From IMG/VR virus record IMGVR_UViG_3300049139_000046, positions 1 to 62,573 of that record: a stretch of 62,573 bases of DNA; one strand, written 5' to 3'. The notes under the pieces were generated by a model. That model had not been told where the DNA came from, did no database searches, and saw only the letters and a list, made by a program, of their open reading frames with translations. Shown here piece after piece: positions 1 through 62,573 of this stretch. How positions within the stretch are numbered: position 1 is the first letter of the stretch; every line of letters begins with the position of its first letter. The position numbers and the translations under genes were made by a program. Origin of the DNA: a virus. Its lineage: Duplodnaviria > Caudoviricetes.

Positions 1-126
1 TTGCTCACATTGGCCGCCGTGGCGGCATTGCTCGCAACAGTGGCCGCCGGCGCAGCACTACTTGCAGCAGACGCTGCTTCGGCTGCCTGCAGGGCCTCGA
101 TGCTGTTGGTGGCGCCTGCGGCGGCG
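1..126. repeat. Terminal direct repeat, copy 1 (assembly overlap of a circular genome)
   Basis: Identical to 62435-62560. Confidence 0.95.
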
Positions 127-668
127 CTGCTGCCACCACCGGCTGAGGGGACCGCTGTCGTGATCGGGGCTGCGGAACTCAGGACACCCCCACCCGTACC
201 AACTACCCCGCCAGCGCCCGAAGATGACGCTACAGCGCCCGCTGTCCCTGGAGTGGCACCTGTACCTGCCGTGATGCCTGCGGTGCCTGTGGCGCCCGTG
301 TACATCCCCGCAGCGGCCCCTGCTCCAGCGACCAGCAAGAAGCTCATGAACTTCTCGTCGCTCAGAATGTCCTTGACCGGACTCCAACTCGTCTTCGTCT
401 GGACCTGGGTTTGCCACTCGCCCGTCTCCGGGTTCTGGAAGATCCGCTCGTACTTCTTGCCGGGCAATTCAGACGTGTAGGCGAGTGGTTTGCCGACCTT
501 CGGGTCGATGATGCCCGTGACGACCTTGCCCTCTGGCGTCTCGAACTGCTGGCGAACCATCTTTTCGGAAGCGGGGAGATCCTGGTAGACCTCCTCGCTG
601 AGCCCCATCTCAGCGGGTGTGATCGCCATCGCCCGGCCGACTGGTTTCAGGTCATCAGGGAAGGCCAT
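1..668 (-). CDS. Ala/Gly-rich putative internal virion (ejection) protein, 5' part; continues at 62434-62071 (343 aa total)
   Basis: ATG at 668 (MAFPDDLKPV...) stays open to base 1 and joins the 62071 ORF in frame; 668+364=1032 nt; lies among ejection genes. Confidence 0.75.
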   Translation of the reverse strand, partial: MAFPDDLKPVGRAMAITPAEMGLSEEVYQDLPASEKMVRQQFETPEGKVVTGIIDPKVGKPLAYTSELPGKKYERIFQNPETGEWQTQVQTKTSWSPVKDILSDEKFMSFLLVAGAGAAAGMYTGATGTAGITAGTGATPGTAGAVASSSGAGGVVGTGGGVLSSAAPITTAVPSAGGGSSAAAGATNSIEALQAAEAASAASSAAPAATVASNAATAANVS

Positions 669-874
669 CAGACGGCTCCTTGCAGAACGCCAGGCTGGGC
701 TGGCTGCTGCGGCGCTTGCAGGCCAGGCAACTGCTGGGCGATCGCCAGCAACTGCTCATCCTGGGTGATCTCGCCCACGACTTTTGCGACCATGATCAGA
801 TATGTCATGGATGCGCTCTTGGAGCCCTGGCCGGTGAACGGCAGTCCTGCGATGTTGTCGAATGCGCTAGCCAT
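668..874 (-). CDS. Small hypothetical virion-operon protein
   Basis: 68-aa ORF, stop/start-coupled to both neighbours. Confidence 0.6.
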   Translation of the reverse strand: MASAFDNIAGLPFTGQGSKSASMTYLIMVAKVVGEITQDEQLLAIAQQLPGLQAPQQPAQPGVLQGAV

Positions 875-1944
875 TACCTGATCGCCAAGGGAAGTCTGCT
901 GACGGATGAGGTCAACTTATGCGTGGCTCGACCGCCCGCCACAATGTCTCGGATAGCCTGGTCCCGGTATTCCTGGGTCATGTCAGGATTAGTAACGATC
1001 TGCTGAACCCGGCTCTGCATGTTCTGGTCAGCCTCGAATGACATTCGGCTTTGATCACGGACAGCCGCTGATTCAGCGTTGTACTGGGCCACATCCCGCT
1101 GGGTCGCGGCGCTCAACTGATACCCGTAGCGAGCGGTATCTGCCGAGATGTTCGCGGTCTGCACCGACGTCGCGTTGTTCATCCCGGTCGTCGTGATGTT
1201 CGTCTGATTGACCGAGTTCTGGCGTGCCGTATCGCCAGCTTCCGAGATCAGGAGCCGATCGCCGAGACCCTTCTCAGTAACCTGCTGCCGCTGGTTCAGC
1301 CCCTGCTCTTGGACGTTGATGTCGCCGCGGCGGTTCACGAAACCAGCGTTCGTTCGGGATGTCTCACCGAACTCAGCCTGGTTGTAGCGAGCAATGTCGT
1401 TGATGGCCTGCTGGTTGCCCTTTGCCGCCTCGGCATAGGTCGCCGCATCAGGAACTGCGATCTCCAGCGCCCGCCCAATGGCTGCATCCTCTCCGGCACC
1501 TACGGCGATCGATGAGTTCAGCAACCCACGGCCTTGCATGCTCTCGGCCGCTCGAGCGCGGGCTTGCTGTAGAAGGGGTGAGTTGGACGCCAGAATCCCC
1601 TGCAACTGCCCCATGACCGTCTCGTTGGTCTGGACGGTCCTCAGGTTCGGATCGATGCGCTCGAACTCGGCCTGCTGGATGGCTGGCTGGGGTGGTTGAT
1701 TGGGCTGCTGGCCTTGTGGGATGCTCGGCTGGGCAGACGCCAGAATGCCACCCGTTGGGGCCGCGACGGTCGGCGCCGCCACGGGCTGAACCGTGGGCGC
1801 AGGACCGCCGTACAGGGTAGGGCCAGGGTTGGTTGCCGTTACCGGGGCCATCTGTGGGACGTACTGCCCGATCGGCACCCCACCCTGAGTACGCATGTTG
1901 CCAAGCGCACCGCCAGTCGTCGGCCTCCATGTGGTGAGTGCCAT
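874..1944 (-). CDS. Putative internal virion/ejection protein
   Basis: 356 aa, Q/A/N-rich; motif QTNETVMGQLQGILASNSPLLQQA...RGLLNSS; follows the tail genes. Confidence 0.6.
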   Translation of the reverse strand: MALTTWRPTTGGALGNMRTQGGVPIGQYVPQMAPVTATNPGPTLYGGPAPTVQPVAAPTVAAPTGGILASAQPSIPQGQQPNQPPQPAIQQAEFERIDPNLRTVQTNETVMGQLQGILASNSPLLQQARARAAESMQGRGLLNSSIAVGAGEDAAIGRALEIAVPDAATYAEAAKGNQQAINDIARYNQAEFGETSRTNAGFVNRRGDINVQEQGLNQRQQVTEKGLGDRLLISEAGDTARQNSVNQTNITTTGMNNATSVQTANISADTARYGYQLSAATQRDVAQYNAESAAVRDQSRMSFEADQNMQSRVQQIVTNPDMTQEYRDQAIRDIVAGGRATHKLTSSVSRLPLAIR

Positions 1945-1947
1945 TAT

Positions 1948-2124
1948 TTAGCCTTTTCCGGTCATTTCAGTGTCGCTATTCGACGGGGGGTTTTTTGCAC
2001 CTTCCAGCACCCTGATCAGCGGAACCGAGTACCGATACGGGATTGGGGAGCTGTAAAGGTGCTCCAGCATCGCGTTCACCTGCTCGGCGCTCAACCAGAT
2101 TCCTAGCTCAGGGCGGCTGTCCAT
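1948..2124 (-). CDS. 58-aa hypothetical protein (absent from the ORF track)
   Basis: GGAG RBS then MDSRPELGIWLSAEQVNAMLEHL...; fills the gap in the operon. Confidence 0.55.
   Translation of the reverse strand: MDSRPELGIWLSAEQVNAMLEHLYSSPIPYRYSVPLIRVLEGAKNPPSNSDTEMTGKG
1968..2000 (-). promoter_or_regulatory. Degenerate copy of the late-promoter motif
   Basis: GTGCAAAAAACCCCCC-N10-GACACT, same spacing as the three exact copies, upstream of the ejection-gene block. Confidence 0.45.
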
Positions 2125-2672
2125 ATCCAGGCTCCTGAGTCATAGATTCCGATCTTGTTGTTCAGCCGATCGAACACCATCGGCGCCGCCCCGGTGTAAG
2201 CCGTCGGCGCCCCTGTCGCCAGACCGTTCACCGTCGACAGGTAGAAGAACCCACCCGCCGCCGTCGTTGCCAACTCCGAAGAGCCGGACCCCATCACGAA
2301 GTTGTGGCTGTCGTCCCAGAAGCTCTTCACCGTCCCGCCGTCGTAGAGCTTGAGCTTGCCGGTCAGGTCTCGGACATAGCCGACAAGACCAGACGTCAGC
2401 CCAGAGTCGTAGGAGTCCGTCTTGTTGTAGATGTGATATCCGGTCACCGCCACGGCAGCATGAGCGGTCGACCCGATGGTTCCGCCCACGATCGTCGGCG
2501 TGTTCAGGGTCGGACTGTCCCACTGACCCCCTGTGAATCCTTTCTCTCCAGATCCCAAGGTGTCGGGCATCCTGCCGAACTCCGACGAGATCAGCGCGAA
2601 CTGGTCCCGGATAACCTCGGAAGACAACTGGCCCCGCAGGCCGGGGACGATCGGAGCGGTATAAGCCATCAA
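2103..2672 (-). CDS. Tail-associated protein
   Basis: 189 aa directly after the nozzle gene; fibre-like C-terminus (FDRLNNKIGIYDSGAWIW). Confidence 0.55.
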   Translation of the reverse strand: MMAYTAPIVPGLRGQLSSEVIRDQFALISSEFGRMPDTLGSGEKGFTGGQWDSPTLNTPTIVGGTIGSTAHAAVAVTGYHIYNKTDSYDSGLTSGLVGYVRDLTGKLKLYDGGTVKSFWDDSHNFVMGSGSSELATTAAGGFFYLSTVNGLATGAPTAYTGAAPMVFDRLNNKIGIYDSGAWIWTAALS

Positions 2673-4612
2673 ATACCTCGCTTGGCGCGGCGGACGGTAT
2701 AGTCGATCGTCACGCCTGTAATGTTGACCGGGCTCGAGATGGCGTCATCGCCCTGGAACCGGATGGACAGGTTCCCTCCCGTTCCGGGTGTGTCCACCAC
2801 GAAAGGGGTTGAAGTCGCCCCATCCCAGTAGCCGACGTCCCATGTCCCGTCATCCCAGAATCCCCCGGAACCGAAGTCAGGGCTTTCAATGGACACTTCC
2901 TCGGTGACGTCCCGGCGGTTGCCGCCGTAGTCCAGGTCATACCCGACCTGGATCTTGGCGTAGCCGTTTGACCTGGCCTCGATAATGGTGCGCCTGAAGT
3001 ACTTATCGATCCGCGGGCTTTTGAAGTGGTTGTAGGCCATCCGGATGTAGTGCGGGATCGTTTCCCCGGCGAACGATGTCCCGACGTCCATCTTGTAGAT
3101 TCCGCCGTCCTCGGTCCCGATCAACAGAAGCTCAGTGTTGTCCGAGAGCACGCAGGACCAGGCGCACGTGACGCTGTGCTTGAGTTTCTGGATGAACATC
3201 CCGATCGGTCGTCCGTCCCGGAATGTCACATATAGGGCCGAGGTGCCGAAGAAGATCCGGTACTGGTTCTTGTCCCGGCAGATCATCGACGCTGTCGCAG
3301 CGCCTCTCCTGGCGTCCAGGAAGGTCTTCACCGGAGCGGAGATGGTGTTCTCCCGGAAACCACCAAAGGCGCTCGAGGTGGTCATCTGCGTGAGGCCGAA
3401 GATGTTCTGGAAGATCGGCTGCCCCATCCACTGCAGGGTATTCGGTAGAGCGCCGGTGTTGTCGGAGAACGGGATGAGTTGGAAGTCCGATGCCCCCGAC
3501 CCATAGACAATGAAGAGTTTGCTCTCCGTCGATACCAGGAGGGCCGTCTTGTTCTCGCTACCGGTGATGCTCAGAAGGCCGGTGATGTCCGAGCCCATCG
3601 CCAACTCACCGGCGCCCAGGACAGGAGACCAAGTCAGCGGATCGTTCAGGGCTGAATATTGGAGACTGCCCTTGAAGGACAGCCACAGCCGGTTTCCATG
3701 AACCGCCAGATGAGACGGTCGGTCATCGGTCATGCCCGTCGTCACAAAGGAGAACGCAGCCCCCGTGTAGACGAAAGCCTTGTAAGTCCCCGAGACCCCG
3801 TAGGCGACCTTCGGCCCTGCAGGATCGGCAAAGTTGGACAGCACGAACTCGAAGTTCGCCCCGTCCGTCGGAATCAACGCCTGATCAGTCGCCACTTCCC
3901 AGTACCGATTCACCGAGTCATCCGGGGTTGCGGGACGGATGAAGACCGCGTTCGTATTTCCCGTGGTCGTAAGCGCAGGGTTCTTCGCCCGGACGACATA
4001 GGGAATGTCCGAGAGAACGAACACACCTAGTGTCGCACCGCGGGTCAGGTTCGTCACCAAGGATGAGGAAAAGACCCCCGACCCCGGCTTATCCATGTAG
4101 GTCCGCATCGCAGCCTCTGCCGTCGCCCGGGCCTCCTCGACCTCTGCCGGCGTTCCGGTGCTCACCGCCTCCGGCAGGGACTCCAGGTAGATCGTGGCGG
4201 ACGACAGCCCGGCATCCCGGTAGAGCATCTCCCCGACCGTGAACTGCCCGTCGATGTCGGTCACGTAGATGGCGACGTTGGTCATCCCCGCGGTGACCGT
4301 CTGAGGATCGTTACCCTCGTACCCGATCCCGAAGACCATCGTGGCGCCGGAACTCGCACCAGTGAGGGTCTCCCCGCTCATGATCAGACCCGTCGCCACG
4401 CTGATCACCGCAACCTTGAAGACCATCTCCGAAGCGGTCTTGCCGTTCACATACTTGTCGTAACCACCCGACCTCGAGTAACCCGCCTCGAGCGCGCATT
4501 CCCAGTTCTGGGCATCACCAGCAACCCCTGTCTTCAACAGAAGCGGAGGCGATACGATGTCCTGCCCACCTTGGGGCACGAAATAGTCAGACTGGACAAC
4601 CGGGAATTTCAC
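2669..4612 (-). CDS. Putative tail nozzle / tubular protein B-like
   Basis: 647 aa, beta-propeller-like segments (HGNRLWLSF...YSALNDPLTW); position after the adaptor. Confidence 0.65.
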   Translation of the reverse strand: MKFPVVQSDYFVPQGGQDIVSPPLLLKTGVAGDAQNWECALEAGYSRSGGYDKYVNGKTASEMVFKVAVISVATGLIMSGETLTGASSGATMVFGIGYEGNDPQTVTAGMTNVAIYVTDIDGQFTVGEMLYRDAGLSSATIYLESLPEAVSTGTPAEVEEARATAEAAMRTYMDKPGSGVFSSSLVTNLTRGATLGVFVLSDIPYVVRAKNPALTTTGNTNAVFIRPATPDDSVNRYWEVATDQALIPTDGANFEFVLSNFADPAGPKVAYGVSGTYKAFVYTGAAFSFVTTGMTDDRPSHLAVHGNRLWLSFKGSLQYSALNDPLTWSPVLGAGELAMGSDITGLLSITGSENKTALLVSTESKLFIVYGSGASDFQLIPFSDNTGALPNTLQWMGQPIFQNIFGLTQMTTSSAFGGFRENTISAPVKTFLDARRGAATASMICRDKNQYRIFFGTSALYVTFRDGRPIGMFIQKLKHSVTCAWSCVLSDNTELLLIGTEDGGIYKMDVGTSFAGETIPHYIRMAYNHFKSPRIDKYFRRTIIEARSNGYAKIQVGYDLDYGGNRRDVTEEVSIESPDFGSGGFWDDGTWDVGYWDGATSTPFVVDTPGTGGNLSIRFQGDDAISSPVNITGVTIDYTVRRAKRGI

Positions 4613-4803
4613 AGCGGTTGCAGCCTGTTCTCAGGGCGCTCATACCACTTATCACAAAGCCAAGTCGTCGTCTCTACGAGAGCACCCCTGGCCCATCCAT
4701 CCTCCACCCAATACCGTCCGTCAAACTTCATCACTCGAACCGGCAGCGTCCGATGCACCAGACGGTACTTATTGGGAAATATTTTGCCTTCCCAGTTCAT
4801 CAC
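4609..4803 (-). CDS. Hypothetical protein
   Basis: 64 aa, 4-nt overlaps with both neighbours. Confidence 0.5.
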   Translation of the reverse strand: MMNWEGKIFPNKYRLVHRTLPVRVMKFDGRYWVEDGWARGALVETTTWLCDKWYERPENRLQPL

Positions 4804-5483
4804 CAGTCCTCACCCAGGGATGCGGTCGTGATAGCCGGAAGCTGATCCAACTCCAGATCCGACAGCAGCCGCTTGACCTCGACATCTGCCCGCATGATCG
4901 CTTCCGGGGCAACCTCATGAACTGCGTACTTCTTCAGCGCCCAGTACACGATCAGGTCGTGATACCGCTCCGGCATGATCGGCTCCTCATCGTCATCGAC
5001 CAGTGTCTGGGGCGTTCTCCAGTAGTTGTAGAACAGCACGTACTCATCGTCCGCCGGAGGGGCCACCATCAGAGCTTCGGTGGTCGGATGAACGGTGATG
5101 GAATTGGGCTTGCCGTTGACGGTCAGATCCCGGCCGTCGTTCTCGATCCAGTCGAAATACTGTCTGAAGGGAAGTCGTTCCGCATCCTTCCACGCTCCCC
5201 CAGCCTTGGCGATCTTGAACGACCGGCCATGCCACTGGGCCACCTCGTTCGCCTCATACTCGGTCGGGTTCAGCGTCGATTCATCCACGCTCATGACGTA
5301 GGACGATTCCACGAACAGAAACCGCCAGTCGATGTGCTTTCGCTGGATGTCACGCCAGGCGTCGATGATCCACTTCCTCAGTCTTTCTGACTCGCCGGTC
5401 AGTACACCTTGAGCGGTGGTGATCGGACGTCCTGAGGCTCCTGCCTCGATCCGAAGAGCGTTGATGAGTTCGACCAGGTTCAT
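4800..5483 (-). CDS. Head-tail adaptor / tubular protein A-like
   Basis: MNLVELINALRIEAG start; PIMPERYHDLIVYWAL motif typical of podoviral adaptors. Confidence 0.7.
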   Translation of the reverse strand: MNLVELINALRIEAGASGRPITTAQGVLTGESERLRKWIIDAWRDIQRKHIDWRFLFVESSYVMSVDESTLNPTEYEANEVAQWHGRSFKIAKAGGAWKDAERLPFRQYFDWIENDGRDLTVNGKPNSITVHPTTEALMVAPPADDEYVLFYNYWRTPQTLVDDDEEPIMPERYHDLIVYWALKKYAVHEVAPEAIMRADVEVKRLLSDLELDQLPAITTASLGEDW

Positions 5484-8400
5484 TCGTCCGCCTTCACTTC
5501 AAAGATGAAGTCACCCACCACGTCATCCAGATCCGGATCAACCGGAGAGGGAGGCGGTGGAGGAGGCGGAACCGGAGCAGGCGAGCCGCCTACGGCGATC
5601 ACTTCCACCGTACAGGTCTTGGTGACTCTCCCCGCGGTCTCGTCATGCAGCTCAAGCGTGACCGTCGCAATCCCCACCCCCTGCGGATAAACCGGCAGGG
5701 TCCCGTCGATCACCGTATGCGGCGCCCGGATGTAACCAGGAGTACTGACGTCCACCTTGACCACATGATCGAAACCTGTGATCGGATCACCGTTCTGGTC
5801 CTTCAGCGCGATGAAGTACGGCGTGTCGTCGATCTCGATTGTGTGGTTTCCGTTCTCATCGACCGAATCTCCATCGGTGGTGATTGCTGTCACATCTCCA
5901 GCCACAGTACCCTCCGTTACCGTCACCGGTATCTCGATCGTCATTTGACCTCCGAAGCGGGAAGCCTTAGTTACCAAGACCGTGCAAGTTCCAACCGCAA
6001 CCGGGGTGATTTCCAGCTTCCCACCAAACCCCGTCTTAGAGGCCGCCACTGCCACCAGAGAGTTCGTCGACAGCGCAGACAAGCCCGCTTGCGTCTTGCC
6101 GTTGGCGTAGATCGTGACCTCCCCTGCGCCATCGATCAGGTTCAGGGAGATGGATGTCGGAGAAGCCGAGATCGGGTGCTCGCTGAAGTTCGAGACCGTC
6201 ACCAGGATGTCCACGAACACCGTCGGCACCTGAGTGCTCGCCACTCGAATCCGGGAAACACCCACCGCTATAGCCTTCACCAGGCCTGTGGAGACCACCG
6301 TCGCCGAACTACCCGTGACCACCGAATAAGTCACCGCGCTGCTGTACTCACCCGTCCCCGTGACCGTAGGAGAGAGCTGGTAGGACTCTCCAATGATCAA
6401 GGACCGTGTCGTGGGAACGCCGGTGATCCCGGTGATAGAAGACGATCCTGCCTGCTCGGCCAGGAACGCCAGAGCACCGCCGATGTACTTGTCTTCCCAG
6501 ACACTGAGCCCGCTTGATCCACCGGGCACCGGGGGCGAATCGACCACCACCCCTTCGGAGGCTGAATACTGGGCATACGGTCCTTGCGCCCAAGGACTCT
6601 CAAAGGTCTGCAGCAGGCGATCCTTCAGGTTCGTGATCGTGAGCGCCGTGCCCCCAGAATAAAGTGCCGATCCGCTCGGCGGCTTGGCGACCGACACCCC
6701 CACGAATCCTGGATCAGCAGCCGCCGTGTCATCCGTTCCAACTGCGGTGACCCCAAGAGAAGTCCCGGTGGAGACATAGTTCCCACCCTCATTCACCGCT
6801 GATGATCCAGCGCCGTTGATGGACTTCACCAGCAGGACAGAGTCATGCGCGACGTTGTTCTGGATTGTCAGGACCGTGTTCGCCACCCCGTTCATGTCCA
6901 GAGCTGCCACACTCAGGTTGTCGAATCCACAGTTGATGGCTGAAACCGCGAACGAATGCTGCCCACCAAGGTTACTGACGCCTCGCTTGTAGCCTTCAAA
7001 GGCACACGCCCTGAAGTTGAACGAGTCCGAACCCGATCCGCTCGCTTCGTGGCCGAAACCAATCCCATACTCCAAGGCCAGCGTCTCATCAGCTTTGCCT
7101 TGGCAGGCTTCAAAAAAGACACTTCGACCCGTGGTCGTGTAGCCCAGATCCACCTTTCCGACCGGGACATCGGATGCCACCGCACGGCGGACCACCAGGT
7201 TGTTCACGCTGGTCGTTCCCGGACCCATCGGGGCTGTGACGCTGATCAACCCCACCCCACCAATATCCGGGCGTCGGCTGGCATCACTGAAGCCACCGAT
7301 ATCGGTGCCCGTGATGTCCTCGAAGGTCATCCCGTCCATGACCCCACCGTCCTTCAGGAAGGGCCGAACCATCACCGTGGCTATTCCAATATGAGACCCG
7401 GTGATCCTTCTGGCGACCCCATTGGATTGCGTCGGGAAGCCATCCCTGAGTTCAGGACCGAACACACCCTGCTCGACCCCGTCCCCGCGGATGTCCTCTA
7501 CGATGTAACCGTCACACCCGTAAAGAACCAGACCCTTGCCCTCAGGCGTCGGACGATACCGCCCCCCGATATGCTTGAAGTACAGCTTTCGGATCTGGAC
7601 GTCGGTCAGGTTCGCCAGGGACACCGGAAACCCCGAGTACCGCTTGAAACGCAGGTTCTCGAGCACGATCCCGGTTCGCTTGTTTCCGAGCGCAGCAAAA
7701 GCCCCATTGCCCATGCAATGAGCCGTCTGGGAGACCATCGTCACCAAGGTGTTCGGGTTCTCTCCAGTCGGCAGCAGCACGTAGACCACATTGTTCGTCG
7801 AGTCATAGCTGTACGCCTGATCAAAGTCGTCCATCGCCGTGATCGTGTCGGCCAGGTTCGTAAACAACCGACTCGCAATCACCGCATCATCGATCGATAC
7901 CGCACCTGGTTGCAGATCGCTCGTCGTCGCTGACTGCGAAGTCATCGACGTGCATTTCCACAACTGCTTGCCACCCGGAGCACCAGCCTCCGTCGTCCAA
8001 TCCGTCTTCCTGACACCGCCCTCGAAGTGTCCGGTATCCGCCAGCCAGTCGTTCCCCTTGATCGTCGTCCCGGGATACTGAAACGCTTCCTGCGGGAATA
8101 CGCCTGTCCAGACCCCGTTCGCGGTCTTCCTCAGGTCAATTCCCGTCGGGCCGTAGGTCGTGATCGCAGACCGGAGTGTCGCCAAGGTGTTGATCGGGTT
8201 CGCCGCAGTTCCGTCCTCCGATGAACCAACAGCGCTACCAGAGAACCAGATTTCTTTCCTTCCCACCGGAGCCGGTGGAGGAGTTGGGGCAGGAGGAGTA
8301 TCAGCAGACCCGGCCAGCGTTACATCGGGAGGCAGGTTGGCAAGAAACGCCGCCTCCGACATGACGAAATACGATTGCTTGCCGCCGACGCTGCTGCGCT

Positions 8401-9124
8401 CGATACTCGGGCAACTGTCCAGGTTGGTGAAGCAAACCGTCTGCGTACCAGCGGTCGTTGCGAGCTTGAACTTTGAGCCGCCAATCCCGGCGTTGTAACC
8501 CGCGGGCGAGAAGTCACTGACCCGCTGACCGACATAGACGTAGGCGTCACCACCCACCGAAACCCCATAGATCGCCTTGTGCCGGTCATCGACACCGTTC
8601 GGGTCTTCCTTGATCAACTCGTAGTCGAGTTGCATCTGGATGCCACGCACATCGGCACCCGGCATTGAGAGCCACGTCGTCCAGCCGTGGAAGATCGCAT
8701 CCACGTTGGGGGCCAGCTTGACGGAAATTCCGCCAGCAGCCTCAGTGCGGATGTTCTGGGTGGTGACCGAATTGACGATGTCGCGCCGGTAGTACGCACC
8801 GCCGATCGCAGCCGTATCCTGGCCCTTGATCCAGACGCCTGACGTGTTCAGGATGTAATAGCGAAACCGCTTGAGCCAGAGCCGAGTATTGAGTCCTGCC
8901 TGGTGACCCGAACCGTCCCAGACCACCAGCCAGGGCAGGCTCGCGTTCCAGTATCCGTAGAACTTGTTGGTTGAGTTCCACCAGGTCGGAGTCGCCTGAC
9001 CGCGCCAGTCCGCGCCCATGACAAGGATCGCGCTGCGCGACCAGCTCGCTCCCGCGTTCGCCGCGTGCAGCGTCATATCGTTGGACTTCATGTCCGAGAT
9101 GCACTGAGCGGCGGTGATAGCCAT
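5480..9124 (-). CDS. Large virion appendage: beta-helix (pectin-lyase-like) region plus Ig-like domains
   Basis: 1214 aa; DGTAANP motif preceding parallel beta-helix-like repeats; ADPGFV...SALYSGG helix end; Big_2-like ATVVSTGLVKAIAVG; Pro-rich linkers. Confidence 0.65.
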   Translation of the reverse strand: MAITAAQCISDMKSNDMTLHAANAGASWSRSAILVMGADWRGQATPTWWNSTNKFYGYWNASLPWLVVWDGSGHQAGLNTRLWLKRFRYYILNTSGVWIKGQDTAAIGGAYYRRDIVNSVTTQNIRTEAAGGISVKLAPNVDAIFHGWTTWLSMPGADVRGIQMQLDYELIKEDPNGVDDRHKAIYGVSVGGDAYVYVGQRVSDFSPAGYNAGIGGSKFKLATTAGTQTVCFTNLDSCPSIERSSVGGKQSYFVMSEAAFLANLPPDVTLAGSADTPPAPTPPPAPVGRKEIWFSGSAVGSSEDGTAANPINTLATLRSAITTYGPTGIDLRKTANGVWTGVFPQEAFQYPGTTIKGNDWLADTGHFEGGVRKTDWTTEAGAPGGKQLWKCTSMTSQSATTSDLQPGAVSIDDAVIASRLFTNLADTITAMDDFDQAYSYDSTNNVVYVLLPTGENPNTLVTMVSQTAHCMGNGAFAALGNKRTGIVLENLRFKRYSGFPVSLANLTDVQIRKLYFKHIGGRYRPTPEGKGLVLYGCDGYIVEDIRGDGVEQGVFGPELRDGFPTQSNGVARRITGSHIGIATVMVRPFLKDGGVMDGMTFEDITGTDIGGFSDASRRPDIGGVGLISVTAPMGPGTTSVNNLVVRRAVASDVPVGKVDLGYTTTGRSVFFEACQGKADETLALEYGIGFGHEASGSGSDSFNFRACAFEGYKRGVSNLGGQHSFAVSAINCGFDNLSVAALDMNGVANTVLTIQNNVAHDSVLLVKSINGAGSSAVNEGGNYVSTGTSLGVTAVGTDDTAAADPGFVGVSVAKPPSGSALYSGGTALTITNLKDRLLQTFESPWAQGPYAQYSASEGVVVDSPPVPGGSSGLSVWEDKYIGGALAFLAEQAGSSSITGITGVPTTRSLIIGESYQLSPTVTGTGEYSSAVTYSVVTGSSATVVSTGLVKAIAVGVSRIRVASTQVPTVFVDILVTVSNFSEHPISASPTSISLNLIDGAGEVTIYANGKTQAGLSALSTNSLVAVAASKTGFGGKLEITPVAVGTCTVLVTKASRFGGQMTIEIPVTVTEGTVAGDVTAITTDGDSVDENGNHTIEIDDTPYFIALKDQNGDPITGFDHVVKVDVSTPGYIRAPHTVIDGTLPVYPQGVGIATVTLELHDETAGRVTKTCTVEVIAVGGSPAPVPPPPPPPSPVDPDLDDVVGDFIFEVKADE

Positions 9125-10170
9125 CAGAGTTCGATTACGGTGCCTTCGATCACACCTCGAAAGCCGGCTGTATTCCCCGCGTTCTGACCTACAGCAACCA
9201 CCGTCTGGCCGGTCGTGACCGCAACCACCCCATCGTGCTCGACCACCACCTTGGAGGTGGCTCCGTCGGCCACGAACTCCTGTAAGGTCGCCCCTTGGAT
9301 GAACGTCCCCAGCAAGGGTTCCGTCGTCGGCTCGGCATGGATCTGGATCGTGACGTCACCCACGACCCCTGCCAGGGCAGGATCGATGTTCTGGAACTCG
9401 AAGGCTTGTGCGACAACCGATGGAGCCGGCGCAGGACCAGGACTCGGAGGCGGTGGTGCAGGACTACCTGTCGGGCTGCGGAGGATCGCCAAAACCCCCG
9501 AACGACCGCCCAGATCCGCCTCTGTCGACTGGACCCGGACGCTGACCGCATCGGTACTGGTCTGGCTCTTCGTGCCCAGCCACAAGGCTCTCTGAGCCCC
9601 GCTGGAGACGATGCTCTTGGCTCTTTCCGTCCATCCGGTCGGCGTCTGCCAGCCGATGTCAGTCCGGTTGTTGGCGTCATTGGCCCACGTCACCGCGACC
9701 GAGATCGTGTCCGCCTGGCTGATCGAACCACTGGCCGGTGCCGGACCGAGATCGTGCCAGAACACCCCGTTAGCAGTGTCGCTCGGAATCAGAACTTCCA
9801 AGGCGGACTCAGTCCGAGCGCCGGCAATCTCGATCGCCGTCAGCGTGCAGTAGTTAAGCGCGTCCGCGATGGCCGGCGTGACCGTGATCGTCGTCGCCCC
9901 GGCATCAACGTCTTCGGCCATCCAGAAAGTCATGCCCCGCTTCGGCGTGTACCTCAGTGGCACATCCGCCAAACGGATGAAGATCGCCCCGGTCATCGCA
10001 ACCGAAGCGGTCGCAGCGGCTAGGGAGGCGGCGCCTTCGTTATAGACCTGGCCGCAGAGAATGATCGTGCTGCCCGCTGTAACGGCCGAGCCGAAGACCA
10101 CCGTCCGGGCCGTCGAGTACGCAACCCCTTGGGTGATTGGCGCCGTCTGGACAACGGTCGGAACGGCCAT
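9124..10170 (-). CDS. Beta-rich virion structural/appendage protein
   Basis: 348 aa; resembles the C-terminal domain of 46044-49532; Pro linker. Confidence 0.55.
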   Translation of the reverse strand: MAVPTVVQTAPITQGVAYSTARTVVFGSAVTAGSTIILCGQVYNEGAASLAAATASVAMTGAIFIRLADVPLRYTPKRGMTFWMAEDVDAGATTITVTPAIADALNYCTLTAIEIAGARTESALEVLIPSDTANGVFWHDLGPAPASGSISQADTISVAVTWANDANNRTDIGWQTPTGWTERAKSIVSSGAQRALWLGTKSQTSTDAVSVRVQSTEADLGGRSGVLAILRSPTGSPAPPPPSPGPAPAPSVVAQAFEFQNIDPALAGVVGDVTIQIHAEPTTEPLLGTFIQGATLQEFVADGATSKVVVEHDGVVAVTTGQTVVAVGQNAGNTAGFRGVIEGTVIEL

Positions 10171-10647
10171 TTACACCATCTGATTCTGGAGATCAGCCAG
10201 CCACGCCTTGCCCTTTTCCGTGTCTTTCAGGACCGTGAAGGCATGAGCCGGTGTGGCAATGGCTCTTGGCCGCTCGCCCTGCATCATCTCCATCTCGTCC
10301 TGCTCGTAGTCGGTCGTCGTCGCCCGTTGCAGGGCTTCCACGAACTTTCTGGACACAGGCGTCGCGACACCCCGGAAGACGTGCTGCGGGACACCCGATA
10401 CATTCAGGGTCACCGGCACCGTCACCGGGATGCCCTTCTCGGGCGAGATCCGGATCACCACCTTCTCATGCATGAAGGCTTCCAGTTCCACCTTCTTTTT
10501 CCGGGTCACCACGTCGTTCGCCGTGACCATCTCGATCCCGACGTGCTCCATGAGTCCGTCTTCACCGATCTTCGGCTGCTGGGTCGGCAGGGTTTCAGGT
10601 GATTCCATCACGCGTGATTCCATCTTTCTCGGTCTTCCTCTTGGCAT
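10171..10647 (-). CDS. Head-module hypothetical protein
   Basis: 158 aa; LEAFMHEKVVIRI...RGVATPVSRKFVEAL resembles proteins found downstream of N4-type capsids. Confidence 0.6.
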   Translation of the reverse strand: MPRGRPRKMESRVMESPETLPTQQPKIGEDGLMEHVGIEMVTANDVVTRKKKVELEAFMHEKVVIRISPEKGIPVTVPVTLNVSGVPQHVFRGVATPVSRKFVEALQRATTTDYEQDEMEMMQGERPRAIATPAHAFTVLKDTEKGKAWLADLQNQMV

Positions 10648-10660
10648 CTCACTTCACCTT

Positions 10661-10689
10661 AAAAAACGGGGCGAGTCGAAACCCGCCCC
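10661..10689 (-). terminator. Intrinsic terminator after the capsid/decoration genes
   Basis: GGGGCGGG-TTTCGA-CTCGCCCC then GTTTTTT on the minus strand. Confidence 0.85.
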
Positions 10690-10707
10690 TCAAGGACTGC
10701 ACTGTGA

Positions 10708-11196
10708 TTACGCTGAGACGCAGCGTGCTGGCAGGAACACGCACGGCACGAACGTATAGGTGATCCCTGTCACGCCCGACATGTTGTTCGAGCCGAAGGT
10801 CCAGTTGCCTACCGCTGTCGCGCCACCCTGAACGACGATGTAGCCCACCGCGCAGGACTCAGCCGGCAACTCTGGGAACTCCAGCGCCGACTCACCCGAG
10901 GCGTAGGTGACCGCATTGCCGTCCTTGCCCTGGAACACCTGACGCTCGCCAGCGGCGTTGTAGGCCACCACGAAGACCGCTGCGCCACCGGCCGCGATCG
11001 GTCGGAAGGCTGCGCCCGTGTTTGGGTCTGTGGTCGGGGCTGCGCCGTTACTGGCCGCTGCGACCGAATAAGCCTTGCCTTGGATGCAGATGACAAGGGC
11101 CGCTGTGGTAATGGTGGTGGTGGTCCCAGCCGCAAGGCCGGAGTTCCCCATGCACAGGTTTGCGCTTCCCAGCGCGTTCGATGCTGCTTCGCTCAT
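10708..11196 (-). CDS. Putative capsid decoration protein
   Basis: 162 aa, A/G/T-rich, between the capsid gene and the terminator. Confidence 0.55.
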   Translation of the reverse strand: MSEAASNALGSANLCMGNSGLAAGTTTTITTAALVICIQGKAYSVAAASNGAAPTTDPNTGAAFRPIAAGGAAVFVVAYNAAGERQVFQGKDGNAVTYASGESALEFPELPAESCAVGYIVVQGGATAVGNWTFGSNNMSGVTGITYTFVPCVFLPARCVSA

Positions 11197-11205
11197 TTCC
11201 TTGTC

Positions 11206-11424
11206 CTATTCGGTGAGACCGCCCGAGTTCGTCGGGGTGGTCAGTGTGGCTTCGTAGTCGGTGTCCGTAACCGTCGCGTCGTCATCGAGCTTGCCGGCGA
11301 TCAACGCCAGGTCTGCCGCTGCCGAGTTGGACGTGTCCAGGGCTGCCATGAACAGGCGCCGAAGCGCCCTCACGGCAGGTGCTCCCAGACCGGATGCGTT
11401 GAGTTCTTGGTTGATGGAGGCCAT
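11206..11424 (-). CDS. Small capsid-associated protein
   Basis: GAGGAG RBS, MASINQELN..., 72 aa; KLDDDATVTDTDY motif. Confidence 0.6.
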   Translation of the reverse strand: MASINQELNASGLGAPAVRALRRLFMAALDTSNSAAADLALIAGKLDDDATVTDTDYEATLTTPTNSGGLTE

Positions 11425-11434
11425 CTCAATCTCC

Positions 11435-12472
11435 TCAAGCAGCCAGGTCAGAAACCGCGCATTCCAGACGGACCATCCAGTTCTCATTCAAGCGAACCAC
11501 GTCCATCCAGATCTTCGCTCCGACGAAGCCATACCGACCCAGCGGGGTTGCCGCCGACGGCCTGGCAGGAATCAGCACCGGGGTAATCGCTCGAGCACCC
11601 CTCAACGCCACCTGACCCCAGGCGTTTTCCGCCACGATGATCACCGGGTAGACGTCGATGTTCGTGTCGTCCTCGGCCTTCATGCCCGTGGAACCCACCG
11701 CGGCACCAGCACCCAGGAAGGGAACGAACAGCGGGGACAGCACGAACCGCACGTTCGGCACCGCGCCAACTTCACGCGCATGCACCGGGGTTCCCGAGGC
11801 GTACTCCTCAACTCCAATCCAGCCCGGCAAGTCCTCGAGGTCAGCCGACAAGTCGGTGTGACCGAAGGCGATGAACGCCGGCTTGATCGGGGACGTGCCG
11901 TAGTCCGGGCTCGCATCCAGCTTCTTCGTGACCATAAAGGCCCGAGCACTCTGGAGGGTCCGAACCGCTCGCCGGATCTGATTGATCTGGATCGGGGTGT
12001 CGATTCCGGCTCGAGTTGTGCCGTTGGCGTAGTCCACCACCGTTCCGCCCTTCAACTGACCGTAGCGGACCAGTTCGGTCACCTCGGTCAGGACTTCAGC
12101 CGTCATCGTCCGGGCATCACCCGGGATGTCGTCCGCGTACATCTCTGCGGCTTTGGAGCTGAACTTCTCGACGTAGCCATACTCCTTGAGCTGGCTGGTC
12201 ACGTCCGTGTAGGTGTGGCCGTGCGTCGGGGGGTTCACGCCTTCCGTGAGGCGGAAAGCCGCTGGATCGATGTCGGGGGTTCCGTTCGCCTTCTGGTTGA
12301 AGACATTCATGCGCCTCCAACTGATGGTGTCGGTCTTCCTCATGGGCTGCTCTTTCTGCAGGCCGAAGGAGCCCAGAACCTCGATCGAGGCTGCGTGCGC
12401 AAGCATTTCCTGCGCCGCATTGACGAGAACCCGCTGTGCGGTGGTCCCGTAGGTGGTCATCGTGACTGACAT
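11435..12472 (-). CDS. Major capsid protein, N4-gp56 family
   Basis: 345 aa; LTEGVNP, EVGAVPNVRFV, PLGRYGFVGAK...LNENWMVRLE motifs. Confidence 0.9.
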   Translation of the reverse strand: MSVTMTTYGTTAQRVLVNAAQEMLAHAASIEVLGSFGLQKEQPMRKTDTISWRRMNVFNQKANGTPDIDPAAFRLTEGVNPPTHGHTYTDVTSQLKEYGYVEKFSSKAAEMYADDIPGDARTMTAEVLTEVTELVRYGQLKGGTVVDYANGTTRAGIDTPIQINQIRRAVRTLQSARAFMVTKKLDASPDYGTSPIKPAFIAFGHTDLSADLEDLPGWIGVEEYASGTPVHAREVGAVPNVRFVLSPLFVPFLGAGAAVGSTGMKAEDDTNIDVYPVIIVAENAWGQVALRGARAITPVLIPARPSAATPLGRYGFVGAKIWMDVVRLNENWMVRLECAVSDLAA

Positions 12473-12481
12473 GATTCGTCC

Positions 12482-13459
12482 TTACGCAGCCCGTTTATTG
12501 GCCTGCTTGAGTTTCGACAACAAGGCCCAGTCTTCTTCCCAAGTCATGTTGGTCGTGTCGACCTGACCTCTGGAGGCTTGTGCCCCGGTGGGGATGACGG
12601 ACTGAGACAGCTTGGCTTGACGCTCGGCAGCGACCTGATCAGCGGACTTTCCGGTCGGCTTTTCGGCAGGCTTCGATCCAACGTACAGATTGAGCATCTG
12701 GATCGCGTCGTCCGGGTCTGGACTGGTATACAGGGCACGAATGCCAGGCGATTGCTTCGCCTTCCACGACTCGAACTCAGGGGTGGCGATCGTCTTGGTC
12801 CACTCGGGATGGACTGCTGCGACCGCCTGATACGCTTCGGACATCTGCCGTTCGGCCTGCTTGCTCTGCGTGAGCGTGCTCTGCACGACGGGGGCGATCT
12901 CGGACTGGAGCCCAGCCCTGATTCGTGCCTCGATGTCCTTGGCGATCTGATCGGCGTCGACTTTCGGCTGGGCGGCAATAGCGGCCTTCAGGCGATGCTC
13001 GAGCACCTTCTCAATGGCTTTGCCCCACTCGGGGTTCTCAGCCTTGATCTGTTCCCACTCATCCGGGTCTTTGGCCGCTGCAGCAATCTCTGCTTCGGTC
13101 AAGCCTTTAGGCGTGGGCGCTGCCGCGGCAATGGCTGCCTCGGCCTTGGTCTGGTTCAGTTGGGCAACGGCGCTGCTGATCTGCCTGACGTTGCCGACGG
13201 TCTCCTGGTGCGACTTCGCCAACTCAGCGATGGTCGACTGCACCAAGGACAGCGGATCGGGCTTCTCAGGCTCTTTGGGAGCGTCAGGCGGGGGAGGAGG
13301 GGGTTCAGCAGGCTTCTCAGTGGGTTCCGGCTGCTCTGCAGGCTTCTGCTCAGGATCGGCAGCAGACGCCTTCTCGGCAGATACCTTGGCCCACTCAGCC
13401 TCGAAGGCTTCGTCCGTCACCGACTCAAAGTCGGACCGCTCAGGACTGTTCTCGGTCAT
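12482..13459 (-). CDS. Scaffolding protein
   Basis: Acidic/Pro-rich N-terminus, coiled coils, HPEW...EFESWK motif; immediately upstream of the capsid gene. Confidence 0.75.
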   Translation of the reverse strand: MTENSPERSDFESVTDEAFEAEWAKVSAEKASAADPEQKPAEQPEPTEKPAEPPPPPPDAPKEPEKPDPLSLVQSTIAELAKSHQETVGNVRQISSAVAQLNQTKAEAAIAAAAPTPKGLTEAEIAAAAKDPDEWEQIKAENPEWGKAIEKVLEHRLKAAIAAQPKVDADQIAKDIEARIRAGLQSEIAPVVQSTLTQSKQAERQMSEAYQAVAAVHPEWTKTIATPEFESWKAKQSPGIRALYTSPDPDDAIQMLNLYVGSKPAEKPTGKSADQVAAERQAKLSQSVIPTGAQASRGQVDTTNMTWEEDWALLSKLKQANKRAA

Positions 13460-13622
13460 CCGTCGTCTTCTCCAAGTTCAGCAGAGATCGGAGAAGTTCT
13501 AGACGGACCCGCAACTTGGCGGTCGTCTTTTCATCCTGGTCGATGTAAAGGGCCGTCTCAGCACTTCTGACGCGCTGTTCAGCCCATTCCTTGACCCGAT
13601 CCCACGGAACGTTTGTTCCCAT
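13440..13622 (-). CDS. Small head-assembly protein, probably leaderless
   Basis: 60 aa (TAKLRVRLELLRSLL); ATG 6 nt after the -10-like box. Confidence 0.6.
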   Translation of the reverse strand: MGTNVPWDRVKEWAEQRVRSAETALYIDQDEKTTAKLRVRLELLRSLLNLEKTTDDREQS

Positions 13623-13628
13623 CGCCGA

Positions 13629-13660
13629 AGGATCGGGCGTAGACGGTAGGTTTTTTACAC
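13629..13660 (-). promoter_or_regulatory. Late-promoter motif upstream of the scaffold/capsid operon
   Basis: GTGTAAAAAACCTACC-N11-ATCCT; exact copies at 18986-19017 and 53708-53739. Confidence 0.8.
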
Positions 13661-13699
13661 TTGCGCTATCGGGCCGGCGGTTGGCGTGGGATAATTAGA

Positions 13700-14070
13700 A
13701 GGCAGGCTGGTTCAACTCCAGCTCGCTGGCCGAGATCGGGTGAAGGACAGGAGTCGATATCCTGACGGGCGAAAGCCTAAGCGAGTGGCGCACGGTTTGG
13801 TAATGCGCAGGCCTGGCCGCCGGGAAAGACCGGCACCATCACGCATGCGGATTGGTTAGAAGTGGATCTGTAACGGGTCGCGAGCCGAAGGAACCTTCCA
13901 CAGGGCGCTCGCCTAAGTCGCACGTAGCAGCCGACCAGTCCGCAGTCGTGATGGTGAGATGCGCCGGCTGAGGCGCTTGCAGTTGTTGCGTGGAAGGGTG
14001 ACACGCCTTGTACCCCCACATGAACGGGGGAGTCAGAGCCCAAGCCGAGATCAGCACGGCCACCATCAAC
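13700..14070 (+). ncRNA. Putative structured ncRNA cluster (T-loop hairpins, c4-like stem, tRNA-like element)
   Basis: No convincing ORF; extended -10 TGGGATAAT at 13687-13695; many hairpins with T-loop or GNRA loops. Confidence 0.65.
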
Positions 14071-14084
14071 CTTCAGGAGCGGCG

Positions 14085-14234
14085 ATGGTCCGGATCATCT
14101 ACGGCAGCGACGGATGGTGGAAGATGTACTGCAAGCGGCGTCTATGGGCCGAACTCGACACCCTGCATCCACTCAGATTTCTTCGACGGCTACGTGCTTT
14201 CCTGCGCTACCGCGTCCGTACCCGCTACTACTGA
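14085..14234 (+). CDS. 49-aa Arg-rich protein downstream of the ncRNA cluster
   Basis: AGGAG RBS; MVRIIYGSDGWWK...; converges on the portal stop. Confidence 0.5.
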   Translation: MVRIIYGSDGWWKMYCKRRLWAELDTLHPLRFLRRLRAFLRYRVRTRYY

Positions 14235-16528
14235 ACCGGCGCCTGGGGCCGACCCTTTGGCTTCCTGAACGGCCCATTCAGCTTCTGCTGCCCTGCCCTC
14301 ACGATTGACTGTCGCTGCTGGGCCTGGATGTCCATGACTTTGCCGGCCAACTGCGCCTTGATCTGGTTCACCTGCAGGTTCATCTTGTTGGCATGCTCCA
14401 GGATCATCAGCCGCTCCTGCAGCTCCATCTTGTAAATCTCGCGCTCGTCGTTCCTCTGCGCTTCTTCCATCCGCAGCGCCTGGTTCACCCGTTCCGACTC
14501 GCCCTCTACCCGTTCGCCCTCGATTGCAGCCATTGCACGGGCCTCTGCGACCTTCTGGTCGGACTCAGCCTTGATCCTGGCAGCCTCGATCCTCGGGTCT
14601 TGTGGCGGGGGCTGCTGGGCTTCCTTCCGAGCACGTTCGGCTTTCTCTTCTTCCGTGTAGCCGAGGTCAGGCATTGATGACATCTGGATCACCGCCTTAG
14701 CCAACTTCGCCTTGCTGACCTCTGCTGCGAACTCAGGGTCTTGCGTCATCGCAATGATGTTCGCAATGTCCTGCTTCTGCTGGTCCCTGATAACGAGATG
14801 AGTCGAGCCTCGAGCCCGGACCTGATAGTCCCCCTTGATCTCTTCGTTCGGGTTGAACTCCATGTTCCAGTCGTAGTACATCTGCAAGTGCGGCGTCGTG
14901 ATCTGATCGTCGAAGTTCCTGGCATACCGCTTCAGGACCGTATTGGCCGAGTTCATCAGGATCGTCGCCACGCCGACCTTGTCCGGAGCCGTTCCCCTGT
15001 CCCCTTGCATCAGCATCGGCATGGACGTTTCCTCGTCCGCCAGTCGGCTCGCCATCTCGAAGATGTTGGCTAGTTCCTGCTGGTTGCTGGTGATCTGGTG
15101 GACCTGGAATGAGTCCTTGGTCATGTTTGTGGCCCCGTCCGCCCGGGTGTACCACTCCTTCATCCCGCGGATCTTCCAGTCGCCATCCGCCGGTTCGATA
15201 ACGCTTCGGTCGACCACGATCTGCGGGCCGTGGCTGACCCCGGCGTTGTCCTGCATCTGCCGCCAGGCGCTGTTCATGGACTTTTGGGCGCTTCTCATCA
15301 AGTGCGGCACACCCAGCCCCCAGGGACTTCCCGAGACCCGCTCCCACTGAAAGAAACAGTACGGGATGGCTCCAGACGACTGGGGATTCAGGATCGCCTT
15401 GATCACCCGGTCGTTGCACATGACCACTACCGCCGACATCGTCGACAGCCGGATCTCATCGTCGATCGGAACTCCCAAGGCCTTCAGGTCGTCAACATCG
15501 GCCTCGCCCCAGTAGTGCCACAGGTCGTACTGGTTCTTGTTGAGCAGCCCCGAATCCAGATACCCAGAGCGGTTGTTGGTCAGCAACTCAGCCGGCCGGG
15601 TCGGCTCCTCTGCCAGGCAAGCCAGGATGGCATCCCGGTCGAATCCGTCGATGTCCACCAGAAGCTTCAGAGCCTGCTTCGATACCGGCTCCCGCTCCCA
15701 GAAGTACGAGCCCTTGCGCGGGTCTTCGCCACATCCGTCCGCCGGATAGGCGTTCCAGGGATCGACCCGGTTGGACGCTGGCCGCAGATCCTGCTTCGGG
15801 ACCGAGTCATAGTAGGACTTGCCCGACGGATCGTTCTTCCTGACCCACGACCGCTTGACCCGGTTGACGACGATCGGGCCTCTCAAGACCCCAGTCCCCA
15901 ACTGCGCGGCGTCGTCGATGATCTTCCTGCCCTCGGCGTGGTACAGGCATTCAACGAGCTGATCGTCGACCTCGGACTGCATCCTGAGACACTTGTCCCG
16001 GGCGATCTTCATCGTGTCCGTGACCATGTCCCCCACCGTCAGGGGTCTATCCTCGGTCGGATGCGGGAGTTCCTGGCCTGACTCGGGGTCCTTGTACCGC
16101 TCATTGGAATGGCTCTTGAGCGCATCCATGAGTTCAGGCACAGGTGTCGGCTCGAGCGCCCAGTTCCGGTCGTCGGTGGGGAACAGCATGTCCGCCATCC
16201 GGGCAGAGGCTGAGTTCGTCTTCTGCCGGGTCTTCTGAATGAAGACCGTCGAGCGAAACTTGGTCGTCTGGTTGTTGGCGGTCTGGACCGGGACGCCGCT
16301 CTCCAGGATGGTCGCTAGATCGGTCCTGACGCCCCCGTCCCGGCCGTTGTAGGCGTCCATGTCCTCCATCCAGCGGGACTCGACGCCAGAGCCTGCACGG
16401 GCCTTGATAGCCTCGGTGCGCTTCTTGATGAGTTGGAGTTTGAACTCCTCGATCCGCATCAGACGGTCGGCGGTCTCCCGGGATTCCTCGTCCACCTCGT
16501 CTGCGAACTTGTCCAGGATCTCGATCAT
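14228..16528 (-). CDS. Portal protein
   Basis: 766 aa; ARMADMLFPTDDRNW, LGTGVLRGP, WNMEFNPNEEIKGD motifs; follows the terminase. Confidence 0.9.
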   Translation of the reverse strand: MIEILDKFADEVDEESRETADRLMRIEEFKLQLIKKRTEAIKARAGSGVESRWMEDMDAYNGRDGGVRTDLATILESGVPVQTANNQTTKFRSTVFIQKTRQKTNSASARMADMLFPTDDRNWALEPTPVPELMDALKSHSNERYKDPESGQELPHPTEDRPLTVGDMVTDTMKIARDKCLRMQSEVDDQLVECLYHAEGRKIIDDAAQLGTGVLRGPIVVNRVKRSWVRKNDPSGKSYYDSVPKQDLRPASNRVDPWNAYPADGCGEDPRKGSYFWEREPVSKQALKLLVDIDGFDRDAILACLAEEPTRPAELLTNNRSGYLDSGLLNKNQYDLWHYWGEADVDDLKALGVPIDDEIRLSTMSAVVVMCNDRVIKAILNPQSSGAIPYCFFQWERVSGSPWGLGVPHLMRSAQKSMNSAWRQMQDNAGVSHGPQIVVDRSVIEPADGDWKIRGMKEWYTRADGATNMTKDSFQVHQITSNQQELANIFEMASRLADEETSMPMLMQGDRGTAPDKVGVATILMNSANTVLKRYARNFDDQITTPHLQMYYDWNMEFNPNEEIKGDYQVRARGSTHLVIRDQQKQDIANIIAMTQDPEFAAEVSKAKLAKAVIQMSSMPDLGYTEEEKAERARKEAQQPPPQDPRIEAARIKAESDQKVAEARAMAAIEGERVEGESERVNQALRMEEAQRNDEREIYKMELQERLMILEHANKMNLQVNQIKAQLAGKVMDIQAQQRQSIVRAGQQKLNGPFRKPKGRPQAPVQ

Positions 16529-17116
16529 TCGTGAGCCTTCGGAACACTAGGCTCTATAACGCAACAATCGTCCGAAGCGTCTAGCCAGATATCGTGGTGA
16601 TAGTCATCGTCGACAGCGAGCACTACTCGCCTGTCCCCACACTTTTCCCTGAATGACTCCAAATACCGGATGAACTGCGAGACGGTCATCTCCATCAGGC
16701 GATCTCTCCGCGGCGCTCTGGCTTGGTAGGCTTGGTCGCCTCCAGTTGGGTCGTGGACTGAGGATTCAGCACAGTACGCTGTGCAGTCTCAACACCCCAC
16801 CTCGGCATCTCCCCCCGATTGGCGCAGCAGGCATCGCACTGGCAGACCGGGTAGTCAGACTTGCGCTCGGTCTGGCGGATCAGGTCGTTGATCGTGCCCA
16901 TCGCTACCACGTCTCGTTGTCAAGAACCGCGTACTCAAATATCGGCTGGCCGCTCTCATCCGCTTGATCAGCGCTTACCCGCTTCGTGACATGAACATGA
17001 GCGTTCGGCACACGCTGACGGATGGCTGCAACCGCCTCGACAATCTCAGCGAACTCGTCTTCGGTCAGCGAAAACTTGGGCGACGTGTTCTCTTCAATCT
17101 GCCGCTTCTCTGTCAT
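16525..17116 (-). other. Three small ORFs between terminase and portal (16525-16695, 16695-16910, 16904-17116)
   Basis: Coupled or overlapping ORFs; the middle one has CQCDACC. Confidence 0.5.
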
Positions 17117-17117
17117 C

Positions 17118-18638
17118 TCAGTACCCCGTCTCGCTATCTAGCACGGCGTAGGGGACGAACATCGACATGTCCGCCTTGGGCTTGGTCAGCGCGTGCCTGA
17201 GCATCATCTGGGCGTACCTGGAGGCGCTCAGAAGGTCATCGCGCTCCTTCACCAGCTTGCCGTCCTTCCGGTGATACAGCCGGAACTCCTCGAACCACTC
17301 CGTTAAATGGCTCGCCACCTTGAACCGGCCCGTCTGCATCCGGTTCAGCATCTCCATCACCCCGGCTTCCACGCTATTCCCACCTCCTGAACCGTCAGGC
17401 TTGGCTGGGTGAGTCGCATGGACCTTGAGCATGTTCACGCCCCGTTCCCGGTACTGCTTGGCAAGGGCTTCGCCGGCAGCCGTATCGTTGTTGCCGTCGT
17501 GCGGCCAGGCCATCGGTATCCACGGGCCTCGAGACCTGGCAGCCTCGGCGTGGAAGACCGGCGACTCATGTCGTTGCCGGTAGGCGTCGTACAGGTGCAG
17601 GACGTCGTTATCGCGGTCCCAGGCCAGCCAGGCAATAGCCGTCGGGTGATCCCAGCCGAAGTCGATGCCGGCGATCCTGGGCCAGTGGGCAGGGATCTGG
17701 ATCGGACCTTCCGTGATCAGGCTTTCAGGAACCGGGAACACCCGGCCGGAACCCATGATCGGAATGCCCTTCGTCCTGGCTTCCCGCTCATGCTCCGGAT
17801 AGGAGGCGATGATGGCCGCCTTCTCCTCCTCCGTGTAGTGCTCAACATCGTCCAGGGTCATCGTGACCAAGGCCTTCTGGACGCTTCCGGAGGCTTGCAT
17901 GAAGCTCATCACGACGTCGGTGACGCCCTGAAGCGGGGTGAAGGTGGTGAAGACCGGCCTACGCCCGACGTTGGTCCGGGTAAGCAGCTCGGAGTAGATA
18001 TCAGGAGGGGGCTCCTCGTCGCACCAGCCCCAATCGATGGTGTCGCCCTGGAACTTTCGCCGCCCCTGGTCATAGGACTTGAAGAAGATCTGGCTGAATC
18101 CGCCTGAAACATGCCGGATCTTGCAGACCGAAATAGCATCCTTGACATTCGGGTAAGGAGAGATCTCTGCGATGCTCTCCCGCGGTATCGTCCCTGTTCC
18201 ACGCGCAGTAGCCCGGCCGAGCAAGAGCCGTTGGCCGGCATCCCGGCTGACTTCCATCGATTCAGAGGCCGCCCAGCCCACATTAGGCTTGGTGAACCGG
18301 TAGCCTTCCCACCAGTCTGGATAGGCTCCAGTGGTGTGGTAAGCGATCTCAGCGGCTGCAGCGAGGGATTTGCCTGACTGGTTGGCTGCCATGAGGAGCC
18401 GTTCCCGCACAGTTGCGCCCAGCCGGTGAAATTCAAGCTGTTTAGGGTACGGCCGGTAATCCCGGAGCTTCCTTCCCTCAGCACGACGGTCACGTTCTTC
18501 AAGCTGCCTGAGTAATTCGGCTACTTGCAGCTTGGCCGAGCGCGGTAGCGACGGAAGAACCGAGCGCAAGTATTCGGGCGTCAAGGGCGGCGTCTGAGAC
18601 GTCGACTGCTCCACTATGGTTAATGTCAATCTTGTCAC
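17118..18638 (-). CDS. terL: Terminase large subunit, P22-like (true start may be 20-80 nt downstream)
   Basis: Walker A AANQSGKS, Walker B WCDEEPP, nuclease GIDFGWDHP and DDLLSA. Confidence 0.95.
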   Translation of the reverse strand: MTRLTLTIVEQSTSQTPPLTPEYLRSVLPSLPRSAKLQVAELLRQLEERDRRAEGRKLRDYRPYPKQLEFHRLGATVRERLLMAANQSGKSLAAAAEIAYHTTGAYPDWWEGYRFTKPNVGWAASESMEVSRDAGQRLLLGRATARGTGTIPRESIAEISPYPNVKDAISVCKIRHVSGGFSQIFFKSYDQGRRKFQGDTIDWGWCDEEPPPDIYSELLTRTNVGRRPVFTTFTPLQGVTDVVMSFMQASGSVQKALVTMTLDDVEHYTEEEKAAIIASYPEHEREARTKGIPIMGSGRVFPVPESLITEGPIQIPAHWPRIAGIDFGWDHPTAIAWLAWDRDNDVLHLYDAYRQRHESPVFHAEAARSRGPWIPMAWPHDGNNDTAAGEALAKQYRERGVNMLKVHATHPAKPDGSGGGNSVEAGVMEMLNRMQTGRFKVASHLTEWFEEFRLYHRKDGKLVKERDDLLSASRYAQMMLRHALTKPKADMSMFVPYAVLDSETGY

Positions 18639-18978
18639 CGTATCGCTTGGGAGCCAGCTTTGCTGCCCGCCACTGGATGACGCCTACGGCTACCTTGGCT
18701 GCATTCGGATCAAGCGTCCTGTCGAGAACCTGCTCAACAATCTCCATCTGCCGCTCATCCATCAGATCCGCTTGCGCCTCGCGCGCGCATGCGTACTTGG
18801 CGACAAAATCTGGGTCTTGAGCCAACCACCGTTCGACAGTTCTGCGCTCAGGCATTCCGTCATCCCGACAGATTCGGCGCAGACTTTCGCCCTCAGCCAC
18901 CCGCTCGCAAATGGTGTTGGCAAGTTCTTCGGTGAAAAGGGATGGTCGCCCTACAGGGCGTTTGGGCTTGTCTGCCAT
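18499..18978 (-). CDS. terS: Terminase small subunit, Sf6 gp1-like
   Basis: GRPSLFTEELANTICERVAEGESLRRIC...KLAPKRYGDK. Confidence 0.9.
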   Translation of the reverse strand: MADKPKRPVGRPSLFTEELANTICERVAEGESLRRICRDDGMPERRTVERWLAQDPDFVAKYACAREAQADLMDERQMEIVEQVLDRTLDPNAAKVAVGVIQWRAAKLAPKRYGDKIDINHSGAVDVSDAALDARILALGSSVATALGQAASSRITQAA

Positions 18979-18985
18979 GAATGAC

Positions 18986-19017
18986 AGGATCAGCCGAGAA
19001 TGGTAGGTTTTTTACAC
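18986..19017 (-). promoter_or_regulatory. Late-promoter motif upstream of terS
   Basis: GTGTAAAAAACCTACC-N11-ATCCT, 7 nt before the ATG. Confidence 0.8.
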
Positions 19018-19018
19018 C

Positions 19019-19267
19019 TCAGGCCGCATAGAAGTCCCGGAGTACCAAGCCGGCCTTCCCGTCTGGCTTCAATTCCTGGCAGGAAGAAAGGGCTGGATCA
19101 AGCCACGCCTTTGGATACTCGCGAGCCTCATCTCCAGCATCGGCTTGTGCCATCACCCTGGCCTGCCGCGCTGTAGGGGCACGAATGACGAAACCGAAAG
19201 CCTTGTCGTACCACGGGTTCCATGGGCCTGTATTGGGGTCAACTGGTCTAAGCAGCCAGAGTTTCAT
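19019..19267 (-). CDS. Phage hypothetical protein
   Basis: 82 aa; WYDKAFGFVIRA motif; GGAG RBS. Confidence 0.7.
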   Translation of the reverse strand: MKLWLLRPVDPNTGPWNPWYDKAFGFVIRAPTARQARVMAQADAGDEAREYPKAWLDPALSSCQELKPDGKAGLVLRDFYAA

Positions 19268-19362
19268 CTTGTCTCCAGAGGTGCCCGGTGTACGGACCGG
19301 GCGGCACGGATTGATCGGCGGGTGGAGACACAGGGTGTATTGCCCGCCTCAATCTGCCGGTG

Positions 19363-19641
19363 TTATGCCCGACGGCCGGCTACGGGTTCACGCTCCTGAT
19401 TGATGGGCCTTGCAATAGCAGCAATCTGGTTCTGATAGATATCCACCGTCCTCGGATAGCCGACCTCGTTAACTAGCGACTGTTCCATCAAGCAAACTAC
19501 GTAAGGATCGGCATACTCCACCTCGCCCTTGATTTCCACCCCACTCTTAAGCCATATGGTGAGTTGCTGCCCCTTCCTGATGGGCGGCCGGCGGATTGCT
19601 CGGTTGCCCTCTGTGTCCTTCAGCCAGAAATCCTCACTCAT
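19363..19641 (-). CDS. Hfq/Sm-like fold protein
   Basis: LTIWLKSGVEIKGEVEYADPYVVCL matches the Sm1 pattern; DIYQNQIAAI matches the Sm2 pattern. Confidence 0.55.
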   Translation of the reverse strand: MSEDFWLKDTEGNRAIRRPPIRKGQQLTIWLKSGVEIKGEVEYADPYVVCLMEQSLVNEVGYPRTVDIYQNQIAAIARPINQEREPVAGRRA

Positions 19642-19895
19642 GGCTGATCCAGATGTGGTGGCCGATACGCTGGGCGGAGTTCGCCCTCAGGCCGACCTGC
19701 AATATGCTCGATTAACTTACGCTCGGACTCGGCCAGGCTTTTCGACTCTCCGTACTCATAGTCGTACTCATAGCAGGCTGAGAAGTTGTCAGCTAGCTCA
19801 GCAAGTTTGGCCTGCCAGATACCATATTTCGTTGTCGGCGGTCGCTCTGGAAGAGGTTGCCATTTGTACCGTTCCTGACTCATCGCTCTCTCCAT
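19638..19895 (-). CDS. Hypothetical protein
   Basis: Coupled ORF, about 85 aa. Confidence 0.55.
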   Translation of the reverse strand: MERAMSQERYKWQPLPERPPTTKYGIWQAKLAELADNFSACYEYDYEYGESKSLAESERKLIEHIAGRPEGELRPAYRPPHLDQP

Positions 19896-19915
19896 AGCCT
19901 GTGCAGGGTGGATGC

Positions 19916-20536
19916 CTACGTCACAATCCGGAGGCGATCCTTAAATTCCTCAGCCGGATCGAATGCTGGTGCGGGGTTACGCCAGTCGGTCTGATCCCAA
20001 TTCCCCTTCCCGTGATTACAGTCGTGGCACAGCACTTGCAGGTTATTCACGTCCAGCGCCAACTCCGGGAACAGCCGGCGGGGCTTGATGTGGTCAACGT
20101 TTATCTTGATCCCGTCTGCTGGTGTCGCGCCGCAGCATCCACACCTAGCGCCATCCCGCTTGATCGCCACCATTCGGATGCGGCGCCACTCATAGGTCTC
20201 GAGAAATGCGTCCGACCGCGGATCGACCGCATACCCCTTGGGCGATTGGAGATAGACGATTGCCCGCTTGGCCTGGAGCGGCTGCATCTTCGGTCGTGGA
20301 GTAGCCGGCTTCCTAGCGAACGAGATCTCCAGCCGTTTGCAGAGATCCGCCAAAAACGGCTGTTTGCGCGTTCCCTTCTTGACTCCTTCTGCCAGCACGA
20401 ACGCAGCCGCGAACTCCTCAGGCTTGTGTGCCTTCAGCGCGGCAAGAACTAGATCGAACTTCCCGGCCGCTCTCATGTACCCGTTCTTCCTCGCATACGT
20501 CCCGAGGACCGCAATCATCTTTGATGCACCCGCCAT
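19916..20536 (-). CDS. HNH endonuclease, McrA-like
   Basis: CGCCG...VDHIKP...NNLQVLCHDCNHGK; AGGGAG RBS before MAGASK. Confidence 0.85.
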   Translation of the reverse strand: MAGASKMIAVLGTYARKNGYMRAAGKFDLVLAALKAHKPEEFAAAFVLAEGVKKGTRKQPFLADLCKRLEISFARKPATPRPKMQPLQAKRAIVYLQSPKGYAVDPRSDAFLETYEWRRIRMVAIKRDGARCGCCGATPADGIKINVDHIKPRRLFPELALDVNNLQVLCHDCNHGKGNWDQTDWRNPAPAFDPAEEFKDRLRIVT

Positions 20537-20565
20537 CGCATGCTCCCTATACGTCGTGGGAACAG

Positions 20566-20690
20566 CAAAAAGCCGTACTTCGGCTGATGCCTCCCCGTGC
20601 GGGCGGACACGGTTGCCTCTCGGCTTGGAAGCACCATGCGAAGTACGGCTCATGGTGTTTTGTCATCGTACCCTTGCCCGCACGTTGACA
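20566..20690 (-). promoter_or_regulatory. c4-like stem/attenuator in the HNH leader
   Basis: AGCCGTACTTCG-CA-TGGTGCTTCC...GGAGGCATCA-GC-CGAAGTACGGCT-TTTT; upstream CGTGCGGGC is complementary to loop GCCCGCACG. Confidence 0.6.
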
Positions 20691-20987
20691 GCTTCATGGT
20701 CAGGGACGGAAGGTAGGATAAATGCACATCACCTCAGACTGTCCCAAATCACCCGCCAGTAGTACCGGCAGCAGACGACCACTTCCCACCACAGGTTCCT
20801 GATCCGATGGCGCTGCCGGCGGTAGAAACGGCTGATGTGCTCGTTCATCCACGCCTCCGAACCAGAATTGCAGCAATCTCCTTCAAATCAGCCTCCTGAC
20901 GCTTGAGCAAAGTCATCAACTCATTTGTCTGCAACTTGGTGGGTAATTCTGGGCCTCGCAGACAGGACAAAAGGCGGCGCAGCCAGT

Positions 20988-21816
20988 TCATGACTGTTCC
21001 TTAGCCCGACGGCGAACTTCCCAGTTCCTGATGGCCCAGTCGCACAACCAGCCTGTTCCGATCATGATCAGCCCGCAGGCGAATATCTTCTGCAGGGTGA
21101 TTTCCGGCCCGTTCCACCAGACCAGAAAAATGACCGACATCAGAAAAAATAACTGATCGATGTACTTCATGGCTCCACCACCTTCACGGGCAATCCGTAA
21201 AAATACGCGCTCCCATCCTCACGAACCACCACGGCTGAAATGTCGTTCAGGACATCCCTTTCATCTGGGGTGACCTCCAAGCATGTAAATGCCGCCCGAT
21301 CAGACGACTGCATAACTTTCATCACCTCTAGAAATCTGGCACGGATCTCTTGTTCAGTCTCCCGAGCCGCGATCAACCGCTTTAGCTCGTCAGGATCACG
21401 CGGGATCAGTTTCATCCCACCACCACCGGAACGCCCTGGTACTTGGTCTGGCCGGTGTAGTGGGGGCCGTAGGATGCCCTGAGCATGTCGTGCTCCTGCT
21501 GGGTCACGACCAGGGGGTTGATTCCAGCCTTGACCTGGTCCTCCAGGATGATGCACAGCCGGTGGACCCGGGCGTTCTGGGCCTTGTTCATCGATTCCAG
21601 TGGGTGTGAGTACATTCAATCCTCCGCGGTGATCAGCAGAAAAGGGGCTTGGACAGTCTTCAGTTCGCCATCCTGAATGACGTCTGCCGGATCATCGACT
21701 TTGGTAATGGATTCGATGGTGACGTCCCCGGATCGGCTGGTGGAGAGGAGACAGACCAGGTCGCCGTGGCTCGATTTAGCCTTCTCGAGGTGGTCGATTA
21801 ATTCACTGATCAGCAT
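20988..21816 (-). other. Small ORFs 20988-21170 (two TM segments), 21167-21415, 21412-21615, 21616-21816
   Basis: Translationally coupled ORFs. Confidence 0.6.
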
Positions 21817-21978
21817 TTTCAGCCTCCGGTGGTCCCTGAAAACTTGCTATCACAATCGCAACCAGCACAGCCAATCCTTTGCGCTCCTGGGGGGAATTGG
21901 CCGTCAGGACGACTGCCTGCGGGCCGTTGGTGTCGACATCTTCCTGGCTATCTCCAGCGGTCTGGACTTCCACTTTTG

Positions 21979-22398
21979 CTACCTCCTTCCATGTGTTTGT
22001 GCGAGTCTGAGCAACCTCTCCCCCAGTTCGTACGACGGGCAGATCGTGGGGTCAGCACGCAGCGCCTTCAGATGTTCTTCCGTAGACCCGCACCTCAGCG
22101 CGATCATGCGATAGGTCATACCACCGATCCTGAGGTTATTGAGCAGGATCGACCAGCGGGATGTTCCGGTCATCACCGCCGCATGCAGGATGACCAGCAA
22201 TTCCCCAGCCGGATGCCGCGGCTGGACGTTTGGATCGTTCACCAGTCTGGTGATCTGGCTGCGGTCACAGCCGATATGCTTGGCTATCCGATGATCGAAC
22301 CAGCCCCGCTCCCGAAGGTCCAGAACCCTGCGTCCCATCTCTGAGATGGCGCCAGGTCTTTCGGTGGGGGTGACTTCGATCTCATCCACAGTGATCAC
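21979..22398 (-). CDS. Tandem-HTH DNA-binding protein
   Basis: Two HTH-like repeats (DHRIAKHIGCDRSQITRL; YRMIALRCGSTEEHLKAL...PSYELGERL). Confidence 0.65.
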   Translation of the reverse strand: MITVDEIEVTPTERPGAISEMGRRVLDLRERGWFDHRIAKHIGCDRSQITRLVNDPNVQPRHPAGELLVILHAAVMTGTSRWSILLNNLRIGGMTYRMIALRCGSTEEHLKALRADPTICPSYELGERLLRLAQTHGRR

Positions 22399-23874
22399 TT
22401 TCCCTCCAACTCGGCCACGTTGCGGTTGATCTCAGCGATCTTTGCTTCAGCCCGCTGACGCAATTCGTCTACCGCATCCAATCGCTTGACGTACATTCTT
22501 TGGGCATCATCAGGCTTTACCTGATACCAGTTGTATGCGTCACCCGACAACAGATGCCTGGCCGGCTCCTTCTTTAAAATCACGCCATCAAGGACAACCG
22601 CCTCGGCCTCCACGATATCGAATGGGAAACCGCCGTCACCGCCGACCACCCAGTACACCTTTCCGAGTTCGACCGCCGGCAGATCATCTTTTATCGACAT
22701 CACTCGTCCTCCTTCAGAAGCCCCCGAATGACCAGGAAAGCCTTCCGGTGCAGCTCGGCGGACTCCTTATCTCCCGACCAGAAGGCCGCTTCGGCCATCG
22801 CATGGTCGAAGTGGTGGTATCCGTCCCGGAAATAGCCGTTCGGGCCTTCCACGCAGTACCTGACGTCAGTGCCGATCCGGTACTTCCTGACCGTGTGGAC
22901 GAGGGCTGCGTCCATCTTGGCGACCGGCGGCCAGATGTAGTTGACCGCAGAAATACGCACATCACCACCGGCGGCATACCGGTCGATCAATCGCTTCATC
23001 TGCTCCGCGCTGAGGTTAAGATTTACCGGCTCCGTCCACTCCTGCTCCATGTCCATAGTTACCCTTGTGGCTTGATTCGGTACTGACGGTTGGGCGCCCA
23101 TTGCGGGATGACATCTTCCCAATGCCCGTCGAAATCCATCTGGATCTGAGCACCCTCTGCGTAGGCGATCTTCAGGTCCAGAAACTTGTCCTGCCGGGGG
23201 TCCAACTTCAGGGCCACACAATCATCCTGGGGACGATAGACGTAGTGGGGGAACCGTTCCCGCCACGCTAATACCTCCTGCAGCACAAGCGCCAACTCGG
23301 CGTTCGTCATCGCTTCCCCTTCGGCTCATGTTTCGCGCCATCGAAACCACACACGTTCTCGCCCTTCCTGACGATCTCCGCACAGTCCCTCGGGCCTTTG
23401 AGTTGCGCCCAGACTTCCGGATGCACGCAGACAGGGCGCTGGCTGGGATACCAGGGGCGGCTGTGCAGGCAGTTCGAGCACGCTTTCATCAGTACAAAGC
23501 CTCGCTGTAGAGCTTCATTCCGTTCAGACCTTGGCCGCAGGCTTCTGGCCGCCAGAGTTGGCCAGCGCGTAGGGCAACCTCGTATGCTTCCTCGCGGGGC
23601 ATGAAGACGCCGTACTGGTCGACAAACCCCTGGTCTTCGTCCAGGCAGTTGAGAAACCGAGTGCCGTCCTGGCGGTACTGGATCTGCTCGTGCATGTCAC
23701 GGCTGTAGTGCCGGATGCCTAGCAGCAGCCTGCCGTCTTTGGACCGGATTGCCGCGCACACGACGCGCCTCACGCTTCCACCTTCACATGGACTGCGTAT
23801 TCCTTGCCCTTCTTCTGCCCGTACTTCCACGTCAGCAGGGGATCGCCATCGTCCCGCTTCAGCCAGTCACTCAT
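22395..23874 (-). other. Small hypothetical ORFs (22395-22703, 22700-~23056, 23059-23310, 23307-23489, 23489-23773, 23770-23874)
   Basis: Coupled ORFs; 23489-23773 has the common phage motif VVCAAIR...DQGFVDQYG...LYSE. Confidence 0.6.
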
Positions 23875-24692
23875 GTTTCCCATCCCGGGATCAACGAACC
23901 CACCTTGCGAGCGATCTCCCTGTATCCCTTCTCCTCAACCACCACCAACTTCACGGTCGGGTGATATTTCGCCATTCGTCTGATGACCGTCTTGCTCCGG
24001 GCATCCATCCATCCCTTGACCTCGTGCCATTCAACCGTGCCGCCGAGGTTAGTCACTTTGAAGTCTGGAAGGTAGCTAACACAGCCACGCTTGATCCCGT
24101 CGAACCAAAATGTCTCAGCCTCATGCTCCCAGTCGGCAATCTGTCCTAGCCCTCTGAGCCATTCCAAGTAGCGGCCATAGTTGGCCTCCCACCTTGACCG
24201 GAAGAACACCCGCCTATCACCGATCTCACGCCATCCCGCCTTCCAAGATCCTCGTGGATTGGCGAAAGGGACACCCTGCTCCCTCCTTCTACGAACGCGG
24301 CTGTACACGAAATCATCCTTCTCCGTCTGAGTCCTCGACGCCCACCATTCCCTGCCTTTCTGTCCGAGAACTGCTTTCGTTTCCGCCGAATGTCGCATGC
24401 CAAGCGCACCACGCGGATGCCCATGCTCAGCTTGATAACGCTTAGTCCCGGCCACAATGGCGGCTTTCCTGGCCTCAGGCGTCTCGTGCTTGCGGTATAC
24501 CTTCCACGCCTCGACCCGCTTACGCGACTTGAGCGTCAGACCCAAAGAGCGCGCCTTTCGGCTGATGTTGGTCTTATGTCGCCCCAGCTTCACCGCCAAG
24601 CCGCTCAAGTCAATGTCTTGAGCCAACCTCGCGTTCTCGTAAGCCGCCTTCAAGGCGTCGATCTCTGCGTCGGCCCACCTGACGCCACTCAC
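23871..24692 (-). CDS. PD-(D/E)XK endonuclease with N-terminal HTH and NUMOD3-like motif
   Basis: FRSRWEANY...YLPDFKV...EVKGW; GMRHSAETK. Confidence 0.75.
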   Translation of the reverse strand: MSGVRWADAEIDALKAAYENARLAQDIDLSGLAVKLGRHKTNISRKARSLGLTLKSRKRVEAWKVYRKHETPEARKAAIVAGTKRYQAEHGHPRGALGMRHSAETKAVLGQKGREWWASRTQTEKDDFVYSRVRRRREQGVPFANPRGSWKAGWREIGDRRVFFRSRWEANYGRYLEWLRGLGQIADWEHEAETFWFDGIKRGCVSYLPDFKVTNLGGTVEWHEVKGWMDARSKTVIRRMAKYHPTVKLVVVEEKGYREIARKVGSLIPGWET

Positions 24693-25027
24693 GACCGCCT
24701 CCCGTCACGAATCCTCAGTTCCAGCCGGGCTAGTGCATTCCACGCGGCCTGGGCTGCGTGCAGCAAGCCGCTGTCGGTATCGTGTGTCTCACCAGCAGCC
24801 TCAGCCAGCAGGTGCCTATACATGGCGTCGGTGTACCTAGCGTGACCATCCGGCACTTCCAACCAACTATTCGGGGCGTACTTCTTCGCCCCAAAGGACG
24901 TAACCTGCGCCACAGCTTCTAGTGCATGTGGAAAGCCACCGACCATCAAACCGATACGGTTCTTCCCCTCGTCTAGCTTTGCGCCTGGCTCGTGCTGGCT
25001 TCTGCCCGTGGGGTCACTTTCGATCAC
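24689..25027 (-). CDS. dATP/dGTP diphosphohydrolase domain protein (DUF5664-like)
   Basis: GAKLDEGK...FGAKKYAPNSW...YTDAMYRHL...SGLLHAAQAAWNAL. Confidence 0.85.
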   Translation of the reverse strand: MIESDPTGRSQHEPGAKLDEGKNRIGLMVGGFPHALEAVAQVTSFGAKKYAPNSWLEVPDGHARYTDAMYRHLLAEAAGETHDTDSGLLHAAQAAWNALARLELRIRDGRRS

Positions 25028-25263
25028 CTCGCCCTCCGCTTCTGCCGATCCCGCGCACCTACTGGCCTGCCCCGCTGCAGGGCCTTCAGATCAGGCTCTG
25101 CGTCGATGTCGTCCAGCGCCTCGTTGATGGCCTTAGCCGTCGCCGTGGTTACCGCTGTCTTGATCCTGCCGGTCAGGATTCTGGACACCGTCGAGGGCGC
25201 TACCCCTGCCACCCGGGCGACTTGGCCGATGATTCGGCCTCTCAGGCGCTCTTGCAGGGTCAT
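25024..25263 (-). CDS. Small HTH regulator
   Basis: QVARVAGVAPSTVSRIL. Confidence 0.75.
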   Translation of the reverse strand: MTLQERLRGRIIGQVARVAGVAPSTVSRILTGRIKTAVTTATAKAINEALDDIDAEPDLKALQRGRPVGARDRQKRRAR

Positions 25264-25532
25264 GACTCACCCTTTCGCTCAATGCAGTCATCCTGCGGGC
25301 GGTAGATGTACTGCGGGAACCGTTCGCGCCACGCAGCGCGCTCTCGCCGCACTTGGTCAATCCATCCACCGGGGTTGTTTTCTGCGATCCAGCCACGTAC
25401 TTGCTCTTGGAATGCGTCACGCTCGGCCAGCGCCTGCTGTGCTCGATCGTAGAACTGCCGCCGAGACAACTCGTTATCCATGACCATGTCATAAGGCATT
25501 TGAATCACCGCCCGCAGCATTAGGTCGCTCAC
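25260..25532 (-). CDS. Hypothetical protein
   Basis: Shares WRERFPxYxYRPQDDC with 23059-23310. Confidence 0.6.
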   Translation of the reverse strand: MSDLMLRAVIQMPYDMVMDNELSRRQFYDRAQQALAERDAFQEQVRGWIAENNPGGWIDQVRRERAAWRERFPQYIYRPQDDCIERKGES

Positions 25533-25867
25533 CCGATCCTCTCGTCATATCGGTGGTTGTGCTCATCCGGCTCGCCCTTGGATGCCCATCCCAAGCAGCG
25601 CAGGATCACACCCATGATCAGCGCCCAGATCAGCACGACACCTACTGCCCACCAGCCCCAATGCAGGGCATCTAGCCAGGCGATCATGCGGCCTTCCTGT
25701 GCTCAGTCCAGACGCTATGAATGGCGAACAACAGCGCGATGCCTGCCATTGACAGGTTTATCCATTTCTCGGTTACCGGCGCCAGGACTACCCACGTCAT
25801 CAGCAGCCAGTAGTGCTTTTCGCTCACGCCGTGAACTCCTGCACCCGCTCCGGGATGCTCTCGGTGC

Positions 25868-26149
25868 TCATATCGTGAAATCCAGTAGACGATCCCATGC
25901 CTCGTCGACCTCGGTTTCGATCGGCACATCTTTCGATAGGTCGGCGTCGGGGTCGTTGATTGGACGAAGCCGGTCAGGAGGAGCGGTGAAATATGAAGCT
26001 GAGGGATAAGCTACACGGCACCAATCCGCCTCTATCCACCAAGTTCCATCGGCAGCATCCCACTTGACCACCTGCACGACTCGGCCGATGAACTGCCGCT
26101 CCCACCACGGAAGATTGACGAGGTAGCACAGCATTCCGGGCCTGATCAT
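25868..26149 (-). CDS. Hypothetical protein
   Basis: 93 aa, coupled to the methyltransferase stop. Confidence 0.6.
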   Translation of the reverse strand: MIRPGMLCYLVNLPWWERQFIGRVVQVVKWDAADGTWWIEADWCRVAYPSASYFTAPPDRLRPINDPDADLSKDVPIETEVDEAWDRLLDFTI

Positions 26150-28086
26150 GCGGCCTCCCTATCCTGAATTTCCTCAACCATCTGAATCCGCTGGCCCAGC
26201 CAGGACATGCAGTTGACGGCCATGCTGTTGCCGATCACCTTGTACCGGGGACCGTCGGAGGCGGGCTTGCCGCGGTAGGGCACGTCCGTCCAGCCGTCGG
26301 GGAAGCCTTGCAGGCGCTCGCACTCAAGGGGCGTCAGGCGGCGGACCTGCATGCCAGAACCGACCGCCATCTGCCCGCCACCGTTCGCATGGCTACCGTC
26401 ATGGCCCATGCTGCGAAGCGTCGGGGCTATGTCGCCTGCGTCTGCGCCGTGATCCTTGCAGGAGAAGGCGATTGCCATCGACGTGCCGTTGGTATCCAGC
26501 GGCCCGGTCTTCTCGCCGTACTGGATCACGTCCGATTGGCGGGCGTCGAAGGCGATGGCCGGCGGATGCCCAAGGGCCACCAGCGGATGGCAAGGATCGC
26601 CCGGCTTCGGGTTGCTGTAGTTCGCCTTGCTAGTGATCTGCGTGGTGTCGAATGCGATGGCTCCCACGCCGATCCCGCCGCGCCCGCCGTTCGGCGTCAG
26701 CAGCGCATTGGCCGTACCGTCGGATCGGTACTCCAGATCATGCGATTCGCCCCGGCCTCGGATGGCGAGAGTGTATGTCGGCACCAGCGGCGTGCCCCTG
26801 CCCGTCCCGTCCTCGCTGGCGTCGAATCCTTCGCCGGTCAGGGCGTGGGCGACGGCGACCACCATCTCCGACCCATTGCCGGCATTGCCATTACCGCCCA
26901 TCCCAGCCTGCAGGGTAGCCGCGACATCGCCGCCGCGACCGCAGGCGACCAGGGGCGACTGGTTGTTGACGCACTTTCCGATGTTGCTGCGGGTCAGGAA
27001 TGGCACATCGGCTGCGCCGCCTTCGGCATTGCCGAGATAGGACGCTCGCTTGTCCGCCCAATGTTTCCCAGCGTTGCCGCGTTGCGTGTTCTCCTTCGGA
27101 GTCACCGTCTCGAGGTGCGCGGGGTTACAGCACGCCGGGTTCCGGCATTGGTGGTCGAGTTGCAGCCCGTCAGGTATCTTCCCGACTTGATCCATGAAGG
27201 CGAAGCGATGCGCCCGCACAGTGCGTTTCTCGCTCCCTGACCAGAAGATCCCGTAGCCCTTCTCGTTCTTGCTGCCGATATAGGCCCAGCACGGCCCGCT
27301 GGTATCGACCTTCTGCCAGAACCGTTCAGCATCCGGTCGGCCCGGGATGTTGATCGGCTTAGACCCTACGTCACCGGAAGTTCTCCATCGCTGGTAATGA
27401 GTTCCGCACCATCCGCGTTTTTCAGCTGGTCGTCCGCATCCAGTGACTGAGCAACGGCCATTAATGCCGATTCCAATGCTTGGGGAAGCGATTTCCCGCG
27501 CTTCTCGGCGCGGCGCAGGATGCCCGAGCAGGCCCTCGCGCTCAAGTAGTACCGCTGCGGCACGCTGCCAGCTTCCAAGACATCCGACAACGAACACACG
27601 CCGCCTGCGCTGCGGAACGGCACCAGGGTGTGATTCCACTCGGGTGTACTGAGCGTCCAGAACTTTGTAGCTGAACCCGAACCCGAGTTCTGCCAGACCC
27701 CCAAGGAGGGCTCCAAAATCTTTTCCTCCGTTAGACGACAGGAGTCCGGGGACATTCTCGTAAACCACCCACTTGGGCCGATAACGATCAACAATTCCAA
27801 GATAGGTAAGGATGAGGTTGCCACGAGGATCATCCATTCCTTTGCGGAGACCGGCGACGGAAAATGACTGACAAGGGGAACCGCCGACGATGAGGTCAAC
27901 AGATCCATCTGGCCATTCTCGGAACTTAGTGACATCCCCAAAATTCGGCACTCCTGGAAAGTGGTGCGCCAGTACCGCGCACGCAAAGGGATCGACTTCG
28001 GCAAATCCAAACGGTTCCCACCCGAGCGGGTGCCATGCACACGACGCAGCTTCAATTCCACTGAATAGGCTTAAATAGCGCATCAA
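26146..28086 (-). CDS. C5-cytosine DNA methyltransferase with in-frame HNH domain
   Basis: FSGIEA (I), GGSPCQSFS (IV), ENVPG (VI), QRRRRVF (VIII), RRLTPLECERLQGFP and GNSMAV (C-terminal motifs). Confidence 0.95.
   Translation of the reverse strand: MMRYLSLFSGIEAASCAWHPLGWEPFGFAEVDPFACAVLAHHFPGVPNFGDVTKFREWPDGSVDLIVGGSPCQSFSVAGLRKGMDDPRGNLILTYLGIVDRYRPKWVVYENVPGLLSSNGGKDFGALLGGLAELGFGFSYKVLDAQYTRVESHPGAVPQRRRRVFVVGCLGSWQRAAAVLLEREGLLGHPAPRREAREIASPSIGIGINGRCSVTGCGRPAEKRGWCGTHYQRWRTSGDVGSKPINIPGRPDAERFWQKVDTSGPCWAYIGSKNEKGYGIFWSGSEKRTVRAHRFAFMDQVGKIPDGLQLDHQCRNPACCNPAHLETVTPKENTQRGNAGKHWADKRASYLGNAEGGAADVPFLTRSNIGKCVNNQSPLVACGRGGDVAATLQAGMGGNGNAGNGSEMVVAVAHALTGEGFDASEDGTGRGTPLVPTYTLAIRGRGESHDLEYRSDGTANALLTPNGGRGGIGVGAIAFDTTQITSKANYSNPKPGDPCHPLVALGHPPAIAFDARQSDVIQYGEKTGPLDTNGTSMAIAFSCKDHGADAGDIAPTLRSMGHDGSHANGGGQMAVGSGMQVRRLTPLECERLQGFPDGWTDVPYRGKPASDGPRYKVIGNSMAVNCMSWLGQRIQMVEEIQDREAA
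27366..28061 (-). CDS. Nested alternative-frame ORF resembling the M.EcoHK31I beta polypeptide (start may be 27935)
   Basis: WQNSG...FWTLSTPEW...CSLSDVLE...YYLSARACSGILRRAEKRGK.LP. Confidence 0.7.
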   Translation of the reverse strand: MELKLRRVHGTRSGGNRLDLPKSIPLRARYWRTTFQECRILGMSLSSENGQMDLLTSSSAVPLVSHFPSPVSAKEWMILVATSSLPILELLIVIGPSGWFTRMSPDSCRLTEEKILEPSLGVWQNSGSGSATKFWTLSTPEWNHTLVPFRSAGGVCSLSDVLEAGSVPQRYYLSARACSGILRRAEKRGKSLPQALESALMAVAQSLDADDQLKNADGAELITSDGELPVT

Positions 28087-28475
28087 CTCGGCATCCTGCG
28101 GGCTTGCACGAACTGGCGCAGCTCGGCCAGGGCGGCTTTTACCGTCGGGCTGTCCGGATCGGCTATCTTCTCGTCATGCCCCAGCAGCGGCGGCATACCG
28201 CTGACTCGAGCCGCTTCAGCCTGCTCGCGCACCAACGTCACGAACTCGGGCAGCGTCGGCGGCCATGCGCTGGGCATCTCGGGCAAGTCCTGCAAGGCCG
28301 CGGCAATGCAGGCCGGCGGGTACTTCGCCAGCGCCTGCCCCCATGCAGCCTTCACTTGGCCCATGTCCGCATCGAGCCACATGGCGCCGACTTTCTGGCT
28401 GCCGTAGATCGCCGTCAGCCGATCAAAAAGTCGGGCCAGCCAAGCGTCGGGGAGGGATTTCTCGGACTGTGACAT
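28083..28475 (-). CDS. Putative helicase-loader-like replication protein (lambda P position)
   Basis: RLFDRLTAIYG...WPPTLPEF; follows the initiator. Confidence 0.65.
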   Translation of the reverse strand: MSQSEKSLPDAWLARLFDRLTAIYGSQKVGAMWLDADMGQVKAAWGQALAKYPPACIAAALQDLPEMPSAWPPTLPEFVTLVREQAEAARVSGMPPLLGHDEKIADPDSPTVKAALAELRQFVQARRMPS

Positions 28476-29289
28476 CGATGGGTTCCTGCTGGCGGGTTCT
28501 GCCGGTGAGGCCGGCAATAGTGGCGCTGTACTTGCCCTGGGTCGGCTGCTGCGGCGGGCCGCGGGGCTGGCCCCTGCTGGCGTAGGCGTCCGCGTTCCGC
28601 AGCCACGTTCGCCAGGCAGCAGGCCAATCGGCCATCGCGTTCCCCTTGCTGCGGTGGTAGTCCGCGAACTTCTCGAACTCGCATGCAGCGTCCCTCTGTG
28701 CATGCTTATCCTGGCAGTACCGCTCCCACTCCACCGGCAGCACGTCGATAGCCAGGCGTTTGCGTCGGGACGGCTTGCCCGTCCCAGCGCTTCTCAAGCA
28801 ATCAGCATTCAGAGAATCAACATTCAGACAATCAGAAGAACAGGGCAAAGTGCTTCCAACCTTGGTATGAAGTGCTTCTGACCAAGGCGGTTCTTCATCT
28901 TCCATCCCGAGACAATCGCCATCTACAGGACTATTCCGGCGTGCCTCTACAGGCCTCTGCCCCTCTACAGGTGGCAGATCGCTCGGTGTTTCGTTCGGGT
29001 GTGGACGCTGATGCTCGATAAACGTCAGGATCTGAATGCAGGCCTTGTCCTGCGCGGTGTACCGGAGAATGAATTTCGCTTCTGCAAGCTGGTTGAGCAG
29101 CGCGTCAACATCGGCGTCACGGTCGTACGGCAGCGCCATCGCTGCTATCCGCTTCGGCCGGTCCTCGAGCCGCCCTTCCCTGTCGGCCAGCATCCACAGG
29201 TAGATGAACAGCAGCCGGGCCAGAGGATCTAGTTCAGCCAGATCCTCGTTGTCCATGATGGACGGCTTGATGTTCCGGGCGCGGGACAA
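28423..29289 (-). CDS. Replication initiator (O-like) with DnaT-like C-terminus
   Basis: RARNIKP...LARLLFIYLWMLADREGRLEDRPKRI; DWPAAWRTW. Confidence 0.8.
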   Translation of the reverse strand: MSRARNIKPSIMDNEDLAELDPLARLLFIYLWMLADREGRLEDRPKRIAAMALPYDRDADVDALLNQLAEAKFILRYTAQDKACIQILTFIEHQRPHPNETPSDLPPVEGQRPVEARRNSPVDGDCLGMEDEEPPWSEALHTKVGSTLPCSSDCLNVDSLNADCLRSAGTGKPSRRKRLAIDVLPVEWERYCQDKHAQRDAACEFEKFADYHRSKGNAMADWPAAWRTWLRNADAYASRGQPRGPPQQPTQGKYSATIAGLTGRTRQQEPIDVTVREIPPRRLAGPTF

Positions 29290-29292
29290 TGG

Positions 29293-29820
29293 TCAACCCG
29301 GTGAGACTTGGTCGGGGCGGAGCTTAACCTGTGCGCCATTCGTGCCTAATGCTCCTAGTGGACGGGTAGCAGCATCCAGTGCGCTCCACTTCAGGTTATG
29401 AAGCCTGCAGTGAAAAGCAGATGCCGGGATACCATTGGCGGCAGCAACATCAACAGCGAACCGACCGTCTGGTAGACGCAGTTTCGTGCGAAGCAACATT
29501 TCGCGGACGTTCTCGCTTTTCGTTATCCAGCGGCAATTCGATGGTTCGTAATTGCCCTTGTCGGCGATCCGCGACAAGACCAGCCCCTTCTCATGTGGCC
29601 TACCGGGCGGCTGGTTAGCGAGAAATCCGGCGAATGTCGCCCATTCCGGGCAATGCGTCACGCCGACGTAGGTTGTCCAACGTTTCGCCTGTGCCACTGG
29701 ATCGCACCTATTCTTCATCGCGACCCAGGAGTAGTACATGGTCGTGCCGGCCATTCCATGAATCCTGGCGGTCACGACTTCTTCATCCGTGCGAGGGAGT
29801 AACTTCCATACCCGTCGCAC
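29293..29820 (-). CDS. HNH-type homing endonuclease
   Basis: HGM...YYSWVAMKNRC...LSRIADKGNYEPSNCRW. Confidence 0.8.
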   Translation of the reverse strand: MRRVWKLLPRTDEEVVTARIHGMAGTTMYYSWVAMKNRCDPVAQAKRWTTYVGVTHCPEWATFAGFLANQPPGRPHEKGLVLSRIADKGNYEPSNCRWITKSENVREMLLRTKLRLPDGRFAVDVAAANGIPASAFHCRLHNLKWSALDAATRPLGALGTNGAQVKLRPDQVSPG

Positions 29821-29984
29821 ATCTGGGTATGGATCTGGTGGCCTTCTTCGCGCAGCTCATGAATCCGAGCGGCCAGGCGCAGGATGCCGTAGATGTTCAG
29901 GGCGTCGATGGGGTTGAGCTTGCGGCCCCGCTTCAGGTGGTTGTAGACCATCTGGCGTTGGGCTACTGGTTGGCTGCGGTTCAT
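29772..29984 (-). CDS. Winged-helix protein
   Basis: DALNIYGILRLAARIHELREEGHQI. Confidence 0.8.
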   Translation of the reverse strand: MNRSQPVAQRQMVYNHLKRGRKLNPIDALNIYGILRLAARIHELREEGHQIHTQMCDGYGSYSLARMKKS

Positions 29985-30397
29985 GCAACCGACTCGCGGG
30001 CAGCGAAGTCTTCCGGCTGTGGGCAGAAGTCGCTGTCCAGCATCAGCGTGCCGCCGCCGACCTTCGCCCACTTCTGCGTCGGTACATCCAGTCGGTGCAC
30101 CGTGTAGGAAATGGTTACGTCCGTTGCACCCGCCGCTATTGCCTGACGTGCCCGCTGGCGTGCAAACATGGGCTGGTCAGTCGGTGAGCCGAGTTGCATT
30201 GCCTGGACAGGGCTTTCATCGGCGGCCTTCCGGATAGCGTCGGGATGATGTGCACGGCGTAACTGCCCGTCGTCATCACGGCCAGGGTTGTTGACCCCGC
30301 GCTTCTCAAGATCGGCGATGACCTTGGCTCGCCAGGCGGCCGGGTGCTTGCCACGGATGGTGTACGCGATGCGGATATCGGAATCGGGGGTGATCAT
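29981..30397 (-). CDS. Hypothetical protein
   Basis: 138 aa with GGAG RBS. Confidence 0.6.
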   Translation of the reverse strand: MITPDSDIRIAYTIRGKHPAAWRAKVIADLEKRGVNNPGRDDDGQLRRAHHPDAIRKAADESPVQAMQLGSPTDQPMFARQRARQAIAAGATDVTISYTVHRLDVPTQKWAKVGGGTLMLDSDFCPQPEDFAARESVA

Positions 30398-30407
30398 CGG
30401 TGTCTCC

Positions 30408-30791
30408 CTATGCCACGCCGCGAATCCGGCGCAGGCTATTCAGTTCCTGCATGGCCCGCTGCATCGTGTGTGCAGCGTTGTCGATAACTTCCACGATGCG
30501 CTGCTCCTGATCGGCGGGTGACTTTCGATCAGGCCGGGCGTGCAGGGTGTCGTCGCAGGCGTACATCAGCGGGTCGTACTGTCCGCAAAAGGCCATCAGG
30601 GCGAGCACCTGACCGAACCTGAAATCCTCGTCGCCTTTCCTGTCGATGCAGTTCTGGAACTTGGCGATGGCACTGGCTGACTTCATGTCGGGCCAGAGAA
30701 AGTGGGCGCATTCCTTATGCGTCTTGCCGCTCTTGCCGATCATCTCGGCGTAAGCGTCGTACTCGTCCTCGTAGAACAGCCGGCCGCTCAT
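30408..30791 (-). CDS. CII-like regulator
   Basis: Position after cro; LFYEDEYDA...HFLWPD. Confidence 0.6.
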   Translation of the reverse strand: MSGRLFYEDEYDAYAEMIGKSGKTHKECAHFLWPDMKSASAIAKFQNCIDRKGDEDFRFGQVLALMAFCGQYDPLMYACDDTLHARPDRKSPADQEQRIVEVIDNAAHTMQRAMQELNSLRRIRGVA

Positions 30792-30889
30792 TTCCCTAGG
30801 CTCCCCTAGAAGGAATTGCAAAATAGGGTTTGCAAGGGCTTACTTTCGAGGCACAAAAAAAGAGACTGCGGGGTATGGACAAGTCCACG

Positions 30890-31096
30890 TCACGCAGCCT
30901 CGGGTTGCTTCTGCAGTTCGGCCTCGCGGCGCTTGGCGAACTCCACCAGCGCCAGCACGTCGTTGGAGCTGCCGAGCGTCTTGGCGTGCGCCCAGCGCGA
31001 GATACGGGACTGCGGGATACCGGTACGTCTGGCTATCTCGGTTTGCGTCAGGCCGGTCTTCAGCAGGCCGTTGACGATTTCGGTGATCTGGCTCAT
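30890..31096 (-). CDS. cro: Cro-like repressor, probably leaderless
   Basis: LTQTEIARRTGIPQSRISRW; divergent from cI. Confidence 0.8.
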   Translation of the reverse strand: MSQITEIVNGLLKTGLTQTEIARRTGIPQSRISRWAHAKTLGSSNDVLALVEFAKRREAELQKQPEAA

Positions 31097-31101
31097 GGCC
31101 C

Positions 31102-31159
31102 ATTATGCGATCGGACATAGGCGGAAGTCAATGCCCAATCGCATTATGCGTGCGTGCAT
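31102..31159. promoter_or_regulatory. OR/PR region: three operators and the cro promoter
   Basis: ATGC-N6-(G/A)CAT at 31105, 31131 and 31146; minus-strand TTGACT-N18-CATAAT. Confidence 0.8.
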
Positions 31160-31169
31160 GATATTTGCC

Positions 31170-31676
31170 ATGAAAGGCAAGGATTTGATGGCTGCCCTCA
31201 TTGCAGGCAGGCCACTCAACGCGGTTGCGCGAGAAGCTCGGGGCAGCCAGCCGCAGCTTTACAAGTACGTCAACGGGATTTCAAAGGAGCCGAAGCGGGA
31301 TACGCTCGCGCCCTTTGCTCGATATCTCAAAGTCCCGCTGGATGCGTTCTACAACCCCGAGCTGGCGCAGCAGATCGCAGCCGAGCGCGGGCTTAAGATA
31401 CCTGAACCGACAACGCCGGAAGCCCCTCCGCGGCCGTCCAGGCGTGGTGCTGAAGTTCACGCCCTAAATGGAAGCCACCTCAAGCGCGAGGCGCTTAAAG
31501 TCGCGGAGGCGTTATCTCAACTGCCAGATGAAGCGACGTACCGCTCCATGTGCGCGATGGTCCTGGCGTCGGTCCGGGTGCTGATGCGCGACGGCCCGAT
31601 CACGCCTGCTAAGGACGCCCCGTCAAAGGAGTCCCGCGCCCCAGCGGGGAAGGCGCGAAGAAAGCGGTCGTCATAG
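31170..31676 (+). CDS. cI: CI-like XRE repressor without a visible S24 peptidase domain
   Basis: LNAVAREARGSQPQLYKYVNG...EPKRDTL HTH; flanked by matching operators. Confidence 0.75.
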   Translation: MKGKDLMAALIAGRPLNAVAREARGSQPQLYKYVNGISKEPKRDTLAPFARYLKVPLDAFYNPELAQQIAAERGLKIPEPTTPEAPPRPSRRGAEVHALNGSHLKREALKVAEALSQLPDEATYRSMCAMVLASVRVLMRDGPITPAKDAPSKESRAPAGKARRKRSS

Positions 31677-31800
31677 CCATGCCTCTTTTAGGTTATCGGA
31701 AAGCGCACCGCTCGCGCCATAAGGAATTTTCCATCCACCCCAATGGTCGGATAGCACGTAAGCACGACACCGACTAGCATTTGGGACAACACTTTTTAAC

Positions 31801-31824
31801 GCCGCTACCTGCGGCTTTTTTTTT
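31801..31824 (+). terminator. Intrinsic terminator after cI
   Basis: GCCGC-TACCT-GCGGC then T9. Confidence 0.8.
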
Positions 31825-31841
31825 GCCTGTCCGCTTTTGCT

Positions 31842-31883
31842 ATGCGATTCGGCATTGACAGTTTATATGCGTGATCGCATAAT
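31842..31883 (+). promoter_or_regulatory. OL/PL: sigma70 promoter with two operators
   Basis: TTGACA-N17-CATAAT; ATGC-N6-GCAT at 31842 and 31867. Confidence 0.9.
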
Positions 31884-31920
31884 GCTCTTCATCGGGAAGC
31901 TAAACGCAAAGGGGACGCCG

Positions 31921-32361
31921 GTGAAAGGCAACCGCTCTAACTTCAGACACGGGCTGCGCGGGTCGCGGGTCTGGTGCGCATGGATGTCCATGAAGACGCG
32001 CTGCATGAACCTGCGCCATCCAAGCTATAGGAACTACGGCCAGCGCGGCATTACCGTCTGCGAAAGGTGGCTCGCCTTCGACAACTTCTTCGCAGACATG
32101 GGGCATCCGCCCCCGGGTCACACCCTGGATCGCATCGACAACAACGGCCCCTATGAGCCAGGGAACTGCCGTTGGGCATCTAAGAAGGAACAAGCGAACA
32201 ACACGCGGGTTAACCGCATGGTGACACTGAACGGCGAGGTCATGACGGCTATGCAGTACGCCGAGCGGACGGGCATCAAATACTGCACCGTGATGTACCG
32301 CCTAGTCAGAGCGGCGCTCGAGCCAGCACCGCGTCGCGGCGACAAGGACGCGCAGTCATGA
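31921..32361 (+). CDS. HNH-type homing endonuclease
   Basis: WMSMKTRC...YGQRGITVCERW...TLDRIDNNGPYEPGNCRWA. Confidence 0.85.
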   Translation: MKGNRSNFRHGLRGSRVWCAWMSMKTRCMNLRHPSYRNYGQRGITVCERWLAFDNFFADMGHPPPGHTLDRIDNNGPYEPGNCRWASKKEQANNTRVNRMVTLNGEVMTAMQYAERTGIKYCTVMYRLVRAALEPAPRRGDKDAQS

Positions 32362-34972
32362 GCCCCAAGTCAGCGGCAACACCGGGGCCGTGGGATTACG
32401 TAGCGAAGCTCTCGGGCAGCGAGAACCACAGGGGCTACTTAATCCGGGCCGAAACGGACGCTCACCGCAGCACGTTTTGGGCACTGGCTGAAGTTCAGCC
32501 CGGAGATGAAGACGGCAAGCTTGGAGCTGCGAATGCCCGCCTGATCGCTGCCGCTCCTGCTCTGCTGGAGGCGCTGCAAGCCCTGTTGCCGTTGGTGGTG
32601 GATCTTGATGACGAAGGGCCGTGTGGCGAGGGCTGGCAATCTGATGCTCTAGACAGCGCCATCGTCAGATCCCGCGCCGCCATTGCAGCCGCCGAGGGCC
32701 GGTCATGAACGCCCCCATCTACGTCCGCCCTGATCTGCGCTGGCGTCGCCGGTTAGCGGTCAACGACTGGCTGTTGCGCCACGGGCCTTTCATCGCGGCG
32801 TTGTGCGTGTTCGGGCTGCTGGTGCTGGCGTGGTGGAGCCTGCCCGTGCTTGGGAATGCAATCGTCGCGGCAATGGCGCCATGAGGATTCCAACCGTCAC
32901 CACTGCTGACCGGCCTGTGCGTGTGCTGCCAGGGTTCCCCGTCACGCCGATCCACTGGCGCTTCATCGACGACGACGGCAACACCGTGGATGTTCATCTG
33001 CCGTTCACCGTCGAGTCGCTTTACACGACCGTCTGCGTTTACGTTGCGGAGGCTGCATGAACCCAACCGATAGCGGCGGCACCGGCTGGAAAGCATTCGA
33101 CCAGCAAGAGATACCGCGCCTGGAACTCGGCGTGGATCTGCTCTCTCAGTGGATAGCGGTCGAGCCGAATGAGCACAAACGAGCAGCCCTGAATGCAGCC
33201 CTTCGGGCGGTGGACGTGCAGCTTCTCATCTATCGCGACAGGTGCCAGCACCGGCCGGAACTGCTGGTGGACCTGCGCGAGAACGAGAGCCTGCGGTGCA
33301 GGAACTGCCGAGAGGAGTTATCAGCGGAGGCTGTAGACGATGCCGCCTTCGCCTTGTGGTGTAACCGCATGTCAGAGGAGCAGCCATGAATCTGCACTAC
33401 GCCAACGACGATGAACCCGAAGCCGAGGACGTAGAGCTGCCGCCGCTGCCGAAGGCCGTACAAGAACTTTGCGATGCGGCCGAAGCACATGCAGTCAAGG
33501 GCGAATACATGTCGCCGGAGTTTGCACGCCTGATTCGTGCGATCAAGGCTGTACGTACCGCCCCCGCAGGGTATAGCCCGCCAGTATCCCCTATAGGTGC
33601 TCAGGGAGCGGAGGCGGACGAACTGTTCAAGCAACCAGGATGGGACCACGTCTTCGCAGCTTTCGTCGAAGGCGCTCGTGAGGCGCGTGTTAACCCGGAA
33701 GCAGACGACCACATCTTCCAGCGTGCCGCTGATGGCTATACGAAGCGCGTTTTCGCGCAGGTTGATCCTGAAACCGACAGGCGGATTCAAGAGAACGACT
33801 GGCCCGCCGCCCCCGCTCCAGAGGGAACGCAGGATGCGGATGCCTGCACCCTCGTTCTGAAGCCGGCAGGGCAATTTGACCTTTGGCGGGACGACGAGGG
33901 CCGGTTTTTCCATGTGATTAGAGTCGGCGCTGCGCTCTCCGCGGCAATGTCTCCACCGGCAGCGCAGAAATGAAGTCTCTGCTGGACTGCTGGCCCGGCT
34001 TGGATCACCTCTACGAGGAAGCCATGCGAGATAACGACGCCGACCTCTGGGCGGACCCTGCCCCCCGTCCGTTTCACCGCTGCCCGTCGTTCCTTCAAGA
34101 TGCGTGCCGTAAGTGCAGTTACCTGCCTGATGACGATGAGCCGGAGGAGGCTGAAGATGAGTGATCGACTTCGCAAGGCAGCACAGACCTACTTCGACCG
34201 CTACTGCCAGGACGAGGCCGATAGCGCCGAGTACACCGGATGCAGCGAGCAACAGCATCTGGACGCCGTTGAGCTTCAGCAGGCTCTAGCAGCACCACCA
34301 GCAGATCAGGGGGAGTGGCTGAAGCGTGCGGAATGGCTGATGGATCAGTACGCAAGCCGAGCGGCTATCGCCACCGTTGCTGCTATGGAAGGCCGTAGCA
34401 ACGATTCCTGGCGCGACGGACATGAACGCTCCGAACTGCTTACCCACCTTGCAAGCCGCCCAGCGGGAGGGGAGCCGGTATGTCCGGTTGCACCTTTCGC
34501 TGAAGGCGGTCTTGGGCACGCGCTACACAAGATTGCTAGTGCCTACCTCGACGATTACGAGTACGACGATGGCGACAGCGCGACGTTCCCGCCGAATGAG
34601 TACGAGCAGGCGATGCTCACGGACTTCCTTGAAGGCGTGTTCGCGGAGCCCGAGTTCAGTTCGCTGATTGGCAAGGCAAACGAGTGCGTATATCAGGCAG
34701 GCCGATTGGTAGCTGCCCATCCCCCAGCAGTAGCGGGAGAGCCGGGGCAGGATCTGCGGGCAGAGAACGAGCGGCTGCGGGCTGCGTTGCAAACGAGCAT
34801 GACGGCCATCGATGACTGGCTGAACCTGTTCGCGTCCGATCACTGCGACGAGCGGCGGGTAAAGGAAGCGCAGGAACGTGTGCATGCGAACGGGACGATC
34901 TACTACATCGCTACCGTTCAGGCCGCCAACCGAGCCGCCCTCGCGGCATCTCCCGTAGAGCAGCAGCCATGA
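32358..34972 (+). other. Early-left hypothetical ORFs (32358-32708, 32881-33060, 33057-33389, 33386-33973, 33970-34164, 34157-34972)
   Basis: Coupled ORFs with RBSs; first has TPGPW...ANARLIAAAP. Confidence 0.65.
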
Positions 34973-35093
34973 ACGACGACGAAGCGAATCAATCGCACTA
35001 CGACAGAAAGCTGCTCAGGGCATACGAGCAGCTCCCGAGCCGGCTGGAGTTCGCCGTCTGGGTCGCGCTGGTCTTTCTCTTGGCGTGGTGGGA

Positions 35094-35357
35094 ATGAGAA
35101 GTAAGAACGCCAAGTCACTGACCAACGCCGAGCAGGAGCACATCGCTCGGGTGAAGGCGCTGGACTGCTCCGTCTGCGGCGCTCCCGGGCCATCTGACGC
35201 ACACCACATCAAGCAGGGACGGCACTTCATCGTCGTGGCCTTGTGCAAGGAATGCCATCAAGGAAGCTCCGGCTGGCACGGCACCAAGGCGATGTGGCGC
35301 ATCGTCAAGATGGACGAGATGGACGCCCTGAACGAGACGATAAGGCGGCTTGCGTGA
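35094..35357 (+). CDS. Ref/DUF968-like Zn nuclease
   Basis: CSVC...AHHI...LCKECHQG...HG. Confidence 0.65.
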   Translation: MRSKNAKSLTNAEQEHIARVKALDCSVCGAPGPSDAHHIKQGRHFIVVALCKECHQGSSGWHGTKAMWRIVKMDEMDALNETIRRLA

Positions 35358-35743
35358 GTAAGCAAGTCTTCGCCCTCGTTCACACAGAAGCCCGGCGGCG
35401 TGCCTTACATGCGGTGGCGGCTGCACCGGATGGTTACATCGTCCGCGTCTCTGAACCCACCCGCAGCCTGGAGCAAAACGCGCTCCTGTGGAGCCGTCTG
35501 AACGACATAGCCGAACAGGTGGAGTGGCATGGTCGGATGCTGGACGCGGAGTCGTGGAAGCACATCTTCAGCGCCAGCCTGAAGAAGCAAGACGCAGTTC
35601 AAGGACTCGACGGCGGGTTTGTCGTTCTTGGGATCTCAACGAGTCGGATGAACAAGCGTGAACTGTCGGACCTGATCGAGTTGATCCATGCGTTCGGCGC
35701 AGAGCGAGACGTCCAATGGACATTAGACGAAGTGACTACGTGA
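35354..35743 (+). CDS. ninB: NinB/Orf recombination protein
   Basis: RSLEQNALLW...WKHIF...STSRMNKRELSDLIELIHAFGAE. Confidence 0.9.
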   Translation: MSKQVFALVHTEARRRALHAVAAAPDGYIVRVSEPTRSLEQNALLWSRLNDIAEQVEWHGRMLDAESWKHIFSASLKKQDAVQGLDGGFVVLGISTSRMNKRELSDLIELIHAFGAERDVQWTLDEVTT

Positions 35744-35776
35744 CCTTTGAGCAATGGCTAACAGGAGCAAGAGACC

Positions 35777-36427
35777 ATGAGCATCGCAACATTGATTTTG
35801 GGCAACTCCGGCAGTGGCAAGACAACGAGTCTGCGCAATCTGGACCCGGCTTCAACGCTGCTGATCCAGCCAATCCGCAAACCCCTCCCCTTCCGGGCGC
35901 CAGAGTGGAAGGTGAGGACACCAGCGAATCCGGCCGGGAACATCTTTCAAACCGACGACTCAATAAAGATCGAGACGGCCATGAGAAAGTCGACTCATGA
36001 GATCGTCGTCATCGACGACTACCAGGCAGTCATGGTCAACGAACTGATGTCCCGCAGCAGCGAGACCGGCTACCAAAAGTTCAATGACATCGGCAAGCAC
36101 GCCTGGAACATCTTCAATGCCGCCGGTTCTCTGGCCGAAAACCGCCGTGTCTACATCCTCGCTCATACACAGACCGACGACTTCGGAAACATCCGCATGA
36201 AGACCGTCGGAAAGATGGTCGATGAACGGATCGTCCCAGAAGGCTACTTCACTATCGTTCTGCGGACTGAAGTCGTCAACGACAAGTACATGTTCTCCAC
36301 GCAAACCAACGGGCAGGATTGCGTTAAATCTCCGATGGGCATGTTCTCCGAGAAGTACATCGACAACGACCTCGCCGAAGTGGACAAGGCGATATTCAGT
36401 TTCTACTCGCTGCAACAAGCAGCTTAA
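35777..36427 (+). CDS. AAA_24 / Sak4-like ATPase
   Basis: GNSGSGKT, VVIDD, ILAH; adjacent to an SSB-like gene. Confidence 0.8.
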   Translation: MSIATLILGNSGSGKTTSLRNLDPASTLLIQPIRKPLPFRAPEWKVRTPANPAGNIFQTDDSIKIETAMRKSTHEIVVIDDYQAVMVNELMSRSSETGYQKFNDIGKHAWNIFNAAGSLAENRRVYILAHTQTDDFGNIRMKTVGKMVDERIVPEGYFTIVLRTEVVNDKYMFSTQTNGQDCVKSPMGMFSEKYIDNDLAEVDKAIFSFYSLQQAA

Positions 36428-36444
36428 CCCTGGAGCATTGAGCA

Positions 36445-37056
36445 ATGAGATCCTACGACCTGGACCCTAACGCCGCCGCCAAGGCTGGCGTTTCCAACTA
36501 CATCACCGAGACAGGCAAGTACAAAGGAAAGTTTACGGTAGCTGAGTCCATCGTCTCTCAACAGAACACGGAAGGTGTGGAATTCGCCTTTCAGACCAAC
36601 GACGGAATGACGGCAAACTTCCTGCAAATCTGGACGTACAACAAGGACGGCAAGCAGCTCTCTGGCTTTAACGTCTTGTCAGCCATCATGACGTGCCTGA
36701 AGATCAAGAACATCGCACCGATCAGCATGCAAGTGACTGACTTCCGCGGCGCCGCCAAGACCATCCAAGGATTCCCAGAGTTGTGCAACAAGCCAATCGG
36801 CTTGCTCCTTCAGAAGGAGGAGTACCAGAAGAACGACGGCGGGATCGGTTTCAAGTTCAACATTGTCGCGCCGTTTGAACCGAACCTCGAACTGACGGCC
36901 GGAGAGATCCTGAAGTCCAAGACCAGCGCCGAGCAGTTGCCCAAGATGATTGCTACCTTGAAGGACAGGCCGATGCAGAAGCGGGCTGTTACTGTTGCCG
37001 GCGGAACGGGTGGCGATGCAGGCAACTGGACCGACGACCCAGACATCCCTTTTTGA
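36445..37056 (+). CDS. Putative single-stranded DNA-binding protein (DUF669-like)
   Basis: Acidic C-terminal tail DDPDIPF; follows the Sak4-like gene. Confidence 0.7.
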
Positions 37057-37058
37057 TC

Positions 37059-37694
37059 ATGAAAAAGATCGTCATACCACTTGGTACCCGCTATGGACGA
37101 TTAACCGTGATCGGTCTTCGCTCATGCGCGGACATCACGGAGCGAACTTACTTGTGCGTTTGTGACTGTGGCAATGAAGCTGTCGTCCGCAGCAGCAGCT
37201 TACGCAAAGGGGGAACGCGGTCCTGTGGATGCTTGCGTCGTTCTCGCGCCTCCGACCTGAAGTCTCGGTTCATGTCGATGGTAGACCAGCGATCAGATGA
37301 CGATTGCTGGATGTGGAAAGGTCATGTCTTGGCAAGAGGACATGGACGGATCAGAGTCGGAACGACGATGGCTGTTGCTTCTCGGGTGGCCTATGAATTG
37401 TTTGTCGGTCCAATCCCAAAGGGCTTGCTTGTCTGTCATAGATGTGACGTACGGGCGTGCGTAAATCCGCGCCACCTGTTCCTTGGAACCTACCAAGACA
37501 ACTCGGATGACATGCTTAAGAAAGGTCGTGGACGCTGGGCCAAAGGCGAGGAATCGCCAGCCTCAAAATTGACCACAGAGCAGGTTGAGTACATCCGGTC
37601 GTCGCCGAAGTCCTTGCGAGAATTAGCGTCTGAACTACGGATGACGTACGGCAATATCGGAAAGATCAGGAGAGGTGAACTATGGGCGATCTAA
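37059..37694 (+). CDS. HNH homing endonuclease (HNH_3 type)
   Basis: CWMWKG...[20 protein letters not shown]...N; N-terminal CVCDCG...SCGC. Confidence 0.9.
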
Positions 37695-38185
37695 CGCTCT
37701 TTGAGATTGCTCGTGAATACAGAGAACTCGCAAACATTCTCATGGATTGCGACGTTGACGAACAAACGTTGCTCGATACGCTGGAGGGAGAGTCTGGCGC
37801 CCTAGTTGAGAAGGGCCAGAACGTGGCGTTCGTCTGCCGTAATCTGGAAGCGAATGCTACCGCCATCAAAGAAGCTGAATCGAAGATGGCTGAGCGCAGG
37901 ACCGCGCTTGAGAATCGAGCGAAACGGCTACGCAAGTATCTGCTGGACGGCATGAAGTTGGCCGGTATCAAGCGGATCGACTCGCCGTACTTCACGATCA
38001 AGATCGCCAAGAATCCTGTCAGCGTGGACATCTATGAGCCGGGACTGGTGCCGAAGGAGTACATGACCGATCCGCCGCCACCGCCTCCTGCCCCTGACAA
38101 GAAATTGATCGCGCAAGCTATCAAGGACGGTTTCGACGTTCCTGGCTGCACGCTCAAGCAGGGCGAACGGGTAGAGATCAAATGA
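37682..38185 (+). CDS. Siphovirus Gp157 family protein
   Basis: Coiled coil; [17 protein letters not shown]. Confidence 0.85.
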
Positions 38186-38424
38186 CCAACCTATCCATCA
38201 TGACCTACTTCAGCGGTCAGAAGCCCGAGCCCGAACCTTGCCAGGTATCGGATCTGACGGCACGGCAGAAGGAAGTCCTGCATCTGGTTTCCAAGGGCAT
38301 GACCAACGTCGAGATCGGGGAAGAACTTGGCATCAGCCCAGTCGCTGTCAAGCATGCCAAAGCAAGGTGTCTGGATCGGCTGGGTGAGGCGCAGTACCGG
38401 CATGAGGTGTACAGACGTGGTTGA
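38182..38424 (+). CDS. LuxR-type HTH protein
   Basis: LTARQKEVLHLVSKGMTNVEIGEELGIS. Confidence 0.85.
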   Translation: MTNLSIMTYFSGQKPEPEPCQVSDLTARQKEVLHLVSKGMTNVEIGEELGISPVAVKHAKARCLDRLGEAQYRHEVYRRG

Positions 38425-39193
38425 CAAAGACTTAGAGATCGAGCGCCTGCTGAACGAGAACGTGCGCCTCATGCAGCACATCAGCGACCTCGAGGCAGCC
38501 ATCGCGCTAGTGCGAATCCATTGGGAAACGGACAAGCGGCAACTGGCAAAGTATCGGCAGGCATTCGACGAGAGGGGGAGGTTACAGTGAACATGCCGCT
38601 CGCAATGGCCTTTATCTTCTGGGAGGCGATGACCATCGGCGGGTCGGTCTACCTGTACTTCTTCCAAGGCGCTAGCGGCTGGTGGGTTGCCCTTGGGATA
38701 ACTCTCGGTTTCTCGTTCAGTGCTATGGAGAAGTCGAAATGACCGACGACAAGATCTTGGCGAACTTGGTCATCGAAGAATTGGAGAGGGATGGTTTCAC
38801 CGAGACAGCAGCCGCTTTGCGCCGATTGGTGACAGGTGCGGAGCGGTATCAATGGCTACGCCAACCATCTACTGACCCGCTAAGTCCAGATTGCTGGTGG
38901 GACGAGCACAGAATTGTCGGACTCTGGAACTACGACGAGATCGGGCATCTGATGGGCGAAGAACTGGACGCCGCTATCGATGCCGCGATGAAACAGTCAT
39001 GACCAAGCGCACCAAAGCGGCCCTGCACCATCAGGCGGTCGTGACGCCCATGCAGATCAAGCGCATGGCCCGCGGCGAGACAGAGTCCAAGCCTGGCGGC
39101 TACCCCTCCATTGGAGGTAACCGGAAGGCTCTGGATGCTATCCACCGGGTAGAGGACAGCAAGGACAAGAAGGCTATGCAGGAGTGGTGGTGA
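38417..39193 (+). other. Four small ORFs (38417-38590, 38587-38742 TM, 38739-39002, 38999-39193)
   Basis: Coupled ORFs. Confidence 0.55.
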
Positions 39194-39480
39194 TGTATAT
39201 GACAGCCGAAGACCTCGCAGAACTACTCAGGCTGAACGCCGCCCACGTCCGGGACCGGCTGACGAAAGAGCGCGGCTTCCCAAACGCCTACCGGATCGGC
39301 AAGGGACTGCGCTGGAAGCGTTCGGAAGTGGAAGACTGGATTGAAAGTCGAGCCATCAGTCCAACTGTGCGGCAGTCTCGGAAGCCGACTCGGCGTAGTA
39401 AATCATCAGCGAGTTCAGGTCCGAGTGCCCAACCATCCGAGCAAGCTGGCGCGGATCAAGCTTCTTCGACAGTCGCGTGA
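39193..39480 (+). CDS. xis: Excisionase / AlpA-like protein
   Basis: MTAEDLAELL...GFPNAYRIG...RWKRSEVEDWI; next to int. Confidence 0.75.
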   Translation: MYMTAEDLAELLRLNAAHVRDRLTKERGFPNAYRIGKGLRWKRSEVEDWIESRAISPTVRQSRKPTRRSKSSASSGPSAQPSEQAGADQASSTVA

Positions 39481-40330
39481 TGGCCGTCGCCCGAGAGTCG
39501 TGGAATGTGAATCCTTGCAGACCGGCAGACTTGCGTGCCCGGCGGAAGGTTGTATCCAGTGAGCCGCTAGAAATATGAAATACACGTCTAGTAGTTCTGC
39601 TAGTCGTGCTGAGGAGTTGCTTGCGCGCCAGAATCTGGAAAAGCTCGACAGCACGCTTAGACAAGGCAACGTCCCGCGCCGGCCCCATCTTGCTTCTGGC
39701 GATGTGCGCGACATTGCCTTGGACGTGTTCCGGCAAAAGTGCCAGGATTTCGCCGGCCCGCATGCCGGTTTCGAGGGCGACGAGGAAGGCTACAGCAGTT
39801 TCGTGACGGATGTTCTCAACCACGCCGTTGAACCCCAGCGCCTGGAGGATAGCGTCTCGCTCGTCGTCATCGATGAGCCGCCGCCGTGGCTGTGGGCTTT
39901 TGGGGGGCTTGACGTCCGCGACTGGGTTGACCGTTACCCACTTCCATTCTTGCCGCGCCACAGCAAAGAGCGAGCGTAGCACCGTGCGCTCCCGCAGAAC
40001 CGTGCCGGGCTTAACCTCCTTCAACCGCTCATCCCGCCACTTGGCGATGACCTCCGGCGTGATGGAGACGATGGGCAGGCTCTGCCAGGATTGGGGGAAA
40101 GATTGCAGCCGCAGGATGTCCCAGCGGGACAAGCCCTCGGTGGCGATCCGCTTGCGTATCGCGTCTCCGAAGGTGTGGCCGGCGGTATCAACCAGGGCGT
40201 TGATGGCCGCTTCCCGGTGGATGATCCAGTCCATCGCCTGCTGCCGGTTGGGGAACGTGCCGGAGTCGCGGATGCCGCGCTTGAACACCTCGGCCCGCCA
40301 GGCATCCCCCCGTTTCCTGACAGTACCCAC
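39356..40330 (-). CDS. int: Tyrosine integrase
   Basis: TGMRAGEI, FHDSR, GHSD, YY; likely GTG start (MGTVRKRG). Confidence 0.95.
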   Translation of the reverse strand: MGTVRKRGDAWRAEVFKRGIRDSGTFPNRQQAMDWIIHREAAINALVDTAGHTFGDAIRKRIATEGLSRWDILRLQSFPQSWQSLPIVSITPEVIAKWRDERLKEVKPGTVLRERTVLRSLFAVARQEWKWVTVNPVADVKPPKSPQPRRRLIDDDERDAILQALGFNGVVENIRHETAVAFLVALETGMRAGEILALLPEHVQGNVAHIARSKMGPARDVALSKRAVELFQILARKQLLSTTSRTTRRVFHISSGSLDTTFRRARKSAGLQGFTFHDSRATAITRLSKKLDPRQLARMVGHSDLNSLMIYYAESASETAAQLD

Positions 40331-40478
40331 TGTTCGATTCCCGAATCCGCAATTTGGCGTGATGAGACCAAACGGCAGGATGGTTGGCAAGGGGAAAGTG
40401 TGGGAGAATGTAGGTTCTGATTACGCCAAGCTTCTGGCCGAAGAACCGCATAAACACTGGCGCACACTAGAGTTCTGG

Positions 40479-40502
40479 TGGTGCCCGGGGCCGGAATCGA
40501 AC
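40479..40502 (-). other. attP core: 3' end of a tRNA, probably tRNA-Leu
   Basis: GTTCGATTCCGGCCCCGGGCACCA upstream of int; flanked by inverted CACACTAG/CTAGTGTG. Confidence 0.85.
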
Positions 40503-40622
40503 GCTAGTGTGGGCGTGGGTTTAGTGCCCACTGGCGTAAAAGTGGCGTGGTCAGAAAACGGGCGGAAAGCTGTTGGACGCAGCAGACCGCCCTAACCACA
40601 ACCAGTTCTGGAGGAACTAGGT

Positions 40623-41147
40623 ATGGCTGCGCTACAGCATATCCCAATCTACGCATACGCTCGGGGCAACTGCGATCTCTGCGGCCGAGTGATCCAACGT
40701 GACTGCGGCAGGTGTGGGTTCAAGACGCCTGCCGTGCTCTACCGACCTAAGAAGATCGTCGTCGTCAACCTTCCGAGAAGGATTGAGTCGCCCATCAAGC
40801 GGCGAATGACAATGGCATTCGTGGCGAGAAAGATTCGCCAGATGGAGCTGGACAAGGCCCGAGTAAGACGAAACGCGCGGCAACGCCGTGTCCGGGAGGC
40901 AACGCCAGCGTGGGTGGATTTCGCTGCTATCCGTGCCGTCTACCTGAAGTGCGCCCAAGTCACCCGCGAGACCGGCATCCCCCATGCCGTCGATCACATC
41001 GTTCCGATCAAAGGACGAAACATGTGTGGGCTACATGTCCCTTGGAACCTCCGGATTATCACGGCCAAAGAAAACGGAATGAAGTCTAACAAGTGGATCG
41101 AAGACCTATTGGAGTGTGTAGATGACTATGACCGACCCCCGGCTTGA
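40623..41147 (+). CDS. HNH endonuclease
   Basis: ATPAW...VDHIVPI.G...CGLHVPWNL...EN..KSN. Confidence 0.9.
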   Translation: MAALQHIPIYAYARGNCDLCGRVIQRDCGRCGFKTPAVLYRPKKIVVVNLPRRIESPIKRRMTMAFVARKIRQMELDKARVRRNARQRRVREATPAWVDFAAIRAVYLKCAQVTRETGIPHAVDHIVPIKGRNMCGLHVPWNLRIITAKENGMKSNKWIEDLLECVDDYDRPPA

Positions 41148-41805
41148 CCGCCTAGTCCAGTTCGACCCCCGGAGCCGGGCGTTCCCGGTCAGAGCCCTGA
41201 TCGCAGCCAAGAAGCCACGTTCGTATACCTGGCGGGTTGGAACTTGGATGGATCAGGGACGAGAGGGCCAGTGCGTAGCCTACGCCTGGGCTCATGAACT
41301 GAGTGCGCGACCGGTGATGGTCAACGGCCTGACGACTGACTTCACTCGGGATGTCTATTGGCGAGCCCAGCAGATCGATGAGTGGGAAGGCGGCGAGTAT
41401 CCTGGAGCCAGCCCGCGCTATGCCGGCACCAGCGTCCTGGCCGGCGCCAAGGTCATCAAGAGCCTAGGCTACATCCAAGAATACAGGTGGGCCTTCAGTT
41501 TGGAGGATCTGCGCCTCACAATCGGCTATCGGGGGCCAGCCGTGCTTGGGCTGAATTGGTACGAAGGAATGTTCGATACGGACGCCGATGGCTACATCAG
41601 ACCCACTGGAGAGCTAGCAGGTGGACACGCTATCCTGGCTTACGCCAACAGTGAGCGGCACAAGCGGATCAGCCTGTGGAACAGCTGGGGCCGTGGATTC
41701 GGGAGGGACGGGATGGCTTACATCTCCTACGACGATCTGGACCGCCTGCTGCATGAACAGGGAGAGGCGTGTGTTCCTGTAGTCAGGGCAGCCCCGAAGC
41801 AGTAG
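41122..41805 (+). CDS. Papain-like (C1) cysteine peptidase
   Basis: DQG.EGQC, GGHAI, NSWG. Confidence 0.85.
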   Translation: MTMTDPRLDRLVQFDPRSRAFPVRALIAAKKPRSYTWRVGTWMDQGREGQCVAYAWAHELSARPVMVNGLTTDFTRDVYWRAQQIDEWEGGEYPGASPRYAGTSVLAGAKVIKSLGYIQEYRWAFSLEDLRLTIGYRGPAVLGLNWYEGMFDTDADGYIRPTGELAGGHAILAYANSERHKRISLWNSWGRGFGRDGMAYISYDDLDRLLHEQGEACVPVVRAAPKQ

Positions 41806-41882
41806 TCGACTGCCGGCACCGGATCGCGGTATGCTCAGGCGAATCCCGAGCGACAGAACAATGATCCCCATGGAGACTCCGG

Positions 41883-42137
41883 ATGGGTACTGTGATTATC
41901 CGCGAGATCGAATGGGTGCCTGTCGAGAACCGTCTCCCAGATGACTTCGTGAAGGTCGATGTCTGGATGACAACTCCGCTTCCGACCTTTACCCTAGGTT
42001 GGGCGGACAGCTTCCGGGTCATAAACGCCTTCCGTCGCGCCGGGATGTGGTGGTATCCCCTTGAGAGCGGGCAGGCGCAGGCACTACGGTCGGAGTGCAT
42101 CACGCACTGGGCGATCATCCAGGGGCCGCAGTCATGA
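41883..42137 (+). CDS. Hypothetical protein, DUF551-like
   Basis: WVPVENRLP...ITHW. Confidence 0.6.
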   Translation: MGTVIIREIEWVPVENRLPDDFVKVDVWMTTPLPTFTLGWADSFRVINAFRRAGMWWYPLESGQAQALRSECITHWAIIQGPQS

Positions 42138-42166
42138 CAGTCCTACCGTAACCACTGATCACATGA

Positions 42167-42202
42167 GAAAGAAGAAGCCGCCCGGGGGCGGCTCTACTTC
42201 TT
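42167..42202. terminator. Probable terminator hairpin between convergent genes
   Basis: AGCCGCCC-GG-GGGCGGCT with pyrimidine-rich tails on both strands. Confidence 0.65.
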
Positions 42203-42293
42203 AGCCCTGCTTGGGCTGCTGACCAGGTTGTGCCGGTTGCGGCTGCTTGTTCTGATCTTTTTCCTGCTCGCCCGGCATCGGGTTCGTTGCCAT
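42201..42293 (-). CDS. 30-aa Q/P-rich micro-protein
   Basis: GAGGT RBS, MATNPMPGEQEKDQNKQPQPAQPGQQPKQG, followed by the terminator. Confidence 0.55.
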   Translation of the reverse strand: MATNPMPGEQEKDQNKQPQPAQPGQQPKQG

Positions 42294-42461
42294 ATCTGTA
42301 CCTCACTGAGTAGCGACCGAAACGGTCACGGTATAGGGGCAAAGGCTATGCCCAAATGCTGTACGGATTTACAGTGCAGGAGGTAAAATCGTCGGGCCGG
42401 TGAGATGTATCAGCACCTCTCCAGCCCTGGCCACCAACCACTCTTGAGGGAGAGTCGGCAA

Positions 42462-43127
42462 ATGGTTAACCGTAATCGTATCCCAGTCCCAATCGAACAG
42501 AAGTTCCATCGGTGGACCGTCGTTAGTTTTCACTCGATGAACCCGCGAAGGGGGCAGATATGGAATGCTCGCTGTGAGTGCGGAGTAGAGCGTCCCGTCA
42601 CGGCAGTGTCGCTGCGAAACGGCGCCAGCAAAAGCTGCGGTTGTTGGAAAGCGGAAGTTGCTGGAAATATGAAACGGACGCATGGCATGAGTGATACGCC
42701 AATCTATGAATCATGGACGGCTATGCGTCAACGATGCTTGAATCCACACTGGCCCGACTTCCACAACTACGGAGGTCGAGGAATATCCATCTGTGATTCC
42801 TGGGCGTCCTTTGAACGATTTTTTCAGGACATGGGACCTACGTTCCAACCTGGATTGACGCTCGATCGCATAGACAATAACGGCAACTACGAACCATCCA
42901 ACTGCCGCTGGACGACTTACGCCGAACAGAACCGCAATCACCGCCGTAATATCTGGGTAGACACGCCACAAGGACGGATGGTTATGAAAGATGCCGCACG
43001 AATAGCCGGCGTCCCTTACAAGGTTATGAAGAAACGCATTCAGCAAGGCGTAAGTCCGGAGGATCTTCTCGCCCCAGCCGAATCACTCCAGAAGTCGCCT
43101 GACGTCCAGACGGTTAACTCTGATTAG
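42462..43127 (+). CDS. HNH-type homing endonuclease
   Basis: CECG...SCGC...WTAMRQRC...TLDRIDNNGNYEPSNCRW. Confidence 0.9.
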   Translation: MVNRNRIPVPIEQKFHRWTVVSFHSMNPRRGQIWNARCECGVERPVTAVSLRNGASKSCGCWKAEVAGNMKRTHGMSDTPIYESWTAMRQRCLNPHWPDFHNYGGRGISICDSWASFERFFQDMGPTFQPGLTLDRIDNNGNYEPSNCRWTTYAEQNRNHRRNIWVDTPQGRMVMKDAARIAGVPYKVMKKRIQQGVSPEDLLAPAESLQKSPDVQTVNSD

Positions 43128-43971
43128 ATGCTGGACTGCAAGTGCCGCTGTTTCTTCTATTCTCGCCTTGTAGTGCTCATCTTCGGATAACTGTTCACCG
43201 GCTGCTACAGCTAATGACAAAGATCGGATTCCTAGCCAGCGGCACATGGCCTCATGGACACGATCGTGGTCAAAATTTAACTGAGCCACGTCGTCTTCAT
43301 AGCCCAACCGACGGGCCGTCACCAACTGCTCCTGATACAGCAGCGCAGCCTTCGATTTCACGACGGCGGCTGCTCTGGCCGCGCATCTTTCTCCCATAAA
43401 TAGCGCGACAGGAACACGATCACAGCACCGCCAAAGCAACTACCAGCGACCATGAGCCACCAGTCGTACCAGTAGCTGCCATCCTCAGGTGCATTGGGCC
43501 ACGCGAACAAACTGGCTAGCACCCCCGCGATGAACAGCGAGATGGAGAGCGAATGCTCCCGCAGGCACTTCATTGCAATCGTGGGAAGTTAAGCCCTGGC
43601 AGTCCGCCCATCATCGACAACAAGTAGAGGATTGCGATGATCCCGAGGATCACCAGCGCCACAGTCTTGAACGGCGGGGGAAGCGGGATGAGTGTGATGA
43701 TCCAGTAGATCAGACCAAGGATCAGGATCAGGATGAGAATACTAATCAGGGTGTTCATGGTGTTTCCTTTTCAGGCGGGTTTTTCGACTTTTGCCTTGCA
43801 AAATGCTTGGCTACCGAGAACGGGAATCAAACCGAAGTTGAACCCGATCGGCGCCGGGTCTTCCAGGTACTTCTGACAGTGCTCCACTGACGACCAAGGG
43901 ATCACGATGGTCACTGGTGCAGGGCCATCAGGAGTCAGTACCAGAAAGAGAACAACCAGGTATGCGGTCAT
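43083..43971 (-). other. Small ORFs after the lysis genes (43083-~43361, 43358-43573 TM, 43570-43758 Thivi_2564-like membrane protein, 43771-43971)
   Basis: Coupled ORFs, several hydrophobic. Confidence 0.6.
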
Positions 43972-43972
43972 C

Positions 43973-44254
43973 TCAGACTCCAGGTGTGCAGGCCATCAGG
44001 ATCGCTTCCAACTCCGATACATACGTCCTCAGCAGCAACTGCTCGCGCCTCAACGCCAGGACCAGTCCATAGTCGGTTTGGGTTGCAAGTTCCTGGTCCG
44101 TCAGCAGCTCCGGCTTCGCCGGCATACTGCTCACGCATGAAACCGGCACCGGGATTCGGACCTCGATCGGTTCCGGGATCGAAATCGTCGTTGGTGGTGT
44201 CTGACAGCCGGTCAGCAGAGCGACAAAGCCAGCAATCAGGAAAGTCCATTTCAC
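43973..44254 (-). CDS. o-spanin (Rz1-like lipoprotein)
   Basis: Lipobox LTGC, Pro-rich, overlaps the i-spanin end. Confidence 0.8.
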   Translation of the reverse strand: MKWTFLIAGFVALLTGCQTPPTTISIPEPIEVRIPVPVSCVSSMPAKPELLTDQELATQTDYGLVLALRREQLLLRTYVSELEAILMACTPGV

Positions 44255-44652
44255 AGACTCGCCCGTATTTCCTGAAGCGCCTTCGAGCAATCACCTGTTC
44301 CAGCCCGGATAGAGGTCGTCAGGGAGGCGATCGTCTGCGCGGTGGCACGGTTGGATAGGCGGACCCTGTCCAGCGCCTCCTGAGTGGCTTTCCGGCCGTC
44401 CTCGCCCAGTTTGGCGATCTCGATCACCTTGTCGTTCTGGGTCTGCAGCATCGACTTCAGGTCGGTGTTCGACTTCCGAAGCTGCTGCACGACAGCTTCC
44501 ATCTGCAGCCGGGACGAACGTTCTTCGTGATACGCCTCCCGAGCCTTGTCCAGCCGCCAGCCCTGGAACCAACCGACCCCGACGCCACCGACCAGCAGGC
44601 CGCCGACCAGCGCGATCCAGATCAAGTAGGGGGCGATGAAGACTTTGATCAC
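44251..44652 (-). CDS. i-spanin (Rz-like)
   Basis: N-terminal TM segment, coiled coil, C-terminal Cys. Confidence 0.75.
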   Translation of the reverse strand: MIKVFIAPYLIWIALVGGLLVGGVGVGWFQGWRLDKAREAYHEERSSRLQMEAVVQQLRKSNTDLKSMLQTQNDKVIEIAKLGEDGRKATQEALDRVRLSNRATAQTIASLTTSIRAGTGDCSKALQEIRASL

Positions 44653-44909
44653 GCGCCCGCCTGATCCGTTTCGTCAGTGGGATAGGGATGAGACTTGCGG
44701 TGGTTCTGGTAGGTCAGGATGATGAAGGTGATCAGCGCGCAGCCAGGACCAATGATTCCGTAAAAATGTTCCGGCAAATCTTCCTTGAACGGCACGATGA
44801 CCATCGGCACGCCGGCCACGATCACCACGATGAGGTTCAGCCACCAGGCGATCTTCTGCGAGACAGTGACCTTGCGGCGGTTCGGTATTGATGGGACTTC
44901 GGTCGTCAT
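44649..44909 (-). CDS. Putative holin
   Basis: Two TM segments, between endolysin and spanins (MTTEVPS...). Confidence 0.6.
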   Translation of the reverse strand: MTTEVPSIPNRRKVTVSQKIAWWLNLIVVIVAGVPMVIVPFKEDLPEHFYGIIGPGCALITFIILTYQNHRKSHPYPTDETDQAGA

Positions 44910-45316
44910 GTGTAAGTCACCGTGTCGAGTTGGAAATGGGGACCATCCAGGAACCGTGGGCCGAACGCTACCCCGCCCCATTCGACGGGAATGCCGAGCG
45001 AGACGGACGACGGCTGCATGCACTTCAGCCACAGCCTTTGGTAGAGCGGAAACTCCCAACGCATCCCCCCATCGGCCTGGATGCCCAGATCGACGGCATG
45101 TCCGGTCAGGTGCCGGCTGTTCATGGTGCGGCTCGCGCCGGTCTTGACGTACTCGGCCTGCCGTTCTCTGGTCCGTAGCCCTTCGATGACGAAGACCCTC
45201 ATGCTGGGCGCATCAGCGAAAGCTTCATCGAACAGGTAGAACGCCCGCTCAGTGACATTGACTAGATCGTGGTGGACGCCCATCAGGCGGGTCTGGTCAC
45301 GCGCCGACAATTTCAT
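44906..45316 (-). CDS. Endolysin, M15 family peptidase
   Basis: EGLRT..RQ...SRHLTGHAVD...DGPHFQL. Confidence 0.92.
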   Translation of the reverse strand: MKLSARDQTRLMGVHHDLVNVTERAFYLFDEAFADAPSMRVFVIEGLRTRERQAEYVKTGASRTMNSRHLTGHAVDLGIQADGGMRWEFPLYQRLWLKCMQPSSVSLGIPVEWGGVAFGPRFLDGPHFQLDTVTYT

Positions 45317-46033
45317 CAGGCACCAGGCACGCCATAGATAGCGACGCCGATCAGGATGATCACCACGATCAGCAACCCGGCGACGATGTACTTATGGGAT
45401 GGCTCCATAGCTTTCCACTTCGCCAGAAGTCGGCTGCCACTGAAGTCCGACCGACTCGCCTGATACCGGTCATTTGATCGTTTGCGCTGCTCGTCGTCGT
45501 ACATCTCATACTCCGGTCGTTTTGTAACGGTTCAGTTCAGCGGTCAGGTCAGCGACCTGGTTCTGGAAGTCGGAAACCTGCCGCTGCAGCCGCTCGATCA
45601 TTGCGTCCCGCGACTTGAGTTCGCGCTCTAGGACATCGTTCTCGCGCTTGAGTAGTGACATCTCATTTCGCATGACTTGGAGATCATTCTTGGTCTTGTG
45701 CGCTTCATCACGGATTTCCCGATGAAGTTCTTCTCGCTGTTGCTCGAGTTCCTTGCGGGCGTTCTCGCGAACTTCTACAGCTCGACGCTCGGCCTCCTCT
45801 CGCATCAGATTGGCTCGGTCCTCTGACTCCCGGCGAAGCTGATTGGCACGGAACTTGGCTTCGTCCTTGCGGATCTGCTCGTTCGCTTTTAGGGTACGGA
45901 TCTGCCCAAAGAGCCGGAACATCCCACCGACCACGGTCACGAACACTGTCGTCAACAGACCGACAGCGATGGGATGCGTCTCTATGAACTCCCAGATCAT
46001 GCTGCTATCCCGATTCGACGCCACCAGCGCCAT
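45316..46033 (-). other. Two membrane proteins (45316-45504; 45506-46033 TM plus coiled coil)
   Basis: Hydrophobic segments, directly upstream of the endolysin. Confidence 0.65.
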
Positions 46034-46043
46034 CGTGATTCCT

Positions 46044-49000
46044 TTACGAACCTTTGAAAGAAAGGGTGTGAACGTTCGCGGTCGTCGCTCCAGTGCTCGT
46101 CCAGGATGGCGTGACCGATGTCGTCGCCGCTACCACTTGCTTGGCTACCGCCGAGGTCCAATACGCGGCTCCGTCCAATTCCGACGACAGCAGGGTGAAA
46201 CCTGTGCAGGCGTAGGTCGCGGGGTTCGCTCCGCTGTCAGAAGCGCAGAAAGACACGATGACTTCGTTGGCCTGGGCAAGCACGCCAGAGGCTTGCGTGA
46301 ACGGGCTGGCTCCGTCGGTATTCGCTGCCACCACATCCGACGGGCTGGCAATCGCACCCGTGATCTTGATCAGGTGGATGACGCAACCGCCGGTGTTCCC
46401 GCTGAAGGTCACCGTGGCATAGTGATCCGCACCGCCCACCCCGTTCGCGCAGAAGTAAGCGGCTGATTTCTGCCCGGCTCCGGCTGTCAGCACCGATCCC
46501 AGAAGCGTATAGGTGTTGCCCTTCGAGTCCACCAGCGACGAGATGTTGGCGGAACTCCAGGACAGCAGTACCAGATAGGAGTTGCCCGACGCTTCCGTTG
46601 TGGCAGTCGCTGAGAACGCATCGGTATTGCCCAGTCCCTTGCCCACCAATACCGCATCGACAGCAGTAGCTGAGGTGACCGCGATCGTGAAAGTCTCGGA
46701 TGTTGTGGAGCCCTCAGATGAGGTCGCGAGGACCGTGATCGAATGCGACGAAGCCGAACCGAACGAGAGCGTGCCGGCCTTGGTCACGACCCCGGTGGTG
46801 CTGCTGATGGCGAACTTTCCGCCGGCACTATCGGAGAGGCTGTAGGTGACGGTATAGCCCGAGTGTGTTGCTATAGCTGTGATTCCGACCGCGGTGCCGT
46901 TGGCTGCGCCGTCGCTGACCGTGTTCGTGGCCGAATTGGAGTCGGTGATCGAACTCAGCGTAGAGGGACCAATCGCCAGCGCATCTGCGTGGATCGGCTC
47001 CATCGTCTCCAGATTCCAATGGGCCGGCACGAAGGTCTTGGTATTGTTGACGCTGGCTGGGTACGACTGGCTGGACGGATAGCTGCCTTCCCAGGTGCCG
47101 GCGTTGAAGTGCGTGAACTGCCGGGCGTCGATCGCGTCGCGCGCCCACGGGAAGGCGCCGGCAGATGCCTCGACCCAGGCCGGGACCGCGGAGGCGGCGA
47201 TCGGGGTGACCCCGTGCCCGGTCATGCTGGGCGAGCCGGCGACCGTGATGTAATTGCCGTCGTTGTAGTCGGCCGTTCCTTCGACCGCCACGTATTCTGG
47301 ATAGCTGGCGCCGTTGGTCCGCAGCTTGATGTTGTCGCTGTAGTAGTAGAGCGTCCCGTGGTTGCTGACCGACTCATAGAAGGCAGCGATGCTCGAAGTG
47401 CCGGGGCCCGCCTTCGCATAGTTGCCGATCGCGTCCAGCCAGATCTCTTCGTAGGCTGCGCCTTCGCCGTCCCAGTCGTCGCCGGAGAGAGTGCCGTCGA
47501 CAAATTTATCCTGGCCGTTGTAGATCAAATTGTTGATCAGCGCCGCGCGACAGCCGCCTTTGAGCAGCGGGTTGCGCGTGAAGTTGTTGGCCCAGAAGTT
47601 GCCGTAGAGCAGCAGGTCGTTTGAGTTGTCTTCTAGCAGCGTCGCACCCGATCCGGCCGTCAGCATCTCGGCAATGATGTTGCGCGCGAGGGTGATATTG
47701 CGGGAGGTGTCCAGCCGCCATTCGGTCGCATTGGCACCAGAGAAGTCCCAACCACCGATGTCGAGCGAGCCGTCCATGCCCCACGAGAACGAGCAGTTGT
47801 AGATGATCCCGTTGCGCGCGCCCGGTTGGGTTTCCATCGCATCTTTGCCCGCACCCACCCCTGTGCCGGGCCGAAACTTCATGTGGCTGATGATGAAGTT
47901 GTGGGTCCTGATCACAAACTCGCCTTTGATGACGGTGATCCCTGGCGAGGGAGCCGTCTGTCCTGCGATCGTGAAGTACGGGTTGGTGATGTTGACGGTG
48001 GCGCCAGCCATGTCGATATTGCCCGACACCTCAAAGACAATGATCCGCGGGCCTGACGCCTCGACCGCCGCACGGAAGCTGCCGGTGCCGGACGCGTTGA
48101 GGTTGACCACTTTGAGGATGGTTCCGCCGGCACCGCCAGTGGTGCTCGCCCATCCCTGGATCAGACCGAAGTGGTTGGGATTCGCGGTGTAAGACGCGAC
48201 CACTGGAATCAGCAGGGCTGATGAGTAGGCCACTGTTCCAGCGCCACCTGCGTTCGTTGCGATGACGCTCGAGCGGACATACTTTCCTACCTGGGAAGAT
48301 GTCACCAGGAAGGTCGATGCCGTCGCCCCGCCGATCGCAGTCCATCCCGACGTTCCGTTGTCAGACACCTGCCACTGGTAGGCATACGATGTCGGTGACT
48401 TGGTCCAGGTGCCTGTGTTACTCGTTAGCGTCGCACCTTCCAGCGCCGAGCCGGAGACCGTCGGTACTATCGTGTTGACCGGCACCGCGATGATGATCGG
48501 ACCCAGAACGTTGGAGTCAACCGCCGTCCCGCTGCCAGATGCGTTGGAAGCGTTCAGCGTGAGACGGATGTACTTACCGACATGCGTGGAAGTCAGGGCA
48601 AGCGTAGTCGTACCGCCGGCGCCAGACCAGTTGTCTACGCCGTTCGATGACATTTTCCAAGAGTAGGTGTAGGAGGTCGGCGAGCGGGTCCACGTACCAG
48701 TGGTTGCCGACAGCGAATTGCCTTCCTGGACCGTCCCTGAGATGACGGGAACGGCGGTGTTGACCGGCGTTGTGCCGGCGATCTGTGTGGTCGGGCTAGA
48801 GTAGGCCGGCAGACTCTCACCATTGGCGTTCGTGGCAATGACCCGAACCCGGATGTACATATCCACTTGAACGGCAGTCAGCGTCGTGCTGGTCGCCGTG
48901 TTGATATTCGTCCAGCCGGTTGCACCGTTACTGGACTGCTGCCACTGGTAGCTATAGCCGGTCGGTGTTCCCGTCCATGTGCCACTGCCCGCCGTGAGAA

Positions 49001-49532
49001 CAGAGCCCTCGGATGGGGTTCCGGTGACTGTCGGCGCGACCGTGTTGACTGGGACATCCGCTGATACCGCATACGACAAGCCGAACTTTTCATCGATCGC
49101 AAGCGATCCTGCTTCTACGGTGTAGCGAATCCAAAGCCCGCGGGTGTCACCAGCAGCGAAGTCACCACCCGATGTGGCGGTCTCGGCGCCGTTGACTTCC
49201 TCGAACGTCACTCCCGGCGGCGCAGCGAGTTCGTTGGCAATGGCAGCCTCAGTCTCATTGATCCCTGCCACCGCCCATCCGAGTCCGACAGTAGTAGTGG
49301 TCAGTGCTGTCTCGGTCTCGACGAACAGCTTGAGTCCGGTGGCTGCAGTGGAGGACTCGACATAAACCATCCGGTACTGCACCGTCCCTGCTAGGCGCTC
49401 GGCATCGCTGATCCCACCGAAAAGGCCGGATGCGTCGCCCTCGTACGCCAGCGTCGCCGACTTCGCGCCGCCCAGCGACAGTTCGGGGTCGGAGTTGGTC
49501 GCTCCGCCGGAGAGGTAGAGGGCGACAGTCAT
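46044..49532 (-). CDS. Virion appendage: three Ig-like repeats, PL1-like pectate lyase domain, cadherin-like domain
   Basis: PVNT.(A/V)P.(V/I).G repeats; TTGGAGG...NLNASGTGSFRAAV...PRIIVFEVSG...TIAGQTAP; YSLSDSAGGKFAISSTTGVVT. Confidence 0.8.
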   Translation of the reverse strand: MTVALYLSGGATNSDPELSLGGAKSATLAYEGDASGLFGGISDAERLAGTVQYRMVYVESSTAATGLKLFVETETALTTTTVGLGWAVAGINETEAAIANELAAPPGVTFEEVNGAETATSGGDFAAGDTRGLWIRYTVEAGSLAIDEKFGLSYAVSADVPVNTVAPTVTGTPSEGSVLTAGSGTWTGTPTGYSYQWQQSSNGATGWTNINTATSTTLTAVQVDMYIRVRVIATNANGESLPAYSSPTTQIAGTTPVNTAVPVISGTVQEGNSLSATTGTWTRSPTSYTYSWKMSSNGVDNWSGAGGTTTLALTSTHVGKYIRLTLNASNASGSGTAVDSNVLGPIIIAVPVNTIVPTVSGSALEGATLTSNTGTWTKSPTSYAYQWQVSDNGTSGWTAIGGATASTFLVTSSQVGKYVRSSVIATNAGGAGTVAYSSALLIPVVASYTANPNHFGLIQGWASTTGGAGGTILKVVNLNASGTGSFRAAVEASGPRIIVFEVSGNIDMAGATVNITNPYFTIAGQTAPSPGITVIKGEFVIRTHNFIISHMKFRPGTGVGAGKDAMETQPGARNGIIYNCSFSWGMDGSLDIGGWDFSGANATEWRLDTSRNITLARNIIAEMLTAGSGATLLEDNSNDLLLYGNFWANNFTRNPLLKGGCRAALINNLIYNGQDKFVDGTLSGDDWDGEGAAYEEIWLDAIGNYAKAGPGTSSIAAFYESVSNHGTLYYYSDNIKLRTNGASYPEYVAVEGTADYNDGNYITVAGSPSMTGHGVTPIAASAVPAWVEASAGAFPWARDAIDARQFTHFNAGTWEGSYPSSQSYPASVNNTKTFVPAHWNLETMEPIHADALAIGPSTLSSITDSNSATNTVSDGAANGTAVGITAIATHSGYTVTYSLSDSAGGKFAISSTTGVVTKAGTLSFGSASSHSITVLATSSEGSTTSETFTIAVTSATAVDAVLVGKGLGNTDAFSATATTEASGNSYLVLLSWSSANISSLVDSKGNTYTLLGSVLTAGAGQKSAAYFCANGVGGADHYATVTFSGNTGGCVIHLIKITGAIASPSDVVAANTDGASPFTQASGVLAQANEVIVSFCASDSGANPATYACTGFTLLSSELDGAAYWTSAVAKQVVAATTSVTPSWTSTGATTANVHTLSFKGS

Positions 49533-50524
49533 CAGGCTGGCAAAGTCACGGAGCCACTACCGACAAGCACCAGCAGGGTGATGGCGCTGTCGCTGACCGT
49601 CGGGCTAAGTCCGCCCGTGTTATTGGCCGTCGCGCTGGGCGTATAGGTGCCGTTCGCTACATCGGTAAAAGTGTGCGTGAAGGTGAAGTTCGGCGAGGCC
49701 CCGCCGATGGTCGCTGCTGTCGGGCCGTAGCCCGTAGTCAGGCTGACGCTTGCGGTCGGCGTCGGCGTGGATGTGATCGTGCCCGAGACGGTGACGCTGT
49801 TGGCGCTTACAACGGTGTCGATTGTTTCAACGACAGGCGCGGTATCGGGGACATTATCCGTAACGGCTGGATGATCACCGGAGTGATAGGTTGGTATCCC
49901 AGTCGGAGTCAGATCACCGGTCCCCACGCCCCCAGTGTTTGCATCGCTCAGGAGCGGCCTGTACCAGAGCGGCGTTCCCGAAGCAATCGTGTCGGCGGTG
50001 TAGGTGAGAAGGTCCGCCATGATGGCGTCGGCCTCTGCTTCGTTCGCTGGAGCCCAGACCGACTTCTCTGCTATATAGCCGCGAAAGCGGGAAGCAGCGT
50101 TGTCGATGGCCGCCGACAGACGCAGTCGATCCAGTTCCCGTCCAGCGTCCGTGGAACCGGCCATCGTCGTGACACGGGTCGTCGTCCCACCGACGTACTG
50201 CTTGTGGACAATGCCGCCCGCTGGATTGTTCGGGCCGGTAAGGACGCCGACAAGAATCCAGGTCCCCGTCGCAAAGGCAACGGATGTGATGGTCGACGCC
50301 GCTCCACCTTGCGCGGACCGGGCAGAGAATGTCGGGGTCGCATTAAGCCGTGCGGCGCTGTACACCAGACCCGTGCTATCCGCGAGGTGGAATATGTTGC
50401 TGGTCGAGCCTTGCGCTTCTGATGTCTTCGCCCAGCACGCCGAGAGCCTCCACTCGGACTCCAGCGGCCCGGTGCCTAGTGTGGCATCGAGATACTCGTT
50501 ACCTGCATTGAGTAGAACGCTCAT
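49532..50524 (-). CDS. LamG/concanavalin-like plus Ig-like virion protein
   Basis: SACWAK...GTWILVG...FRGYIAE..VW pattern. Confidence 0.6.
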   Translation of the reverse strand: MSVLLNAGNEYLDATLGTGPLESEWRLSACWAKTSEAQGSTSNIFHLADSTGLVYSAARLNATPTFSARSAQGGAASTITSVAFATGTWILVGVLTGPNNPAGGIVHKQYVGGTTTRVTTMAGSTDAGRELDRLRLSAAIDNAASRFRGYIAEKSVWAPANEAEADAIMADLLTYTADTIASGTPLWYRPLLSDANTGGVGTGDLTPTGIPTYHSGDHPAVTDNVPDTAPVVETIDTVVSANSVTVSGTITSTPTPTASVSLTTGYGPTAATIGGASPNFTFTHTFTDVANGTYTPSATANNTGGLSPTVSDSAITLLVLVGSGSVTLPA

Positions 50525-50527
50525 CGC

Positions 50528-53401
50528 TTATGCCGCCAGTGTTGCGGTGACAACTGCGCCGCTGTTAGCAGGAGACCCGGACCCTGCGGTGATCGTGATG
50601 ACCGAACCAGCCCTCGATGGCGTGAAGCTCGTTGCCTGGCTGAAGCCCACCGCGTAGAGCTTCACCTCACCCGTGACCGCCGCATTCATCGTGAAGGAGG
50701 TCGTGGTGGTGATGGGCGTCTCGGGATCGGTGTTGAAGACGCAGATCCGCCAGGTGCCCGCGTGCTGGATGGCCCAGCCCTTGAGCGTGCCCGTGACGCC
50801 TGTCAGGATATGCGTCGTTGGCACAGCGACTGCCGTGGTATCGCCCCAGGTCTGAGCAGACGCGAACTCCACATCCGTTTCGCCGTTCACGAACTCCTGG
50901 ATGTGCCCTCCGCGATGGGCGGTAAAGAAATTACCGGCGGAAAGATCAGCCCATGCAGAGCCCGATACCTCATTGATGATGGTCGTGGAGTCCGGCGCAA
51001 TCAGCGGCTTGTAGTAGTGATCCTTGCCGAGCGCGGTTGCCTTGTAGGCCCCGCCGTCCAGCACCGGCAAGCCCATGAACCGAGTCAGGCGCATGACTTG
51101 GCGGGTGTAGCTGGCTACTGCCGTGCCGTAGCGGGTGTTGATGTCCTGAACCTGGGATGGGTCAGTGATGACGTGGTCGTAGGCCACCGTCAGGCCATCC
51201 CAGAAGTTCAGAATCGAGCGCGTGCATTGCAGGGCGTAATCCGCCGTCCTGTTGTATCCCGTCTGGTTCTGAACGTCTTTGGATTCCCAGGTAACAGAGG
51301 CATATACCGAATCCGCAAAGCTCCCCAGGTTCGTGGGATCTCCCTTGCATCGGGAGTCCACTACCCCAGGATAAAGCCCACCTGCCGTGTAGAAATTCTC
51401 GATGTACAGCATGTTCTGCGGAGCGGAAGCAGCAGAGGTGTTTTGCCCCGAGTACATCGAAATCGGCGTCGAGTCGTGGTAAATCTCATACGACATCGAG
51501 GCGTACAGAACGTGATGCACGTCTGTCACTCGGAAATTGCAACTGACGAACTGGTTGGCCGTCTCAGTCCAGTTGCTGCGTGCGTGAAAGACGCCCTTGC
51601 CGCCGGAATAGAAGTAATACGGCAGTGTCAGCGTGGCCGGTGCGGCGGCGGTTTCCGAGGCCGCATCCTCAACGATCAATCGGATCCAGGGGTAGTTGTA
51701 CTGACGGCCGACAACTTGCGGCTTGAGTTCGTCATGGATATACAGAAGTGCCCGACGCTGATCCGTGCCCTGGGAGCCGATCATCCCGTTTTCAGTGAGC
51801 TTCCCGGACCGGAAGCTGTTGGACGGCATCGTGTAATACCCTGCATGCGTTGGCGACTGATCCAGAACGTCGTTGAACATCCAGTAACCGGACAAATCGG
51901 CACGCATGGAGAACAGCACGAACAGAGCGAAGTCCTGCGACCACGTGGAGTCCATGACGACACCGCCGCGATCTGCGTGGATCATCCGCCACCATTGATA
52001 GAAGCGCGGGGTGTTCGCGTTGTAGCTGGTGCTTTCGTTCCAGAAGCCACCGGCCATCGTCGCGTCGGGGACGATGTAATCGCCCTCCACTACCGGCTTT
52101 AGGGCGTCGTGCGCGGTCACACAAGCCGCGTATGTGCTCCCTGTGGTCACATCCTGGTAGACCAGCATGCTCAGGAGCACCATCGCCGTTTCGTCGGAGT
52201 CCACCGGGAACGCGGATGCGTGGGTGCCGCTGTTGTAATAGTCGGACCAGTACGCTGCATAGACCGTCAGGCGGTCTTCGATGGTCGTCTTCTGGGCATC
52301 CGAGAACAGTTCTGGGTAGTGGTACTTCACCCACGAATACGCCATGCAAATATCTGCACCGTACTGCCGGAAGTCGTTGCGACCGGTGTAGAGAAAAGTG
52401 GTAAGCAATGACAGGTACTGCGTCTTGAAAAAGTCTTGCCATACTTGAGGCGTGCTCGCGCCATCGATTGCCAAGCGTAGCGCCAGCCCGGGGACAACAG
52501 CGGCTATATCTGAAACCGAAGCCGCTCCCGTTGTGATCGGTTCAAGCTGGGAAACAAGGTAGTTGTAGGTTGTGGGGTCGGCAACGATGGATGCTTGGAT
52601 CGTTGCCATCCTCGCGTCAGTAAGAAGCGGTGGTCCGCCTGATGCAACTGGAGGAGGCGCGACCACTACTCCGGTGGCGTTGACAGTGAAAACCCCCAAG
52701 GCAAGGGCAGTGACTGAGGACGAAACATTTCCACCCGCCCAAGTAATGACCCCCGCCTTAAAGGTCGCCGTGGCCGAACCGTTCTTTAGGACCGTGATGG
52801 CAGGCGAACCATCAGCCACATAGGCGAAGTTTGTCGGGGCACTGAAGGTAATCTTCGTCGGAGTTGTCGCGTCGTCCCGGGTTGCCACCACGTCTGCGGT
52901 TGCTAGCAAGGTATTCGACGCGTTCCGCAGTTCAAGTTCCGGGGCACTAGAGAGCGCCGTGAAGATCGCATTCAGCTTGCCGGCTTGCGTCCCCTGCGCG
53001 TCGATGGCAGTCTGGGTCGTGGCATCGAACGCAATGTCATCGACCTGCGGTGGCGGTGCAAAGTCATCAGGGACAACCGCCGTGGGCAGAGAAGTTTTTG
53101 ATCTTGTGCCGTTGTCGTCTGTGGCGCGAACGGTGCCCGTCAGGACAGCACCAATGTCCGCTTCTCCGACCTCGTAGGAACCAGCGGCAGCCCCAGCAAT
53201 CCCAATGCCATTCCGATACCACTGCTTCGCATACGTGATGACTCCGGTGCCAGTCCACGTCCCGTCAGTAAGCGTGAGCGTTTGTCCGACCTCCGCGGTG
53301 CCGCTGACGACTGGTGCTACGGTGTTGATCGGTCCAGGGACAGACCCGCGCGAGAACCCGTGGATGGACGCGTATTTCAGGAAGTCGCCGTAAGCAATCA
53401 C
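50528..53401 (-). CDS. Virion appendage: Ig-like, helical toroid-like and heparinase II/III-like regions
   Basis: PINTVAPVVSG repeat; GGFWNESTSY; GVFHARSNW...HH; GTG overlaps the upstream stop. Confidence 0.55.
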   Translation of the reverse strand: MIAYGDFLKYASIHGFSRGSVPGPINTVAPVVSGTAEVGQTLTLTDGTWTGTGVITYAKQWYRNGIGIAGAAAGSYEVGEADIGAVLTGTVRATDDNGTRSKTSLPTAVVPDDFAPPPQVDDIAFDATTQTAIDAQGTQAGKLNAIFTALSSAPELELRNASNTLLATADVVATRDDATTPTKITFSAPTNFAYVADGSPAITVLKNGSATATFKAGVITWAGGNVSSSVTALALGVFTVNATGVVVAPPPVASGGPPLLTDARMATIQASIVADPTTYNYLVSQLEPITTGAASVSDIAAVVPGLALRLAIDGASTPQVWQDFFKTQYLSLLTTFLYTGRNDFRQYGADICMAYSWVKYHYPELFSDAQKTTIEDRLTVYAAYWSDYYNSGTHASAFPVDSDETAMVLLSMLVYQDVTTGSTYAACVTAHDALKPVVEGDYIVPDATMAGGFWNESTSYNANTPRFYQWWRMIHADRGGVVMDSTWSQDFALFVLFSMRADLSGYWMFNDVLDQSPTHAGYYTMPSNSFRSGKLTENGMIGSQGTDQRRALLYIHDELKPQVVGRQYNYPWIRLIVEDAASETAAAPATLTLPYYFYSGGKGVFHARSNWTETANQFVSCNFRVTDVHHVLYASMSYEIYHDSTPISMYSGQNTSAASAPQNMLYIENFYTAGGLYPGVVDSRCKGDPTNLGSFADSVYASVTWESKDVQNQTGYNRTADYALQCTRSILNFWDGLTVAYDHVITDPSQVQDINTRYGTAVASYTRQVMRLTRFMGLPVLDGGAYKATALGKDHYYKPLIAPDSTTIINEVSGSAWADLSAGNFFTAHRGGHIQEFVNGETDVEFASAQTWGDTTAVAVPTTHILTGVTGTLKGWAIQHAGTWRICVFNTDPETPITTTTSFTMNAAVTGEVKLYAVGFSQATSFTPSRAGSVITITAGSGSPANSGAVVTATLAA

Positions 53402-53676
53402 GGCTTGACCGCCTTGTCCCACTCGCTCCAAGTGGCGCCGTCAGCATCCTCAACCCACGTCTGCGTCCAGCGGTAGGTGGCGTCCTCGTAGTAGATGCTG
53501 GTGAGGTAGCCATCCACTCTGGTGGACCCGCCGGACATAGTGCTGAAATTTGGAAGCGGGTTCCCGTCAGAATCGGTTCCTCCCCCGCTACCCGATGTGA
53601 CGAGGGAGCCATCGTCATTGACTAGGACTTTGACTTTCCGTCCGGCAGCGGTCTCGCCGATGATGAGCGTAGGCAT
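53398..53676 (-). CDS. Small virion-operon protein
   Basis: 92 aa, AGGAGG RBS, first gene after the late promoter. Confidence 0.7.
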   Translation of the reverse strand: MPTLIIGETAAGRKVKVLVNDDGSLVTSGSGGGTDSDGNPLPNFSTMSGGSTRVDGYLTSIYYEDATYRWTQTWVEDADGATWSEWDKAVKP

Positions 53677-53707
53677 CTTTCCTCCTGAGATACTGGCCTC
53701 AGAAGGC

Positions 53708-53739
53708 AGGATGACCGGCGGGTGGTAGGTTTTTTACAC
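53708..53739 (-). promoter_or_regulatory. Late-promoter motif for the appendage/lysis operon
   Basis: GTGTAAAAAACCTACC-N11-ATCCT. Confidence 0.8.
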
Positions 53740-53839
53740 CCGAGACGCGCAGATGATCTGGCGGTAAACTGAGCGCAGCCCAGACGTGCGGGAAACACGC
53801 TGGGCTGCTAACCACCTACCTCACCTGGAGTGACGGCAA

Positions 53840-54631
53840 ATGGCTGATCAGAAGTCTACACGGCGCGGCGAGTGCAACATCACTCACGGGCACGCGAAGG
53901 TAAACCGTACCTCACCGACCTACAGATCCTGGCGAAAGATGCTCGAGCGTTGCCGAGATCCACGCAATATCGGATGGAAGGACTATGGAGGCCGAGGCAT
54001 AACCGTCTGCGACCGTTGGCTAACCTTTGAGAACTTCTTGGCCGACATGGGCGAACGTCCGCTTGGACGTTCCATCGACCGGCTCGATCACGACGGCCAC
54101 TATGAACCCGATAATTGCCGGTGGGCGACGGCTGAGGAGCAAGCTAACAATAAGCGCAATAGCGCATTTATGGAGTTGAACGGCGTCACCAAAACCATAA
54201 CGGAATGGTCCCGGGAACATGGGATATCGGAGAACGCTGTTCGGAGGAGACTGTCTCTCGGATGGTCGCTAGATCGGGCGCTCACCCAGCCATCACGTGG
54301 TCTAAGGCAAGACCTCATCGAATTTCGTGGCAAAAAGATGCTCAAAAGACACTTCGCCAAACTGATTGGGATGGAACCGCACAATGTCTACATTCGGTTC
54401 GCTGCTGGAGAAACATCTGAGCACATCGCCGCCAACCCGACCCGTGAACGAGTGTTCATTACCATCGGTGAAGAAACCTTGATCACTGCCGAATGGTCAC
54501 GCCGTTCTGGCGTTGAGCGTAGAACGATTGCCTACCGTATCAAAAAAGGTTGGCCGCCAGAGAAGGCGGTGTTCTACAAGGAACCTAAAGCTTCTTCCAC
54601 CAGACCCAGCCAAACGCCCCCAGCGGGATAA
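53840..54631 (+). CDS. HNH-type homing endonuclease, opposite strand to the late operons
   Basis: TYRSWRKMLERC...YGGRGITVCDRW...SIDRLDHDGHYEPDNCRWAT; repeated C-terminal HTH-like modules. Confidence 0.9.
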   Translation: MADQKSTRRGECNITHGHAKVNRTSPTYRSWRKMLERCRDPRNIGWKDYGGRGITVCDRWLTFENFLADMGERPLGRSIDRLDHDGHYEPDNCRWATAEEQANNKRNSAFMELNGVTKTITEWSREHGISENAVRRRLSLGWSLDRALTQPSRGLRQDLIEFRGKKMLKRHFAKLIGMEPHNVYIRFAAGETSEHIAANPTRERVFITIGEETLITAEWSRRSGVERRTIAYRIKKGWPPEKAVFYKEPKASSTRPSQTPPAG

Positions 54632-54721
54632 GCAGCACCCACCAAGACGTCCAGGCAGTCTCCATCATGGTCATGGCGACCATAGCTGCACCCAGCCCCA
54701 GTATGGCTAGCAGGGCCCAGG

Positions 54722-57700
54722 TCAAAGCGAAGTACGCATCTCTTTCGGGGTGCGCTTGAGCTGTCGCTGAGAGGCATCCATCTGGGCGTTCTTGACTCGG
54801 GTTGCGATCTGCCGGCTGGTGATGACCATCGGTGATCCTGGGTTTCTCAGGTTCCAATCCCGAACTTCCTGCTGCGCTGCCGCAACAGCCTCGGGATCTT
54901 TGTCGATTATGCCCTTTGCCCAGTCTTCTGCAATCCTTGATTCCGTTTCCTTGGCGAAGGCGATCCGGTTCTCCCGGGTACGACGGATCTCAGATTCCTG
55001 GGCGACGACCGCCGGCTGGAACCCGACCGCCTTCCAGAGAGCGTCGCTGGGGCTGGTCTCAACCTGCTTCCGGCCCCGAGTGTCAGGGTAGTACCCTTTC
55101 TCGGTCATCGTCAGGGCCTTGTCTACGTCCTTAAATGCCTTGGGCGCAACCTGCATCAGGCCCTTGATCGGATCGCCTGAGAGCGCCATCCCCATGCCTT
55201 TGAACAGATCCTGAGCGGCCGATCCCGAAACACCCAGGATCTCGGCCACATCCCGACTCTTGTCTCCGCGGCCCTTCAGCAGAATCGCTGATCCGGGGAT
55301 CAGGTTCGACATTCCCAGCCGCCGGGAAACGTCGATCGGCAGTCCGGTCCCGGAAATACCCTTGAGCACGAACTCAGAGGCGTCCTTGCCGAGCAGACCT
55401 TCCAGCGCCTGCTGCCGGTATTCCTTGGACTGCTTGTTGATTCCCAGCGACTGCAGGATGGTGTCGATGACGTCGTCCAGATCCTCACCGAATGGCAGTC
55501 CCTCTGCGCCGGCCATGAGCATCAGCATGCCCAGCGCGAGCAGACGTTCTTTCTTGGGCAGCCGGATCAGAAACTCGCCGTAGGCAATGCTGTACTGCTT
55601 GAACGTCAAGATCGTAGCGCCCAGCGGGTTCCGCGCCCAGTTCGGCCGGTTGCCCTTGTTGTAGATGCCTTGCGTGGCTTCCACGGCCTGTATGGCGAAG
55701 TCGTAAGGATTGGCGATCTTCTTCTCGACCGCGCCCTTGTAGGCGGCAACGAAGGTCGTTTTGCGATTGAACTCCTCAGCCAGACTAAACAGCCGGCCCC
55801 ATCCGAACAGGATTCGCCTAGCCGTATGGCTCCCACCGAAGCCCGGATTAGCTTCCCCGATCAGGTGGTGAATCTCCTGCGGGGAGATGTGGCCGTCCTT
55901 CTGTGCCTTCTTGACCGCCCCTGCGAGTGCCGGCTCCATCGGTGACCGGGCGGCAACAGACTTCACCGCCGCCAGCAGATGCTTGGCCGAACCCGCTGTC
56001 CCGAGGTGTTGGGACAGGTACGGAAATGTCATCATGAACGGCTGCGTCATGTTGACCATCGCCGAAGCAATCGAGCCACCGAGATACTGAACGAACATCA
56101 GCCCGCGGATCTTGGCTGACGGGTCGAACGGATTGTTGACTGCCTTGACCAGATTCGCCGCTTCATCAGCCACGTCACCCGGAGCGTTGTCCTTGGCGTT
56201 CTGGACTGCCTCCAGCATCGCCTTGTTCTCCAAGGCAGTTGCCGTGGCTCGAGCGTTGGACGTAATGAATGATGCCAGTACCCGGGTCAGATCCTCTGAG
56301 AAGCCTGCGGTGCCCTTGCGCCGGATCAGCCGCTTGGATGCCGACCGCTGGTTACGGGCCAGCTTCAGGAACGCCTGTGTCGCGGCGTTCTTGGGGATGT
56401 CGGCAGCGTCGGCAAAGACTTCCAAGGTGTCAGGGCTGATACCGGCAAACAGCTCGTAGACCTCTTGCGGGAGAACACCTTGTCGAACCGTCAGGCCGGG
56501 CGCGGCCAGTTCTCTGGCAGCCTTGGTGGCATCACGTTCTCGGTCGAACAGTTGGAAGGAAACCTGCTCGCCGGTGTCATCGGTGACGTACACCGAGTAC
56601 CGTCCGAACCGCATCAGCGGAGCATAACCGCCGGCCTTCAGTTCTTCGATCCGCTGGGCCTTCTCAGTGACCGCATCCATCTCCTCCTTCTTCAGCCCGG
56701 CGCCGGCCAGGATCACCCGGGCATCAGCCACGGTAGGAGCGGCCATGACCTGATCCTTCAGGACACCGCCTGCTTCCTTCAGCATCTCAGCCTTGCCCAA
56801 GTCATCCAAGCTCTTGTCGATTGCCGCTCGAGACTGACGGTAGAGCCGGATCTGTGGCGGCGTCATCTGGTACTTGTCCACTAGTTCCGCATCTGTCCAG
56901 ATCTTGCCCTTGGCAGGGTCAGGATCGGCCAGCGTACCGTCGAACAAGGCGGTGGCTACCTTGGCCTGATCAGCGTCTGAGGCCCGCGGCTTGGCGATGT
57001 CCCGCAGCGTTTCGATCTTGGGGAAGATCGTCGGCACCAGATCGGCGGCTTCGTTGGCGTAGGTGTTCACCGCACCGATATGCCGCTGCACGGCATCGAA
57101 GGTCTTCTTGAAGGCAGGATTGACGGTGGCCTTGTGGAACTGGGTTCCAAGGGTTCGGTGGAACCAGTTGAACCCACGCTGAGAGGCGAACAGGTCGCCG
57201 ATCTCCTGTGAGATCCTGGTAGGCGTTAAAAGCTCCAGCGCCGCCCTGCGATCCGTTGACTTGGTGATGTCTGGGTCGTCTGCGCTGAAGGCGCCGCTGT
57301 TGCCGGTTGCACTCTTAACCTGTTCAGGACGGAAAGCGATGATCTCCTGCATTTCACCGAGCATGCCCTTGATGAAAATTCCATCATGGCCGTCAGCCTT
57401 CGCTTTGGCTGCGATCTCCTGTGGTGTCAGGTTCGATCCCGTAGGTTTAGTGCCGTCGAATATGAACGGATTTTCCACGCTCAAGTACGCCGGAACGACG
57501 TTCTCGCCTCCTTTGACAACGGGGGCGTACTTGCTGCCCTTCGGGGCGTTATCGTCCCATTCTCGAGTCATCGCGTATTCAGACGAATATCCCGGGAATG
57601 CAGAAAAGTAGAACCCGGGGCCGAATAGCAGGTTGTTGGCGGTTCCACCCTTTGCCCCATCGAACGCGCTAATGTCAGTCTTGGTCCCGTGATACACGAC

Positions 57701-58444
57701 CAATGGCTGGCCCTGGTCATCGACGACTTTGGACTCACCAAACCACCGCTTAAACTCAGGCGTTTCCGTCTGCGCTCGAGCGGCGGACTTTACCGCCCCT
57801 TCTTGCCCTTGCCTTTCTTGCAGCCCATCGGGTGCTCCTTGTTTCGCTTTGACCTGATCGACAGCAGCCTTCAGATCCACCGGCTGGTTCTGACGCTTCG
57901 CGTACTCCTTCAGCGTGTTCCGGATATCAGCTCTTGCCTTAGTCAAGTCCTTGACCATCTTGTCGGTCGCAAACTTCTGGAAGTTCGTTCTCGCCAGAAG
58001 GCTGTCGATGAAGTCGATCAGGAACTTCCCGACCCGCTGGATCAGACCCGGATTATCTTGTCCCTTGGCTGAGGCGAAAACCGTCTGCCAGGTCTTGTAC
58101 TCACCCGCTCGATTCCCGATCAGGTCGGCGATGAATTCCTCGGTGAGTTTGTCCAGTTGCTTCGCGTCTCTCAGGCGAGCATATGTCTGCTGTTCTGTAT
58201 CGCCGGGGTTGTAGTAGCGGCTGAACTTAGCGAGATTGCCTCCCGTCAAGCTTGCAGCCAGACGCTTCTGCAGTCCCTCATACAGGTCTGGCGCGTCCCG
58301 TCGCATCAAGTGCGCGACTTCATGACCGGCAACCACCAGATGGTGCGCGTCAGTGGCCTCGGTGTTGACGTAGATGGTCGTGTCGTCGTCAGGCAGGACA
58401 GCGCCGTTGAAGTGCTGCCCGCCGGTCTGCCTGAAGAACACCAC
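54722..58444 (-). CDS. Large polyvalent protein, C-terminal part (ART-like and PLxRFG domains); frame open from about 58537
   Basis: HEVAH; TPEFKRWFG.SKVVD..G.PLVVYHGT...GFYFS...E.IAF...QVKSATGN; YAPLMRFG. Confidence 0.85.
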   Translation of the reverse strand: MVFFRQTGGQHFNGAVLPDDDTTIYVNTEATDAHHLVVAGHEVAHLMRRDAPDLYEGLQKRLAASLTGGNLAKFSRYYNPGDTEQQTYARLRDAKQLDKLTEEFIADLIGNRAGEYKTWQTVFASAKGQDNPGLIQRVGKFLIDFIDSLLARTNFQKFATDKMVKDLTKARADIRNTLKEYAKRQNQPVDLKAAVDQVKAKQGAPDGLQERQGQEGAVKSAARAQTETPEFKRWFGESKVVDDQGQPLVVYHGTKTDISAFDGAKGGTANNLLFGPGFYFSAFPGYSSEYAMTREWDDNAPKGSKYAPVVKGGENVVPAYLSVENPFIFDGTKPTGSNLTPQEIAAKAKADGHDGIFIKGMLGEMQEIIAFRPEQVKSATGNSGAFSADDPDITKSTDRRAALELLTPTRISQEIGDLFASQRGFNWFHRTLGTQFHKATVNPAFKKTFDAVQRHIGAVNTYANEAADLVPTIFPKIETLRDIAKPRASDADQAKVATALFDGTLADPDPAKGKIWTDAELVDKYQMTPPQIRLYRQSRAAIDKSLDDLGKAEMLKEAGGVLKDQVMAAPTVADARVILAGAGLKKEEMDAVTEKAQRIEELKAGGYAPLMRFGRYSVYVTDDTGEQVSFQLFDRERDATKAARELAAPGLTVRQGVLPQEVYELFAGISPDTLEVFADAADIPKNAATQAFLKLARNQRSASKRLIRRKGTAGFSEDLTRVLASFITSNARATATALENKAMLEAVQNAKDNAPGDVADEAANLVKAVNNPFDPSAKIRGLMFVQYLGGSIASAMVNMTQPFMMTFPYLSQHLGTAGSAKHLLAAVKSVAARSPMEPALAGAVKKAQKDGHISPQEIHHLIGEANPGFGGSHTARRILFGWGRLFSLAEEFNRKTTFVAAYKGAVEKKIANPYDFAIQAVEATQGIYNKGNRPNWARNPLGATILTFKQYSIAYGEFLIRLPKKERLLALGMLMLMAGAEGLPFGEDLDDVIDTILQSLGINKQSKEYRQQALEGLLGKDASEFVLKGISGTGLPIDVSRRLGMSNLIPGSAILLKGRGDKSRDVAEILGVSGSAAQDLFKGMGMALSGDPIKGLMQVAPKAFKDVDKALTMTEKGYYPDTRGRKQVETSPSDALWKAVGFQPAVVAQESEIRRTRENRIAFAKETESRIAEDWAKGIIDKDPEAVAAAQQEVRDWNLRNPGSPMVITSRQIATRVKNAQMDASQRQLKRTPKEMRTSL

Positions 58445-60441
58445 CTTCTTGCCGAACGTCTGCCCCAGTCGGGTGACGAGATCCGCCCCCGCTTGCTGAT
58501 CATCCGCTTGCCGGGGGCGACGGCTGTCGGGAAGTCGCTAACTTCCTCGAACTGACTGTCACGTTCGGCAGACTGAAGCGCATCCACTCGGGACGGCGTC
58601 TTCTGAATCTCCAGACCCTTGACGTTCTGGGTCACGGTCGTGCCGTCACTCCACTGAATGCGTGCTCGGCCTGGTGCAAGAGGCACCGGAGACTTCACGA
58701 CCAAGCCCACGCCTGTGTCGCTGCGGACCGGTGTACCGACGCTCAGAGTCGTGGGTGTCTCAACTCGACGCCAAGTTTCACGTGGAACTGCTGGAGCCGT
58801 TTCGTCCAGATTCGGACTGGCTACTGGACTGGCTACTGGACTGGCGATTCCAGTTGGTTGAACTCCTCGAGCAGCATCCGGTTGTGGCTGTCCTCCGGTT
58901 GCCACTTCACCGCCTTGGCCCACCACCCCGACACTTGAACCAGGTTGCCCTCGTTGTTCAGGAACAGCCACCGGTCGATCCGGCACAACAGGAGCGGGCT
59001 GAGGTACGTCGCGTGGTACGGCCGGTCCCACATCATTCCCGGCAGCAGGAAGTCGTTCACCAACATCAGCCTTCTCCCGCGCCCGCATGAGCGCCAGTTG
59101 CATGGCATTCGGTTCTGGCGCATCCACCGCTTGGATGGCCTGCTCGACTTGCTGCTGTCGTACCGCTTCTTCGATTCTGGGCGCATCAGCATCACGAACC
59201 GCTTGTGCTGCCGCTTCCGACTGAGGCGCAAACGCAGCGTCCTGGCGAGCCTCATCAAGCGTCCCCAGCGTTGTCCGCATCTGGTCTTCTGCTGCGGCAA
59301 CCTCACCCTCGGCAAAGTCCCTTGCCCGGCCCAGCGCCTCGTCCGTCATCCGGTTCACATCGGATGGCTGATCGGCAGCGGTCATCAGGGACTCTTCCAC
59401 CAGACGGCCGGCAGCCATGATGGCGTCGTCCACCGTTGGAGCTGAGTCGATTTCGGCCAGAACTTCGCCCGGAGTCGGGGGCGTTTTGCGTCCGACAGCG
59501 CCGGCAACAACACCGCCCGGGGCCGAGATCAGTGCTTCCTGAACCCCGCCCAGTAGGACGTCCTCCCCCAGCGGTTGGGAAGGTAGTTGCCCTTGGACCG
59601 CGTAGTTCTGCGCTGCCTGTTGGGTAGCGCCTTCCACGAACTCACCGCCAACCTCTGTTCCGACTGTCCTTGCGAACCCTGGATTCCTGCCAAAGAGTGC
59701 TCCCTCCGCTCCGATCCGACCGCTGAGTACCCCGATCCCACCGCCGGCAGCCATACCACCGATCAGTCTCGGATCGACCCTGCCTGCGATCTCTGTCTTG
59801 GCGGTGGACTCATCCACGCCCTGATTTCGCAGCGCCGCATATTCCGGGCTTTCCGCCTGCAACTGAGCGTCCGGAGCACGCATGATGGTGTCGGCGTAGC
59901 CACCACGGACACCGCCCGCACCGACCGTCCCTCCGAGGGTGCTGGTGGCCCCTAGAGCTGCTCTCGACCCTGCCGCTGCCTGCTCTGCTACCCCAAGCCC
60001 TTGAGTGGCTGCACGGCCCGCTCCTGCGACCTGAGCCACCCGTCCGGCGGCTGCGAAGGGGCCGAAGTTGCCCACTGCCTCAGGCAGGAGCACCGTGACC
60101 GGGTTGGACAGCGCATGACCCAGATACTCCAGAACCCCGGTATCGCCACGCTCCTTGGCTTCAGCGACGAGCTGGTCCAGATTCTGGCGTAGCTTCTGCC
60201 GGTAGTCCGACTGGTTGGACTGGCCTTCGGTGATGAACTCCGACAGGGACTTTGCCGTGTCCCCAGTGGGAGAAACGAGACTCACCCCAGCCTTAGCCAA
60301 TCCCGCCACGGCGTTGCCGGCGTCGATGACGAAGTCGTTCGCCTTGGCGAACAAGTTTCGATCGTCTTTCAACGGCTCCTGCGGCCGAAGGATGTCGTCG
60401 AAGTAGGACGGCTCTCCAACGATGTCATCGAAGTAGGCCAT
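58306..60441 (-). CDS. Large polyvalent protein, N-terminal part (frameshift near 58490)
   Basis: MAYFDDI start, Ala/Gly-rich hydrophobic helices, EFVEGATQQAAQN. Confidence 0.75.
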   Translation of the reverse strand: MAYFDDIVGEPSYFDDILRPQEPLKDDRNLFAKANDFVIDAGNAVAGLAKAGVSLVSPTGDTAKSLSEFITEGQSNQSDYRQKLRQNLDQLVAEAKERGDTGVLEYLGHALSNPVTVLLPEAVGNFGPFAAAGRVAQVAGAGRAATQGLGVAEQAAAGSRAALGATSTLGGTVGAGGVRGGYADTIMRAPDAQLQAESPEYAALRNQGVDESTAKTEIAGRVDPRLIGGMAAGGGIGVLSGRIGAEGALFGRNPGFARTVGTEVGGEFVEGATQQAAQNYAVQGQLPSQPLGEDVLLGGVQEALISAPGGVVAGAVGRKTPPTPGEVLAEIDSAPTVDDAIMAAGRLVEESLMTAADQPSDVNRMTDEALGRARDFAEGEVAAAEDQMRTTLGTLDEARQDAAFAPQSEAAAQAVRDADAPRIEEAVRQQQVEQAIQAVDAPEPNAMQLALMRAREKADVGERLPAAGNDVGPAVPRDVPQPAPVVPDRPVAVPEQRGQPGSSVGVVGQGGEVATGGQPQPDAARGVQPTGIASPVASPVASPNLDETAPAVPRETWRRVETPTTLSVGTPVRSDTGVGLVVKSPVPLAPGRARIQWSDGTTVTQNVKGLEIQKTPSRVDALQSAERDSQFEEVSDFPTAVAPGKRMISKRGRISSPDWGRRSARRWCSSGRPAGSTSTALSCLTTTRPSTSTPRPLTRTIWWLPVMKSRT

Positions 60442-61554
60442 CTACCTCAGCCTTGCGTTGAGTGCCGCCCTCTGCCTGCCTGAAAGCTCCGTTCCAAACC
60501 GCTCAAGGACTTCCCGCGCAGCCTCGGCTGACATGCTCGAGATACGCTCCGGGGTTATCGACTTGACCTCGCTCGCCCGAGCTGCTGATGATTCACGCCT
60601 TGCCCGAACAGCATCCAGTTCCCGCTGTACCTCCAGATCGCGCTCGGACAGAACAGGTTCGCTGGCGAAGCCTGGCTTGGCAGCGCCGCTCAGAAGACCA
60701 GCCTTGGGTTCCTCTTTCGCAGCAGGCGCCTGACCGCCCTTGGACGTCAGCCCGCTCAGGACGTCCACCGGGACGCCCAGCCGGCGGGCTTCTTCGATCG
60801 CACCGGACAGTTTGCTCGGGTCTGAGCGGAAGGATTCCAGCCGACTCACGATCGCCGTACGCTTGGTCGGGTCTAGACTGTCCCACTGAGATGTCGGAGC
60901 CTTCGTGGTGTCGCCTTGAAGCATTCCACGAATTTCCTGATTGATCCGATTGACCTGCTCCTGCGATCCCGTCGGATCATTTCGGATCAGCGAATCACGC
61001 TCAGACTTCATCGCGCTGATCACTTCCAGTGTTCGCTGATCTACGTCTTTCGGACCCTTGACCGGCTGACCGTTGTGCTCCACCAGCCTGGTCGATCCAT
61101 CGGACATCAGTTGCAGATATGTACCGTCACCCTGTGGAATCAGCCTGGGTTGCTCAGGTGACCGAATACTCGCCGCAGCGATCCGATTCTTCCGATTGGC
61201 TTCACCCTCATCTGCCAAGAACTCCCGCTGTGCAGCAGACTCGTCAGACCTCCAGGTCCGATCCTCACCAGCCCGGGCTCCAGCCAGTTCGTCTTGCTTG
61301 ATGATTCGCTCCACCCCTTGGGTATGGAGGATTCCAAGTTCGTCCTTCCGGTAGCCGTGCCGAACCCCTGCCTCGTTCAAGTTGTTCTTGGACCGAAGTT
61401 CCTCCAGATAGGTCTGCCGGTCCAGTTCGTTCTTCGCCCGGATGGCTTCCAGCGCAGCCTTATGCTCTGCGATCCCACGATCCCGGGAAGCCACTTGGTA
61501 AGCGGCCCCACCGCCCTGCATGGCCCCTGCGAGAATCCCTCCGAACAAGCTCAT
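60442..61554 (-). CDS. Putative ejection protein
   Basis: GGILAGAMQGGG N-terminus, charged helical body. Confidence 0.6.
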   Translation of the reverse strand: MSLFGGILAGAMQGGGAAYQVASRDRGIAEHKAALEAIRAKNELDRQTYLEELRSKNNLNEAGVRHGYRKDELGILHTQGVERIIKQDELAGARAGEDRTWRSDESAAQREFLADEGEANRKNRIAAASIRSPEQPRLIPQGDGTYLQLMSDGSTRLVEHNGQPVKGPKDVDQRTLEVISAMKSERDSLIRNDPTGSQEQVNRINQEIRGMLQGDTTKAPTSQWDSLDPTKRTAIVSRLESFRSDPSKLSGAIEEARRLGVPVDVLSGLTSKGGQAPAAKEEPKAGLLSGAAKPGFASEPVLSERDLEVQRELDAVRARRESSAARASEVKSITPERISSMSAEAAREVLERFGTELSGRQRAALNARLR

Positions 61555-62096
61555 ACCGGCCTCCGGCTGGCAAGAATCCCCTGCTCATCAGGAGGAGGTG
61601 GAACGACTGTCGGTTCAGCAGGCGGGGCAGGAGGTTGAGGTGGTTGCTGTGGTTGGCCCGGACCGACTACTCCCCCCGTTGGATCCTTGCCGATGTTCGA
61701 CTTCTGCATCAGCGCCGCCAGCAGTTCCTCGATCGTGTTCCCGGTGAAAGCCGGATCTGCCGGCAGCATACCTGCCTCGTCCAGAAACTTCAGCACCTCG
61801 ACCGCAAGCAGGGCACCGGCCGGCACCATCAACTCCACCGGAATCGCATCCGACTCACGGTTGATCAGAGTCAAGATAGCGGCTACCCCGTGAGCGACTT
61901 TCCGCGGGTCGCTGTCATCATCGATGTCCTTGAACCCCTTCCAGACCTGTTCTCGGGTTTCCGCGTCGAACAGGATCTGGCGGCCGGAGACGACGATCTT
62001 TTCCAGCGTCTCGGCATGCTCCGGCTGCACCTGGCCCAGGATGCCTTGTTCGATCGACTGCAGATGCTGTTCAGCGGCCACGTCTTTCCCTCTCAA
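61551..62096 (-). CDS. Putative internal virion protein
   Basis: KIVVSGRQILFD...MVPAGALL; Pro-rich tail. Confidence 0.6.
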   Translation of the reverse strand: MRGKDVAAEQHLQSIEQGILGQVQPEHAETLEKIVVSGRQILFDAETREQVWKGFKDIDDDSDPRKVAHGVAAILTLINRESDAIPVELMVPAGALLAVEVLKFLDEAGMLPADPAFTGNTIEELLAALMQKSNIGKDPTGGVVGPGQPQQPPQPPAPPAEPTVVPPPPDEQGILASRRPV

Positions 62097-62434
62097 GGAC
62101 GCCCAGCGGCGAAAGCTTCACGCCGATCGGCAGTTGGGAACCGGAGTTACGCATCTTCGGCATCTCGGTCGTCAGGCTCGGCCGATCGCCCCAGTTGATC
62201 TTGGCGTAGGACGATCCTTGGAAGTTCCGGGACTTCGCGGCAATCGCCTTGTCGCTCTCAGCCGATTCGTGGGCGAGCTTCTTGTCCAGCATTTCTTCTT
62301 CGCGCTTGCCTTGCTCATGGCTGGCGATGCCTGAACCAATTCCGCTGACAATGCCTCCGACGAGTTGTCCACCGCCGGCTGTTTTGGCGAAATCGAAAAC
62401 TTGACTGTACCAACTCTGTGCCGGGGCTAAACCA
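62071..62434 (-). CDS. 3' part of the origin-spanning protein that starts at 668
   Basis: In frame across the terminal overlap. Confidence 0.75.
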
Positions 62435-62560
62435 TTGCTCACATTGGCCGCCGTGGCGGCATTGCTCGCAACAGTGGCCGCCGGCGCAGCACTACTTGCA
62501 GCAGACGCTGCTTCGGCTGCCTGCAGGGCCTCGATGCTGTTGGTGGCGCCTGCGGCGGCG
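62435..62560. repeat. Terminal direct repeat, copy 2
   Basis: Identical to 1-126. Confidence 0.95.
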
Positions 62561-62573
62561 GCCACTGTTGCGA

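Follow-up and report, generated by a model that had tools for sequence, protein, structure and literature searches.

Among the selfish genes of phages, those for homing endonucleases rank with the commonest, and to our knowledge little is known outside the T-even phages about how they stay harmless to their carrier. Short stem-loop antisense RNAs lying over the ribosome-binding site (RBS) of a mobile element's own gene are represented by the IS10 RNA-OUT/RNA-IN pair and the R1162/IncQ antisense RNA. The closest described system to the one considered here is SymR of E. coli, a cis-antisense RNA of ~77 nt that starts opposite +6 of symE, its target ORF (Kawano et al., 2007; PMC1891008). According to the accounts of this pair cited here, SymR blocks symE translation (PMC4147584, PMC1891008), and the -10 box of symR lies within symE, where its mutation abolishes SymR and raises SymE (PMC1891008, PMC4147584). 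For T-even phages, the review PMC2988022 describes RBS-sequestering hairpins that restrain the translation of the homing endonucleases I-TevI, I-TevII, I-TevIII, segB, and Aeh1 mobE; these hairpins are cis-acting, and a late promoter located within the hairpin lifts the restraint. The RalR/RalA pair of the rac prophage, as presented in PMC4147584, consists of a nucleic-acid-cleaving prophage toxin restrained by a small RNA, which resembles the reading given below, whereas RalA pairs inside the coding region, requires Hfq, and has no sequence or structure match to the leaders described here. CfrI of cyanophage S-PM2 (Millard et al., 2010, as cited in PMC12197685) is likewise a phage antisense RNA tied to a homing endonuclease, but its gene lies between psbA and that of the endonuclease, and another role has been proposed for it; it bears no relation to SymR.

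The stretch of DNA analyzed here (62,573 nucleotides, hereafter the window) represents a 62-kb phage with three look-alike leaders of ~75 nt, located at 40560-40629, 42394-42469, and 53775-53846 (copies 1-3), each of which terminates at the ATG of an HNH gene. Our computational analysis indicates that each leader is likely the minus-strand gene of a SymR-type cis-antisense RNA, forming a portable cassette that would block nuclease translation. The layout given in a preliminary description of this DNA is present at all three sites: a GC-rich first hairpin of 33-34 nt (40560-40592, 42394-42427, and 53775-53808), the box CT(A/G)(A/G)CCAC, a second hairpin bearing GGAG, and ATGG(C/T)T at the ORF start; the second hairpin is, however, absent from the minimum-free-energy fold of the copy 3 sense strand. 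A covariance model built from copy 3 alone (R1), searched unfiltered against both strands of the whole window, ranked copy 2 (E 0.0055) and copy 1 (E 0.061) next after copy 3, in the same register and at full length, with the remaining window matches all at E >= 0.39. Structural alignments were model-guided, the MAFFT alignment of the three copies having come out non-structural. In the three-copy alignment, which is fitted to the structure, 88.8% of cells are paired vs. 71.4 ± 3.9 in shuffles and 31-49% with partners slid, and both sides changed in 14 of the 30 pairs. The boxes CCACNWACC and CTRRCCAC alone show no enrichment within the window; the leader signal resides in the architecture, not in short boxes. 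A fourth HNH gene (37053-37694) was searched for a leader of the SymR-like type, and none was found. The source of the leaders is a GC-rich soil phage, with the three copies in a single genome. The single public sequencing run found to contain this DNA is a DNA run, possibly of the source sample, and RNA runs gave no match. Megablast against phage records matched no close relative of this phage; as queries for phage relatives, the C-terminal 400 aa of a 1240-aa neighbor protein returned no locus, and the peptidase neighbor gene returned one distant locus.

PHROGs profiles assign the three target ORFs to HNH or endonuclease VII types (best E-values from 7.6e-29 to 1.7e-66 across the three), and a Pfam scan of the same ORFs gave nothing at E <= 0.001. 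HNH1 (40623..41147, plus strand, 174 aa), of the endonuclease VII/HNH type, matches phrog_26577 (7.6e-29) and the endonuclease VII profile phrog_1035 (5.4e-10), and its translation shows an H-N-N motif. The best profiles of the other two are HNH endonucleases, namely phrog_374 for HNH2 (42462..43127, plus strand, 221 aa if the start is at 42462; 2.5e-60, from residue 12) and phrog_3377 for HNH3 (53840..54631, plus strand, 263 aa; 1.7e-66). By BLASTP, HNH1 is unrelated to HNH2 and HNH3, which are 36% identical to each other. The earlier view of the leader as a portable module spanning two HNH subfamilies is borne out: unrelated HNH families carry the same element. In viral contigs, the loci with relatives of HNH1 and HNH2 (three and one, respectively) yielded no leader copy with the covariance model under default filters.

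A second covariance model (R2), derived solely from the three copies of the window and searched against phage DNA, a step that the preliminary description had proposed, matched many further copies. A sequence-pattern scan of IMG/VR gave 91 viral stretches, 80 loci of which are listed; R2 confirms 76 of these 80 and finds 5 further copies within them, and it also confirms 65 of the 80 pattern-fetched bacterial-genome loci listed. The fetch pattern fixes the stem ends, CAC, ATG, NYT, and ANNNTA, and the loci were then filtered by the antisense-strand model, so that conservation at the pattern positions, as well as part of the strand bias, arises by construction. In the resulting family, both sides changed in 23 of the 30 pairs, and 88.6% of cells are paired vs. 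69.3 ± 0.6 when shuffled and 36-44% when slid. An exact pattern of the copy 2/copy 3 type was also tried in viral contigs and rejected, since its three loci were chance-like in coding sequence (R2 E >= 1.5 or no match). Judged by the sequence matches, phages and further mobile DNA commonly carry the cassette, which is nevertheless uncatalogued; a literature search, thin on subscription journals, found no description of SymR-like RNAs at phage nuclease genes.

The conserved structure belongs to the minus strand, opposite the HNH genes. Antisense folds of copies 1-3 reach -34.9, -36.7, and -45.6 kcal/mol (z of -5.04, -3.61, and -6.54; 0/200 shuffles as good), whereas the sense folds are weak (z of -3.3, -1.6, and -2.35; -32.1 kcal/mol for copy 3). 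Among the loci listed, where the filter accounts for part of the bias, the antisense strand is the more stable one in 74 of 75 distinct members, by a mean margin of 10.3 kcal/mol. A wobble (G.U or U.G) occupies pair 2-61 in 70 of these 75 members and pair 6-57 in 72, and these pairs become A.C on the sense strand. The preliminary description had the leader bury its own RBS and start codon, and this is not supported: in the three copies, the predicted unpaired fraction on the sense strand is 0.34-0.41 for the Shine-Dalgarno sequence (SD) and 0.28-0.92 for the AUG, and all three fall among the values of 15 gene starts taken as controls from the same window (SD 0.42 ± 0.16, AUG 0.49 ± 0.24). The pairing of the CCA box with the TGG at the start codon, proposed in the same context, is seen as an outer CCA/UGG stem in the sense folds of copies 1 and 2, but CCAC and ATGG pair at four of four positions only on the antisense strand, where the CCAU/GUGG pairing keeps a U.G pair in all three window copies and in 72 of the 75 family members listed.

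These observations bear directly on the reading of the element as a purely cis-acting mRNA leader, in which access to the ribosome site and the start codon is closed by the CCA/UGG pairing together with an RBS hairpin, in the manner of T-even I-TevI and mobE. Such hairpins are established for T4-type homing endonuclease genes, as set out in PMC2988022, and the sense folds of copies 1 and 2 do show the proposed outer stem together with an inner SD hairpin; copy 3, however, does not take the proposed fold (its AUG is 92% unpaired), and the SD and AUG accessibility of all three falls within the spread of the controls. Moreover, the conserved wobble pairs are found on the antisense strand only, and a cis-acting leader gives no role to the minus-strand TANNNT, the -1 pyrimidine, and the +1 A inside unrelated coding sequences. 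The likeness to the T-even hairpins lies in RNA structure around the RBS restraining the translation of a phage homing endonuclease (PMC2988022), whereas here it is the opposite strand that carries the conserved structure as well as the promoter signals. The T4 scheme also requires a promoter inside the hairpin, and the sigma-70 scan found none in the leaders; thus, the three leaders show neither an unusually buried RBS and AUG nor an internal promoter. We consider the cis-acting reading distinctly unlikely, while some cis effect of the sense fold may exist because the two strands mirror each other's hairpins.

The preliminary description did not name the family and proposed a check of Rfam; together with the covariance models, this check identifies the family as SymR-like on a sub-threshold match. 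At gathering thresholds, the whole window gives nothing in Rfam, and, unlike SymR, all phage copies score below the 61-bit cut-off of RF01809. Below it, the best match of copy 3 is SymR (minus strand, 31.8 bits, full length 1-77), with an E-value of 0.006, 0.002, or 1e-5 varying with the search space; copy 1 follows at 19.9 bits and E 4.5 (40557-40628, minus strand, in the register of copy 3), and copy 2 has no match at E <= 5. The R1162/IncQ antisense RNA (RF00043) gave a match at chance level only (21.4 bits, E 4.1, plus strand of copy 1). In the reverse direction, R2 finds the annotated symR of E. coli K-12 (7836-7916 vs. the annotated 7836-7912; 50.1 bits, E 2.5e-10) in the same register, as its sole match at E <= 1 in the 4.64-Mb chromosome. 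The annotated or predicted RNA 5' end falls at +6 of the ORF in symR on symE, in the window copies (40628, 42467, and 53845), and in family members L015, L050, L037, and L098. The window RNAs are thus predicted to be antisense to the 5' end of their targets, over the RBS and the start codon. They further share with SymR the -10, putative in the window copies, in the first codons of the target (TAGAAT, +19..+14 of symE), as well as the two-hairpin layout, as judged by the folds, the consensus alignment, and the R2 match: a 5' stem-loop that carries the anti-SD and pairs the anti-start-codon end (to GUGAUU in SymR), then UAG, then a GC-rich 3' hairpin. The likeness extends to the primary sequence (AGNCAU, GUGRUUAG, and the loop GUGUU...CAC). 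In contrast to SymR, whose target is the AbrB/SpoVT-fold toxin SymE, the targets here are HNH nucleases, three copies occur in one genome, and a LexA-like box accompanies only one of them. The SymE_toxin family was absent among the target proteins of the listed loci (73 viral and 59 bacterial) in a Pfam scan.

The predicted antisense RNA of copy 1 (as1) spans 40553..40628 on the minus strand (~76 nt), from +6 of HNH1 to the end of the model match. It comprises a 5' stem-loop (40628-40594) with the anti-SD CUCCA in the loop, a spacer, a GC-rich 3' hairpin (40592-40560), and the tail GUUUUCUG; its putative -10, TATGCT (40636..40641, minus strand), occupies HNH1 codons 5-7, 7 nt upstream of the predicted start. 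For copy 2, the predicted as2 (42387..42467, minus strand, ~81 nt, 5' end at +6 of HNH2) consists of a 5' stem-loop (42465-42431), a 3' hairpin (42427-42394), and the tail GACGAUUUUAC, with a putative -10 TACGAT at 42475..42480 (minus strand, HNH2 codons 5-7); two mismatches of the hairpin on the sense strand are G.U pairs on the minus strand. The predicted as3 of copy 3 (53768..53845, minus strand, ~78 nt, 5' end at +6 of HNH3) contains a 5' stem-loop (53845-53810), a 3' hairpin (53808-53775), and the tail GCUCAGUUUAC, and its putative -10 is TAGACT (53853..53858, minus strand, HNH3 codons 5-7). Of 78 members listed, 71 have an anti-SD-like tetramer that overlaps with the apical loop.

A minus-strand TANNNT lies 7 nt upstream of the A at +6 in each window copy, and this spacing is shared by 10 of the 12 copies that were detected by searches not requiring the hexamer (the three window copies, L015, L050, L037, L098, E. 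coli, L119b, and L128b, the exceptions being L159b and L121b). At positions not imposed by the pattern, the 73 pattern-derived members listed show a pyrimidine at -1 in 71 cases and a G at -15 in 50 cases; the -35 region has weak family conservation at best. A simple sigma-70 scan found no complete promoter (-35 plus -10) on either strand at the three sites, and the 3' hairpins of the three copies were not called as terminators by a scan. The tails of copies 2 and 3 have a U-run 5-6 nt from the stem, and the E. coli prototype is also without a canonical U-tract. Two sense-strand -10 boxes had been reported earlier, and both exist. TAAAAT lies at 42384..42389 and may serve as the -10 for sense transcription of HNH2, represent the U-rich as2 tail seen from the opposite side, or do both. 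TAAACT, whose correct position is 53765..53770 rather than 53766, may likewise be a -10 for sense transcription of HNH3 and/or represent the as3 tail. The family-wide signal is nevertheless A-richness, i.e., an antisense U-rich tail: among 72 members listed, the antisense strand is rich in U over the 9 nt past the 3' hairpin, with A in 30-45 members at sense positions -9 to -3, whereas a sense TANNNT 3-7 nt ahead of the hairpin is found in only 18. HNH3 is oriented against both of its neighbors and therefore needs its own promoter.

The sense-strand boxes also provide the main ground for viewing the leader as a structural or insulating element, either a 5' mRNA stabilizer or a terminator/insulator shielding the inserted cassette, with a convergent likeness to SymR (two hairpins and an SD complement). 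Those of copies 2 and 3 lie 4-5 nt ahead of the hairpin and would place it at the mRNA 5' end, as would the sense TANNNT of the 18 members noted above. Such an element, however, leaves unexplained the covarying 5' stem-loop across the start codon, the fixed +6 register, and the minus-strand promoter signals; the sense-strand hairpin is followed by CUAACCAC without a U-run and is thus not a sense terminator, and the SymR likeness includes primary sequence and is unique in the K-12 chromosome. This explanation is highly improbable.

With each leader taken as the gene of a SymR-type antisense RNA, the following mechanism can be proposed. A weak promoter, mostly a -10 (TANNNT, often with a G before it) inside HNH codons 5-7, would start transcription at the A opposite +6 and give a predicted RNA of ~76-81 nt. 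The AGCCAU at its 5' end, which lies antisense to the start codon, would pair with GUGGUU, placing the anti-SD in or beside the apical loop, and a short spacer (UAG or CAG) would lead to the GC-rich hairpin and then to a tail, U-rich to a varying degree, where transcription would terminate. On the nuclease mRNA, perfect complementarity to the predicted RNA would extend over the entire 5' UTR, the RBS, and the start codon. Pairing with the mRNA, probably loop to loop at first, would stop ribosome binding, and the nuclease would be made only when sense transcription exceeds the antisense RNA; the face-to-face promoters may contribute transcriptional interference. By analogy with SymR, the element probably acts as a translational off switch, the function already ascribed to it in the preliminary description, while the self-pairing mechanism offered there is not favored.

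The predicted cassette is portable: it precedes nuclease genes of unrelated families, as well as other accessory genes, in numerous phages and mobile elements. Of the viral targets among the loci listed, about half are HNH, endonuclease VII, or LAGLIDADG nucleases, and the others are diverse accessory genes; nucleases constitute at least 34 of the 73 targets in viral contigs vs. 1 of the 59 in bacterial loci among those listed. Non-nuclease targets include ArdA, RadC, and a resolvase, and these would suit another role for the same RNA, in which the HNH protein, a plausible toxin candidate, and the antisense RNA form a type I toxin-antitoxin pair for prophage maintenance, abortive infection, or phage exclusion. 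SymE/SymR and RalR/RalA are classed as type I pairs with toxins acting on nucleic acids in the account of PMC4147584, and the phage is temperate, with an integrase at 39356-40390. Three modules in one 62-kb phage and the viral-only nuclease bias fit the control of mobile nucleases at least equally; we regard the toxin-antitoxin role as unlikely.

If the SymR-type cassette works like SymR, it would provide a general RNA-based restraint packaged with the nuclease gene, as well as a compact, self-contained repression module for toxic genes. In that case, symE/SymR would be not an enterobacterial oddity but a branch of an element family of Pseudomonadota, Acidobacteriota, Planctomycetota, and Actinomycetota, and the annotation of phages and mobile elements would gain a sizeable unannotated RNA family. 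A broader proposal, possible but rather doubtful, is that portable antisense-RNA "safety-catch" cassettes (a sense leader plus an antisense RNA gene) form a very large family crossing phyla, of which SymR alone has been studied. In phages, prophages, and conjugative elements, the cassettes would travel with homing endonuclease genes and with further accessory genes that carry a risk, and would let these genes land anywhere harmlessly; resident copies could then silence related incoming nuclease genes in trans.

Copy 2 has several features of its own. A terminator-like hairpin upstream (42175-42194) suggests that HNH2 is its own transcription unit. A CTGT-N8-ACAG palindrome (42359..42374), the core of which we take to be LexA-box-like, is located just upstream of TAAAAT and is the only match in the window, with 0.89 expected by chance. 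LexA-type control was rejected as a feature of the family, as the palindrome was found by strict match in 0 of 70 members and occurs at copy 2 only. The HNH2 start at 42462 has GGGAG 9 nt upstream, and the family register places the ATG at RNA positions 4-6; an alternative in-frame ATG is located at 42405, within the hairpin.

The window, a 62,573-bp IMG/VR virus record with a G+C content of about 60%, derives from a temperate phage, as indicated by the presence of an integrase gene (39356-40390, minus strand). Three of its plus-strand genes, HNH1 (40623-41147; phrog_26577 and endonuclease VII phrog_1035), HNH2 (42462-43127; phrog_374), and HNH3 (53840-54631; phrog_3377), are headed by leaders of about 75 nt, designated copies 1, 2, and 3 (40560-40629, 42394-42469, and 53775-53846, respectively). 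HNH2 and HNH3 are 36% identical, and HNH1 is unrelated to either. The anatomy of the leader given in the preliminary description is present at all three sites: a GC-rich hairpin (33-34 nt), the box CT(A/G)(A/G)CCAC, a second hairpin around GGAG, and ATGG(C/T)T starting the ORF. The fourth HNH endonuclease gene (37053-37694, plus strand; phrog_1872/826) has neither a leader of this type nor the predicted antisense RNA gene that, together with the leader, makes up what we call the cassette. This gene overlaps the end of an ssb-like gene.

The likeness of the three leaders is more than chance. A covariance model from copy 3 alone was run with filters off on both strands of the window, and its top matches after copy 3 were copy 2 (21.3 bits, E 0.0055) and copy 1 (16.6 bits, E 0.061), both full length and in the register of copy 3. 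The next-ranked match was the hairpin of copy 3 itself read on the plus strand (E 0.39), and the remainder had E of at least 0.97. In the model-guided alignment of the copies, which is fitted to the structure and comprises only three sequences, 88.8% of paired cells are complementary vs. 71.4 ± 3.9% in shuffles and 31-49% with slid partners, and both-sided changes occur in 14 of 30 pairs. A covariance model from the window copies, the check that had been proposed for phage genomes, recovers further copies in viral DNA and also in bacterial DNA.

The structure is carried by the strand opposite to the HNH mRNA. The earlier view that each leader buries its own RBS and start codon is not supported: the sense strand folds weakly (z -3.3, -1.6, and -2.4 for copies 1, 2, and 3), the proposed RBS hairpin of copy 3 is absent from the sense minimum-free-energy fold, and the leaders (SD 0.34-0.41; AUG 0.28, 0.40, and 0.92) are predicted to be no less accessible than 15 control gene starts of the window (SD 0.42 ± 0.16, AUG 0.49 ± 0.24). 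The antisense folds reach -34.9, -36.7, and -45.6 kcal/mol (z -5.0, -3.6, and -6.5) and form a single well-defined structure, with the minimum-free-energy structure accounting for 37-48% of the ensemble. Pairing of the CCAC box with the start codon is complete (4/4) only on the antisense strand, where the box reads GUGG and the start codon is represented by CCAU, and the U.G pair kept there in all three copies corresponds to A.C in the mRNA.

At gathering thresholds, Rfam yielded nothing across the window. With E-value reporting at the three sites, the best-scoring family was SymR (RF01809), which matched the minus strand of copy 3 over model positions 1-77 with 31.8 bits and E 0.006; the same model scored 19.9 bits on copy 1 (E 4.5) in the same register and did not match copy 2. 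SymR, below its gathering score, is the nearest family to a leader that had been left without a family name. Primary sequence common to SymR and copy 3 comprises 5' AGNCAU, GUGRUUAGC, and the hairpin top CGUGUU...GCACG. The reciprocal test is stronger: R2, the covariance model from the three window copies, matched the annotated symR of Escherichia coli K-12 (50.1 bits, E 2.5e-10; 7836-7916, annotated 7836-7912) as its sole match at E <= 1 in the complete 4.64-Mb chromosome. The 5' start of symR is at +6 of symE, and the window matches begin at +6 of HNH1, HNH2, and HNH3 (40628, 42467, and 53845). The cassettes resemble SymR in register, architecture, and covariance matches in both directions, and differ from the Rfam family in not reaching the curated score and in having targets other than SymE.

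R2 was further run on 88 loci (530,624 bases) obtained through HNH3 (80), HNH1 (3), HNH2 (1), a peptidase neighbour (1), and the exact pattern of copies 2 and 3 (3). It gave three clear matches, L015 (52.8 bits), L050 (36.7 bits), and L037 (31.6 bits), all among the HNH3 relatives and each beginning at +6 of an HNH ORF. Phages other than that of the window also carry multiple copies. The L050 record has a second cassette (L098 1501-1580, minus) ahead of a NUMOD3 and endonuclease I-like gene (1575-2186, plus), and locus L159 contains three matches inside 2 kb (1206-1282, 1763-1840, and 2971-3046), two of them on HNH-type genes.

A search pattern derived from these sequences (GGGC, gap, GCCCTRRMCAC, gap, ATGNYT, N7, ANNNTA) matched 91 stretches in viral contigs and at least 120 in bacterial genome contigs, with 80 loci listed for each. 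R2 confirmed 76 of the 80 listed viral loci, together with 5 extra copies there, and 65 of the 80 listed bacterial loci; among the matches listed, the latter come from Beta-, Gamma-, and Alphaproteobacteria, Acidobacteriota, Planctomycetota, and Streptomyces. The other 15 listed bacterial loci (11 from Amycolatopsis and 4 others) had no R2 support and were taken as chance or unrelated matches. Among 75 distinct viral members from the listed loci, both-sided changes affect 23 of 30 pairs (440 cells), paired cells amount to 88.6% vs. 69.3 ± 0.6% in shuffles and 36-44% with slid partners, and a G.U or U.G wobble occurs at pair 2-61 in 70 members and at pair 6-57 in 72. Stability favours the antisense strand in 74 of the 75 (mean advantage 10.3 kcal/mol), part of this bias being built in, as is conservation at fixed positions, because the stem ends, CAC, ATG, NYT, and ANNNTA are set by the pattern and R2, used as the filter, is an antisense model; covariation inside the stems is not a product of either. 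An anti-SD-like tetramer overlaps the apical loop in 71 of 78 members, window copies included.

Exactly 7 nt upstream of the predicted antisense start A, each window copy has a minus-strand TANNNT hexamer (TATGCT, 40641-40636; TACGAT, 42480-42475; TAGACT, 53858-53853), and E. coli symR has TAGAAT at the identical offset. The hexamer occupies this position in 10 of 12 copies found without imposing it (copies 1-3, L015, L050, L037, L098, E. coli, and the additional copies L119b and L128b; absent in L159b and L121b), a count that omits the weak match at 2971-3046 of L159, which has no in-register start codon. Promoter-like positions not imposed by the pattern are a pyrimidine at -1 (71/73 listed viral members) and G at -15 (50/73); the -35 region of the family is faintly T-rich. 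A simple sigma-70 scan of the three sites found no full -35/-10 promoter on either strand, and their 3' hairpins were not called as terminators. In copies 2 and 3, 5-6 nt separate the U-run from the stem, and the SymR prototype likewise has no canonical U-tract.

On the sense strand, the boxes TAAAAT (42384-42389) and TAAACT (53765-53770), earlier described as -10 boxes, are indeed present, and the same A-rich stretch is also the tail of the predicted antisense RNA. They may serve as sense promoters of HNH2 and HNH3: HNH3 is oriented against both neighbouring genes, and a terminator-like hairpin (42175-42194) lies upstream of HNH2. In the family, the 9 nt ahead of the hairpin are A-rich (30-45 of 72 members per position), and just 18 of 72 members from the listed viral loci have a sense TANNNT there. 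The 42175-42194 element, a GC-rich palindrome scored as terminator-like in either direction, separates the 41883-42137 ORF from the HNH2 cassette. Directly upstream of the HNH2 box is the palindrome CTGTACGGATTTACAG (42359-42374), the single instance of CTGT-N8-ACAG in the window, where 0.89 matches are expected by chance; it is absent in 70 other family members examined. We take CTGT-N8-ACAG to be a LexA-box-like core, and its placement is reminiscent of the SOS control of symE. An inverted repeat seen by eye directly upstream of the HNH3 box, GCAGATGATCTGG (53749-53761), could be an operator.

The genes headed by the cassette are diverse. At least 34 of 73 distinct viral targets (>= 60 aa, listed loci) are nucleases, since 24 are relatives of HNH2, HNH3, or the fourth HNH protein, 9 of the remaining 49 are of the endonuclease VII type, and 1 more is a LAGLIDADG protein; others include a resolvase, a RadC protein, DnaJ-domain proteins, a beta-helix protein, and many small unknowns. 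Among the matches listed, only 1 of 59 bacterial-locus targets is HNH-related; Pfam annotations comprise a resolvase, RadC, ArdA, and an AAA ATPase, and the majority, mostly small proteins, are unannotated. The 59 proteins (loci L191-L270) fall into 35 clusters and look like genes of integrated mobile elements. Neither target set contains a SymE family member. Given this diversity, the cassette is portable to many genes other than HNH genes, and in viral contigs it is strongly biased toward nucleases; the portable module suggested by its occurrence at HNH1 and at the unrelated HNH2 and HNH3 extends to other nuclease and accessory genes. Unrelated targets have in common an N-terminal consensus MAxxxxT (family alignments A8-A10), which arises partly from the search pattern. 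The pattern did not impose the C-rich codon 7, which is the counterpart of the G-rich -15/-14 in the predicted antisense promoter. The consensus looks like an RNA-level constraint written into the target N-termini.

For SymR itself, two silent point mutations in its -10, which lies inside symE and may be the TAGAAT hexamer, are reported to abolish the RNA (Kawano et al., PMC1891008); it covers the symE RBS and start codon and reduces SymE protein roughly seven-fold while changing the mRNA only modestly (PMC4147584, PMC1891008). The cassette most likely acts in the same way, through an antisense RNA, itself inferred here, that blocks nuclease translation. This predicted RNA of about 78 nt would be made constitutively and would pair with the nuclease mRNA across its 5' UTR, RBS, and start codon, to which it is fully complementary, blocking ribosome binding, and the nuclease would be produced solely when sense transcription exceeds the antisense RNA. 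No RNA sequencing run was found to contain the DNA of the window. Pairing may be initiated loop to loop, and promoter interference may also take part. The nearest precedent for homing endonuclease control is the T4-type cis hairpin (PMC2988022). It operates on the strand opposite to the cassette structure and depends on an internal promoter, and no such promoter was seen in the cassettes. Our search of largely open-access literature did not turn up a paper describing SymR-like RNAs at nuclease genes of phages.

HNH3 forms a head-on insertion between genes for a 967-aa protein (50528-53431) and a 1240-aa protein (54722-58444, minus strand), the latter carrying an ART-PolyVal ADP-ribosyltransferase domain and strongly matching polyvalent, DarB-like PHROGs. 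Between the integrase gene and copy 1, a minus-strand stretch (40476-40502) resembles by eye the 3' end of a tRNA gene (T-arm, acceptor stem, and CCA), and ARAGORN found no whole tRNA. The stretch probably represents the attP core of a temperate phage that integrates at a tRNA gene, in which case HNH1 and its cassette would lie at the prophage end in a lysogen.
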